This document shows, piece after piece, positions 1 to 64,000 of a DNA stretch of 64,000 bases. The first letter of the stretch is position 1. Every line of letters begins with the position of its first letter. The DNA lies in assembly GCA_038496445.1 (NCBI GenBank), contig JALMLS010000461.1:1-64000 (forward strand), given 5' to 3'. The DNA is from Trichosphaerium sp. ATCC 40318. Lineage: Eukaryota > Protista > Tubulinea. The position numbers were made by a program, and so were the translations under genes. Under the pieces are notes generated by a model. The model was not told the origin of the DNA. It was given only the letters and a program-made list of their open reading frames with translations, and did no database searches.

Positions 1-1134
1 ACGGGATTAGTAAAAACCAGAAGCCTAAAATTCCCGTTTATCACAGTTGCATAAGCTTCTTTGTTAGGTGTCATCAAGTTGTAAGCTAGTACATGTTTGT
101 CTAAGGCTTTGTTGTGTATCATTCTAAACGACCTTGTATTGTTTATACTAAGCAATGGACCATAGAAGATAAGTCCACTTGGAACCTGCGGTTATAATTA
201 GAGTCTATACATATGCATAGGCTTACTCTGAACTTAAACGTGCTAAACGATAAGATGGTATCCTTAATAAAAGCTAAAATTAGGTGCCCTTGTTTGTGAT
301 AAACCAGTTTAGCTTGAGTCACATTAGTGTACTGGTCTAACGAAGCCACTCAGACAATGTAAGGTTCAAAGGTACAAAGTATTACCTCCCCTCAATAGTT
401 GCTCTCTAATAACGCTTCCATTACTCGAAATTGAATACAATACAAATCCTCGAGAAGGTTGGGTGTATCCACAGTAATAACGACCAGAAACTAAGCAAAA
501 AATAAGAGTTGTTTAGTAGTTGGATTTATATTACTTGGTTCGAAGGAAGCGACACTCTGAAGTGATGATGCGAATGCTGGTTGAAGCAACTCAATGAGTT
601 CTGTGATGTAATACTACAGTGTAATGACGTTAGATCAAAATGGAAGAAAATCTAAACGCACGTGTGTATCATCGCGTCGTACGTATCGAACTCCGAATCT
701 ATTACTATAAAAAGCAAATATAGCTATCTCGTCAGGACCTTCAACTACTTCGACAAGCCTTCCATCTAAAGTATCAAGCAAGTTCAATCTTCCTTCGTTT
801 ACCTCTGTGTAATTAAGGTCGTTGTTTGAGAAGAGTTCGCGAAGCGTACCTTGAGCTATGTTTACGTAAACATACATTTTGTTTTCAATTGAACCTTGTG
901 TATTTGCGCTAGTTGTATATTCATCATCACTTACAATTATAGCAACAGTCTTTTCTCCACCAACAATTGTAGTTAATATTGGCGCACGTGTTCCGTTCTC
1001 ATTACTGTAGAGGATATAATCGCTACTAGAAAGACGGCCTATTGTTATAGTAAGAAGGTTTTGTTAGGCTAAGAAAACATACAATGAACTTGGAGAGTGA
1101 TGAACAAAACAACTACAACAAAGGCGTTTGACAT
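1..1134 (-). CDS. Secreted/probably GPI-anchored surface protein, left-arm copy (3' part outside window)
   Basis: Signal-peptide-like first exon, upstream TATAAATA, short GT-AG introns; mirror of 33885-35593. Confidence 0.75.
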
Positions 1135-1696
1135 ATTGTAGACAATTATTTATAATAGTAAGTTTTTGCATGATTAGTTCACTGTGGCTAACTGTGGCTT
1201 TAGAGCTTTGTACCAAGCGAGCTTATTCAATAGCAGAATTGCCTAAAGTTCAGCTTGTTGCTACGTAAATTGGTTACTGGTCGAAACTATTTCACCGTGG
1301 GCAATAGTGTAGTTTACAAGATTGTGACACTATGGCTAACTATGGACCCTTCACAAGACCAGTTGGAAGTAATATCACGTGTTCCCATTGCATCAATTCA
1401 GTAAACGTTTATGACATTCTGTTGGTTCAATAATATTATTAGGAGTCTTGTGAATCTCTACCTTGAAGAGGCAGAAAGGTTTATACAATTGACCTTGAAT
1501 TAAATCAACAATTCATTGAAATATCAAAAATCTGGAGCAGAAATATCGATTGTTTGCTTTCAGCATTGACAGTATTTTAACAAACATTTCAACAAATAGC
1601 GTGTCTACAAAAGAACCTGAAAAGTAAAGGCACCAAGTAGTCAACACGATAGCTATCTAAAAACAAATTTTATTAATCAGCTTTTGTTCTATCCCC

Positions 1697-3307
1697 TTAA
1701 GTCGGTTTAGTTGTTGCAATAGCAACTCTAGGAGTGATTCGTATCTCAGATTTTTTGGCATCCATTCTTTGTTTTCTTTTGATTGCCAAACACCTTCCGT
1801 ACAGGAGTGCAACAACTGTAAATACCAAAGGTATTGCTAAAAGCACAAATGTGATGATCATGAAAACCTTTGATTTTCTGATATACGCTATAGGTGCTGC
1901 AACACTGATGGGTAAGAAGAATTGAACGATTGAAAACCCAACAACAATACAAACCACATCAAGTTTTGAACAGTTGTACTGCTTTCTTCGTTGCCATTTA
2001 TCAATTTCGTCAAACGTGATTATTGGTACCAAGGCAGCACCTAGACCACCAAAGAAGAATGCAGCGATTGTCAAACCATCTTTGGTTGATGGAAGGATGA
2101 GAAGTTTACTTCCATGACGGATTATTGGAACAAAGATGACAAGTGGAACAATGATGCTCAACCACACAAATAAACAAACAGCGATAGTGATGGGAATCTA
2201 CATAGAACAATATATAAGCAAACTAGGATAGGATATACAACACGTGCCTTCACTTGCTTTTGTAACACAAGAGCAAACACATTCGAACAACACCCCATAA
2301 ATGTCGCAATAATTATTACAGAAAATATTACTAATGCTACCCAAAAAATAGTAGTTACGCCTAATATAGACAAAGATTAACTTGTTGTGTGGAGAGAGTA
2401 AGTACTCGTGTACCTCCATAAAAAAGTATTTCTGAACAATCGTTCGGATTATAGAAACAACTGCGATTGCTGAAAACCTATTGACTTGATATTAGTACGA
2501 AGAGCAATAATAAAGAGATACGCCTTACTTGGTACTCAGTCTGATGAATCAGGGCATCTGAACGTTGTTCAAAAGCTGTAGTTGCCACATGACGATTGTT
2601 GTTACCAAAGCAACATTTGTCTTTGTTGCCGGCATGGCATGTATAGTCCCACTATACACAAGCTTAGTATTGAACACTACAATACAGAATCAACAAACCT
2701 CGGCCTCAACCACCCAACAAGGATTACATTCGACACTGCACTGTTGATTTTCCACGCTTTGTTGACATTTATCGTAGCATCCGTCATCATCACATATACG
2801 TCTGGACTTACAACATCCATATCCATTACCGCACGTGCCATTATTCTTATCCTAGCAATAGTTTTGTTAAAAACCAATATTTTAAACCTATCTTACTGTA
2901 ATGAGACGCTCGCAACTTTGTGCATGGTGTCTATGGTGATATGAGGTACAGTGAGCGGATTTCAGAGTTTGATATTTCGTACATATCACTGCATACACAA
3001 TTTACAATATGACAACACGTCGATACACTTACATTTGCGCTTGATAGTTGACATGTTGCATCCTGATATCTGAGATCGTGTTTTCTAAAACAAGTTCAAT
3101 TAATTAATAACGTGTATGTGGCTATGCCAATCATGGTATCATAAGAGAAATATTCGGTTTTTTGTTTCCGCAAAGCACGTGTGAAAGACATATTTAAATT
3201 CAACATACGCTATGTGGTGTAGAATTAAACCAAACCATACTATCACTGGTAAAATAGCCAAGACAAACTGTCCATCCAGCTATTATTAGTGTGCCATGCT
3301 TCGACAT
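1697..3307 (-). pseudogene. Multi-pass membrane protein with Cys-rich extracellular loop, left-arm copy, frameshifted in exon 1
   Basis: Homologous to 40368-42183. Exon 1 reads tgt ct-tg gct, 2 bp short of the in-frame tgt ctc atg gct, at ~3260. Confidence 0.65.
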
Positions 3308-3512
3308 GCTTTGGAGTTCGTTTAGTAATGTTATACTACATTTATTTAAACTTGTATTTTCGTCAAACAAGACTTTAGAAGAAAAAATAACTTCTTCATT
3401 TTTTTAACCGTTCAGAAAATAATTTACCCAACTACCCGAATGCAGTCTGTTAATAGTTAACTTTGTACGGGTATCCGGCTATTGAATATTAGTCATTCCG
3501 CGCTCAAACTAC

Positions 3513-3648
3513 AATTTCAGCAAGAATTTTCTTTGTGGAAACCTCTGTGAAGAGACTAGTTTTGTGGCGTTCTCAAAAGACTTAAACCAAAAAAAAAAAG
3601 AGATACCTTGCACAAACAAACGTTAAAGAAAACTGACTAAAGTATTAT
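3513..3648. repeat. ~135-bp dispersed repeat, copy downstream of the PAN-repeat gene
   Basis: Similar to 6616-6751 (ttttctttgtggaa.cctctgtgaag..actagt..gtgg.gttctcaaa..A-run..aactg.cta.agtattat). Mirrored at 31116-31225. Confidence 0.8.
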
Positions 3649-3677
3649 GAAGGGTCTTGAGACTTTATTGATTGTTG

Positions 3678-4838
3678 CTAATCTTTACTGTAAGTATCAC
3701 CTGAAGCACCACCGGAGATTAAGTTACAAGTATTCATGTAGAACAAGTTACATACAGAGTTGTAGTAGCTTGTGTAATAGTTACATCTTGAATCAGCCGT
3801 ACAAAGTTGTTCACATTCGGCTTTAGTCACAGATGTGTCTCTTGGGAACGAACACTCTCCAGCACCGCCTACCCAGTCACAGTGGGTTACAGTCGATCCA
3901 GCATAGTACCCAGTACAGTAAACAAATCTTCCCGCATGCATATCACGGCGACATCCTTGGCAAGTAGAAGTTGAGCCTGAAGCCAGAGAAGTGTAGGTTT
4001 GAGGAGGTTCTGTTGGTGCTAATGTCGGCGGCTCGGTTACAGGGTCTTTAGAGTATGTATTACCTGAAGCTCCACCGCTGATGAGTGTACAAGTATTCAT
4101 GTAGAACAAATTACAAATAGAGTCGTAGTACGTTGTAAAAAAGTTACATCTTGGATCGTCAGTGCACATTTGCTCGCATTCAGCGTGTGTAACGGAAGTA
4201 TCGCGGGGGAAGGTGCACTCTCCGGGACCGCCTACCCAATTGCATGTGGTAATTGTAGAGCCAGCGTAGTATCCATCGCAGTACACAAATTGACCAGCAA
4301 ACAGATCTTTACGGCATCCTTGACATGTGAGTGTTGATCCTGTCGCTAGAGAGCTGTAGGTTCTTGGTGGATCTGTTGGTGCTTCAGTCGTAGGTGGGTC
4401 CGTTGGAGGTGGGGGTGTTGGCGCATCTGTTGGGGGTGCCGTTGTTGCTGCTACAACTTTTTCTAAGGTATCTCCCGAGGCACCGCCAGAAATGAGATTA
4501 CAGGAGGTCATGAAGAATAAGTTACAGATGGAGTTGTAGTAGCTCGTATAGAATCCGCATCGAGAGTCGTTGTCGCACATTTGTTGGCACTCTGCTTTTG
4601 TAACAGAGGTATCCCGCGGAAAAGTACATTCTCCAGCACCGCCCACCCAGTCACAGTGGGTTACAGTCGATCCAGCGTAATATCCATCGCAGTAGACAAA
4701 GCGTCCAGAATGCATGTCTTTTCTACATCCTTGACAAGTGAGTGTTGATCCAGAGGCAAGAGTATTGTAGGTGTTGGCATAGACGATCGATAGGGAAGAT
4801 AAAATACAGACGATAAGGGGTACAGAAGTACGTGTCAT
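3678..4838 (-). CDS. Secreted protein with three ~105-aa Cys-rich PAN/Apple-like repeats and Pro/Thr linkers
   Basis: Intronless 386-aa ORF with signal peptide. Each repeat has 10 Cys including ECxxxCxxDxRC...CNL (PAN/Apple-like). AATAAA follows the stop. Confidence 0.9.
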   Translation of the reverse strand: MTRTSVPLIVCILSSLSIVYANTYNTLASGSTLTCQGCRKDMHSGRFVYCDGYYAGSTVTHCDWVGGAGECTFPRDTSVTKAECQQMCDNDSRCGFYTSYYNSICNLFFMTSCNLISGGASGDTLEKVVAATTAPPTDAPTPPPPTDPPTTEAPTDPPRTYSSLATGSTLTCQGCRKDLFAGQFVYCDGYYAGSTITTCNWVGGPGECTFPRDTSVTHAECEQMCTDDPRCNFFTTYYDSICNLFYMNTCTLISGGASGNTYSKDPVTEPPTLAPTEPPQTYTSLASGSTSTCQGCRRDMHAGRFVYCTGYYAGSTVTHCDWVGGAGECSFPRDTSVTKAECEQLCTADSRCNYYTSYYNSVCNLFYMNTCNLISGGASGDTYSKD

Positions 4839-6615
4839 CTTGTAGAGTTATGGTAAATTGTGCTATTTTTACCTAACACGTTTGTGTATGTGCACTACAT
4901 GGTGAGATATCTAGAGGTAACAATTAAGTAACGTTGAATACGCCAAAGGGACAGAACTAAAAATCCATTGGTGAGAATAAGAGATAAAACTAGAGGTAAC
5001 AAGTAATGTGGAACGCAAAAATTATCAGAACATGAAAAATGTTAACAGAAAACCAACACAAAAAAAGTGTCTATTTATATGAATCTACTCTCCTTTTTTG
5101 ACATGTTGATTTACGCCAACAACAACCCAAAATCGTTCGCACAACAAAATCGAAACTTTTTATCCTTGCGTAGCAGATTAATCACGTGCTAGGTGTTTCA
5201 AAATCATATTTTTACAACTCCTAAACACAACTTGTTATGCGTTTTTTGAATTCAGCTGATTCACTGCAACTTTGACTCTAATTCACGAACATGACGATAT
5301 TCAACTAACCAGACTTGCGGGCCGTTTTTAGGGCTTTGAGTATTTTCTAGTGACCTAAAACATACATAGAGTAGGTTAGATCTAATACCCTACCCTGGAT
5401 ATATGTGCGTTATCCTTAAACAGTGTTTAGACTTGGATTATTGTGTAAATTGTGATATGTTTATAGTGGCCTACAATAGCACTACATACTGCTAGAGCCT
5501 AACGCTGTGTACTGTGCTCTTGAAGTTATGAAGTAGTCCTGCCCGCTAGTTAGCATCACTTCACTTCGCGAATTATAAATAGCCGTTCACGAAAAAGTGT
5601 AAATGATCTTTGTAAATGTCGGTTTACGTGTAATAAAGCCTGTTTAAAAACTTCACTAGCTAGTGCCTTTGGTTTCTAATTCATTTGTAATTACACTATA
5701 CTACTGCTTATACATATCACTCCTTTATTCTCCAGAACGTGTAATTTCAATAGAGTGTACCGCTACCCCAAATAAATAGAAAGGTTACCTACCACTCCTC
5801 TTATCAAACAAAAAGAGTTTACAGCCTCATTGCGTTACATTCTTCTGCAAGAGATATCCAGGAAAGATCATTTGTACTATATTTCCAACTTACAAATTAC
5901 GACCTCACAGCCTGAAAAACTGATCATTTTTGGAGCACCACGTCACCAAGAATCCTTTGATCTGTAATCAATCCACCCAAACCTTCCTTCCAACGCAAAA
6001 TCAAAGTTACAGAGCTGTTAGATAGCGTAGTGTAGCCGCTAATCCAAAGTAAAATACTTAGGGTTTTACTCGCTCGTTTTAATGCAAAGTTAATTCTAAT
6101 GTTACACTGCAAGCGGTTTGCTTTTGCATCCATTTGAGGTTTGCAGTTAATTTTAAATTACTCGTTGTATAATAACAACCACAGGTAAAATAGCAAGCTA
6201 CCTTCCGATCGAGATTACAAGATGAATAAAACAAGACAATGGCCATCTTGCTATCATGTACTTTCCTGAAAGCATGTACCAGGAGTGATGGATTTTTCCT
6301 GAAATAACGTTATTTTATTAAACGCTAAGCCTTCTTAGAAAAGGCCACTCCTATTGGTAGCGTTTGACACGGATTATCGGCAAAAGAGAAACTAAATCTC
6401 ATGTTTTATTTTATCATTGTTCACTGTGAGCGTGTACTTCATTTTAAGAATCCACATGTTTTAAGTACCTACAAGTAACGCCTTACAAATATAAGGCATG
6501 GAGATGGTTTGGGTAATGACCAACTAAAGAATGTATATGTATAGATAATCTTTTTTACCCGTAATCCAGGTCAACTCCCTTTGCTCCATTTCGATCTTGT
6601 TAAAAGATAAACTTG

Positions 6616-6751
6616 AATTTCGACCAGATTTTTCTTTGTGGAACCTCTGTGAAGGTACTAGTTTGTGGGGTTCTCAAAGCCTAAAAACCAAAAAAAAAGA
6701 AATCACGTGACAAGACAAAAAACTGTAAAAATTAACTGCCTACAGTATTAT
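6616..6751. repeat. ~135-bp dispersed repeat, copy downstream of the mucin-like gene
   Basis: Direct repeat of 3513-3648; mirrored at 28016-28153. Confidence 0.8.
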
Positions 6752-6881
6752 CTAGCTTCAATGCTATTGTATCACATAAGATCTGTTAAAACTACAAAAT
6801 CTGGTCAGTTCTGGAAAAAAACTAGTAAATAATCTTTATTGTGTTAGTGCGTATCTTTCACAAAGTCTAGTACAAGATGAT

Positions 6882-7984
6882 TTATAAATAAAGACAACAC
6901 AACAATGCCAAAACGTTGAACACCATAAAATACATAGAAATTAGCTTATTGGATGAAGAGGCTACAGGTGATGCTTGTATTATTGGTGCTTGTGTCATAA
7001 CACCTTGATTGGTTGGAGTAGCTGTTGGTGTTGCTGTTGGCGTTGTTGTTGTTGGTTGTACTGTTATTATTGATATTGGAAACGTTGGAGAAGAAGCTGG
7101 TGCCAGTGTTGTAGGAGGTTGCGTTGTTGGCAAAGATGGTTTAGGAGGAAACGTTGTTGGTGATAATGTTGTAGGCGGTAGTGTTGGAAGAAGTGTTGTT
7201 GGAGGTAGCGTTGTTGGAGGTGGAGGCAAAGTTGTGGGTGGTAATGTCGTTGGAACCAAAGTAGCTATCTGAAAACTTACAGTAGACAGGCGGGGAGTTA
7301 ATTACGGCTGCAGCGCAATTGCGAAACTACAACGCAAAAAGTTAATATAAATTAAAGGATGTTACTACTCGAACATACGTGAATGACGTTGCATTGAAAT
7401 TGAAAGAATTTGGAGCGTTTGTAAAATTATGTGAAACTAAAGTAATTCCTAAAGAAATGTTAGAATACTTTGGCTAATCAAGTGCTAAAGTATAAGGAAG
7501 TCTAGCTTACAGCTATGCCAAAAGGCGGGCAAGACCACTTCCTTACAAAAGATAAGATGTTTGTAGTTTGATACCTCCTATAACTGGTTGATCCATTACA
7601 CACTCTATTACAAGAGCTACTGTTTGGCCACTTCCGATAAGGTCGTATCGAGCCGAATTTGCGTTAATATCAAGTCTGTGCTCATTTTGCGGATAAGTTA
7701 CTATATACTCTGTAGCTGCATCAGAAACAATGAAGTTGGGGTTGTTTGGTTCACTAGAATCAGCTGCAATATCAAAGTTACCACAGATGGAACTTTTATT
7801 GTACATATTCCTGAATCGCCTTCACCTACATGGAGAAGTTAATGAAAAGTTACCAAAACACAGTGTTGCTACTCTTCTTTTTTTCAGGCGTGCTAAAATA
7901 CACCTTCTCTATCTATGGCAAGTACGTACTTAAAGAAAGCGCCAAGGTGAATAGAGTACATAAACATAGAAGTGCTTTAATCAT
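6882..7984 (-). pseudogene. Mucin-like (PTTLP) GPI-type surface protein, left-arm copy with apparent 1-bp frameshift
   Basis: Signal peptide MIKALLCLCTLFTLALS, small globular domain, PTTLP stalk, hydrophobic tail. Reads ccatctgtggtaac vs ccatctgttggtaac in the right arm (~7783); this could be a sequencing error. Confidence 0.6.
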
Positions 7985-9249
7985 TGTGAGAAAATGATAA
8001 TAATAGATAGTTACAATTGACAAAAATAGCAACGGCTTTAAATTAATTTGTTTGTAAAACACTTAAAAGTTATAAATACACTAACTATTGTTGCAATAAT
8101 TCCATCCTGTAAGTCCATTCACCAACTATACACAAACTTGCACTTTTGAACTTTCTTGGTTTTTCGGGTAGCACCAAACTTTGGATTTGTCTATTTTTGG
8201 CAATTGATTTTGGCAAAGTTTAATATCACACATAGCTCGTGACATCTAGTGTCAAATATTAGTGCTTCTCTTAATAACAGTCTATTATAGAAGTCAAAAT
8301 GTGCCTAACTTAGCACAGTACTCTAATACGGCTACTCTGGTTAGGACATGTAATGGCATTGAGGGACCACTTCAATAAAGCATAAGTATATTCTGAAATT
8401 TCATGATTTTTGGTGTTTTTTGTGATCAAATCATTTCATCTTGTATGTCTTGTGAAAAGTCGCACGATTATTTGGAGACAAATTAAATTTAATGGGAATA
8501 CAGTTTTACCGAAACAATACCAAAAAGACACTTAAAACAACCGCCTCTACCACCGCCAATGTAGATGTCGTTCTATTCTATGTACTACTATAGAGAACGG
8601 CGACAGTACTATTTATTTCAAAAACACTAAAAAAAATGTTTTAGTATGAGACAATGAATGGCTCTAATCACTTTTGGCTAGGCCCTTTGCTATGATCCGG
8701 ACAAACCCGACCTTCACTATGTCGGGTGAGTGCAAAATACGAAAGTTCCAGCAATTTCAATAGTTCTTAAAGCTTGAGAATTTTTCAATACACAGTTGAA
8801 TATGCTTAATAGCATAAGAACTATGTGCATTGCGTCGTTTGGGAGCTTAATATTTAGTAGTGCATCGAACTGAGTGTACTAAAATGATAGTTGGAATGGA
8901 TAAATTGTTTTTCACGTGTTGTTTTTCAGGCTCTTTTGCCAGCTATTATTCTCAAGACCGGCCATCCATCGCACCAATTCCGGTGTATGGTGAATACAAT
9001 ATCAAGTTAGGCTGTTTGAGATGTTGCATAAGTTGCAAACAAATTGTTTTCTAAACAGTATTGTTTACAACCTCAACTCAGGGATGAGCGAGTCACTCTT
9101 TAAGCGGATTTTGCGCATTCACTAGAGAGAAAAAGGTACACGTGGATATCATACTTGTGATTATAATATGATTATAATATTGGTACTGACATAGATCCCT
9201 CCCATCACGGCGGAACCTATTACCAACATATTCGACTACAGGCCTCCTA

Positions 9250-9590
9250 CCACAACACTTAGAGAACCATACTAAGCTGTAATTTCTTGGAGGGTCTGTT
9301 GTCACTTCAGCCGTTGGCGGGTCCATGGGTGTTGCTGTAACTTTTTCGATGGTATCCAGACACTGCCAGAAATGAGATTGCAGGAGGTTTTGTTGTTGTA
9401 AGTCGAATAGAATCCACATCGAGAGGCTTTGTCGCACATTTGTTGGCACTCTGCTTTTGTAACAGAGTTATTCCTTGGAAAGGTACACTCTCCAGAACCG
9501 CCCAACCAGTCACAGTGGGTTACAGTCGAGCCAGCGTAGTATCCATCGCAGTAGGCAAAGAGTCCAGAATTGATGGCTTTTCTCCATCGT
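9250..9590 (-). pseudogene. Decayed fragment of the PAN/Apple-repeat gene
   Basis: Matches repeat 1 and the linker of 3678-4838 (CDGYYAGSTVTHCDW.GG.GECTFPR..SVTKAECQQMCD) with deletions and frameshifts. Confidence 0.9.
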
Positions 9591-9741
9591 TACTATCTAA
9601 AACATAAAGCTTGCTAGAGCTCTGTATGCAGCACTATAACACCAGTTTCGCTGTACTGCTCTATTCTTTACGTAGAAACATGTTTCATTGCTATGTTTAC
9701 ATCATAATACAGTGCGATAGTAGTAGTTTCTTTATTGAAAG

Positions 9742-12673
9742 TTAGGCATCCAAAACTAGGTTTTTGAGAGCTTTAGGAACAGCATCACGTGATTGTAATG
9801 CAGCACAAGCACAACTTATACCTATCTTAATACCTTCTTCCTCTTTGATTCCATTAAGCAATGCGTAAGCTATACCACCAGAAAGACAGTCTCCAGCTCC
9901 TGTCACATTAACTAAAATAAACATTAGTCATGGACCACTTGGCTTCATTGATCGATTTTTGAGTGGATTAATGAGACATGACGAAATAGACACAACGAAC
10001 TTGGTGCGTGCCTATTGAATCAACTTTTTCTGAAGGTACATGTTTGACTTGTCTGCTGTCTTTTGATCCCCAATATACTGTAAAAAAAAAATACAAAGTT
10101 AGTTATAGTCAGCAAATAACTCTTCGATACCTCCTTTCGAACCAACAGACACAATAACACATTTGATACCATAATCCAGAAGGAAATTGATACCTTTTTC
10201 GATGCTACCTAAGCAATACAATTCATTAGGAAAACAACACTAAGGGTGTACTTTGTAAGTTTTTTTAACACTTACATGGTTCCTGGTTTTTGTCAATAGC
10301 GCGTACTATCGCCTGTAGCTCATCTTTATTCGGTGTAATAATATCAATATGCTTTAATACACCACTATTTACTAGTTTTATACTCTTTGGAATTGATACA
10401 GTGTCAACCATTGCTAAGACAAAGAATCATTAACTGTTCTGAAACAAAAAGAAAACTCGTACTTTTTACATTATGCTTCTTGCATAGCCTTACAATCTCT
10501 GTGATACCACTTTGATGTATGTTTGTATCAAATATGCATAAAGGAGATTTATAAAATAAAGGTTCTAAAGACCGTATCTAGTAACTATGTGAGTAGTAAG
10601 GGCGACGTAAACAATCGTACAAACTTGTCATTAAGTGCATCAAAAATATCCATTGCCGCGATTGCAGACCTCATACTTCCGTCATTGTCTAGTGTGGCAT
10701 GGTACACCGCAGTAGATATACCCTTTGACGTATTATGTAAAGTTGGTGTAAGGTTAGGTATGCTGTTGAGGTGCTCCTTAACAACAGCACCCATTGCATC
10801 GTTTCCAATTCTGGACACAAATCTAACTTTATTACCAAGTCTACAGACGACCTCTGCAAGAAAGAAATGAGCATGTATGGAACTGGGTTCTTTTCATTAC
10901 CTGCAATATTCTTTGCTACTCCTCCGGTTGATATGGAAGCTTTACCAGGCATAGATGTATCAATAATTAACGACTCATGAGGCTGCCCAATGATATCAAC
11001 TAACAAACATATAAGACATTTACTTGATTTCTGAGAGTAGCGAGGTACCTACAACACCTCCAATCACTATAGGTAACCCTGTATTTTTAGATTGCGTGTG
11101 TTTAATCACAGTATGTTCAGTGGGTGCTTTAAAAGTCAAACAAAAGAACAAGTACAATGAAACAAAATGTCGTGGTGGTTTTTTTTATTTAAAGGATCAC
11201 AATCAAGGTACTTTTATTGTGTACCTTGAACATCAGTCATTGTGGCCAACTCAGAAGCAATCATAGCAGCAACTTTAGCATTATTAAGTATAAGAGAAAT
11301 ATCTTCAAAGTCAAAGAAAACAATATAAGTAACAAAGATAACAACTTTTCAAAAAAAAAGGAAAAAAATGGGAAGGATACTGGCTTTTGTTGTTTTGCCC
11401 TCTGATATGTGATGCACTCTAGAAAGCAAGAAAGGTGTAAGTTCCTTTCCTTTTACTCCTTGCTCCACTGATTCTTTAAGAGCTTGTTCAATAGCATGAG
11501 TAATCGGTGCAGCATCAGCCTCAGCATCCAATGGAATTGGGTTTGCCTTACAAAGTTAACATCGGTTACGGTTTGCCTAGTAAACAGCGTACGATAAGTA
11601 TTCCTGCAGGAGAACCAGATGTCACATTAGCATTGATGATATCAGCACACTCACGAGCAGATTGAGCTTCCCAAGCTACTTTTTCGCCACTACATATCAA
11701 GTGTTAAACATAATACTTTTAACTACAATAAATACCTGTCACGTGTATAGAACGCAGGCATTTTTTCTGTTTTATAGCCAACAACAAGGACACCTTGTGT
11801 TTCAAGGTATTCTAATGTACGTGGACTAATACGCTAGTTAGCAATCGCTTTTTATCCTTGATGAGTAAGTCGTACATGTCTAGAATAGCCTTTGCTCCAG
11901 CTGATACGACAGCTACAGGAGTTTTACCAAGCTGTAAAAGATCTGCTGAGATATCCATTGCTATTTGCTTGTCAATAAGAAAATAAACAAATGCATTATG
12001 TACACTCATGACCACCACGATGCACACCACCAATTCCACCTGTAGCAAAAACTGGACGAAAAAGTAAGTAAAATCTCAAGCTAACTCACTTCTTTTTCTT
12101 GCCTTTGATACCAGCCAAGTGAGCTATATACATTGTAGCTGCAACTGTAGTTGAACCCTTTAAAAAAAAGTACGTCACGTGACTGAAAAAAAAAACTTAA
12201 AGTTTGTTTAGAGACACATACATTGAATCTTCGCGCAATGGCAAGTGGGATGTCTCTGATAGAGCATTTACGAATATTCTTGCTTTTGGCGAACAGCATA
12301 ACATCAGCGTCACTCATACCGAGTTGTAGCACGCCCTCTTACGCATTGTTAGATGGTTACGGTTCATTTTACGCTATAATCGTACGTATAATACATATTG
12401 TTGCTGGTACTGCTCCATTTGCTCTTACAATGTCTTCTGCTTGCTTAGCAACGCGTACGTTTTCAGGGTAAGGAAATCCGTGCGAAATTAACGTAGATTC
12501 GAGCGCAACGACTGGTGTACCTGAAAACAGCGTTATTTACTATTAAAAAATAATTTTAACCAACCGTTTTTGAGCGCATTTTTTATCTCGTCGCTAATAC
12601 GCAAATGAGGCGTTGTAAAATGACGTGTAATGGCTCCAGCCCGTCTGCAAAATTTATCTTTAACGTCTGCCAT
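9742..12673 (-). CDS. Bifunctional pseudouridine-5'-phosphate glycosidase (PsuG/IndA family) - PfkB-family pseudouridine kinase
   Basis: Exons give [44 protein letters not shown] and GKELTPFLL, then [16 protein letters not shown] and [10 protein letters not shown] (PfkB signature). Many short introns. Confidence 0.93.
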
Positions 12674-12918
12674 GATAACTGAGCTTGTAAGCGTGAAGTG
12701 GCATGCAATGGTCGTCTTCGGTAAATTCCGATTTAATTTTCTAGTGAATTGAGAAAAAACTTACTCAGTCACTTTTTTCGTCATCGTTCTGCTTAGAAAA
12801 AGGTGGCCATTCCCTCTATTGGCAAACAAAAACTTGCTTGCATAAGGAGTGGTACATACGATCCAAGGCTTCTTTCTTGTTATTAAATTACAATTTATTA
12901 TTTGTTTTCTTTTTTACT

Positions 12919-14849
12919 TTAGTCTTCCAAGATAACTGGAGCATCACGTGTAGAATCTATTGGTTCACCGTTGATTGCTATAGTATCACTATTATTATTT
13001 ACGTCATTATCCGCATTAAAACTTGTATCACCACCATCAGCACTTGTTTTCTTGCCAAACATTTTTTTGAGTTTAAGCCATAGTGCTACTTCTTTTTTCT
13101 TTGAAGTTACATTAACAATCAAGAACCCTGAAATAACTAACACAGACCCCTATATCAGCATTAGAGATAGTCTTACAATGTACGTTAAAAAGAATTACCA
13201 GAACGTATATCCAAGAGTATGCCTTGCCTTTCCAGAAATGCTCTGTTAAAAGAGCAAGTGGAACCGAACAAGAAAGGCCGAATGTTGCAATCAGTGGTGA
13301 TGTCAGTAGAATGGCCAGTGACCATAAAAGATCTGATATAACTGTACCAATAAACCCATTCAGGAGTAAATATCTAAAGACAGCAGGCTTTGGCCATTCA
13401 AACTTGAACAAAGTTAAAAATCTAATAAAACGATTGCAAAAAAAAAGTAATTACTTACAGTTTCACCATACGGTTCTGGTATGTAGTTTAGTATGATCAA
13501 TAAAGGCCATAGTAATAATGCTATCCAAGCACCAACATATCCTATAGAGTATGTTAACATTCAAGCTAAGTGAACAAAAGAGATAGGTACCAAAGAAAAG
13601 TGGCATGTTCGCTTTTTTCTCATTTTTGATTTTCTTCTTCAGAAAAACAGTGTAAGCGCCATAACAAAGAGCAGAGAATAGCCCAAGTAAATCTCCAACA
13701 AGAGTAGAGGTTGATATCTTAGTATCCTTATAACTTACAATAGCAACTCCAGAAACACTGCAAAGATATTAACATAAAAATAAAAAAAATAAAAATCCAA
13801 GTTGGGTCACAACAAGCGTTACGCACGTTATGAAAACAGCTAGTAGTTTTCCTACAGAAAACTCTTCTATCTTAAAAAATGAACCTATCACATGATAAGA
13901 ACATAAAAGTCGTACCAAACGGTGAAACAATCAGAAAAAATTGAGAAGAGTTCGTACCAATGATTAGCGTGAAGAAACTTGCTGTGTTCGATATTATGAT
14001 ATTAGAGCCAACTGACGTATGCAATAATGATATATTATATGATACATTAGCTAAGAACCAAATAGGCGTGAATTGAAGAGCTATTTTGACTAGTTGCTAT
14101 AAAACACAGTTAACATTAAATAAATAATGTACAGACATTACGTAAGAAGTAAATGGTGTTTCGTCATCTTCAACTTTGATATCACTCCCACTGAGGCTGT
14201 CACTCTCTGTGCTGGTATCTTCACTTGATATTCTTTCATCATTGATAGGCGTATCAACACTCTCGTAATCTATAGAGGGACAATAAGCGTAACTCCAAAA
14301 AAATGAGAAAAAAAACAACTTTTTGTTTCAACAAAATCTTCGTGTCGTTTTCGCGATTTTACAAGTTGTAACGTGAGTAAAAAGTTGATCATTGACGATG
14401 TAGTGCAAACCTCGTTAATATTTAGCTCTGACATTTTTTCTTTGACATTTGGAGTAAAAAATGCTTGTAGAGTGATACTACGCGCGTTTGGTGCTCTCTG
14501 AGCGTTAAAAAGTTCCATACCTTGTTTTGAGCATAGTTTACGTATTTTTTGAATAAGTGGCGCTATAACGTATCGCCAAAGGGGTACAAGGACCAAGAAA
14601 ACGGAAAAAAGGCTAATTAAAATTAGGTTGATTTAAAACAATTAAAAGTACCTTGATTGGAATAGATACGTAAGCATAAATGGTTTAGGAAATGATTGCT
14701 CCGCGAAAATGAACTTGATGAGGAATCCTGAACCAACCTTTCAAAATGTCACGCAAAGGAATAATTACGTATAGACATACCCATATAAGCACAACAGTGG
14801 CCAAAGTGAGTAAACCTAGAACCCATCGGGAAACTAACTTTAAACCCAT
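12919..14849 (-). CDS. SLC35F5/THI74-like EamA (DMT) transporter
   Basis: RWVLGLLTLATVVLIW, PIWFLAN, GDLLGLFSALCYGAYTVFLKK, NGFIGTVISDLLWSLAILLTSPLIATFGLSCSVPLA. Confidence 0.88.
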
Positions 14850-15104
14850 TATTACACGACACCGGTAGTGAGATCGTACAACCTGCGGTGCTAAAACCAC
14901 CGCAAGAAAGAAAGAAAGTCGCATTTAGTAAAAGACTTCTGCAAAGTTGTTCCCTTCCTGCTCGTGATTTCACGTCACTGAACATACCTTGCCAACTGCG
15001 TCAGTAGCACGTTATCGCACTACTATACTTCATTCTCAAACTGGTAAAGCCCATAAACAGATACATGAGGTTTATTACAGAAATACAATTTTAGTTTTTG
15101 TTGA

Positions 15105-15911
15105 CTAAGATGAGTCTGAGCCAGATTCAGAATCTGAGTCATCACCACCTCCCTTTTTGGCCTTAGGAGCTTCAGCATTCTCAACAACTTGTTGATATCC
15201 TGCTTGTAATTGTGGATCATCGAACTTCTGAAGGGATGCACCAGTAAAGCTAAAATTTGACTTTCCAGCTAGTTTGGTATACTTCCTTAACATTTTCGCA
15301 AACGGTACAATGTTTTTGCGACCTACAGAGAAGCACAGTACGACTTTACTTATTCCTTTATCACGAGGAACCAATCGAACCTAAAGAGCACGTGTTAGGT
15401 AAAAGTACTTGACATGATTTCTTTAAAAGTTGTGTACCATGTCTCTTTGTGTTGGACCTGATGCTTTCTTTTGACCCATAACGTACTTGGTATCACCATT
15501 GAGAATGAGAGTGATACAATGACTTGGATAACCAATTGGTCCTTCAACAAATAAGCATATAGTTTGCAAACAAACTACGTTTTATAGTGCAACAACATAC
15601 CTCTCTGGCCTCTATAGATAATCAAGTAGACTGTTTCTGGACGCCCATTTTTTTTATTCTCAATAAGAAGATGCATGTAGCTCTGTTTGTAGTTCGCTTG
15701 AACGAGTGACATTCCAACTTTGTATTTGAACTGATGAAATTGCCAATAACCAAGTGCTTGATACTCCGTTTTTCCTTTGATAGCTTTTGATAGCCTTTCA
15801 ATTGTTGGTACAACCTCGTGGATTGTTTGATAATTATAGAATAGATCTTTACCAATCTGTCACGTGGGTTAGTACTTCGACAAAAGCTGTACGACGCACT
15901 TGAGTACTCAT
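15105..15911 (-). CDS. Uncharacterised ~220-aa protein, paralog A (4 exons, acidic Ser tail)
   Basis: Clean spliced ORF MSTQ|IGKDLFYNYQ...KKGGGDDSDSESGSDSS; close paralog at 51420-52287. Confidence 0.85.
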
Positions 15912-16188
15912 TTTGATTAGTTTATTATAGTTGCTTGTATTGGTGTTTACTGTGTTGAAGTTTAAGTATATGACTAAAGGTGTTGTGGGTCACGGCAACA
16001 TTTCTTCACATGAATTTTGAGAACAGAGACAAAGTTCAACAGTTCCGTGAAAGTGTTTTACACTGGATTTCACGTGACGAATAATTGCTGTGACGCCCAC
16101 TCACGTGCTCTAAAATGTTAGAGCGCCTTTTCTTGCATTCTTTCGAACAATAACACCACAAGCTATCGCAAGCGCATTAAGGCAACTT

Positions 16189-18727
16189 ATGAGCGATTTA
16201 TCGGCGACGTGTGGTGGTTTTACGCCATCTTATGCAATGCAAACTTGTTTTTAAGAGCCTACGCTGATAGGGTGCAAGGAACCATAAGCGAGTCCATTAC
16301 GAGACTGTTTATAAACGTTTTCAAGTGTATAGAGCCACCAAACCTCTATAGTTCTTGTTAGTAGTAAGAAACCAATCGCGCATACTCTTTTGATGCTTGA
16401 CATCATTTTTGACTACAAGTAAGTAATTATTTACATTGTGGGGTAATGCGACAGTATTGAATATCAGAGAACGCCTACACTTAGTATTGATCTGTCGCTC
16501 AGAACAAGTTGTAAGCGGTAATTAACGATAATAAATTCGGAGAGGTAAGAATGGATAGAGTGCCAACAAGATCATCATCAAAACCGTCAACGCTATCATC
16601 TCCTAAAGTGCAGCGCTCTCATAGTGGCAAACGAAAGCCACAAAATGCCACCGCTTTGTCTAATGCCTTACATTCAACCAGAAGGCATAAGTCATATCAT
16701 ATAGGCGAGTTACAGACCTAAGAGAAGTAAACATGCTAATATTATAATATAGGCGAGTCACCGTTAGCAAAACAGCGTGTACTACACTAAAATAAGTGAT
16801 TTACAACCTAACGATTAAAAATAATAGGGCGCTTCTAAAACGGTGTATAAAAATGACAACATTGATGCTCTGTATCAACATATGATGTTTATGGACGCCT
16901 ATGGGTTGGAAGTAGCTCGTAGACGTAGAGAACAAGTACGTTTCGTTTAACACCCAATTTAGATTCAAACCAAATGTCGCCATGTTGCGGCATGGAATTG
17001 TAGTTTTTGTTTGCAGGAGACCGCTATGGTTACGTTTTTGGACTATCGTTAACTTTTTGTTGCAGGAAGTAGCGAGACTCGCTGGCAGGACACATTTGGA
17101 TGAAGCAGTCAATTGCGTACACGCGTACGCTTTTTTGGTGGATTTTAAATATTTCACAGCAAAAACGGAAAAATACAGAAAACCAAAAACCAAGCGTATG
17201 CCGCGCGCAAAAATAGTGAAGAACTGATTTTTAGTCGTTTCCCGAAAAAATTAAAACAGTTTTTATTTGGCGGCCTCACAATGTTTCGTTTCGCTCACAT
17301 ATTATGTAGTGGATTTCCTGGTACAATTTGGGCGGGTTTGAGAGGTATGTAGAATTTATTTAATTGTGACTTTGTTTCCCGCTAAAGCCCTTGTAGATGG
17401 ATCAATACAGGTTGTGCCTATACCAGACCAATCGGTACTTATTTAAACACTTAAGACAAAGTCCTCCTGGGCTTAGAATACTGGATTTTTTGCTTTTTTT
17501 AATTTGGCGTATTTATGCTGTTGTAGCATTCCCCAGACGGCCCTGATATGCCTATTATTAAAACTCTGAAAGGACATGATAAACGTGTCTATGCTATGCT
17601 TCATATAAAAGATACAATTTGGACTGGTGCCGAGGACTCTAAAATATTATTGTGGAATACTGTATGTTGTTTTGAAAACACATTTTTCGCGGTTAACTTT
17701 AAGATAGAAGCTTGAAGTGTATCAAACAATAACAGAGCATAAAGGTACTTATCGTCTATGTCATGTGATGTGTAGTTAAGTATGTATTTAGGCCTTATAA
17801 AGGCGATTATAAATGCATCTACAAAAGAATCAAGGCTGAGGGTTTTATCTGGTGATACTTCAGGATGTTTATGTATATGGGAACCTGAGAAAAAGCCTTC
17901 TGCTGATGGCACAACATTTGCTTGTGTTGGTAAAGTTCAGATTATTGATCCTATTTGTAGTTTAGCTATTGACACTAGTACGTTGAAGAGGACTTTTGAT
18001 CTGTTTTATTTCGTTGCTGACATGTGTAAAAAATAGAATCAAAAAAGAATAAGAATCTTGCTTGGGTTGGTACTTATATAAGCATATACTTGATAGACAT
18101 CAAAGACAAGAAGGTTTATGCAAGTTTTAAAGGCCATTCAGGTATGAGGTTTGAGCGCTGTGGCTTAAGTACTGATTTCTTTTTTTCAAAGCTATGGTAC
18201 GCGGTATAGTCTTTATTAATGAGACGGAAGTATGGAGCAGTAGCTCTGATCAAATTGCAGTGTGGAATCCAGTACGTTCTCTTGGTCATCTAAAACTATT
18301 TTATTCATTTACAGCGATTGTTGTGGATGTTAACATTGTTTTTTTTGTAGAAGAAGATTAAGAAAGGTCTCGATAAAGAGATTGAGCCGATTACTCGGTT
18401 AACACAGCATGAAGGTGCTGTTACATGTCTAGAACTAGTTAAAGTTGGTAATTATGAGCACGTATGGAGTGGTTCTTTTGATACATCAGTGCGACTTTGG
18501 TCTGCGAAGGTACTTTTTTTTCTTTTTTTTTTCTCAGTTGGAGGCGTATTTCTGAATTTCTCTAGGATCGTACGGCGTTTGACAAGTTAGATGCCCATCA
18601 AGATATGCTTATGGGACTTCACTTTGTGAAGGATAAGTCTGGCACTTTTGTTGTGAGTGCTTCTAGAGATAAGAAGCTGAATTATTGGCGATACCGTAAT
18701 ATTACAGTTAGTGATAACGAAAAGTGA
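16189..18727 (+). CDS. WD40-repeat protein (5' end uncertain)
   Basis: LKGHDKRVYAML..IWTGAEDSKILLW, HEGAVTCL..VWSGSFDTSVRLW, VVSASRDKKLNYW; TGA stop at 18725-18727. Confidence 0.8.
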
Positions 18728-18908
18728 ATTTTGTAAATCTTACTTGTACATAAAAAAACCTGAAGACCAATAAGCTGTTAAACTGACCTTGAGTCTTGTT
18801 AGACTGCTCTGCCCGCGAGTCCGTCGTAGATACTGAAGGAAATGCACTAGTGCTGCCTTAATTGAAATTGTATTTTCGTTTGAACACATTACATAGAAAG
18901 GGCGTTAT

Positions 18909-20063
18909 ATGAGTTACCCTACGCGTGATGATATTGAACATACAGAGGTAACTTCTTTTAGTAGAATGACAGGCTAATGTGTCAAAGCTGGAGCTCAAAG
19001 AAGCTCAAGAGGAGGCGTGGGTACTTGTTAATCAGGTAAACGAAAAAGTAGCCAAAATTTGGGAAAAGATGACTGTAGAGCACCGAGACGTTAAAAAACG
19101 CAAGGTACGTAGCACAGTAGCTATTGTATAATATCTGTTAACGAGTTGATCTCGTATCAGGCAAAACAACTGTTAACACGCGCCAAACATACATACGAGC
19201 AAATACAACGTTACCTGGACCAGTCAGAAAGTGTGATTGCTCTTAACACGTTACAGACTGAAAATAATCAACAAACAGGTACAGCACTTTTGCTATGAGC
19301 TAGAGGTTTCTATCGCACCAACACTTGATTAGCTGTTTAACTGCTTTTGTGAAGGTCTTGATATCGACGGATTTGAGCCAGATGATCCAGTACCTATTAA
19401 AACAGTACAGAGGTGGTGGCAGCGTTTATTACAAATAATAAGCGAGTTTTTTAAGGAGGTACATCAAGCGGTCACTTTTGTTTCTACAAAGTTGTGACTT
19501 ATTGCTTGATTCAAGGATGTTGCGCTTATGTTTGCTCCTGTTCGTCAATTTTTAACACAATTTGCGTCGTCACGTGATTCGATAGAGTCAAGGCTTATGG
19601 AAAAACAAGATGCTATTGTTGTAGAAGATGCGCTGGTGTCTTGTGAAAAGAGGTTGAAGCGACTGGAAGACACGATAAAAAGAAAAAATCCAAAACTGGC
19701 AAAAAGTGCAAAGTACGCTTGTATTTTTTGTGAGACACTACAGCTTATAATGCCATTAGAGAACGATTTGATAAGGAATGGGATAAGTTATCTAGACACA
19801 CAGATCATCCAGAAGTAGCAAAGTTTTGGTCAAAGGCAGCAATCACTTTGAGTCAATATGAAAGCGTTTTTTTAGCAAATGCAGAGAATTATGAACAAGA
19901 GAGAAGGGCACGCTTGGAAGCAGTTAAGGATAATGTGAGAAAAATGCAGATGGATGTAAGAAAAGCTAATGCTATTCTTGATGCAAGAATGGAAGCAGAG
20001 CTTGAGAAGCTTAAACATGAAGCAAATGAAGTAATCGAAAAAGTCGAGGACGCAAAAAAATGA
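18909..20063 (+). CDS. Coiled-coil protein of unknown function
   Basis: Multi-exon with E/K/Q-rich heptad-like exons; TGA at 20061-20063. Confidence 0.65.
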
Positions 20064-20276
20064 AAACTTGATTGAAGTCCTTGCTTTGTAAAAATAGCTG
20101 TACAAATAAAATTATACGTCGGAGACTAAAAGAAATTGCATCCAATGTTTACTAAGCGAAGAAAATAGCAAATGCACTTTAAGTTAGTGGCCGTTCGTTT
20201 TCAGTGAACTTTGCGACGAAATTAGGCTAACTTCTGTTTTTAACTTCTGTTCTACATAGCAATCTTGCGATTAGCC

Positions 20277-22848
20277 ATGCTAACAACACCTCTGATACAC
20301 TATATTCACACATTAAACGAGAATAATCTATGGAAGTTGAGTTCTAAAAATCGTTGGACAAGGAAAACTTTAAAAGATGCCAACGATGTACCAAACGATG
20401 ACGTACAGCATCTAGGCGTGGTTTTCAACAAACAACACTGCCAACGTTATGAAGCACAGTACTCTCGATTTACCTACAATAAAGAAGCACGGAGCATACC
20501 AGGGACGAAACTTCAAGCGCTCGAACGTTTTGTAAACCTCGTTTTTCTCGATTTGAGTCATATGTACCTCACAAGCGTAGAATGGGACTTATTAAAGGTA
20601 CGACCAATCTCAAACCTCCTGTCAGATGAATAATAATAATTTATCGCCAAATACCATTTTGAGTACAGTAACCGCGTATACAATGATACTAACAGCGTCA
20701 TAGCCGATGAAATCCCTCAAACGTTTGGATTTAAGCCAAAACAAGTTAACAGAGTTTGTACGTCATTCTAGTCGCTATCTCGCTTCTAAATACCTCAAAG
20801 GAAGGCGTATGTGCCTTAACATCGCTTCAAGTACTTTGTGTTAATTCGAATAACGTCAAAAAGTGTCCAACAAGCATTGACAAACTGTTTAACCTCGAAC
20901 GACTTGATTTACGTCAGAATGCTCTAAAAAGACTACCTTGTAAACTTGCTAGATGTAAGAACATAAACCAACTTACGTTATCAGATAATCCGTTAGAATT
21001 TCCTCCAAACAAGATCGTGCGCAGTGGTAAGTTAGGAGTTTTTCTCATTTTTTTCTAATATTCTTCTGTGAAACTTTGGCTCATCCTCTTACTAGGTACT
21101 TCTGCCGTTTTGGATTTTCTGTCTAGACACATAGCACGTGAGTTTTAATTATTGTTTATTCCCTTTGTTACACTAACATCCGACCTAAGCATCGGTTGTT
21201 ATTGATCCCTCAACGCTTTCAAAGGATGTTAAAGCTTTTCAAAGTATGGACAATGAAAATATGGTAACTTTGAAAGGAAGTGATAGCGACGAGCTTATTA
21301 AAACACAAAAGGTTATGTGAAAACTACAATCGTGTTTGCTAAATGAATTACTAGTATTACCTTGAGGCTGCGTGCCCGATGCTTTTGAAGAACATCATTG
21401 GTAACGAAATTATTCTTGATACATCGTGCGATGTATTAAGTCAATATATATCATTCTTGCATGGTTGTACGTGCACTTTTTAAGTTGTTTAGTAGCAGAA
21501 GCTAAAAGTAACACTTAGCTGATTTGAAGCTCTCAAAAGAAAACGCACATGAAAAGCTTCTCTTCTCAAAAGGTAAGCAAGAAAATCATTTGTTTGTTTT
21601 TGATTGTTATGTTAGAGTATCTACCTTTTGATGACGAATCTGAGTATCAAAATAAATATGAAGAAAGAGTGTACAATAGTAAGGTACTTACCGTCTTTGA
21701 TTTCATGATGTACATCCTAATTCAATTGTCAAGAAATTAATCAAAGAAACGCTTGAGAATATGCACAATATAAACTTGATCATGGAAGGTATGGTACCAT
21801 CGCCACCGCCTCTTCCCGGTCAACCAAATATGGCCGCAGATGATGCACCTCAACCTCCGCCAGCACCACCACACCCAGGCAATGCACCACCTCCACCACC
21901 GCCACCTCCACCTGGCGTAGCAGTACCTCCACCACCGCCTCCTCCACCTGGCATAGCAGGACCACCACCACCACCGCCACCACCTCCTATTCTTCCTCAT
22001 TTGAGAATTGGGCCTTTTATACCTCGACCAAAACCTTTTTGTTTAGTTCCACCACCTAAACGAACTGTGAATCAGTCTTCAAAACATATCATCGATGCTT
22101 TACCATTTGTTTATTGTGCAATGAAGAAATTGTTTATTTGTGACGATGGAAAAGATATTGTATTCACTTTTCCTGGAACAAATGATACACTAAGAGCACA
22201 TAAAGCTATCCTCATCATGAGGTGTGAGCACTATAAGATACTCTTTGATGGTCCGTTTAAGGACTCTGGCTCAGAAAGTAAGGACATCGAAATATCTTCT
22301 TATGTTAATATCTTGTTTAGTTGTTGTTCCTGATATTGCTTTTCCTATCTTCAAGATAATTTTAGAGTTTTTATACACAGACGAAGCAAAAATAGATCCT
22401 GATGATGCCGTTGAAGTTCTTCTTGCTGCGAACCAATTCAGACTTTTAAGGTTCGAATAACACTCAATTCCCATTTTTTTCTAACTTCGCATCAGACTCC
22501 AACAACTAGCTGAGGATGTGATTTCTGAATATATTGATGAAGACAACGCTGCAGGTACTACGAATAACAAGATTCAATAGTACTTCTTTATTAATATGTT
22601 GATATATAGGGTTATTTGAGTTGACAGATAGATTGTATATTACACAACTTCGAAAACATTGTCAGATATTTCTTTATAATAATCTTGAACTTGTAAAGTC
22701 TACTGTTGACTTGAAAGATTATTTACCTGAAGAATTGGAAAAAGAAGTAACTGGTCATGATGCTTCAGAGAATATAGAAAACGAGCGTAAAAAATCAATA
22801 TCAAACGTTAAGGAAAAGTTGCTTGCTATGATAGCCGTAAAACAATAA
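20277..22848 (+). CDS. LRR + BTB-like + poly-proline + BTB/POZ(-BACK) protein
   Basis: LxxLxLxxNxL repeats ending LSDNPLEFPP; PPPPPPPPG tracts; DIVFTF..LRAHKAILIMRCEHYKILFDGPFKDS..FKIILEFLYTD..VLLAANQFRL. Confidence 0.88.
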
Positions 22849-23052
22849 GTTTACAAACATAAACCCTCTGTACATTGTAAATAAAGTAGATAAGTTAGAG
22901 TAAACAAAAGAGTCTTCGTGAAGCAGTTGAAAGAATGATAGTAATTGAGCTATTTGTAGAAAAGAAAGTGTTGCCATGAATGGCATGCTTTCTGAAAGAG
23001 AAATTGAGCAGTTTGGGTACTATCCTTTATTGTGTCAATGCGTCTGTCTAGG

Positions 23053-24133
23053 TCAACATGGTTTACTAATTAAGACAATACAACAATGCCAGAAAACCAT
23101 AAAACAAATAGAATTCAAGCTATTCGAAGAAGATGTTGTAGTTGTAGCTACAGGTGTACTTGGTGGTTGTGTTGGTGCCTGTGTCACAACAACTTGAGTG
23201 GTTGGTGTGGCTATGGTTGGTTGTACTGTTGTTAGTGATATTGGAAACGTTGGAACAGAAGTTGGTGGCAGTGTAGTTGGAAGTAGCGTTGGAGGTTGCG
23301 TTGTTGGTTGAGCTGTAGGAGATTGTGTTGTTGGTGGAGTAGTTGGAGTCTGTGTCATCGGAGGTTGCGTTGTTGGAGGTAGAGGTGTTGGAGACAGTGT
23401 AGGAGGTAATGTTTTTGGAGGTAGTTGTTGGTGGAAGTGTTGTTGGAGGTAGCGTTGTTGGAATTGGTATCATGAAAAATGCAAAGTGTATTTTTACGCT
23501 ACCAGATTGTGGTGGAACTACGAAACTAAAATACCAAAATGTTAGTATAAAGTAAAAGCAATTGGCACTTGAACATACGTGAATGATGTTGAATTGAATG
23601 CGAAATTAGTTATAGGGTTTGAAAAAGCTTGAGAAAATATTGAAAATCCTTGAAGTACAGTTAGAAGGAAGTACAGTTAGAAGTTACACTTTGGTAACTT
23701 GTTTTGCTTGTATACCTCCTATAACTGGTTAGTCCATCAAACACTCTACTGTGAACTCAGGTGTCTGGTCAGTTGTGAAGGTAGCAAAGCTGTGTACCAG
23801 CGAACTACTGGAGAAATCAAATGTGTGTCGCCACTGAGCAAAAGTAGCAGAATACTCTATTACAGCTGTTGTAGAATTAACAATGAAGTTGGGATTGTTT
23901 GGTTCATTAGAATTAGGTCCTAAAATATCTGGGCCAGATGCAATTCTTATTGTACATATTCCTGAATCGCCTTCACCTACATGGAGAAGTTAATGAAAAG
24001 TTACCAAAACACAGTGTTGCTACTCTTCTTTTTTTCAAGTGCCAAAATACAGCTTCTCTATCTATGGCAAGTACGTACTTAAAGAAAGCGCCAAGGTGAA
24101 TAGAGTACATAAACATAGAAGTGCTTTAATCAT
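23053..24133 (-). pseudogene. Third, divergent mucin-like surface protein copy with in-frame stop and frameshift
   Basis: Same signal exon as the other copies. TAA at 23729-23731 where the paralogs have CAA; frame change near 23420. Confidence 0.75.
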
Positions 24134-24323
24134 TGTGTGAAAATAATAACAATAGATAGCTTAACCCGTGATACTTGACAAAAATAGCAATAGGGATATT
24201 GTGTTTTGTTTTGTGTTTTTTCTGCGTTAAAATAATGGAATTAATTGATCATCGCTAATATGGTTCTCTGATTTTGTGACGTCGTTTTCGTTTAGGCGAA
24301 TGCCAAAATTCGTATTAACTTAA

Positions 24324-24687
24324 GGGCCAGCACAGTTTTTGCACAAAGCTTACAATTTGTCAAAATTGTAGAAATTGCAGAAATTGTAGAAATTCGCAAA
24401 ATGGCAATTTGCTACTTTTACTGCATTTTATGGAATCTTTACAATGCTATTTCTCATCACTGCAATCATTGTTGTACTTTTGATTGTGCCTCATAGTACA
24501 CAATATACTATAGAGTACTGTGAAGTAGTGAGAAATTATTTCGTTAATTCAGTGGTGAGAAAAGGTATTGCCAATGCTGCCAATTTATTTTCTAATTTGT
24601 AATTTTAGGTATTTTCGCAATTTCTAATTTTAGGCAATTCGGCAAATTGCACAAATTGTACAAATTACACAAAAACTGTGCTGCCCC
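24324..24687. mobile_element. PIF/Harbinger (Tourist)-type MITE
   Basis: TIR ggg(c/g)cagcacagtttttg (18 bp, 1 mismatch), TAA on both flanks, subterminal aaattg(t/c)a repeats, no ORF. Confidence 0.85.
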
Positions 24688-26080
24688 TAACGTTCCCGAG
24701 TTATTGGACTTTTGTGCTTCTCAAAACCGCTTCTTATTTAGCTACACAATACCGTGGTTATTTTTTACTTTTACATTTCATTTATTTTATTCCCAAGTTT
24801 TGTACTTCTAGACTACTAAACGAGACAACTGTGAGGAATTTAGTAACATGGCAGTAGCTAACGTTGCTATGACCAACTGGAGGCAATTCGCGAAATAGAA
24901 GTGGCGTTCGAATTTTGTGTTCGAGAGCGACCGCCTACCGGCTTTGATTAAAACTAACAGGCTTTCTACTCGCTTGCATCTTGTTGAGCCATTTAGAGTT
25001 TCGATGTTCATTTTTTTTTACAGTTTTCACAAGGTCTAGAGCTAGATTACGTATGCGTTCCACACACGCTTATCTCTACAAGTATAAAAAGCTCCTTTTA
25101 GGTGGGAGCAGAAGTTATATACATTGTACAGCAGTTGAAAACGGTTTGCTCTCTAAAATCGAACAACAATACTCTGTACACCGTTAATTACGCGTAGAGG
25201 GAGTGTGGGTGTGCACAAAACGCCGTTTAAAACAAAAAGGGCCCCTTTTGCTTAAAACTCTACAGCTGGCGCTCTAATTGTTATAGTAGTACTCTATGTG
25301 CATAGTAGTAGTGCATAAAGTATAGACTCGTTCTCGTGAAACCGGTCATTGTTTCGGTAAGAAGCTTTCAGTAAAACTATGTTCCCGCTAAATTATGTCT
25401 CCAAATAATCGTGCGACTTTTCACAAGCGCTTACAGACATACAAGATGAAATGATTTGATCACAAAAAACACCAAAAATCATGAAATTTCAGAATATACT
25501 TATGCTTTATTGAAGTGGTCCCTCAATGCCGTTACGTGTCCTAACCAGAGTAGCCGTATTAGAGTACTGTGCTAAGTTAGGCACATTTTGACTTCTATAA
25601 TAGACTGTTATTAAGAGTGCACTAATATTTGACACTGGACATTAGGTGTCACGAGCGTGATATTAAACTGTTGCCAAAAATAGACAAATCTCCAAAGTTT
25701 GGCGCTACCCGAAAAACCAAGAAAGTTCAAAAGTGCAAGTTGTTGTATAGTTGGTGAATGGACTTACAGGATGGAATTATTGCAACAATAGTTAGTGTAT
25801 TTATAACTTTTAAGTGTTTTACAAACAAATTAATTTAAAGCCGTTGCTATTTTTGTCAATTGTAACTAACTAAGCTATCTATTATTATCATTTTCTCACA
25901 ATGATTAAAGCACTTCTATGTTTATGTACTCTATTCACCTTGGCGCTTTCTCTAAGTATGTACTTGCCATAGATAGAGAAGCTGTATTTTGGCACACTTG
26001 AAAAAAAAGAAGAGTAGCAACACTGTGTTTTGGTAACTTTTCATTAACTTCTCCATGTAGGTGAAGGCGATTCAGGAATA

Positions 26081-26710
26081 GGGACGATTTTTGTAAGCAG
26101 TTCACACTTTCAAAAAAATTCTAGGACACCTCAAAAACGTTATTTATGTCCAATTTTTGAGTATACTTCAGAACACATATGTGTTTATAATATATATTAA
26201 CGAGAACTTGCTGGTAATTAATAGTGTGCTTCAATCAACTATTTCATTGAAACTAAAACTGAGTTATTTCTGCTTGGGATCATATTCTTATCCTCTAACA
26301 CCACCATGTTTTGCAGGTAACTCTTTTACATCATGATGAGTAAGGATTACATTCTTTCGTTTAATCCATTTTTTATCACTTTCAGTGTCCCACATAAAGC
26401 TATCGTCACCTGTCTCTAGACCGGATTGTTGTCAATTGGTCGTTCTTTTGAACAATCATTCTAATCCACAAAAACCTTTTTCAAATCTTTCCTTTTGGCG
26501 GCAGGTGCTCAATAAATCATGGTGTACGTATGCACAGTTATAGCGTATTTGATAATTTTGGTATCAAAATACAGAGGTTTCTTTTTCAAAGAAGTTGATG
26601 AACATAATATTTACATGAAAATGTCAAAAAACTCACTCTTGCTTGGGTACTTTATTGCATCAGAAGCCACAAAGGTTGATGTAGTGTGAACTGCATACAA
26701 AAATCGTCCC
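26081..26710. mobile_element. 630-bp non-autonomous DNA transposon (MITE) with TA target duplication
   Basis: 27-bp TIR gggacgatttttgta(a/t)gcagttcacac with TA on both sides. The empty site ggaaTAtgtac is seen in paralogs at ~7806 and ~23957. Confidence 0.95.
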
Positions 26711-27270
26711 TATGTACAATAAAAGTTCCATCTGTTGGTAACTTTGATATTGCAGCTGATTCTAGTGAACCAAACAACCCCAACTTCATTGTTTCTGATG
26801 CAGCTACAGAGTATATAGTAACTTATCCGCAAAATGAGCACAGACTTGATATTAACGCAAATTCGGCTCGATACGACCTTGACCTTTTCCAAAATGGCCA
26901 AACAGTAGCTCTTGTAATAGAGTGTGTAATGGATCAACCAGTTATAGGAGGTATCAAACTACGAACATCTTATCTTTTGTAAGGAAGTGGTCTTGCCCGC
27001 CTTTTGGCATAGCTGTAAGCTAGACTTCCTTATACTTTAGCACTTGTTTAGCCAAAGTATTCTAACATTTCTTTAGGAATTACTTTAGTTTCACATAATT
27101 TTACAAACGCTCCAAATTCTTTCAATTTCAATGCAACGTCATTCACGTATGTTCGAGTAGTAACATCCTTTAATTTATATTAACTTTTTGCGTTGTAGTT
27201 TCGCAATTGCGCTGCAGCCGCAATTAACTCCCCACCTGTCTACTGTAAGTTTTCAGATAGCTACTTTGGT

Positions 27271-27620
27271 TCCAACGACATTACCACCCACAACTTTGCC
27301 TCCACCTCCAACAACGCTACCTCCAACAACATTGCCTCCAACAACTCTTCCACCAACAACACTTCCACCAACAACATTACCTCCAACAACTCTTCCACCA
27401 ACAACACTTCCTCCAACAACATTGCCTCCAACAACTCTTCCACCAACAACACTTCCTCCAACAACATTACCTCCAACAACGCTCCCTCCAACAACACTAC
27501 CTCCAACAACTTTGCCTCCAACAACTCTTCCACCAACAACTCTTCCACCAACAACGCTACCTCCAACAACACTTCCTCCAACACTACCGCCTACAACACT
27601 ATCACCAACAACGCTTCCTC
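27271..27620 (+). repeat. Coding 15-bp minisatellite (PTTLP)n
   Basis: About 20 degenerate ccaacaacNctNccN units; far fewer in the left-arm copy (7140-7250). Confidence 0.95.
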
Positions 27621-29924
27621 CTAAACCATCTTTGCCAACAACACAACCTCCTACAACACTGGCACCAGCTTCTTCTCCAACGTTTCCAATATCAATAATA
27701 ACAGTACAACCAACAACAACAACGCCAACAGCAACACCAACAGCTACTCCAACTAATCAAGGTGTTATGACACAAGCACCAATAATACAAGCATCATGCA
27801 CACCTGTAGCTTCTTCATCCAATAAGCTAATTTCTATGTATTTCATGGTGTTCAACGTTTTGGCATTTGTGTTGTCTTTATTTGTAAATCATCTTGTACT
27901 AGACTTTGTGAAAGATACGCACTAACACAATAAAGATTATTTACTAGTTTTTCCAGAACTGACCAGATGTTGTAGTTTTAACAGATCTTGTGTGATACAA
28001 TAGCATTGAAGCTAGATAATACTGTAGTCAGCTAATTTTTACAGTTTTTTGTCTTGTCACGTGATTTCTTTTTTTTTTGGTTTTCAGGCTTTGAGAACCC
28101 CACAAACTAGTACCTTCACAGAGGTTTCCACAACGAACATTCTGGTCGAAATTCAAGTTTATCTTTAACAAGATCGAAATGGAGCAAAGGGAGTTGACCT
28201 GGATTACGGGTAAAAAAGATTAACTATACATTCTTTAGTTGGTCATTACCCAAACCATCTCCATGCCTTATATTTGTAAGGCGTTACTTGTAGGTACTTA
28301 AAACATGTGGATTCTTAAAATGAAGTACACGCTCACAGTGAACAATGATAAAATAAAACATGAGATTTAGTTTCTCTTTTGCCGATAATCCGTGTCAAAC
28401 GCTACCAATAGGAGTGGCCTTTTCTAAGAAGGCTTAGCGTTTAATAAAATAACTTTATTTCAGGAAAAATCCATCACTCCTGGTACATGCTTTCAGGAAA
28501 GTACATGATAGCAAGATGGCCATTGTCTTGTTTTATTCATCTTGTAATCTCGATCGGAAGGTAGCTTGCTATTTTACCTGTGGTTGTTATTATACAACGA
28601 GTAATGTAAAATCAACTGCAAATCTCAAATGGATGCAAAGCAAACCGCTTGCAGTGTAACATTAGAATTAACTTTGCATTAAAACGAGTGAGTAAAACCC
28701 TAAGTATATTTTACTTTGGATTAGCGGCTACACTACGCTATCTAACAGCTCTGTAACTTTGATTTTGCGTTGGAAGGAATGTTTGGGTGGATAGCTTACA
28801 GATCAAAGGATTCTTGGTGACGTGGTGCTCCAAAAATGATCAGTTTTTCAGGCTGTGAGGCGTAATTTGTAAGTTGGAAACATAGTACAAATGATCTTTC
28901 CTGGATATCTTCCAGAAGAATGTAACGCAATGAAGCTGTAAACTCTTTTTGTTTGATAAGAGGAGTGGTAGGTAACCTTTCTATTTATTTGGGGTAGCGG
29001 TACACTCTATTGAAATTACACGTTCTGGAGAATAAAGGAGTGATATGTATAAGCAGTAGTATAGTGTAATTACAAATGAATTAGAAACCAAAGGCACTAG
29101 CTAGTGAAGTTTTTAAACAGGCTTTATTACACGTAAACCGACATTTACAAAGATCATTTACACTTTTTCGTGAACGGCTATTTATAATTCGCGAAGTGAA
29201 GTGATGCTAACTAGCGGGCAGGACTACTTCATAACTTCAAGAGCACAGTACACAGCGTTAGGCTCTAGCAGTATGTAGTGCTATTGTAGGCCACTATAAA
29301 CATATCACAATTTACACAATAATCCAAGTCTAAACACTGTTTAAGGATAACGCACATATATCCAGGGTAGGGTATTAGATCTAACCTACTCTATGTATGT
29401 TTTAGGTCACTAGAAAATACTCAAAGCCCTAAAAACGGCCCGCAAGTCTGGTTAGTTGAATATCGTCATGTTCGTGAATTAGAGTCAAAGTTGCAGTGAA
29501 TCAGCTGAATTCAAAAAACGCATAACAAGTTGTGTTTAGGAGTTGTAAAAATATGATTTTGAAACACCTAGCACGTGATTAATCTGCTACGCAAGGATAA
29601 AAAGTTTCGATTTTGTTGTGCGAACGATTTTGGGTTGTTGTTGGCGTAAATCAACATGTCAAAAAAGGAGAGTAGATTCATATAAATAGACACTTTTTTT
29701 GTGTTGGTTTTCTGTTAACATTTTTCATGTTCTGATAATTTTTGCGTTCCACATTACTTGTTACCTCTAGTTTTATCTCTTATTCTCACCAATGGATTTT
29801 TAGTTATGTCCCTTTGGCGTATTCAACGTTACTTATTTGTTACCTCTAGATATCTCACCAATGTAGTGCACATACACAAACGTGTTAAGCAAAAATAGCA
29901 CAATTTACCATAACTCTCTACAAG

Positions 29925-31085
29925 ATGACACGTACTTCTGTACCCCTTATCGTCTGTATTTTATCTTCCCTATCGATCGTCTATGCCAACACCTACAATA
30001 CTCTTGCCTCTGGATCAACACTCACTTGTCAAGGATGTAGAAAAGACATGCATTCTGGACGCTTTGTCTACTGCGATGGATATTACGCTGGCTCGACTGT
30101 AACCCACTGTGACTGGGTGGGCGGTGCTGGAGAATGTACCTTTCCGCGGGATACCTCTGTTACGAAAGCTGAGTGCCAACAAATGTGCGATAACGACTCT
30201 CGATGTGGATTCTATACAAGCTACTACAACTCCATCTGTAACTTATTCTTCATGACCTCCTGTAATCTCATTTCTGGCGGTGCCTCGGGAGATACCTTAG
30301 AAAAAGTTGTAGCAGCAACAACGGCACCCCCAACATATGCGCCAACACCCCCACCTCCAACGGACCCACCTACGACTGAAGCACCAACAGATCCACCAAG
30401 AACCTACAGCTCTCTAGCGACAGGTTCAACACTCACATGTCAAGGATGCCGTAAAGATCTGTTTGCTGGTCAATTTGTGTACTGCGATGGATACTACGCT
30501 GGCTCTACAATTACCACATGTAATTGGGTAGGCGGTCCCGGAGAGTGCACCTTCCCCCGCGATACTTCCGTTACACACGCTGAATGCGAGCAAATGTGTA
30601 CTGACGATCCAAGATGTAACTTTTTTACAACGTACTACGACTCTATTTGTAATTTGTTCTACATGAATACTTGTACACTCATCAGCGGTGGAGCTTCAGG
30701 CAATACGTACTCTAAAGACCCTGTAACCGAGCCGCCGACATTAGCACCAACCGAACCTCCTCAAACCTACACTTCTCTGGCTTCAGGCTCAACTTCTACT
30801 TGCCAAGGATGTCGCCGTGATATGCATGCGGGAAGATTTGTTTACTGTACTGGGTACTATGCTGGATCGACTGTAACCCACTGTGACTGGGTAGGCGGTG
30901 CTGGAGAGTGTTCGTTCCCAAGAGACACATCTGTGACTAAAGCCGAATGTGAACAACTTTGTACGGCTGATTCAAGATGTAACTATTACTCAAGCTACTA
31001 CAACTCTGTATGTAACTTGTTCTACATGAATACTTGTAACTTAATCTCCGGTGGTGCCTCAGGTGATACTTACAGTAAAGATTAG
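29925..31085 (+). CDS. Secreted triple PAN/Apple-like repeat protein, right-arm copy
   Basis: 386 aa, differing from the left copy at only 2 residues. TATAAATA at ~29681; AATAAA at 31094. Confidence 0.9.
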   Translation: MTRTSVPLIVCILSSLSIVYANTYNTLASGSTLTCQGCRKDMHSGRFVYCDGYYAGSTVTHCDWVGGAGECTFPRDTSVTKAECQQMCDNDSRCGFYTSYYNSICNLFFMTSCNLISGGASGDTLEKVVAATTAPPTYAPTPPPPTDPPTTEAPTDPPRTYSSLATGSTLTCQGCRKDLFAGQFVYCDGYYAGSTITTCNWVGGPGECTFPRDTSVTHAECEQMCTDDPRCNFFTTYYDSICNLFYMNTCTLISGGASGNTYSKDPVTEPPTLAPTEPPQTYTSLASGSTSTCQGCRRDMHAGRFVYCTGYYAGSTVTHCDWVGGAGECSFPRDTSVTKAECEQLCTADSRCNYYSSYYNSVCNLFYMNTCNLISGGASGDTYSKD

Positions 31086-31410
31086 CAACAATCAATAAAG
31101 TCTCAAGACCCCTTCATAATACTTTAGTCAGTTAGGTATCTCTTTTTTTTTTGGTTTAAGTCTTTTGAGAACACAAAACTAGTCTCTTCACAGAGGTTTC
31201 CACAAAGAAAATTCTAGCTGAAATTGTAGTTTGAGCGCGGAATGACACAAAGTTAACTATTAACAGATTGCATTCGGGTCGGGTAGTTGGGTAAATTATT
31301 TTATGAACGGTTAAAAAAATGAAGAAGTTATTTTTTCTTCTAAAGTCTTGTTTGACGAAAATACAAGTTTAAATAAATGTAGTATAACATTACTAAACGA
31401 ACTCCAAAGC

Positions 31411-33308
31411 ATGTCGAAGCATGGCACACTAATAATAGCTGGATGGACAGTTTGTCTCATGAGAGATGTTTAGATATCTACAATATCTAGATAATCTAGA
31501 TAATTTCGCCAAAACTAGATAATTCACAAGTATCTAGATAATTTAAAATATCTAGATATTATAAAACGTGGTTTCAAATCCCACTTCCTATGGTACAACG
31601 TGGTATTTGAAACCATATGAAGGTGCCTTATTTTCGAATATCTAGATAATTTGTAATATCTAGATATTTTTCGCAAAACTAGATATTTCACAAATATCTA
31701 GATACTGTAAAATATCTAGATATCTCAGATATCTAAACATCTCTATGGCTATTTTACCAGTGATAGTATGGTTTGGTTTAATTCTACACCACATAGCGTA
31801 TGTTGAATTTAAATATGTCTTTCACACGTGCTTTGCGGAAACAAAAAACCGAATATTTCTCTTATGATACCATGATTGGCATAGCCACATACACGTTATT
31901 AATTATTGAACTTGTTTTAGAAAACACGATCTCAGATATCAGGATGCAACATGTCAACTAACAAGCGCAAATGTAAGTCTATCGACGTGTTGTCATATTG
32001 TAAATTGTGTATGCAGTGATATGTACGAAATATCAAACTCTGAAATCCGCTCACTTTACCTCATATCACCATAGACACCATGCACAAAGTTGCGAGCGTC
32101 TCATTACAGTAAGATAGGTTTAAAATATTGGTTTTTAACAAAACTATTGCTAGGATAAGAATAATGGCACGTGCGGTAATGGATATGGATGTTGTAAGTC
32201 CAGACGTATATGTGATGATGACGGATGCTACGATAAATGTCAACAAAGCGTGGAAAATCAACAGTGCAGTGTCGAATGTAATCCTTGTTGGGTGGTTGAG
32301 GCCGAGGTTTGTTGATTCTGTATTGTAGTGTTCAATACTAAGCTTGTGTATAGTGGGACTATACATGCCATGCCGGCAACAAAGACAAATGTTGCTTTGG
32401 TAACAACAATCGTCATGTGGCAACTACAGCTTTTGAACAACGTTCAGATGCCCTGATTCATCAGACTGAGTACCAAGTAAGGCGTATCTCTTTATTATTG
32501 CTCTTCGTACTAATATCAAGTCAATAGGTTTTCAGCAATCGCAGTTGTTTCTATAATCCGAACGATTGTTCAGAAATACTTTTTTATGGAGGTACACGAG
32601 TACTTACTCTCTCCACACAACAAGTTAATCTTTGTCTATATTAGGCGTAACTACTATTTTTTGGGTAGCATTAGTAATATTTTCTGTAATAATTATTGCG
32701 ACATTTATGGGGTGTTGTTCGACTGTGTTTGCTCTTGTGTTACAAAAACAAGTGAAGGCACGTGTTGTATATCCTATCCTAGTTTGCTTATATATTGTTC
32801 TATGTAGATTCCCATCACCATCGCTGTTTGTTTATTTGTGTGGTTGAGCATCATTGTTCCACTTGTCATCTTTGTTCCAATAATCCGTCATGGAAGTAAA
32901 CTTCTCATCCTTCCATCAACCAAAGATGGTTTGACAATCGCTGCATTCTTCTTTGGTGGTCTAGGTGCTGCCTTGGTACCAATAATCACGTTTGACGAAA
33001 TTGATAAATGGCAACGAAGAAAGCAGTACAACTGTTCAAAACTTGATGTGGCTTGTATTGTTGTTGGGTTTTCAATCGTTCAATTCTTCTTACCTATCAG
33101 TGTTGCAGCACCTATAGCGTATATCAGAAAATCAAAGGTTTTCATGATCATCACATTTGTGCTTTTAGCAATACCTTTGGTATTTACAGTTGTTGCACTC
33201 CTGTACGGAAGGTGTTTGGCAATCAAAAGAAAACCAAGAATGGATGCCAAAAAAGCTGCGATACGAATCACTCCTAGAGTTGCTGCTATTGCAACTAAAC
33301 CGACTTGA
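31411..33308 (+). pseudogene. Cys-rich-loop multi-pass membrane protein, right-arm copy, exon 1 interrupted by a MITE
   Basis: MSKHGTLIIAGWTVCLM-[insertion]-MAILPVIVWFGLILHHIA; downstream exons are collinear with 40368-42183. Confidence 0.7.
31462..31744. mobile_element. 283-bp foldback-like MITE with 3-bp ATG target duplication
   Basis: Perfect 18-bp TIR agagatgtttagatatct with ATG on both sides, many (a)tctagata subterminal palindromes, absent from the left arm. Confidence 0.92.
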
Positions 33309-33884
33309 GGGGATAGAACAAAAGCTGATTAATAAAATTTGGTTTTAGATAGCTATCGTGTTGACTACTTGGTGCCTTTACCCTTAGGTTCTTTTGTAGA
33401 CACGCTATTTCTTGAAATGGTTTTTAAAATACTGTCAATGCTAAAAGCAAACAACCGATAATTCTGCTCTGGATTTTTGATTTCAATGAATGTTGATTTA
33501 ATTCAAGGTCAATTGTAATAAACCTTTCTGCCTCTTCAAGGTAGAGATTCACAAGACTCTTAATAATCTTATTGAACCAACAGAATGTCATAAACGTTTA
33601 CTGAATGGACGCAATGGGAACACGTGATATTACTTCCACCTAGTCTTGTGAAGGGTCCATAGTTAGCCATAGTGTCACAATCTTGTAAACTACACTATTG
33701 CCCACGGTGAAATTATGTTTGAAATAGTTTCGCTTTATTACCAGTAACCAATTTACGTACCAACTAGCTGAACTTTAGGCAATTCTGTTATTGAATAATC
33801 TCGCTTGGTACAAAGCTCTAAACCCACAGTTAACCACAGTGAACTAATCATGCAAAAACTTACTATTATAAATAATTGTCTACA

Positions 33885-35593
33885 ATGATGTCAACCGCCT
33901 TTGTTGTAGTTGTTTTGTTCATCACTCTCCAAGTTCATTGTATGTTATCTTAGCCTAACAAAACCTTCTTACTATAACAATAGGCCGTCTTTCTAGTAGC
34001 GATTATATCCTCTACAGTAATGAGAACGGAACACGTGCGCCAATATTAACTACAATTGTTGGTGGAGAAAAGACTGTTGCTATAATTGTAAGTGATGATG
34101 AATATACAACTAGCGCAAATACGCAAGGTTCAATTGAAAACAAAATGTATGTTTACGTAAACACAGCTCAAGGTACGCTTTGCGAAACTCTTCTCAAATA
34201 ATAACCTTAATTACATACAGAGGTGAACGAAGGAAGATTGAACTTGCTTGATACTTTAGATGGAAGGCTTGTCGAAGTTGTTGAAGGTCCTGACGAGATA
34301 GCTATATTTGCTTTTTATAGTAATAGATTCGGAGTTCGATACGTACGACGCGATGATACACACGTGCGTTTAGATTTTCTTCCTTTTTGCTGATCTAACG
34401 TCATTACACTTTAGTATTACATCACAGAACTCATTGAGTTGCTTCAACCAGCATTCGCATCATCACTTCAGAGTGTCGCTTCCTTCGAACCAAGTAATAT
34501 AAATCCAACTACTCAACAACTCTTATTTTTTGCTTAGTTTATGGTCGTTATTACTGTGGATACACCCAACCTTCTCGAGGATTTGTATTGTATTCAATTT
34601 CGAGTAATGGAAGCGTTATTAGAGAGCAACTATTGAGGGGAGGTAATAGTTTGTACCTTTGAACCTTACATTGTCTGAGTGGCTTCTTTAGACCAGTACA
34701 CAAATGTGACTCAAGCCCAACTGGTTTATCACAAACAAGGCCACCTAATTTTAGCTTTTATTAAGGATACCATCTTATCGTTTAGCACGTTTAAGTTCAG
34801 AGTAAGCCTATGCATATGTATAGACTCTAAGTATAACCGCAGGTTCCAAGTGGACTTATCTTCTATGATCCATTGCTTAGTATAAACAATACAAGGTCGT
34901 TTAGAATGATACACAACAAAGCCTTAGACAAACATGTACTAGCATACAACTTGATGACACCTAACAAAGAAGCTTATACAACTGTGATAAACGGCAATTT
35001 TAGGCTTCTAGTTTTTACTAATCCCGTGTTCATTGCAGAGAACATAGACTTCAATAGATTTCAAACATCTGAATTTATTGACATTGCATCAACTGAAGAT
35101 AAAGTCCCTGGAGTTGTTGCTTATATCACTTACCCAGGCGAGAAATTCCAACCGATATTAAGACTAAACACAGGAGGGACTGTAGTCAGAGGTGGATTAT
35201 ACTTTAAGGAAGGACCCGTTGAAGTGTCAAACATTGGCTTTGGATTTAATTGTTCAATAATTGTACGCAGAGTGTCACTTGTTCAGCTTCTAACTATTCA
35301 TGTAGCTTTCAGCGCAAGCAAAACGGCTTGGTCCTTTCTACTACAAAGTTATCAACTTATGTGAGTTTGATGCGGAGCCTCTCATACCTTCTGCTGTTCC
35401 TACTCCGATGCAGGGTGCGCCATTTTCAATACGAGAGCCTGCCAGTACACAGACACCCACTTCAAGTCCCATCACGCCGTCAGCAATTATTGCACCATCT
35501 ACTGCTCCTACCCCGCTTACATCATCATCCAAACTCAAATTTCTTTCATTGTTTATAGTTTTCTTACTGTGGGCCGTTCTTATGCACCAATAA
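33885..35593 (+). CDS. Secreted surface protein with Ser/Thr/Pro stalk and GPI-like C-terminal signal
   Basis: TATAAATA at ~33867, signal peptide, multiple short introns; ends PTPLTSSSKLKFLSLFIVFLLWAVLMHQ*. Confidence 0.8.
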
Positions 35594-36930
35594 ACAATCG
35601 TTTGTCACGTGTCTTCAAGCTGCTATTATTCTAGCAAATGACATAGATGCAAGATTGCTTATACATACCACCTGTTTGAACACAAAGTACTCTTTGAGTG
35701 TTATATTTCAAATTTTTGGTTGCTGCTAAGAAAATTCTGGAAAAAACAGTTTCTAGCCATGCCCTGGATCTCACAGATTTTCGCTTTGCAAAGAGGGTAC
35801 TTGGCTTATTTTTTCAAAAGTTGTCGACCCTTTGCTACCGCCCACAAAGGAATCAAACTAACCCAAGATTTATTATCATATGACCACCTGTATCGAAATA
35901 TTACGAGCACTTTTCGGCCGAAAATGACTTTGCACAGCTTTTCATGAACCCTACAGTATTTTTCCGAAACTACGCTGAATTTTAAAAACAATGCACATTT
36001 TCCGTGGAAATTTATGGTCCGATTTCTGTAAACCTTAGAGACGTCCTACACGTGATGTTCTTGTCAAAAAGGAAGAGTTATTGCCTTGTACAAAAAATAT
36101 GTAGCACCGGTATTTTCATAACTTCAAAAATTGTGAACGTGCAGGTTGAACATTCTTTTATCTTTTACTTTTTATAAATTACGGTCGTTTGGTACTAAAT
36201 CGAGAACTCCACTGCATAGAAACAGGCTACTGCGAGATTGTATTAAGCTACCTCCGCGTGTCCCTTATCATACAGCTAGGTTCACTAGATTGTTGTATGG
36301 TGCCTACTGCGAAGATTTGAGGCAGTGAAAACTAAGTTGTATCGCGAGGTAGTTAAATAGAGCGAGTCGAATCATACGTTCACCAATATGATTTTAAACA
36401 CAAGGTATCGGTTCATAACCTTTCACAGGGTAAATTATACTCGGAATACATAGTGCTAGCTACTTGGTTGTCACGTGACACACATTTCTTTTAAGTGAGT
36501 GACACGACAAATCTTTTTGCCAACCCATTTCATATGTTGTTTGACGTTTCGCTGCAGTAGTACTTCTAGATTGTTTACACACAGTAGCGCAACCTTTTTG
36601 TATAATGTCTACTGTTTCTGCAGTGTACCAGTGTTATGAATCGGGTAATATATCTTCTCGACGCGAGTAGCCCATAAGCCAATGCTAACTACTGCTTTTT
36701 GATAAAAACTAGCGCAAGCAACTACCGAAAAGTGAATCACTCACGCTAGCATGAAAACTCATCAATTTTATCAGTTTTCTCTAATACTAACGTGGCTGGC
36801 ATCAAGTCCTTGTATGTATTGTTAATTTAAAGTCATAAGAAACTGTTTTATTTACAGCAAAGTATCATATTACGTCATATGAACTTGATCCATACTATTC
36901 TTTTTTTTGATCATTCTTATTTTATTTAGA

Positions 36931-39900
36931 ATGCGAGTTTCATTTTGCTTGGCCTCGCTTTACTTGGTTTCTCTTATTGCGACTGTATACTGTGCTTCAA
37001 GACCTACAGAGTCTGTACCTAACTGCGATGCTGCTTCTTCTGACTGGGGATGTCCTCCTGACGAATACAGAGTTTTCGGAAATGGTAGAATAGACAGACT
37101 TACCTGTAACAAACGACCAGAACCTCGAATGTCATGGGCAACAAAGGTAGTTCGAAGCAATGCCTACAGCACTTGGGCTGGCGCAGAAGACGCTAAAGAG
37201 ACCAATTATGTCCCAGAAAAGGTTATGGACATTAGCATTCGTGTCAACAACTATGCCTTCAAATACCGCGGTATTCTTATCTATGCTCAAGATGCAGATG
37301 GTAACAGAGTTGGTGAATGGCTTCTACCAGATGAAAAGAACCGTACGGTGAAAAAAGCAAAAATCACGTGATTAGAATATTGCAACACTACATTTTCTGT
37401 CTTTGTTTTTTTTGCTTTTTTACTTGTCGTTCACGTGTTGACATCTTTTTGTAGCGTTCTTTCAATTACCTTGGCCTGATACACATGAGTGTCGCCAAAG
37501 TATAACACACAACAGTGCTGAACTTAAGCCTCTCAAGTCAACCTGGAAATGGAAGGCTCCTCCAAAGGGAACAGGTCCAGTAACGTTTCACTGCTTGATT
37601 AAACAAGGTGATGCTAATACTGGCGCGTTTTATTGGCCAAACAATGCAGGACAGGGACCACTCAAACTCACCGAATCAACTGCAAGTAAACCACGCCAAA
37701 CATGGTTTCAATCCAACGTGAGAGTCTTTTTTGTATTTTCGTCTGTATGAAACTAATGTTTCTTAGAGAGGTCAATCTTGTACTGATAGATGCGCTGAAG
37801 AGAACCTGCAATGTGATAAAGTCCATATGGAGCGTGTTAACAGCCCTACGAGAATCGAACAGCTCATTATTCCACAAAGTTTCCCATGCAAACTGCCATA
37901 TGTCAGTGGATGTAGCAACAAAGGAGCTACAATGGGTACCGATGGTCTTTGCTACTATGATGACACCAGATGCGCAGAACAAGGACGTAACAGTCAACCT
38001 GTGACTTGTGAATCAAGAAGTGGTGATACAAGAATTGGGTATGCTAACATCAAACTCTTGCTTTTGTTTTTTTTGTACTTCAATGTAATTGAACTTACTT
38101 TTTTTGTTAGACTTCGTATGTGCAAATGTCTCGCATCTACTCTTCCTCCTGCCAACCCAGGTAGAACTGTTATTGCTGCAAGAGGTACAACTTCACCTGC
38201 CACAAAATCAACTGCATCTTTCTTATTCATGGCTCTCGCTGTCCTTGGCTTGACAATGCGTTCAACCGGAAAGATGTCAACAACACTCATCTTGGCTCTC
38301 TTCCTCGTTGCTATGGTTTCCTTACCATCAATTAATGCTCATAACTGGTCAAAAAGCTACTCTAGAAGCCAAGACATTGCAAGTACAACAACACCTTGCC
38401 CACCAAAACGACAGCCTGCCCCTCATGCTCAAGTTGGGAAAAACCAAAAATTCGAAATCGAATGGACTGTTGGTCACACACAGCCTTCATACTATGTCAT
38501 TGTGAAGGCAGAAGATGAGGCAAGACTCAGCGAGGTTTCATTCGCTGCTATGAACGCCTACATGGACAATGCGCCTAACAGCGCATGCCAGAACTTACCT
38601 GTATACCACAGACAGTTTAGAGCTCGCGATGCTGGCTTCGACCCTTTCTTACAATACTACAGTGGACCTATCCCTGAAACTTCTCCAAACTTTATTCCAA
38701 GACCTTTCGGCGTTTGGCGAGATGATGCTACTTTGTTTGGATATAAAAACGAACTTGAAGTAAGAAACTACTGCGAGTATAGAAGCAATGACTTGGATTT
38801 TGTTCTTGGTATCTTCAAGTTCGAACATTACGCACACAGACCTCAAGATGCTGATATGGTAAGGCTTTCCATACCAGCTGATGCCCCTTTTGGTGATTAT
38901 GTCATACAATGGCTATGGAGAGGATATAGAGATTGTGTTGATGTTAGCTACGTTAATAAGCAGATAGAACATATTTATGGTCTTCCAAATCCTGCTGGTG
39001 GATTCACGTAAGTATTGCTTTGTCTTTTTTTTTTTTGCAACCCGTTTTCTTACTCTCTTTAGCCGTATTGATCATTGTTACTTACCAAATCCACGTAATG
39101 TTTATGGTACGTGATATCTTTAAGCTTAAAAATCATGTGATTTTTGTTGTGAAACACGTGTTTTTTTTTTTTGAAAAGAAAAAGTTGGTGTGCTTTATTG
39201 TATTCTTTGTTCGCATTATCCTTTCCTGACTTTTTTTATAGAATGCCATAGAATCTATACAGGCACAGATATTTGCGCCAGGTATTGTCAAACAAAAGGC
39301 GGATGCAACGCTTTCATTGTTATGCCAAGATCACTAGTTGCAAACAGTTACAACAGTCAAGCCGACCTTATTCCTCAACTGTGCAGAGATAATGTTGTAG
39401 ATCTCGGAGAAGATGCCAAAAACGTTGATATTTGCTTCACTGTACGTGGGCGTGTTCCATCTGAAACTTTCGGATTAGAAGAAGTTGTACACGCTGGAGA
39501 TCCAGCTTACCACTCAACATGTTACATCAAAGGATCTGGTCGCCTCTTTGAAGACTATGAAATACCTCCTCAACATCAAGATATCCCTTGGAGACACGGA
39601 GACGAATGCATCTCTTGTGACGATGTGAACCTGAACAAAAACATAACGCGTGTACCTAAATGGCCATTAACAAACGACTGCCGAAACTGTGACTTGGAAC
39701 CAAAAACGGACACGCCACCTTTCAACCCACCTAAACTGGTCCTCCGAGAAGCGAGCAAGTTCTGCGATGGACATGCTAGTTATTTAAACCTTGGTGGAGG
39801 TACGAGGCATCATGATTGTCCTGGTGATACATGGAAGCAATGTAAGAAAATTGTCTACATAAGAGGACGTGCTTCACCTTGGCACACCCGTCATTTTGCT

Positions 39901-40107
39901 GGTGATTGCGCTGCAGCTGCAGCTAAAGATCCAGAGTGTTCAGATGAAATCTACACTCAGAACATTAGCAATATAAGTTATCAAGGTAGATTTGCTGTAA
40001 AATGCTACTGTATGACAAAGAAGGCTTGCTGCAACGGATGTAGACCAAGAACACCAGGATCCAATGCTAACCTTTGGAATGTATACACTCTGGACCGTGG
40101 ATCCTAA
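36931..40107 (+). CDS. Reeler domain + Cys-rich domain + TM + internal signal peptide + His-brace LPMO-like domain + PAN-like/Cys-rich tail (predicted polyprotein)
   Basis: Introns at 37343-37454, ~37718-37766, 38039-38110, ~39008-39062 and ~39107-39241 join into one frame. Reeler motifs: YVP..V, YRGILIYA, VGEW, ITHNS, WKAPPKGTGPVTF. LPMO-like motifs: INA|HNW, EWTVGH, YVIQWLWRGYRDCVDV. Confidence 0.85.
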
Positions 40108-40367
40108 TCTATGTTGACACAAGCTAGCACTAAAAGTAAATAAACTACTCATTTTTAACAACACTAAGTGCGATGAAAATATTTCAGTTGAAGCAATTGG
40201 AAGACTGTAGTTGTGAACATAATGTTAGAAGCTCTACATTATGTTCTAACAGCGGTCGAAATTGTAAAGTGACAGTACAAGGAAGCCAGATACTAACTAT
40301 TTAAGTACCATTAATTAAGCCCATGTTTGGCCAATAATTTCAAAGTTTAAACGCATCACTAAGAATC

Positions 40368-42183
40368 ATGCCGTACGATGAAGTGGTTGCTCCAGGAGGT
40401 TTCTGTTTGGTGGTAGTTGTTGTTCCAGCGATCATATGGTTCGGTATTGTTATGCACAACATAGCGTACGAATACAAGTGCAGAGCTACACTTGGAGACT
40501 TTTATTTTTGTTTTGAATTAATCACATGTTTCAATCTTTTTGGTAAAACGCCTTACCTTTGTTCGTGTAATCACTTCAAACTTGTAAGCTCTGTTTTTAT
40601 TGAAATACGACATCATTTTGTTCAGAGAAAAGTAGCCTCGTTTCATTACGTTTTATTAGCCGAGCTTCAAAGTATTGAACTCTTGGTTTAGAAAGCACGA
40701 CCTTAGGTTTCAAGATGCGACTTGTCATCTTTCAAGCGCCGACGTGAGACCATCAGTATGTTGTCAGATAGTAAATTGTTCATGCAGTAACATGTACGAA
40801 AAGACTACTCACAGTGGTCACTCATATCACCATAGACATCATGCACATAGTTGCGAGGGACTTATTACAGTAAGGTGGGTTAAAGTGTTGGTTATTAACA
40901 AAACTAGGATAAGACTAATGGCACGTGCGGTAATGGCTATGGATGTTGTGAAACAACACGTAAATGCCATGGTTTTGCTTGTACGCTTACCAACTTCTTT
41001 GTGCGTACAATAATGTGGGCTAGGTCAAGACAAATGTATAAAAAGCGTGGAAAATCAACAGTGTACTGTCGAATGTAATCCTTGTTGGGTTGTTGAGGCC
41101 AAGGTTGTTTATTCTGTTTGCAAGCGTTCAATACTAAGTTTGAGAATATAGTGGGACTATACATGCAATGATGGCAACAACGATAAATGTTGCTTTGGTA
41201 ACAACAATCGCCATGTGGCAGCAACAGCTTTTGAACAACATTCAGATGCCCTGATTCATCAGACTGAGTATCAAGTACGTTGTCTCTTTTTTTTGTTCAT
41301 TTTTCTCAGCAGCAATAACTGATATCAAGTCAATAGGTTTCCAGCAATCACAGCTGTTTCTATAATCCGAACGATTGTTCAGAAATAGTTTTTTATGGAG
41401 GTATAGTACTGCACTCTACAAACGAGGCACTTTATCTATCTTAGGTGTAACCACTGGCAGCTGGATTGTTTTAATTATACCGGCTGTTATACTTGTTTTG
41501 TCATGCATTGTATATAGTGTAGGCGCCAGTGTTTTTGCCCTCACATCAAAAGTAAAGGCACGTGTTTTATTCATTAATAATTTCATTTGTTTATTTGTTG
41601 CGGATAGCCTTTAGTCACCATTGCTTCATGCACATTTGTGTGGTTGAGCATCATTGTTCCACTTGTCATCTTTGTTCCAATAATCCGTCATGGAAGTAAA
41701 CTTCTCATCCTTCCATCAACCAAAGATGGTTTGACAATCGCTGCATTCTTCTTTGGCGGTCTTGGCGCTACCTTGGTACCAATAATCACGTTCAAAGAGA
41801 TTAACAAATGCCGAGCAACCCGCAATGTTAATATTTCAAAAGAGGCACTGATGGGCGTTGTTGTTGGGTTTTCAATTGTACAATTCTTCTTACCTATCAG
41901 TGTTGCAGCACCTACAGCGTATATCAGAAAATCAAAGGTGTTCATGATCATCACATTCGTGCTTTTAGCAATACCTTTGGTATTTGCTACTATAACACTA
42001 ACCCTATCGCTACTGTTAACACATTGTCAAAGGAATCAGTCCAATACCAGCAACAAGAAAATCAGAAAACGCAAAACCTCAGCTTCTGATATTCCTATTG
42101 AAACATCTACACCTAATAAAGGCAGCGAAATGGAATCTATCTATTATGGAGATAGCCCGTATGATATTTCTGAAACTGGGTGA
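40368..42183 (+). CDS. Multi-pass membrane protein with Cys-rich extracellular loop (apparently intact family member)
   Basis: N-terminal TM; exons DKTNGTCGNGYGCCETTRKCH/GQDKCIKSVENQQCTVECNPCW, WDYTCND..KCCF and HSCFYNPNDCSEIVF; then about 5 TM helices. Confidence 0.75.
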
Positions 42184-42342
42184 AAAGAGGAGCACCTGGC
42201 CTACAGTTGTATTGATCTTGTACCTCAATCTAATGCTTAGTCTAAACATATCATACGGCAATAAAAACGTTAAACAGTATACCGTAAAAAGTGTAATTAG
42301 CAGACTAATACTACTGGGCTGAAAAAACTAAGAATTAAAGAT

Positions 42343-44203
42343 TTATTTCTTTTCAAACAAATAATGAGATACAAGCCATTCTTGGCCGTTATCAAACCCG
42401 AAAGTTTCAGCACAACTAGAACCAATTATTAAAAAGGAATGCGAAGGATTTCAAGAAAAAAAAGAAGTAGCTCGTACCCAATGTAAAACAAACGCCAGTT
42501 AACCCACCATTTTGTTTCATTACCCTTACCATAAGTATTAGTAAGTATAGGCCATATAGCTCTCTTGTTGCTGTCCATTTTCTTAAGCCAAGTATTTAAT
42601 GTCTTCTCATAATGTTGACCTGAGTAAAACATCAAAAAGGGCGTCCTAGCCTTCAAAAAGAAAACCCAAAGAGACTGGTAAAACCACGAAAAAAATAAGA
42701 AAGTTGTTCTCCTCTAAAAAGAAAAGCAAAAACAACTGATATACTATAGTACCATTAACACGCCAGTGTTTGACAATATTTAAGTCTTCTTGGAAGTAAA
42801 TAAGCAAGTCATCGCTTGGCATTGTTCCACCAGTGAAAAAGTTTTCAGCCATCCATCCATCAGTAAAGTGATACACCTAAACTTGTATTAAAAATAAAGC
42901 CAATCAGTGATACTCTTGGGAAGAGTCTTTAACAAGAACAAAAACGAAAACAAACTGGTTATTGTTGAAGCAAGTATTCTTCACGTGAAGGTTTTTTTTG
43001 GTTTTTTTTTTTTTGCGTACGTGTTCTTTGTGGGTGAATATATGGACAAAGAGTGTGCCCTTTGGGTTAAGCCATGAAGCAATATTAGCCATAAGTTTTT
43101 TATAGTTCTTCATATGCTCAAACATCTCAACAGAAACAGCACGATCAAAACTAACAATCAGTAAGAATTTTTTTTGAAATGTTTTTTTTTTCCCTTTTGG
43201 TTCGCGAGGAACTGCTTGGGAACGTACCGCTCATCAGTTGTAAATTCGTTAATATCACAAGTGATTGGATGAACGTTATTCAAACCGAGAGTTTTGCATT
43301 TTTCGGTGATGAATTCACGTTGCGAGTTTGAGTTGGATACACAAGTTACATCGCAGTTAGGGAAATGAGTAGCAATATAAGTGGTCAAACTACCCCATCC
43401 GCAACTACAAGAAACAATTAGATATCAAGAAACAAGAAACAGCACCAAACAACAAAGTTTTACAAAAAAAGCGAAATTTTTTCTTAATTTTGCCGACTAT
43501 GTTCAGAAGCGTCAAATTGCATTAAAAATGCGCGTTAGCGTTTTAGTTATGTCTTGACAGGCTATACAACAATTTTGGGAACGCAATAAGCCATTTAGCC
43601 AAAAGTAGTGATGAACGGAAGAAAAAAAATCCGAGCGTTGTTTGACAATAAGACTATCTGTTTTTTGTATTTCTAGTAGTGATAGTCGCGTACCCAATAT
43701 CTAAGACTTTATCGCCGTCTTGAATGTTAGCGCGTTCGCAAGTTTGCTTCAACATCGCTTCTTCAGCTTGTTTTAGCGTCTTAACGCCTTTTGGCCTATA
43801 GTTTTACGTTAGAACGGAAGATGGAGAAAAAAGCGCAAAAAAAAAGCGTACCAGATGCAAGAACTGTACTTTAAGTATGGTCCTAAAGAGTGTTAGACAA
43901 AATGATTCCGAATCGTTCGGTGCGTTTTCGTTTACCCAAAGTGAGATAAAAAAGCTCAGCTGGTACTTCGTAGTGCTGTTTGTTAGCGTCTTTCGTCATA
44001 ACAGCGATAGGACCGACTTTAACCGAGTCGATAAACTCTTGTCGCTGTTTCATGCGCTTTTCAACACCCACAGCGTTTAAGCCCTTTAATTGAGCACGAA
44101 TGAGCGTTCTTGCGCCTAGCCGAAGGATGAAATCGGGCAGCATATTTTTCTCTACAATGTAGAGAATAACAGGAAACAGGAGCTTGAGTAGGTAGTACAA
44201 CAT
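42343..44203 (-). CDS. SAM-dependent methyltransferase, (S)-coclaurine N-methyltransferase/CMAS (cyclopropane synthase) family
   Basis: [60 protein letters not shown]. Confidence 0.92.
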
Positions 44204-44355
44204 TGTATATTACTGTCTGTCTTCTGATTTTGGCGCTAAGCCGGGAGTAAATTCACCTCCTTAACGTTATCCGCCGCCTTCGTTTTATAAACGCACCTCC
44301 GCCTAAATACGGTCGCCTGTATTTACTCAGCACCTAATAATTGGTTTTATCAAAA

Positions 44356-45899
44356 ATGTTTCTTGCTTGCACTAGAGCTTCCGTTGTATCAAAAGGGACT
44401 AGTTTGCAGTACTACACGCGCTCTCAACGAGTATTTGGCTGCAACAGCATTAGAAATTGTCATGATGCCGCCACCGCGCGTAAAATAACTAAAAACTGGA
44501 GTACGTAGCATTATAACGAAAAGTGCTTCAAAACTAAACTCAATCGTCTTAAACTCGAGCTCACGCGTCACTATAGAACAGGCACAACGCCAAAAGGAGA
44601 GATACCTAGCGAAAGGAAAAAACCATCATTTATGGCCTAGGGAGTTTACAAAGTTCATGCCAAGCATCAAAGACTATAAATTCGCTACGCTAGAATTCAA
44701 TAAGCTCCAAAAGAGAGGAATAGCAAACTGCGAATGCTACAACACAATGCTCAGCGAAACAACGCGTAATTGCTTATTTCATGGTTACGTTAAGCGACGT
44801 AACAAGGACGGCAGTCCTGCGATACAAGATACGCCTGTAGTTGCGTTTATGAAGGAGTTCGAAAAAAACGGCGTCAAACCGGATGTAACAACGTTTAATA
44901 TCCTTGTAGACTTCTACGCACGCTCAGATTCACCTCAGGAGTTCTTAAAGTATTATAAAAGTATCCTATCAGCTAGTATGAAGCCAACAATACTTACTTT
45001 TACGAGTATTATTGATTATTACACGAAAAAATATAATTGGATAAAGGTTGACTTTTGGCTTGATGAAATGTTCAAGTATGGTATTAAAAAGGATGGATAT
45101 GTATACTCTATATTATTTAGAGGTTATGGAGGCTCTGTACATAGTAATAGGTTCAACACGTTGCTCAAGGAACTCAAGAGAGATAAAAATTTTACACCGA
45201 ATAGTCATGTCTTTACGGAGATCTTAAAAGGGTTTATCAAAAGAGGGCAGGATTCTAAAATACCAGGTCTTATCGAGGAGATAAAGAAAGCTGGGTTTTA
45301 TCCAAATATAGCAGTTATAACTGTTTTAGCTAGATAGTACGTGACAACAACGTTCTTTGGTTTTTTTTTCTGATCTCGTTTTTTCCTATTTTTTTCTTTA
45401 AGTATTGTTTGTGTTTGTACATGATTACTTATTTTCTTTTTTAAGCTACTCTCGTAAAGAGTCAGTTAAAGATCTTGATAAACTACTTAAGGATGTTAAA
45501 GAAGCTAAAGACTTTTCTCCTAATAGATGGTTCTTGAATGTAATGATAAGATCTTACAATACACTTGGTGAGGTAGATAAAGAGAAAGAGACAATGGAAT
45601 ACTTGCATAGCCTTGGTTTTGAAGATGTAGATAGGAAAACAAGGATCTCTCTTTCAAATACAGAAATTCTAGATACAGTACCTCCTCTTGGTGATGAGTA
45701 CCATGATTATACATCAAAGTTAAGGCAAAAAAAATATAATAAGATTTATATTGATGATGAAACAACCTCAAGTGCTCCTACTAAAAATATGGAATCACCT
45801 ATTGGAGTACGTGATTTCATTGATCTATTAAATGAAGAAGGTGATGAGATTAAGGATTCTGAAAGCACTCCACGTAAAACCGACTTTTCAGCTCTGTAA
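44356..45899 (+). CDS. Pentatricopeptide-repeat protein, probably mitochondrial
   Basis: 35-aa repeats (GVKPDVTTFNILVDFY, KPTILTFTSIIDYY, KKDGYVYSILFRGY); basic, Ser/Thr-rich N-terminus. Confidence 0.88.
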
Positions 45900-46061
45900 T
45901 AAAGAAAAACTCTTACGGGTTTTTTTTGAATTTGTAATGTTCATTTGTGGTGTATATAATATGATGCTTTTAGCATCTGTAATAAAAAAACTTCTAATAA
46001 CCAATATTATGTTCAATATGCTATTATTCATTTTGAAATTAGTTGACTCGAGTCAACAGTA

Positions 46062-46420
46062 GACTATTAACACCACTAATAGTGCACACCTGCCTTTGTT
46101 TTGATACTCATCTGGTATTGAAGTCCATATTGCTCTTGATGTGTAATTTGCCAATACCTTCAAACCTTTGTCTGGTACCTGTATACGTGATAAATTAATC
46201 TTATGTAGACTTGCCAAAGCCTTAATACCGTCATTTATTACATTGCACTAGTACACGCCTATAATATGTACACCTGCAATTAAATGCAAGTGCCTATCGG
46301 TAATATCAAAAGTGCGCCTGTGACCATACGTATATCTATGTAAATGACACACTTGCCTACGGCTGTTAAACGACAGCTTTGTATTTTGTAGTAATGGACA
46401 ACCAGAAAACATTTTCACTT
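46062..46420 (-). pseudogene. Degenerate Cys-type LRR fragments
   Basis: DITDRHLHLIA, NDGIKALASLHKINL and VPDKGLKVLA occur in broken frames. Confidence 0.35.
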
Positions 46421-46825
46421 CCAAGTAGAATAGAAGTTTTATTATCCAATGTGGCTACGGACAATGTCGTGGAGTAAGTGGCATGCTTGAGCTGTGCGGA
46501 GCGCAAATGTCCGTTGTTTCAGAATATGAACTATCATTTCAATGGGAGCAATGAGCAAACCCTAGAATTAGAGAATAAGGAGCGAGTGCTGACTTATCGG
46601 GGATGCCACAGCCCATTGAAACCATTAATTTTTAGCATGCTACTTAACAGCTCTTCACAAACTGTTGTAGGTTATTGTATTAAAATAGTGATTTCATATG
46701 TTAACATAATGTCTTTGCACAATATATAACAAAGTACTGTGTCACATATGCAACTTTATTGGCAGTAATTGTGATACCTATCAAGATTGGATGTTGTAGG
46801 AGATAGTATTAACTGTTGTACACGC

Positions 46826-49056
46826 TCACAATATCTTTCTTGGTTCAGCTTTGTAAGATGCTGTATAAAGTTCATCATCATTCATTGTAAACTCCCATCC
46901 ACTTATGAGAGCTCTTAGCCAAGGTACTGATTTAAAATTATAGCATGGTATCAACGTTTTGTTGAAGTTGCTACCTATCTTAAGAAGTTTTGTACAGATT
47001 GACATACTGAAGTGTGGTGGCGGTATAGTTCCTGGAACACTCTTCATAAATACTATATCAGTTAAGTACAATCCAAGAAAAGCCACTTGAGGTTGGTTGT
47101 TTTCATAACGCTTTCTACAAGAGAGAAATAAGTGATACTGCCTTAACAAGAACAAATTGAAGAAGAAAAAACCCAAATGTTGAAAAAAAATTGATATTGA
47201 GGTATTAGTGTACTCTACCAGCGTATTTTTTAAACGTACAAGCAAAACTCACGAAGATGAGCATGGTTATGTAGCCTGGTAAGTAAATTCGAAAAACTAT
47301 CTAACAATTGCATCGTTGATTTCGAAACCTGCAGTCATTATGGAAAATTATTAATGATTGCTTAATATTATAAGGTGAAAGCATAATGCAATAAGAATGA
47401 TAAAACAAAGTTTCCTAACCTCGCTCCATGTGACTTTGAGCCTATGTAGTGAACCATGATTTAGACCGCTTGTAATTGCCATAGCGTCATTTGTGTTGCC
47501 GAGATCAACTAGACAACCACACAACTTGATAATATATGTTATTCGCTTTGCGCGGATCTTGGCAGTCTCTCCATCCAGAATTTGTTTTACGATATATCCA
47601 TTAACCTTGTTAAAACAAAATGAGTTTCTAGGCGATCTAAACGCTGTAGGTAAATTAAATGACCTTACCAAGTTAAAGTTGTCAATTGCGGTATTGACAG
47701 AAGCAGGGCGAGCTGGTCCAAAGAGTTGGTCAATAATCTCGCATTTCCTCATTCTACAAAAGAAAAATTACAAAAACTCAGTCAGAAAACTCATACAATT
47801 CGTGTGTTTTGAGAGTCATCTCCATTGCAAGTATCTTCTCAGGTATGTTCCATATTTTATCTGTTTGGTTGATAGATATCTTTGGCTTCAAAATATTTGC
47901 TTCCAAGACGTTGGGGTAACGGGATCCTTGGAAACAATATTGTGCTAAAGTCTTCTTCAAAAAAAAGTCAGCGAAAATGTACCTGAAGATCGAACACTTA
48001 CGTTGCTTTCAAGCATTACTTTTATCCTATTAGAGAATGCTTCTATTAAGATTTTATGGTGTTCTGGAGATAACACTTCAAGGCAAGCTTCAAACTCTGG
48101 AGCAAAAGTATTTGATCCGCTTGCAGCAATTGTATCACAAAGTGGCACGTGAGATAAAACATATCCCAAAAACTGAACTATCCTAGTTTGAATTTCTTAG
48201 CTTTGATCATATTGACAGTTATTCAGGGAGTAATGTACCTATTAGCATCGGTGCTGGTTGGATTCACTTTGTAGACAGCCATGAGCTTAGTAATAAGTTG
48301 AGAAGCGAAATTATTTTGATAAAAGAGACCACCAGCAATAATAGCAATAAACTCGCCTAAAGAACAATAGGCATTAATGTTTCATACAACCTAAGGATGA
48401 TGCAAATATCTAGCTTAGACGTACTTGAAGTGTCGTAGTTAATAGTTTTAATGCACAAGTTCTCAGCACATTCAGATCTTACAAACTTTGTGTTGTGACA
48501 AACTAATTTTACAAATCCGTCTATTGTGCACTTGTCTATGATTTCTATATTGAAAGGGTAGTTATCCCTATTTTCTGCATTCCGATATACTAGTTCTTTA
48601 CATAATCTAATATCCCTGTATATCATCTAAAGCAACTAAGATAAAAGAAGAAAAAAAGTACAAACTTTTTCAAAAAATGGAAATCGAAGTTTGAGCAAAA
48701 CACTAAACAATTTTTTAAACACGTGAACAGAGATAAAACTTTGCGGATTCCCTTTCTCAAAACCAAAAAAATGAATTGGTCGACACATGATGTTGAAATG
48801 TTTCGATGAAAACGGCTCTGAGGCATGTTGTTCCTCGAGCATGTAAACTGTTGCTTTTTTTGAAGTAATTGATAACAAAACGTTAACGTACAGCATCAAT
48901 TTGAGGATATTCCCGTAACAAGTCTGCGGTAGGGTTAACGAGTAGGCGTCCGAACGTTGCCCATGTACCACGGAACAATGTAAACATATTACAAGCTAGT
49001 GAACGTTGTTTAAAATTTTTTCTGATTTAACATGCGCTAATACGTACCATCTTCAT
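46826..49056 (-). CDS. Ras guanine-nucleotide exchange factor (REM + CDC25 domain); start uncertain
   Basis: IPEKILAMEMTL, RAKRITYIIKL..LGNTNDAMAITSGLNHGSLHRLKVTW, VAFLGLYLTDIVFM, DDELYTASYKAEPR. Confidence 0.88.
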
Positions 49057-49603
49057 ATTTGATACCGTTTTTCGCTAACAGAGGCTTTTTCCATGTGGCT
49101 GGTAACGCAACGACGGCGCACCACGATTTCGATACCTAAACTACGTTATTTACGTATACGACGCGTGATACTAACCCTAGAGCAGTTGTTGCATAGATGC
49201 TGGGGAGAAACGTTAACAAATATGTATTGAAGTATCTCGTTAGGTAGAGCAGCTATTGGAGTGGTCATTATGAGATGGAACGTGTTTTGATGATCCTTTC
49301 CAAAATAGCAATTCACCTAACAAAACTGTGCAGTTACGCCACTGTGCTACACAACGAACTTACGCATGTTTGTATCTCTACTGTGCTAGCTCGCACTTAC
49401 AGTGAACAAATATGTTCAACAAAAAAGCGTTACATTTTATTTATCGATTCTGGACGCATTGTTATGCTTGATCTATTGCGAGGTGGCAATAAGAACTTTA
49501 TTGGTATTCGCCTTCGGTTTTTTCATATGGTGGAGATGGCAAAAGCTCTATTCATATAAAATTGTAATGTACCTAATCTACATAACTGTTCTGTGCTGGT
49601 ACG

Positions 49604-51110
49604 CTATACAATTCTTTCGAATACATTCGTTATTTGTGAATCACCCATTAGTATGTGGATTGCATCTAACACAACAGCCTAGATAAATGTAAGTACAAGT
49701 GAAAAAAAAACCCTTTTCATTTTAGAAAAAAATATAATTACAGATTTTACTGGTTCATCAATCTCATCCTTTGGAATGAGGTGAGGGCTTGTATTTACTT
49801 CAAGAAGCCATGGTTTAAAACCCTCATCCACCAATATATCTAATACACGTGAGTACTATAAAAAAACTGAGATAAATCACAAACAGTACCTATGCCAAGA
49901 AGATCAAACTTTCCTTCGTCTTTTTCTGAGTATTCAACACGTGGCTCAATAAGTTTCTTAATAATATCTTTGATCCTAGTCATCATTAGCTCATGTTTGT
50001 ATTTCTTCAAGAATTTACCTTTGCCATAGTATTTCTTTATTAGATTTTGGGTACTTCTCTTCTAGGTATGGCCAGAGCTGACTTATTTTGCGAACTTTTT
50101 GCTTTAGTCGAGATAATTTATTTGATATTGCCGTATTTGTAACATGTATGCGTTTATCTTTTGTATTGTCAAGCGTGTACCTGAACCAAGTATCTGTTAA
50201 ACATAGAACAAAACAAACGAAAGGTTATCTGAACGTACAAGCACTCAGAAGCCCGAACTAGTCCTTCCTTTGCAATGTAAATCTCCAAGGGCTTTAAAGA
50301 GTTCACAAGTACGTAGCTGGACAAATATACAGTGTTAACAGTTGTGTGATACTAATATAAGATGACTCACATGCGTAAGTCAAACTTGTATCCATCAAGA
50401 AGAAGTGGTCTCTTTAGATACTCTTGAATCACAAAGTGACGTTTTTCTCTTCTACACTTTTGAGCCAAATATTCCAAGTTGTTGTTTATCATAATACCCC
50501 AACCACACGTGCCTAGAATACTCTCATTTTATAACGGTTAAAGGAAAGGTAAGGTCGAATAAACTAAAATATTCTGGTGATAGTACACTCAACCAAAAAA
50601 TACGTGCAAATGTTTTTTGAGCATGTGATATTTTTCAAACTTCTCAGTTGTTTTTACCTGTTGTAGGCTTGGCGATGTAGTATCCATCGCTAAACTCTGC
50701 TATTTTTGACTTTTCTCGGGGATAAACAAAGCCTTTAGGGAAAAAGTCGTATTCACGTGGGTTTTCGCTGTGTAACTTCATAAGGTATTCATTCAGGTTA
50801 TCCTAAGGCGAAGATTATGCCAATACTAATATAATGCTCGTAGAGTTGTACTTTTAACGCTAGACCACGTATTGACGCGCAACGCTTTACTCTTTGCCCA
50901 TTCCGCAAGTTTTGAGGTACATCACCGTATTCAACCCACAGCAAATCAGCCTGTACGATATTTTAGCTCAAAGTGAGAACAACGGCGTACTTCAGCTTGA
51001 TTTTCATCCGTTAATCGCTTCCAAAGACCTGTTTTGATGAGGAGCTGTGATACGAACGCTGTGCTTTTTTCTGGGCTTCGTATTACAAATGATCTTCCTT
51101 GTGCCGACAT
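49604..51110 (-). CDS. Tubulin-tyrosine-ligase-like (TTLL) protein
   Basis: YIAKP, VIQEYLKRPLLLDGYKFDLR, KEGLVR, IHVTN, FDLLG-DILVDEGFKPWLLEVNTSP. Confidence 0.9.
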
Positions 51111-51419
51111 TTGCGTACTAATGTTGACAAATTAAAGAACAAACACGTGATGCAAGTGTTATTTATTCCTACGAGATATTTCAGCTATGCCCATCTGTTT
51201 AGTAACCACTCAAGGTTACAATGAAAAGACAAGGTATCTACACTTTCGGACTTTCACCGATTCTTTATTGGTCTTCTCAAAGCATATCATGACCACTGCA
51301 ACCACTTAGATAAATATTGTAAATAGAGTAATAATATAGGGTGGGGCTACATTAATTGTTGCTTGTATGTGCAGAAAGCTATGTGTTTATTCTTAAAATA
51401 CAAACTATTTACAAAGTTT

Positions 51420-52287
51420 TTAAGAATCAGATTCAGAATCAGAATCAGAGTCATCGTCTTTCTTTTTGCCCTTAGGAGCTTCAGCGTTCTCAACAACTTG
51501 TTGATATCCTGCTTGTAGTTGTGGATCATCGAATTTTTGAAGAGAGGCACCAGTGAGGCTTGTTTTGTTCTTTCCAGCGAGTTTAGTGTACTTCCTTAAC
51601 ATCTTGGCAAAAGGTACAATATTCTTGCGTCCAACAGAGAAGCATAATATGACTTTACTTACTCCTTTATCGCGAGGTACCAAACGGACCTTTACAACAC
51701 AATGTTAGATGGCATACTAAGAGTGTTTTTACCAATAATTACTTACCATGTCTCTTTGGGTTGGACCTGTTGCCTTCTTTTGACCCATGACATACTTTTG
51801 ATCTCCGTTGAGGATGAGGGTGATACAGTGACTTGGAAAACCAATTGGTCCTACACCAAATAAACAAACGTCTTTCTCAAGAAATACGAAGAACAAAAAA
51901 AAGAATGTTTGTTCTACACTCACCTCTTTGACCACTGTAGATGATTAAGTAGACTGTTTCTGGACGTCCGCCAGGTTTATTCTCAATAAGGAGATTCATG
52001 TAACTTGTTTTGTAAGCCGCTTGAACAAGAGACATGCCTATTTTGTATCTGAACTGATGAAATGGCCAATATCCGATGGCTTGATATTCTGTCTTTCCTT
52101 TGATAGCTTTCGTTAATCTTTCAATTGTTGGTACAACTTCATGGATATTGTTTTGATTGTAGAAAAGATCTTTGCCAATCTATTGTATCATTGGTAAACA
52201 AACACGAATATGAAGAAAAAAAAAAGAGCAACGAAATAAAACTGTTTTGCCAAGCACATGTTGAAATCTATTACGTACTTGAGTCAT
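51420..52287 (-). CDS. Uncharacterised ~220-aa protein, paralog B
   Basis: Same three intron positions as 15105-15911, with conserved exons and unalignable introns. Confidence 0.85.
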
Positions 52288-52839
52288 TGTTCTTTATTGT
52301 TTGGAGGAGTTTGTTTTTGTTCTGTTGATGTGTTTGTGTTTGTGTGTAAGAGATGTAGTTAAGTTGACGCAAAAAATATTCACGTGAAGTTCACCAGAAA
52401 AAAGGAAAAAAAAGATCACATCATCCTCATGAAAAGAAAGCAAAATGATTCCCGGTAAATTGATATTCCTCTGTGCTCTTTAAATGAATATTAAACTGGT
52501 TTGGAGAAATCGTGTTTTATCGTGTAATTTATCACGTACACATTATCACAAAAGTCACGTGATGGCTTATATGGCGTAATTAAAGCCCGATCGAGTCCTT
52601 GAGTGGTTCCGTAGGTTCTATGTAGGTTTTTGAATGTGAAAGTTCGTGTGATCACTTTTTTGAGGAGAAGGCAAACATTCAAAAAAACACCAAGACTAAC
52701 ATTGACTCATTTACCTTGCGCTTAACAAACATAAACAAAACACAACAACAACAACAGCAACAACAACCTCTTAACAAGTGCGAATAGAGAATACACTTTA
52801 CATTACCACATTCAAAAACTAACTTGCAGCGGATAGAAA

Positions 52840-53688
52840 ATGTCTCAAAAAGAATACACTAAACTGTACAAAGAAGCCCTAAAGGACAATTTGGAAAAAG
52901 CCATCAAGTTGTTTAAGGAAACTGTTCCTAAAGCTGACAGGACAGAACTTGCACAAGCGATTGAGGAGCAAAAAAAGACACTAAAGGAAAAAGGAACTGA
53001 AATCACGAAAGTGAAACCAGTTACTGACAAAGATTTCGGCCGGGCACAACGTGGAAATAAATGCCAAAAAGCTTTGATCAAATTTGGTATTGCTACTTTT
53101 CGTAAGTACCCTTCTCCCTTTGCCTTCTCTAAAGCGTTTATCACTGACTCTGTATTGTCACTTAGGTATGGTTTTGAAAATGATTGGGATTCCTGACGAG
53201 ATTGCTGGCGGAGCTGCTGAGGAACTCATGAATGGAGAAGAAGATCCTAAAGAAAAGTTCAAGAAAGCTTTCTTAGCTATCAAGAAAGTACGTAAATATA
53301 CATTTGGTAGCACACACTAACAGTCATCTGTTTAGGCGACAAGTGAAAAAGGAAAAGCTAAAGCAATCATTGGATTCATAAAGGCAATATCAACGAAAAA
53401 AATACTCAAAGCTCTCAAGAACCAATTCAAGAAGCACTCAACGAAAACAAAGTAAGTACACGATCGAACCAGTTTTTTTTTATTGTTGTTGCTAATTCTT
53501 CTTGTTTCAGACTCAAATGGTTGAAATGGGGATTGATTCTCACTGCTAAACTGGTTGCCATCTTTGCAACTGATGGAGTCGCATTGATTGCTATGATTAT
53601 ATTGGCACTGTTTGATGCTGCAAAGTGGGTTACAGCTCTAAACGCTGTTAGAAAAGAATGCTTCAAAAAGAGTACAACCACTACGTGA
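52840..53688 (+). CDS. Lys-rich all-helical protein with C-terminal hydrophobic hairpin
   Basis: Four exons join in frame, ending KLKWLKWGLILTAKLVAIFATDGVALIAMIILALFDAAKWVTALNAVRKECFKKSTTTT*; AATAAA at ~53711. Confidence 0.8.
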
Positions 53689-54366
53689 ATCAGCAAGCAA
53701 CGTTTTATTCAATAAAGCAATTTCCATTTACGAACAGTATAATTTCTGAGATGTGAAAAATCTCGAATTTTCAGTGCTGGTTTGGTTTGCGTCTGACTGT
53801 TACTTCTTACGTTACGACTACAAGAGTACGGATGCCGAATTGCTTAGAGTAGAAGTTTTTTCAGCAAGAGCTTTTCGGAGAGTACTCTGGAATAACCTAA
53901 ATGACACCAGCTCAGTTTGCTGTATACACAAAGCGGTTTTGTGGAGATTGGTGAAAAGCAAGAAATTGTCATGTGATAAGACGTCACTACGCATATTTTA
54001 GCTCAAGAATGTAGTGCAGACTGTAGTTTACAGCTAAAAGTTATTTTGGTTAAACAGAGTGCGTGAGAGTAGTTTGGGTTAAAAAAAAGCGTCTGGTGGC
54101 TTCCAATGAAGCCTAACAACTTTCAATTTATCATAACCATAACCGTTATGTCGATAACCAGTTTTCTAAGACCTTTAGTTTGTCACCCGATTAGCCGATA
54201 AGAACTCATCACTACTTCGTACATAGTGCCCAGGTGTCACATGCACAAGACTAGAGCATTTGTTGTGACAATATCACGGAACTGCGGTCCAAGCTTTTCA
54301 AGATAAGTTACGCGCTTTACCAAATCTCATTTGGGAGAACATAATAAATAGTATATTTCATAAATT

Positions 54367-55620
54367 ATGGTGCTGTACTCTCTAGTTGTTGTATTGGCGT
54401 GTATTGGCTGTATGATTAAAGGACAAATTACAAATTTCAACACCGCAAGTAATATTTGCCAACAAAAGCACGTGATATTACGAAACTTACTTTAAGATCT
54501 AACAATGATTTAGTGGCACAATGTTGCCAGAGATAATTAGCGAAAACGATTTCGAGTTTTTCTTTTACAAGACAGAATCCCTACGGACCGGTTCCGACAG
54601 CCTGTGGCTTAATGCGCATCGTAACGACGATAAAAATTACACGAGGAGCACCTGTCAAGATTGCCGTAACATGAAAAACTGTACAAAATGTGAAGAAGCA
54701 TTATCATCTTTCACCTGGCAGAATAGTCAAACACCTATTTTACAAACTGATCTGTTTCTTGTTGGTGCCAATGGGAGTATTCATACGTTTTTGGTCAAGT
54801 ACTTCAAGAACACCGGTGAACCTAGCTTTGATGGCGCTGGCGGTCAAGAAAGATGTCTTCAGATGCAAAATTTTTTTGGTATGCATCTACATTGTGTCTA
54901 CGGTTGACTGTATCTAGGCTTCAATGACGTCCCATGTAGCTCAAGAGGTTGGCCCGAATGTACTAGTATACCTACAATTACCCCTACAACTGTAGCACCG
55001 AGAAGTATAGTACCTACAGGCACCATATCGCCTAGCTATAATTCCGTCATTGACGGCACCTTTTCTGTAGTTGGAACAACGTATGCCACTTTAGGTAAAG
55101 ACTATAATTACACATGTAAATAACCAAAAATAGGAGATGTCGTGTTTGCAGAGAATACAGTGATTGTTGTTGGTTCTAACTCATCAATCTCAATAGGAGG
55201 ATGTCCTATTTTTAAAGACAACATAGTCATTGATACAACTGCAGTGAGTATTGACTCGTTGACATTGATGAACTTTAGAGATGATTGTGTGATTGATACA
55301 CAAAATGTATCACTTTCAGACATGAACTCATGCTTTAAACAAAGTGCGTAATAACCACAAGTTGAAAGTGTTTCCTAACCTTCTCCCAAACAGATACAGT
55401 TGGAAGTTTAGTTGTCTTATTTTCTTCATCCTGTTCAACACAATCGGATGGTGGCACTGATTTTCCATTGTTACCAGTAGTGATAGCAATTGTATTTGTA
55501 GTTCTTCTTGTAATTTTGATATTGGTATTGACACTGATCATTCCATCATGGCGAGAGCACATTTATCCTTACAGTTGGTCAACACATTCAAAACAAAAAA
55601 GGAATGCAGTAGTACAATAA
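54367..55620 (+). CDS. Type I membrane C-type-lectin-like receptor, copy 1
   Basis: Signal peptide; FxxAxxxC..LPEI..WLN..FTWQ..EPS..ERCLQM..FNDVPC..C; stalk; beta-rich domain; TM; short tail. First intron is GC-AG. Confidence 0.8.
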
Positions 55621-56829
55621 ATAGATGGAAAAGTTACTTATTGCTATCTTGAGCACTTTGAAGCGCCTTTTGGTGAGTATATAAGCAAGAATTAACACGC
55701 TTGCAAGATCCAAGAGTCAGTAACAGCAAAAAGTTACAAAGTGTTGCAAACTTGAACGATACCCACATAAACAATTGTTGTGTAACTACATTTTCTGCGG
55801 AGTGGGTGCTTACGTTTATCTTTATTTAATCCTCAAAAAGCTTACAGCTGGTTTGGTACTCGCGGACATGTTTTTTTTTTTTCCACAACAAATTCTGAGT
55901 TTTTGCTTAGATGTGTTTCAACTCAGCTCAACTTGACTTTGGCTTTGTCGACTCAACTCGACTTAAAACTGAGTCATTAGCAGCACTAGATCTACATTAG
56001 TTTTTCTGTTTACCGTCACAAAGTGAATGTCTGGATTAGAAATACGTTCAGAACAAAGTGTCGGAAATAGTGAATAAACTTATCATGTGCAACAAAAACA
56101 AAAAGGGCAACGTTACCCTCACACCTGTCGAGTGCATCCAATCGCTTAAACCCACGTGATTTACCAAACTCATACAATGAAGGATAACATAGTAACAAAT
56201 AGTTCACATTGTGATAGATCTACACCATTTGACAGAAATGTCAGATCTTGCTAGATCTGCTAAAAGTGCCAACTATCCATGAAACATACAATAAATCAGT
56301 TTTTTATTACAACTTTACTTAAAATCAGTTTTATTCGACGTTTGCTTAGATTCCTCTACAAATCTTTGCACCAAAATCATGTCGTGAATGTGATACTTGA
56401 GCTTGAACCCGAATTTTTCTAAGTATTGGTGGGAGAAGTTCCCATGTGCCTGATATTAATGTAATAAGTCACAATACTAAAAACAGCCTTAAATACTCAC
56501 CTCGGATCGTTTAAAATGCTTAGCCTAAGCGAAGATGTAAAGTACACGCTCATGTTTCTACAGGTTGTATGCCTGTCATGGATGTAGCTTTTACACCATG
56601 GAAAAACACCCTTTAAAAACTTGGACAAATTATTTGGATTGTACCGAGTTTCTCTGAATGTTGCACATCACGCGATCAGTTTAAGTTAAATTTGTGCAGT
56701 CAGTCTATCTATTATACACAACGCTATAGGTTGATAAAGCGTTTATCTCATTTTGTTTATTCTTACACTAGGCCGTAGTACCTCAGCGTTTCTTTCCAGC
56801 AAACTAGAACGACAACAAGTAAAGTCAAA

Positions 56830-58058
56830 ATGGTAGCGCACGTGTTATACTCTATGGTTATTGTATTGGCGTATATCGGTTGTATTAAAAGCCAGTATAG
56901 AGATTTCAACGACGCAAGTAATATTTGCCAACAAAAGCACGTGATACTACGAAACTTACGTTATAATCTAACCATGATTTAGTGGCACAATGTTGCCAGA
57001 GATACTCAACGAAAATGACTTCGAGTTTTTCTTTTACCAGGCAGGATCTGTACCCGGTCTAAGCAACTTGTGGCTTAATGCGCGCCGTAAAAATGATACT
57101 AATTTCACAACGAGCACTTGTCAAGACTGCCATAAAACGGGAGTAAATTGTACTATATGTGAAGAAGCATTGTCGTCTTTCACCTGGCAGAATAGTCAAA
57201 CACCTATTTTACAAACTGATCTGTTTCTTGTTGGTGCCAATGGGAGTATTCATACGTTTTTGGTCAAGTACTTCAAGGTCAACTTTCTCGAACCTAGCTT
57301 TGATGGGCCTGGCGGTCAAGAAAGATGTCTTCAGATGCAAGATACTTTTGGTGTGCATCTACATTGTTTCTACAGTTGACTGTATCTAGGCTTCAATGAC
57401 GTCCCATGTAGCTCACAAAGTCAGATTTATTGTACTAGTATACCTACAATTGCGCCTTATACCATAGAACCGAGCAATAGGGTCATTGATGGCACTTTTT
57501 CTGTAGTTGGAACAACCGAAACATTCTTGGGTACGTCTAGCAATTGTTAATAAGTACTAAACATTTGAAAATAGGAGATGTCGTGTTTCTGGAAGATACA
57601 GTGATTGTTGTTGGTTCTAACTCATCAATCTCAATAGGAGGATGTCCTATTTTTAAAGACAACATAGTCGTTGATACAACTGCAGTGAGTATTGATTCGT
57701 TGACATTGATGAACTTTAGAGATGATTGTGTTATTGATACACAAAACGTATCACTTTCAGACATGAACTCATGCTTTAAACAAAGTGCGTAATAACCAAC
57801 AAGTTGAAAGGTTTCCTAACCTTCTCCCAAACAGATACAGTTGGAAGTTTAGTTGTCTTGTTTTCTTCATCCTGTTCAACACAATCGGATGGTGGCGCTG
57901 ATTTTCCATTGTTACCAGTAGTAATAGCAATTGTAGTTGTAGTTCTTCTTGTAATTTTGATATTGGTATTGACACTGATCATTCCATCATGGCGAGAGCA
58001 TATTTATCCTTACAGTTGGTCAACATATTCAAAACGAAAAAGGAATGCAGTATCATAA
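56830..58058 (+). CDS. C-type-lectin-like receptor, copy 2
   Basis: Tandem paralog with intact frame. Confidence 0.8.
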
Positions 58059-59974
58059 TAAATAGAAACGACATAAACACTTTTTGTGTACCTACATTAT
58101 TATTATATTTCTCTTTGTTTAATCCTCAGAAGCTTACAGCTGGTTTGGTATTTTCTGACATGTTGTGCAGTTTTTGATATTTTTTATCAACGTTATTCCT
58201 CTTTTTTAGCTTAGAAATATCCAAGTAATTTTTGGAGGTAAGCTATTTACTAGAAAAAACCCTCCTTTCTAGGAACGCTAGAGAGGGTCACTTATTTACA
58301 CGATATTACAAAAGGTAGTTATTTAGGTATTTGGGTCGTTTGCTGATACGTTTAATGTTTTTGGTGGAGCATCGCTGTTTATGGATGACATCTCCATTAC
58401 GTGTGATGCGAGCCACTTCGTGTCCCATAGCAAAGGCCGCCTCATTTCGCTGAGCAACAAACATGGTGTGTTGTGGGTGTATCTCTGTAGTCAATATATG
58501 CTGGTGTTTCATAGTCTTTGTTGAAGCTCCAAAATCCAAGCTCACTGTTCCAGAATATTCAAGTAAACATCAAAGCCTAGTCATCGTCCCAGAGACAAAA
58601 CAACCCAAAAAATTGATGAAAGGCAAATGAAACTAGCCCTATTAGGGAAACACTTTGCTAAACTTAAAGCTCTGTGTATTAATTTAAATGTAAAGAATAA
58701 AAACGAGCTTCGTTCTCTGTCTTAGAAGTAATTTCTACCAGGTAAACTAAAAAACTCAGTCAGTTTTTTATACAGCCTTAAAAGAGTTAGGGTTTTGTTA
58801 CTACTGTTCATATTCACAATGTGTCTTACTGGGGTACTTTCTGTATTAAGGCAGTTACTTAACACAATGATTATCATTGTTTACCATTGGCAGCGTATTT
58901 GACTACCTTAAGTTAGTTGTGTTGTGGAATAGTTCACAAATAACACATCATTATGCAACGCTTCTTTTTTCATAACACTGCTCTTATAGGTACTCTTGGT
59001 GATTTTTCAAACCCATTTTAAAACCTTGAAAAATCATGTTTTTTCGTTTTTCTTATTGTAGAAAGTGGGTGTATCTCGCAAGTAAAACAGCCGTTTGGTA
59101 TCTTTTTTTGAACGTGTGCAATTCATAAAGAAAATTGAGCTCGTTCTTACAAGGTATTTTACGGTGCCCGTGTTTTCAATACATGACCGCTATGTAACCG
59201 AAACACTCTGGTTACAATTAAAGGTTGGGAAACGTTGGGCGTCCAGAGTTATTTAAAAACTGAATTTTTTGCCATTTGTTATGAAAAGACCAATGTTTAC
59301 CGTAACACTCTCTAATCAAGCTTATTTTCACTCTAAACTTGATTGGGTATTAAAAAGGCTCTAGAGTAACGTTTCGACATTAAAAATTTCAATTGAAAAT
59401 TTGGGTCGCTAGTCACAATCCCATGAAAAAAAAAAAAAAAGTTGCATGAATTGCAAAAAAAAAAACTGCGACTTAAAGAGTGCCTAAATTAAAGGGCCTA
59501 CTGTCTAGGCATTATTGTAACATTAATTAGACTGGCTAGGATCTATGGCTGTTTGCGTTAAATTACTGTTAACAGAATGGTAATTTCTAAAACACGTGAC
59601 ATAAAATCAGAAAATAAGTAGATGTACTTAGTCTAACTAGTAAAATTAGAGGATGTGCTAATCTAAGTGGTGAAGTTAGAGGATGTGTCCCCTTACTTAA
59701 CACCTTGTATCCCATTAGTGAAACTCTTTGTAGAAAAGCGAATCATAATAAACTATTAAAGACAAGCCCTTTAAAACTTGGACAAATTATTTGGATTGTG
59801 CCGAGTTTCACATCCGCGATCAGTTTAAGTTAAATTTGTGCAGTCAGTCTATCTATTAAATACAACGCTACAGGTTGATAAAGCGTTTATCTCATTTTGT
59901 TCAATCTTACACTAGGCCATAGTACCTCAGTGTTTCTTTCCAGCAAATTAGAACGACAAAAACTAGAGGCCAAA

Positions 59975-61167
59975 ATGGTAGTCCACGTGTTGTACTCTCT
60001 GGTTATTGTATTGGCGTATATCGGTTGTATTAAAAGCCAGTATAGAGATTTCAACGACGCAAGTAATATTTGCCAACAAAAGCACGTGATACTACGAAAC
60101 TTACTTTATGATCTAACAGTGATTTAGTGGCACAATGTTGCCAGAGATACTCAACGAAAATGACTTCGAGTTTTTCTTTTACCAGGCAGGATCTGTACCC
60201 GGTCTAAGCAACCTGTGGCTTAATGCGCGCCGTAAAAATGATACTAATTTCACAACGAGCACTTGTCAAGACTGCCATAAAACGGGAGTAAATTGTACTA
60301 TATGTGAAGAAGCATTATCATCTTTCACCTGGCAGAATAGTCAAACACCTATTTTACAAACTGATCTGTTTCTTGTTGGTGCCAATGGGAGTATTCATAC
60401 GTTTTTGGTCAAGTACTTCAAGGTCAACTTTCTCGAACCTAGCTTTGATGGGCCTGGCGGTCAAGAAAGATGTCTTCAAATGCAAGATACTTTTGGTATG
60501 TCACTACATTGTTTCTACAGTTGACTGTATCTAGGCTTCAATGACGTCCCATGTAGCTCACAAAGTCAGATTTATTGTACTGGTATACCTACAATTGCGC
60601 CTTATACCATAGAACCGAGCAATAGGGTCATTGATGGCACTTTTTCTGTAGTTGGAACAACCGAAACATTCTTGGGTACGTCTAGCAATTGTTAATAAGT
60701 ACTAAACATTTGAAAATAGGAGATGTCGTGTTTCTGGAAGATACAGTGATTGTTGTTGGTTCTAACTCATCAATCTCAATAGGAGGATGTCCTATTTTTA
60801 AAGACAACATAGTCATTGATACAACTGCAGTGAATATTGACTCGTTGACATTGATGAACTTTAGAGATGATTGCGTGATTGATAAACAAAACATATCACT
60901 TTCAGACATGAACTCATGCTTTAAACAAAGTGCGTAATAACCAACAAGTTGAAAGTGTTTCCTAACCTTCTCCCAAACAGATACAGTTGGAAGTTTAGTT
61001 GTCTTGTTTTCTTCATCCTGTTCAACACAATCAAACAGTGGCGCTGATTTTCCATTGTTACCAGTAGTGATAGCAATTGTATTTGTAGTTCTTCTTGTAA
61101 TTTGATATTTGTATTGACACTGATCATTCCATCATGGCGAGAGAACATTTATCCCTACAATAGCTAA
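59975..61167 (+). CDS. C-type-lectin-like receptor, copy 3 (1-bp deletion in the TM-coding T-run; truncated allele or sequencing error)
   Basis: Tandem paralog; gtaatttgat vs gtaattttgat at ~61101. Confidence 0.7.
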
Positions 61168-61331
61168 CCATTTGAAAACCAAAAAATGAATGTAGCAAAG
61201 AAAAGAGAGATGAAGTAAATTGTTCTCTGTTAGTCTACTCGTTTAACAAGTACGCATTTGTCTGCGCTACTACCAACTGAAGTGCATTCAAGTCATTTAT
61301 TTACAATTACGATAGCGTGGCTGTTTATTTG

Positions 61332-64000
61332 CTACGTCTTACGCCTTTTCTTTTTTGGTCTATGAACTGAAACACCCTAAAAAATAAAAGTTAATAATAG
61401 TTCCCAAAACAGGAACAATAAAAACAAACCTCAGCAAGAAGAACAACTTCAAGTCTTTTAAGTCCAATCTTAATACCAGATTCCTTAAGTTGAGTTTGAA
61501 GATCCATTAGGTCAATTGGCTTTAAAAAAAAAGCATTAGCACGTGGACAATAATGAAGTAAAAAATAAGAACAAAAAAGTGACCATGTACTTCATATTGT
61601 AGAGCAGCCTCATACAGCTTTACATTGCTTTTAATGTATTCAAAAACTCTTTTTTTCAACTTCAAGTCCCTCTCTTCCTTCTTTTTGAGTTTCTCATCTT
61701 CTGTCAGTACTCGCCTTTTACGTTTCTTTCCACCATCACTACCAGGACTTTGATCATCCCCTGTGATATCATTAAAAAACAAATTAAGAAAAAAGCAGGA
61801 AAACCACGCAAGTCAGTTACGAACCTGGTCTACGTCCAGCTTCCCATATTTTAATCAATTCAGTTACCATGAATTCTCTAGTGCCTTGTTTTAATCCAAA
61901 CCCAGATGAAGCTTCCTTAAGAAACTGTGTAAGTAATAACAAAGACAGCGCTAAAAATTCATAAATGATGTCTTGCCTTCAGCTCTTTCAAGGTCATCAT
62001 GTCATAATCAGGCATATCATCTTGTTTTTGTGTTTTATTGCGATTATTTGCTGATGCTGAAGCGACAGCGTCACCCAAAGGTATTTCACTCAAATTATCT
62101 AAACAACATTGAGAAAAAGGTTTGAACTTTTTTTATCTTTTTTTGTTCGTTACCCAGGTAATCTACGTGACGACTTAGTCCATTAGTTTCTCCATCATGA
62201 GCATTTGAATGCATTTCCACATCTTGAAGAGATAAATCATCGCTACTATTACTAGTACGTCTTCTTTTTGGTTCACTCTCAGAAGGATGAAGGTTTGCAT
62301 CTTGATCAGAATCATCTCGAGGGCGCTTATTATTATCTCTGAAAGCAAAGCGTCTAATGTGTGTTTGAGGTGATACAACATTGCCTTGAATAAAATTAAG
62401 TATTAGAAAGTAATAAATTAGAGGAAGAAAAAGCGAAAAAACTATTGTGTACCTGCATCATCTGTAAACTGAGTTTTTGGTTTAGCTGTTGGAAATAAAT
62501 GAGCAGGCCCAACTGTAGCTCTTGCTTTTTTCCCTGCAGAAGCAAGGACCCTAGCATTATGTTCACGAACTCTCTGTGGTGTATGAGGAACCTTAATTGA
62601 TAAGTTAGTCCAGCCCGCAGTAGTAAAAGAATCAAGACACTTACTTCTGGTAACTGGAAGTTAAGATCAAAGTCATCAGATTCGTCTACACTTTCATTTC
62701 CATCACCACCCAGAAGAATACAAGATTTAGAAACGCTATGCTTCTTTTTAAGCTTATCTATTTCTCTATCTCGTTGAAACCAAAGTAGACCCATCTAAGG
62801 CAGTGTCAATGAGAAAATAGTAAAAAAAGATGTCATACTTCTTTTAGAAACTCATCCTTTAGCTGTTTAACTTGCTCTTTCAGTGCCATGTGCTTCTCTT
62901 GCTTTAACGCTGTATATTTTCTATTTATAGCCTGAGCTGCATTTTCGAAAGAGTCTGTATTTGAAGATGAAGAAGGAGCAGATACATCGTGATTGGAAAC
63001 AGTTCGTTGCAATACTTTTGAGCTTTGTGAGCGTTTTGATGGTGGCGGTGTTTTTTGTAATACTTCTGTTTCTGGGAGATCCTCTACGTCCCAATGTGTT
63101 TGATCAGGTACAGGTTTAGGAGTATATGCTTTTTTTTTATGTACAGAGCTTATAACTCCTTTAGGTTTTTGAATATAAGGTTGAGTTTTCTCAACTCTTC
63201 TTTGTTCCAACATTGTATCCTCTTCACTATTGTTTTGTATCAAAGAATGCTTCTTGTGCTTTACTTTTAATGATTCACTCTGATCTTTATCATCATCATC
63301 ATTGATACTACTACTTGAAGATTCTGAACGCTTTCTTGGACGTTTGGAGTCCTTGGATATATCTAAAAGTTCATTAGAAGAAATCAGTTGGTGAAAAGTA
63401 AATTGTTTTTCTTCGAACCATTTAATAATTTTGAGACATCTAAAGAACTCTCTGATTCTTGTGGAGGCTCGGTATCATCTTTAGTGGTATTCTTGCGCTT
63501 TATTGAACGTTTAGGTAGATCATCTGTTATTGCAGGAGCAACTACTTCTAAGAAGACTCAGTACATTATGTCGTGAGTGCAAGGAAAGCAACATACCCGT
63601 CTCATCTAGTATTTCTTCTTCTTCTTTACCAGAGTCATCTTGAATACCTTCCAGTACATTAAAATCTTCTTCTTCTTCTGAATGAATACTATCCTTTTTC
63701 TCATCATCTGATGCTTGTGTTAAATCGATAAACTGAGAATCTGGCTTCTGAGATGAACTCTCAAACTCTTCCCTATACTCAACATAAAAAACAAAAACCA
63801 TCCGCATTCACTCAAAAAGAGAGCGACACCACTACGCACATATCGTCAAAATTGATGTTAATATCATCGGATTCATTACCATGATCTGATTTTGATTTTT
63901 CTTCTTCGTCATCATTAATCACTTTCTTTTTATCTTTGTGTGCAGTTTTGTAATCATAAGTCAATAAGTCATCATCACTCTCATCTGCAATAGATATAGA
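61332..64000 (-). CDS. SLX4: SLX4-like structure-specific nuclease scaffold (5' part outside window)
   Basis: Long acidic low-complexity region, then SAP-like MPDYDMMTLKEL..FGLKQGTREFMVTELIKIW and C-terminal SLX1-binding-type YIKSNVKLYEAALQYEPIDL..LKLFLLAEGV. Confidence 0.72.

Follow-up and report, generated by a model that had tools for sequence, protein, structure and literature searches.

The DNA analysed here (the window) is the forward strand of positions 1–64,000 of contig JALMLS010000461.1 from Trichosphaerium sp. ATCC 40318. It contains a six-exon gene, modelled from its introns and open frame and from alignment with homologues (Table 1), and no second copy of this gene was found within the 64-kb window. 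All five introns begin with GT and end with AG (lengths 49–135 nt), and the spliced frame of 917 codons is free of stops throughout, in agreement with the single spliced frame of the original prediction. We consider this frame established, as the spliced protein aligns almost from end to end with the homologue P0002 in one HSP (residues 1–899 of the query and 5–883 of the subject, E = 1.7e-135). In order, the precursor comprises a signal peptide, a Reeler domain, a Cys-rich module, a short hydrophobic segment (H1), a basic loop (RSTGK), a second segment resembling a signal peptide (H2), the tripeptide His-Asn-Trp (HNW), a beta-sandwich domain and a Cys-rich (PAN-like) tail. The whole junction from H1 to HNW lies within exon 4. 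The positions predicted originally for the start of H2 (38274) and for the codons of two His residues (38340 and 38475) and a Tyr (38925) all proved correct on rechecking.

Table 1. Features of the gene, with positions numbered from the first nucleotide of the window
Feature	Position	Strand	Remarks
Whole gene	36931..40107	+	6 exons, 917-aa precursor, stop 40105-40107; introns and open frame, homologue alignment
Exons 1-6	36931-37342, 37455-37717, 37767-38038, 38111-39007, 39063-39106, 39242-40107	+	
First signal peptide	36931..36993	+	~21 aa, MRVSFCLASLYLVSLIATVYC; from sequence, aligned with N-terminal signal peptides of homologues
Reeler domain	37108..37657	+	~residues 60-205; split by intron 37343-37454; A3 profile match, 285 bits
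Cys-rich module	37767..38153	+	~residues 226-330; split by intron 38039-38110; conserved Cys columns in A3
Linker	38154..38219	+	rich in small residues and Ser/Thr, ends ...ARGTTSPATKSTAS
H1	38220..38258	+	13-residue hydrophobic segment FLFMALAVLGLTM; stop-transfer helix or GPI-type signal
Basic loop	38259..38273	+	RSTGK, presumed cytosolic
H2	38274..38339	+	22-residue signal-peptide-like segment MSTTLILALFLVAMVSLPSINA; predicted signal-peptidase site after Ala 38337-38339
Beta-sandwich domain (probable LPMO superfamily)	38340..38951	+	~200 aa; conserved Cys20/Cys199 pair
Predicted copper-site residues	38340-38342, 38475-38477, 38925-38927	+	His1, His46 (EWTVGH), Tyr196 (GYRDCVDV)
Exon 5, linker motif RIDHC	39063..39106	+	motif conserved in homologues
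Cys-rich C-terminal region	39242..40104	+	287 aa; possibly PAN/apple-like modules; no hydrophobic tail

The N-terminal part had been described as a Reeler module, and we support this identification through its relatives. The Pfam Reeler model PF02014 matches 26 of the 54 members of family profile A3 (best E = 1.8e-11), and the corresponding part of the window gene matches that same profile across its exon joints; it can thus be predicted to be a Reeler domain from the profile of its PF02014-matching relatives, even though the exons of the window searched singly against Pfam gave no Reeler match. The Cys-rich module that follows matched no Pfam model above threshold; its matches, all to the C-terminal part of Glyco_transf_18, fell below it.

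The gene belongs to a large unnamed family of microbial eukaryotes, for which 393 representative homologues were collected at E ≤ 1e-3 and the layout was counted in the best 150 of these. HNW is present in 135 of the 150; in 90 representatives, which share 25–40% identity, it lies internally, and in 37 it comes after an ordinary N-terminal signal peptide. In the latter the same domain directly follows the signal peptide, and the His is therefore residue 1 of the mature chain. The original prediction would have been refuted by homologues lacking the His, and held that the arrangement of hydrophobic helix, signal peptide and HNW might be conserved inside Reeler fusions; the 90 internal representatives bear out the second point, and most of the 15 sequences without HNW start downstream of that position and look truncated, while P0081 has HQW. 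In Flabellula baltica, Rhizamoeba saxonica and the Euplotes focardii data set the whole frame is carried by one Trinity or MMETSP transcript. It also occurs in genomic genes without introns, namely L001 (1276 aa on a 182-kb contig) and seven further contigs, on which 264–660 codons are open upstream of HNW. A search for homologous proteins with profile A1 returned four fragments only. The bacterial fn3-repeat protein P0150, which was among the sequence matches, is spurious and not a member of the family. One contig (L009) has a single in-frame TGA located exactly in the loop. An alternative genetic code is an unlikely explanation, since this frame, which is 993 codons long and includes 49 for Cys and 17 for Trp, contains no other in-frame TGA before its terminal TAA.

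The anatomy of the junction is conserved among the internal representatives. H1 was found in 79 of 90, with a core of median length 12 aa (quartiles 10–15); the loop has a median length of 5 aa and carries a net charge of +1 or +2 in 62 of 90; and H2 together with its c-region has a median length of 20 aa across the family. In the window gene H2 ends in SLPSINA, with HNW immediately following. Position –1 is Ala, Gly or Ser (with one Thr) and position –3 is Ala, Val, Thr, Ser, Cys or Gly in all 135 HNW relatives among the best 150 of 393, and in the 90 internal members both positions conform without exception, compared to background frequencies of 0.31 and 0.41 for the two residue sets. The window gene itself has Ile at –3, which is tolerated but does not occur at this position in the 135 relatives. 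A Pro or Gly lies between –7 and –4 in 71 of the 90 internal members. The internal segment is therefore under the constraints of a cleaved signal peptide, and the recurrence of the helix-loop-helix-HNW junction, judged from the sequences, is far beyond chance. Its layout fits that of a polyprotein processed by signal peptidase, although the site is predicted and there are no cleavage data.

In histidine-brace proteins (LPMOs, X325/Bim1, CopC and pMMO) the copper domain is described as always standing first in the precursor, since the copper-binding amino group becomes free only when an N-terminal signal peptide is removed; copper is not bound before that removal, and all known classes have an N-terminal signal peptide (PMC10952591). 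In the window gene the predicted cut would likewise leave a His first in the mature chain (His1 of the domain, His393 of the precursor), although this cleavage has not been observed. The conserved second His that is needed to complete the brace is putatively supplied by His46, for which there are no copper-binding data. All of 91 aligned sequences, whose selection did not depend on this residue, retain His46, and Tyr196 of the last strand shows almost no variation in the family alignment, so that the second His and the terminal-strand Tyr of the original prediction are both retained.

We propose, in line with the original prediction and as the probable reading, that signal peptidase splits the precursor, freeing His1 for a copper histidine brace and producing a membrane-held Reeler protein at the same time. 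The first signal peptide would bring the Reeler domain and the Cys-rich module into the ER lumen, H1 would then halt translocation, leaving the five-residue basic loop in the cytosol, and H2 would then restart translocation of the remaining chain. Cleavage by ER signal peptidase after P-S-I-N-A would make His393 the free N-terminus of the beta-sandwich domain, and only then could copper be held by the amino group and imidazole of His1 with His46, Tyr196 lying nearby. Two products would result in a 1:1 ratio, namely the Reeler protein, kept at the membrane either through the H1-loop-H2 hairpin or, if processed further, through GPI, and a copper-domain protein with its Cys-rich tail, which in the window gene would have no membrane anchor of its own. 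The cleavage, the copper binding, the topology and any cooperation between the two products are inferred.

A membrane-anchored Reeler module was part of the original prediction, and the hydrophobic segment on which it relied is indeed present, but at 13 residues H1 is of marginal length for a membrane-spanning helix and resembles a GPI-attachment signal no less than it does a stable membrane helix. It is possible, though not the likelier case, that H1 is or formerly was such a GPI signal, which would refine rather than strictly rival the proposed route. GPI transamidase would then cut upstream of H1 and anchor the Reeler protein while signal peptidase cut after H2, making the junction a doubly cleaved linker from which a hairpin of ~45 residues is discarded, and the gene would have arisen when two genes fused in frame, the upstream one encoding a GPI-anchored Reeler protein and the downstream one a copper protein with its own signal peptide. 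The short H1 core is followed by only a very short polar stretch, and the 16 residues preceding H1 are 50% small family-wide against a background of 35%. Of 99 internal members, 75 have an omega-like triplet 7–12 residues ahead of H1, compared to a frequency of 0.39 at random positions, but this enrichment may merely reflect linkers rich in Ser, Gly and Ala, and no triplet meeting the rules is present in the window's own linker. The hydrophobic tail would also not be C-terminal in the precursor. An internally placed GPI signal has been found to function in cells (PMC2288913), and the TGA in the loop of L009 would give an upstream product ending like a GPI-signal protein. In the domain tree the N-terminal and internal types are interleaved and well-supported branches force at least 7–8 changes between them, which fits repeated fusion or fission at the joint; however, some of the apparent N-terminal members may be truncated gene calls.

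A more far-reaching form of this idea, which we offer only tentatively and hold to be somewhat less likely still, treats H1-loop-H2 as a natural cassette of GPI signal plus signal peptide, sufficient in itself for splitting, with which two enzymes resident in the ER, transamidase and signal peptidase, would generate a cooperating pair from a single translation, a GPI-anchored Reeler protein and a copper protein. The partner would be Reeler or Reeler-DOMON, and the pair could act at the cell surface as electron donor and copper oxidase, or in copper uptake; gain and loss of the cassette would each have happened more than once, and a stop codon in the loop, as in L009, could set the ratio of the products.

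A separate question is whether the domain behind HNW has a copper site at all. The original prediction expected an LPMO fold outside the named AA families, and the second part of this holds: Pfam searches of the window's domain gave no match, including to PF20238, PF03443 or PF03067, and among the Pfam LPMO models run against the 91 relatives AA9 alone was touched, by three of them at E = 0.005 or worse. No PDB sequence matched the family profile at E ≤ 10, a search of PDB sequences with the 38-aa motif around His46 found nothing relevant, so that neither Pfam nor PDB sequences connect the domain to any LPMO family at the sequence level. The fold itself is less securely supported. The two best structural neighbours among 48,161 chains are both histidine-brace proteins, but Foldseek searches of PDB, AFDB clusters and Swiss-Prot gave weak and mixed matches, with weak E-values and TM scores of ~0.3. 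Language-model features place the domain nearest to ESM Atlas clusters in which 13–23% of members carry PF03067 (LPMO_10). From the modelled structure we assign the domain to the fold class of the LPMO or histidine-brace superfamily, an assignment that the weak Foldseek scores and the absence of copper-binding data leave short of certain. The domain might instead be a beta-sandwich binding module that is LPMO-like in general shape only and has no copper site, as the lack of Pfam and PDB sequence matches and the appearance of the fn3-repeat protein P0150 among the matches would allow. We consider this unlikely, since the invariant His directly after the cleavage site, His46 and Tyr196 together form the histidine-brace pattern and since both the structural neighbours and the language-model features point the same way. 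That the domain cleaves polysaccharides oxidatively remains a guess, and copper handling as in X325/Bim1 fits equally well, with the handling of electrons a further possibility.

It is also conceivable, but very improbable, that the precursor is never cut and that H1 and H2 form a helical hairpin in a two-pass protein with both large parts outside, the His having some role other than copper binding by a free N-terminus. Two hydrophobic segments joined by a short positive loop are a classic hairpin and cleavage data do not exist, but an uncut hairpin would leave unexplained the small residues at –1 and –3, the Pro or Gly helix breaker, the constant position of the His immediately afterwards and the 37 relatives with this His behind an ordinary N-terminal signal peptide, and in most members H1 lacks the length that a stable hairpin would need. 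The slimmest chance we give to two separate messages, or internal initiation at Met 38274, with the open frame across the joint incidental in the window gene: H2 of this gene opens with that Met, stand-alone copper-domain proteins exist in the family, L009 has its stop in the loop and RNA data for the window locus do not exist, but the joint is open in ~90 divergent representatives, including single transcripts and intronless genes, and a Met located within the loop or opening H2 (33 of 97 members, against an expected frequency of 0.28) is no commoner than chance and is absent from the nearest relatives (P0001, P0002 and P0010), so that separate translation is not a conserved route. For the window gene, transcription that begins internally near 38.2 kb remains possible.

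The proposed processing by signal peptidase recalls that of viral envelope polyproteins (the glycoprotein precursors of flaviviruses, alphaviruses and bunyaviruses), in which host signal peptidase cuts at internal signal sequences and two lumenal or extracellular proteins are made co-translationally in a fixed ratio. The elements in common are a stop-transfer segment, a short loop in the cytosol and an internal signal sequence that ends in a –3/–1 site, whereas the protist family consists of cellular genes of free-living protists and the proposed cut would create a metal-binding N-terminus in addition to separating two proteins. The N-terminal Reeler of a membrane-associated extracellular protein is shared with ferric-chelate reductase 1 and other SDR2-type proteins (Reeler, DOMON and cytochrome b561), but the cytochrome b561 part is absent. 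A DOMON-like domain lies between Reeler and H1 in P0071 (E = 2.5e-6) and P0075 (E = 4.3e-4), both below the Pfam cut-off; no Pfam match to DOMON was found in the window's exons. Its occurrence in some relatives hints at a redox role for the Reeler partner, which is conjecture.

Among copper proteins, X325/Bim1 (LaX325, PDB 6ibh) resembles the protist domain in being a small sandwich with an N-terminal His directly after a signal peptide, but there is no sequence match and no PF20238 match in the protist family, and the protist domain is internal, behind a second signal peptide. AA15 (Thermobia domestica TdAA15A, PDB 5msz) and AA10 (PF03067) share the pattern of His1, second His and Tyr in the last strand, and PF03067, which covers both, provides the ESM Atlas link given above. 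In contrast to these, no protist member reaches any Pfam LPMO model beyond the marginal contacts with AA9, the second His lies early in the domain, at residue 46, ahead of a long helical insert, and the motif after the cut is HNW. The motif around the second His of AA10 may be similar; the PDB motif search did not support this and we have not used it as evidence. Known LPMOs all differ in that their precursors carry the catalytic domain N-terminally, and the X325/Bim1 proteins, which are cell-surface or membrane proteins with a known link to GPI anchors (PMC10952591), differ in that any GPI-like signal in the protist family precedes the domain, on the partner protein, rather than following it.

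We found no description in the literature of a Reeler/LPMO fusion, of an internal signal peptide in an LPMO or of a histidine-brace polyprotein. If the proposed cleavage is correct, this would be the first family in which a histidine brace is unmasked in mid-chain, through a mechanism whose other examples come mostly from viral glycoprotein precursors. The family is widespread among protists, with 393 representative clusters, but is not recognised by current Pfam models, and domain-based surveys of LPMO-like proteins may therefore miss it. The Reeler domain, whose biochemical role is poorly understood, would be tied to a copper domain as its obligatory partner in a 1:1 ratio, thus offering a concrete handle on both, and the joint of ~45 residues may be a protease-free route to two secreted proteins from one reading frame.

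The C-terminal region, originally predicted to contain PAN and Cys-rich modules, has eleven invariant Cys and the motif DPxDPxFYxTCY. The PAN assignment rests on weak leads without a firm match: Pfam gave PAN_4 at E = 0.52, ESM features score 0.89–0.91 to PAN clusters with only ~130 shared features, and the best Foldseek matches of the AF2 model (pLDDT 75) include PAN, MANEC and apple domains at E > 0.5. No extra 3' exon for the Cys-rich 'PPC' tail present in relatives was found within 4 kb. The absence of a C-terminal hydrophobic tail is compatible with the released enzyme of the original prediction as far as the window gene is concerned, but this does not hold generally, as some relatives have a C-terminal WW domain and in P0011 a hydrophobic stretch lies just ahead of it.

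The gene at 36931–40107 on the forward strand contains six exons with an open frame of 917 codons and five introns, all GT..AG and 49–135 nt in length. The shortness of the introns and the 37% G+C of the window mark the DNA as eukaryotic. The spliced protein forms a single alignment with the homologous protein P0002 (residues 1–899 to 5–883, 32% identity, E = 1.7e-135), and its first 300 residues match the N-terminal profile of its relatives with 285 bits across the exon joints, thus the splice model is more than plausible. The spliced, stop-free frame of the original prediction is upheld by this collinearity, and all of the predicted coordinates proved correct when the sequence was re-read. 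One exon holds the first hydrophobic segment (H1), the loop, the internal signal-peptide-like segment (H2) and the complete His domain. H2 carries the marks of a signal peptide, with a preceding positive charge and a 13-residue hydrophobic core followed by S-L-P-S-I-N-A.

Features of the gene, in order along the precursor
Feature	Position	Strand	Remarks
Exons	36931-37342, 37455-37717, 37767-38038, 38111-39007, 39063-39106, 39242-40107	+	
N-terminal signal peptide		+	start of precursor, ~21 residues
Reeler domain, then Cys-rich module, then linker		+	upstream of H1; linker rich in Ser/Thr/Ala/Gly
H1	38220-38258	+	FLFMALAVLGLTM, hydrophobic, 13 residues
Loop		+	RSTGK, between H1 and H2
H2	38274-38339	+	22 residues, signal-peptide-like
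HNW domain	His1 codon 38340, His46 38475, Tyr196 38925	+	~200 residues
Short exon		+	3' of HNW domain, carries RIDHC motif
Cys-rich tail		+	287 residues, no hydrophobic end

With the 244 residues from Met 38274 as query, HMMER returned 393 matches at E ≤ 1e-3, including 184 at E ≤ 1e-10, among 1.8 billion representative proteins scanned in full. HNW occupies the aligned position in 135 of the 150 best of these 393; most of the other 15 start downstream of it and are apparently truncated, while one homologue (P0081) has HQW. Among the 135, HNW is internal in 90 (mostly 300–450 residues from the protein start), lies behind an ordinary N-terminal signal peptide in 37 and is ambiguous in eight. 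The residue at -1 is Ala, Gly or Ser (Thr once) and that at -3 is Ala, Val, Thr, Ser, Cys or Gly in all 135, compared to background frequencies of 0.31 and 0.41 for the two sets; the Ile at -3 of the present gene is absent among them. The 90 internal members have Ala (76), Gly (10) or Ser (4) at -1 and Pro or Gly at -7 to -4 in 71 cases, and judged by these residues their putative cut sites appear, if anything, more canonical than those of the N-terminal type. A hydrophobic segment lies upstream in 79 of the 90; the intervening loop is five residues long at the median, and in 62 of the 90 it carries a net charge of +1 or +2. Selection has therefore conserved this junction across a large family. 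The arrangement predicted here within a Reeler fusion is retained in internal members; of 54 N-terminal parts taken from relatives, 26 contain the Pfam Reeler domain.

The frame, the anatomy of the junction and its conservation are direct observations, and the simplest and most likely account, as originally proposed, is that the precursor is split by signal peptidase; its topology, the cut itself and the binding of copper are inferences. In a histidine brace the amino group of residue 1 takes part and must be free, so that no copper is bound before signal peptide removal, and all known classes free this residue via an N-terminal signal peptide (PMC10952591). That ordinary arrangement occurs in the 37 N-terminal relatives, while in the 90 internal members and the present gene the same His follows an internal segment with all the features of a cleaved signal peptide. 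We propose that translocation would be halted by H1, leaving the basic loop on the cytosolic side, that H2 would be re-inserted with its C-terminus in the lumen, and that signal peptidase would cut just before the His, giving a Reeler protein that stays at the membrane and, in a 1:1 ratio, a protein with the copper domain. Viral glycoprotein precursors offer a parallel to this series of stop-transfer, internal signal and signal-peptidase cut. The copper-domain superfamily and the signal-peptidase polyprotein mechanism are each already known; the new element is that a cellular gene family combines them and that the inferred cut creates the (also inferred) metal site. Full-text searching, which did not reach many subscription papers, turned up no description of it, also when Reeler or an internal signal peptide was paired with LPMO, or histidine brace with polyprotein.

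As a refinement of the split-precursor account, H1 resembles a GPI-attachment signal and may be one, which we regard as possible rather than probable. Its hydrophobic core (median 12 residues, quartiles 10–15) is shorter than expected of a membrane helix and has the usual length of a GPI-signal tail, small residues are more frequent in the 16 positions before it (0.50 versus 0.35), and by a simple triplet rule an omega site lies 7–12 residues before it in 75 of 99 internal members, compared to 39% at random positions. A GPI signal at an internal position has been shown to function in cells (PMC2288913). However, the linker of the present gene contains no triplet fitting the omega rule. A related locus on metagenome contig Ga0170475_102894992 (L009), encoding a complete family member, has an in-frame TGA (1010–1012) exactly in the H1–H2 loop, the only one in a frame of 993 codons before the terminal TAA, with no Met between it and HNW. 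An error could account for it, as could a read-through stop or an ongoing fission; should it be genuine, the product encoded upstream would terminate in the manner of a GPI-signal protein. On the copper-domain tree the N-terminal and internal types are interleaved, with well-supported branches forcing at least 7–8 changes, which fits repeated fusion or fission at the joint, although some 'N-terminal' entries are possibly truncated gene calls.

In an alignment of 91 His domains, selected on His1 but on no other column, H1, N2, W3, R9, C20, H46, Y74, G195 and C199 are invariant and Y196, D198 and D201 are conserved in at least 90%, so that the predicted second His (EWTVGH) and terminal-strand Tyr are both confirmed as pattern residues. 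The domain ends in Y-[IV]-x-x-W-x-W-x-G-Y-x-D-C-x-D-V. An AlphaFold2 model from this alignment is a confident beta-sandwich (pLDDT 92, pTM 0.90), in which a helical insertion comes behind the strand following His46. The model is compatible with the anticipated fold; Foldseek matches are weak and mixed, with AA9 and AA10 LPMOs frequent among them. A shape search of the ESM Atlas gave TM 0.53 to a eukaryotic cluster with LPMO_10 in 19% of members, and a feature search gave 0.91, with 199 of 256 features shared with LPMO_10-carrying clusters. Pfam models did not match the domain of the present gene, a profile search against all PDB sequences found nothing, and among Pfam families only AA9 was reached by at least two of the 91 relatives (three, E 0.005 or worse), in keeping with the earlier reading, which recognised no named AA family here. 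Three lines agree: an invariant His directly follows the predicted signal-peptidase site, a second His is likewise invariant and is joined by a Tyr in the last strand, and the best structural neighbours are histidine-brace proteins. On this basis we consider it likely that this is a histidine-brace domain of the LPMO superfamily lying outside every named family, copper binding being inferred. A plain binding sandwich without copper is unlikely, being hard to reconcile with invariant His1 and His46 and with the best structural neighbours. The domain may be an enzyme or a copper handler like X325/Bim1, both being compatible with the data.

An uncleaved two-pass membrane protein is very improbable, since it leaves both the -1/-3 constraint and the existence of N-terminal relatives unexplained. 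Comparative evidence from sequence strongly supports a single frame through the junction, although there are no RNA data for this locus and an internal transcription start is not excluded. Single Trinity transcripts from two amoebozoans, Flabellula baltica (with two paralogues) and Rhizamoeba saxonica, hold the nearest relatives as complete ORFs, and another relative lies on an MMETSP transcript in the Euplotes focardii data set. The homologue P0154 is encoded by an intronless gene of 1276 codons with the same junction on a 182-kb contig, and seven further genomic contigs keep the frame open for 264–660 codons before HNW. In 33 of 97 internal members, compared to 28% by chance, the loop contains a Met or H2 begins with one; the closest relatives lack it, thus internal initiation is not a conserved route to a second protein. 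Because Met 38274 opens H2, production of the second protein from two messages or by internal initiation is possible in this single gene, though very improbable, and it is not the conserved route of the family.

Longer N-terminal parts of relatives also start with Reeler, the additions before the junction being thrombospondin type-1 repeats (homologue P0021) or a DOMON-like domain (homologues P0071:512-558, E 2.5e-6, and P0075:339-436, E 4.3e-4, below the Pfam cut-off). The latter combination is reminiscent of ferric-chelate reductase 1, and DOMON-type cytochromes are electron donors to fungal LPMOs. This is a hint, and no more, that the Reeler partner could serve in redox chemistry or in the handling of metal. 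Within the Reeler part of the aligned N-terminal parts of relatives, a His (position 130 of homologue P0004) and a Lys are almost invariant. The Cys-rich module, both here (37767–38036) and in homologues (e.g. P0075:197-291), repeatedly matches the final 85 positions of Pfam Glyco_transf_18 below the threshold (best E 1.3e-5).

The tail was predicted to consist of PAN/Cys-rich modules; its Cys-rich nature holds, with 11 invariant Cys and the motif DPxDPxFYxTCY, but PAN/apple modules rest on weak leads only, and the tail was modelled with only moderate confidence (pLDDT 75). Relatives have a final Cys-rich 'PPC' tail that is missing here, and a search for a further exon within 4 kb found none. 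Some relatives (P0011, P0016, P0025) end in a WW domain, preceded in P0011 by a hydrophobic stretch, and in these the copper protein itself is probably membrane-bound with a cytosolic tail. The copper product of the present gene, lacking a hydrophobic tail end, is not membrane-bound, so that the predicted release, itself inferred, stands for this gene but does not extend to the WW-ending relatives.

A large inverted duplication (1–8514 and 25366–35027, 96–97% identical) lies upstream of the gene and stops ~1.9 kb short of it. Both arms carry a 386-aa ORF with a PAN_1 domain (3678–4838, reverse strand; 29925–31085, forward strand), and the arms differ by an indel of ~283 bp (~3263 / 31457–31742). 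Some 980 bp of the right arm (32232–33185) recurs with 81% identity just downstream of the gene at 41029–41985, thus the gene is flanked by related sequence. Further downstream lie a pentatricopeptide-repeat ORF (44657–45337; PPR_2, E 7.6e-21) and, near the right end of the window, a tandemly duplicated segment seen as direct repeats, 85–95% identical, at 56609–58047 and 59767–61192 and also at 54370–54979, 56842–57451 and 59987–60596.
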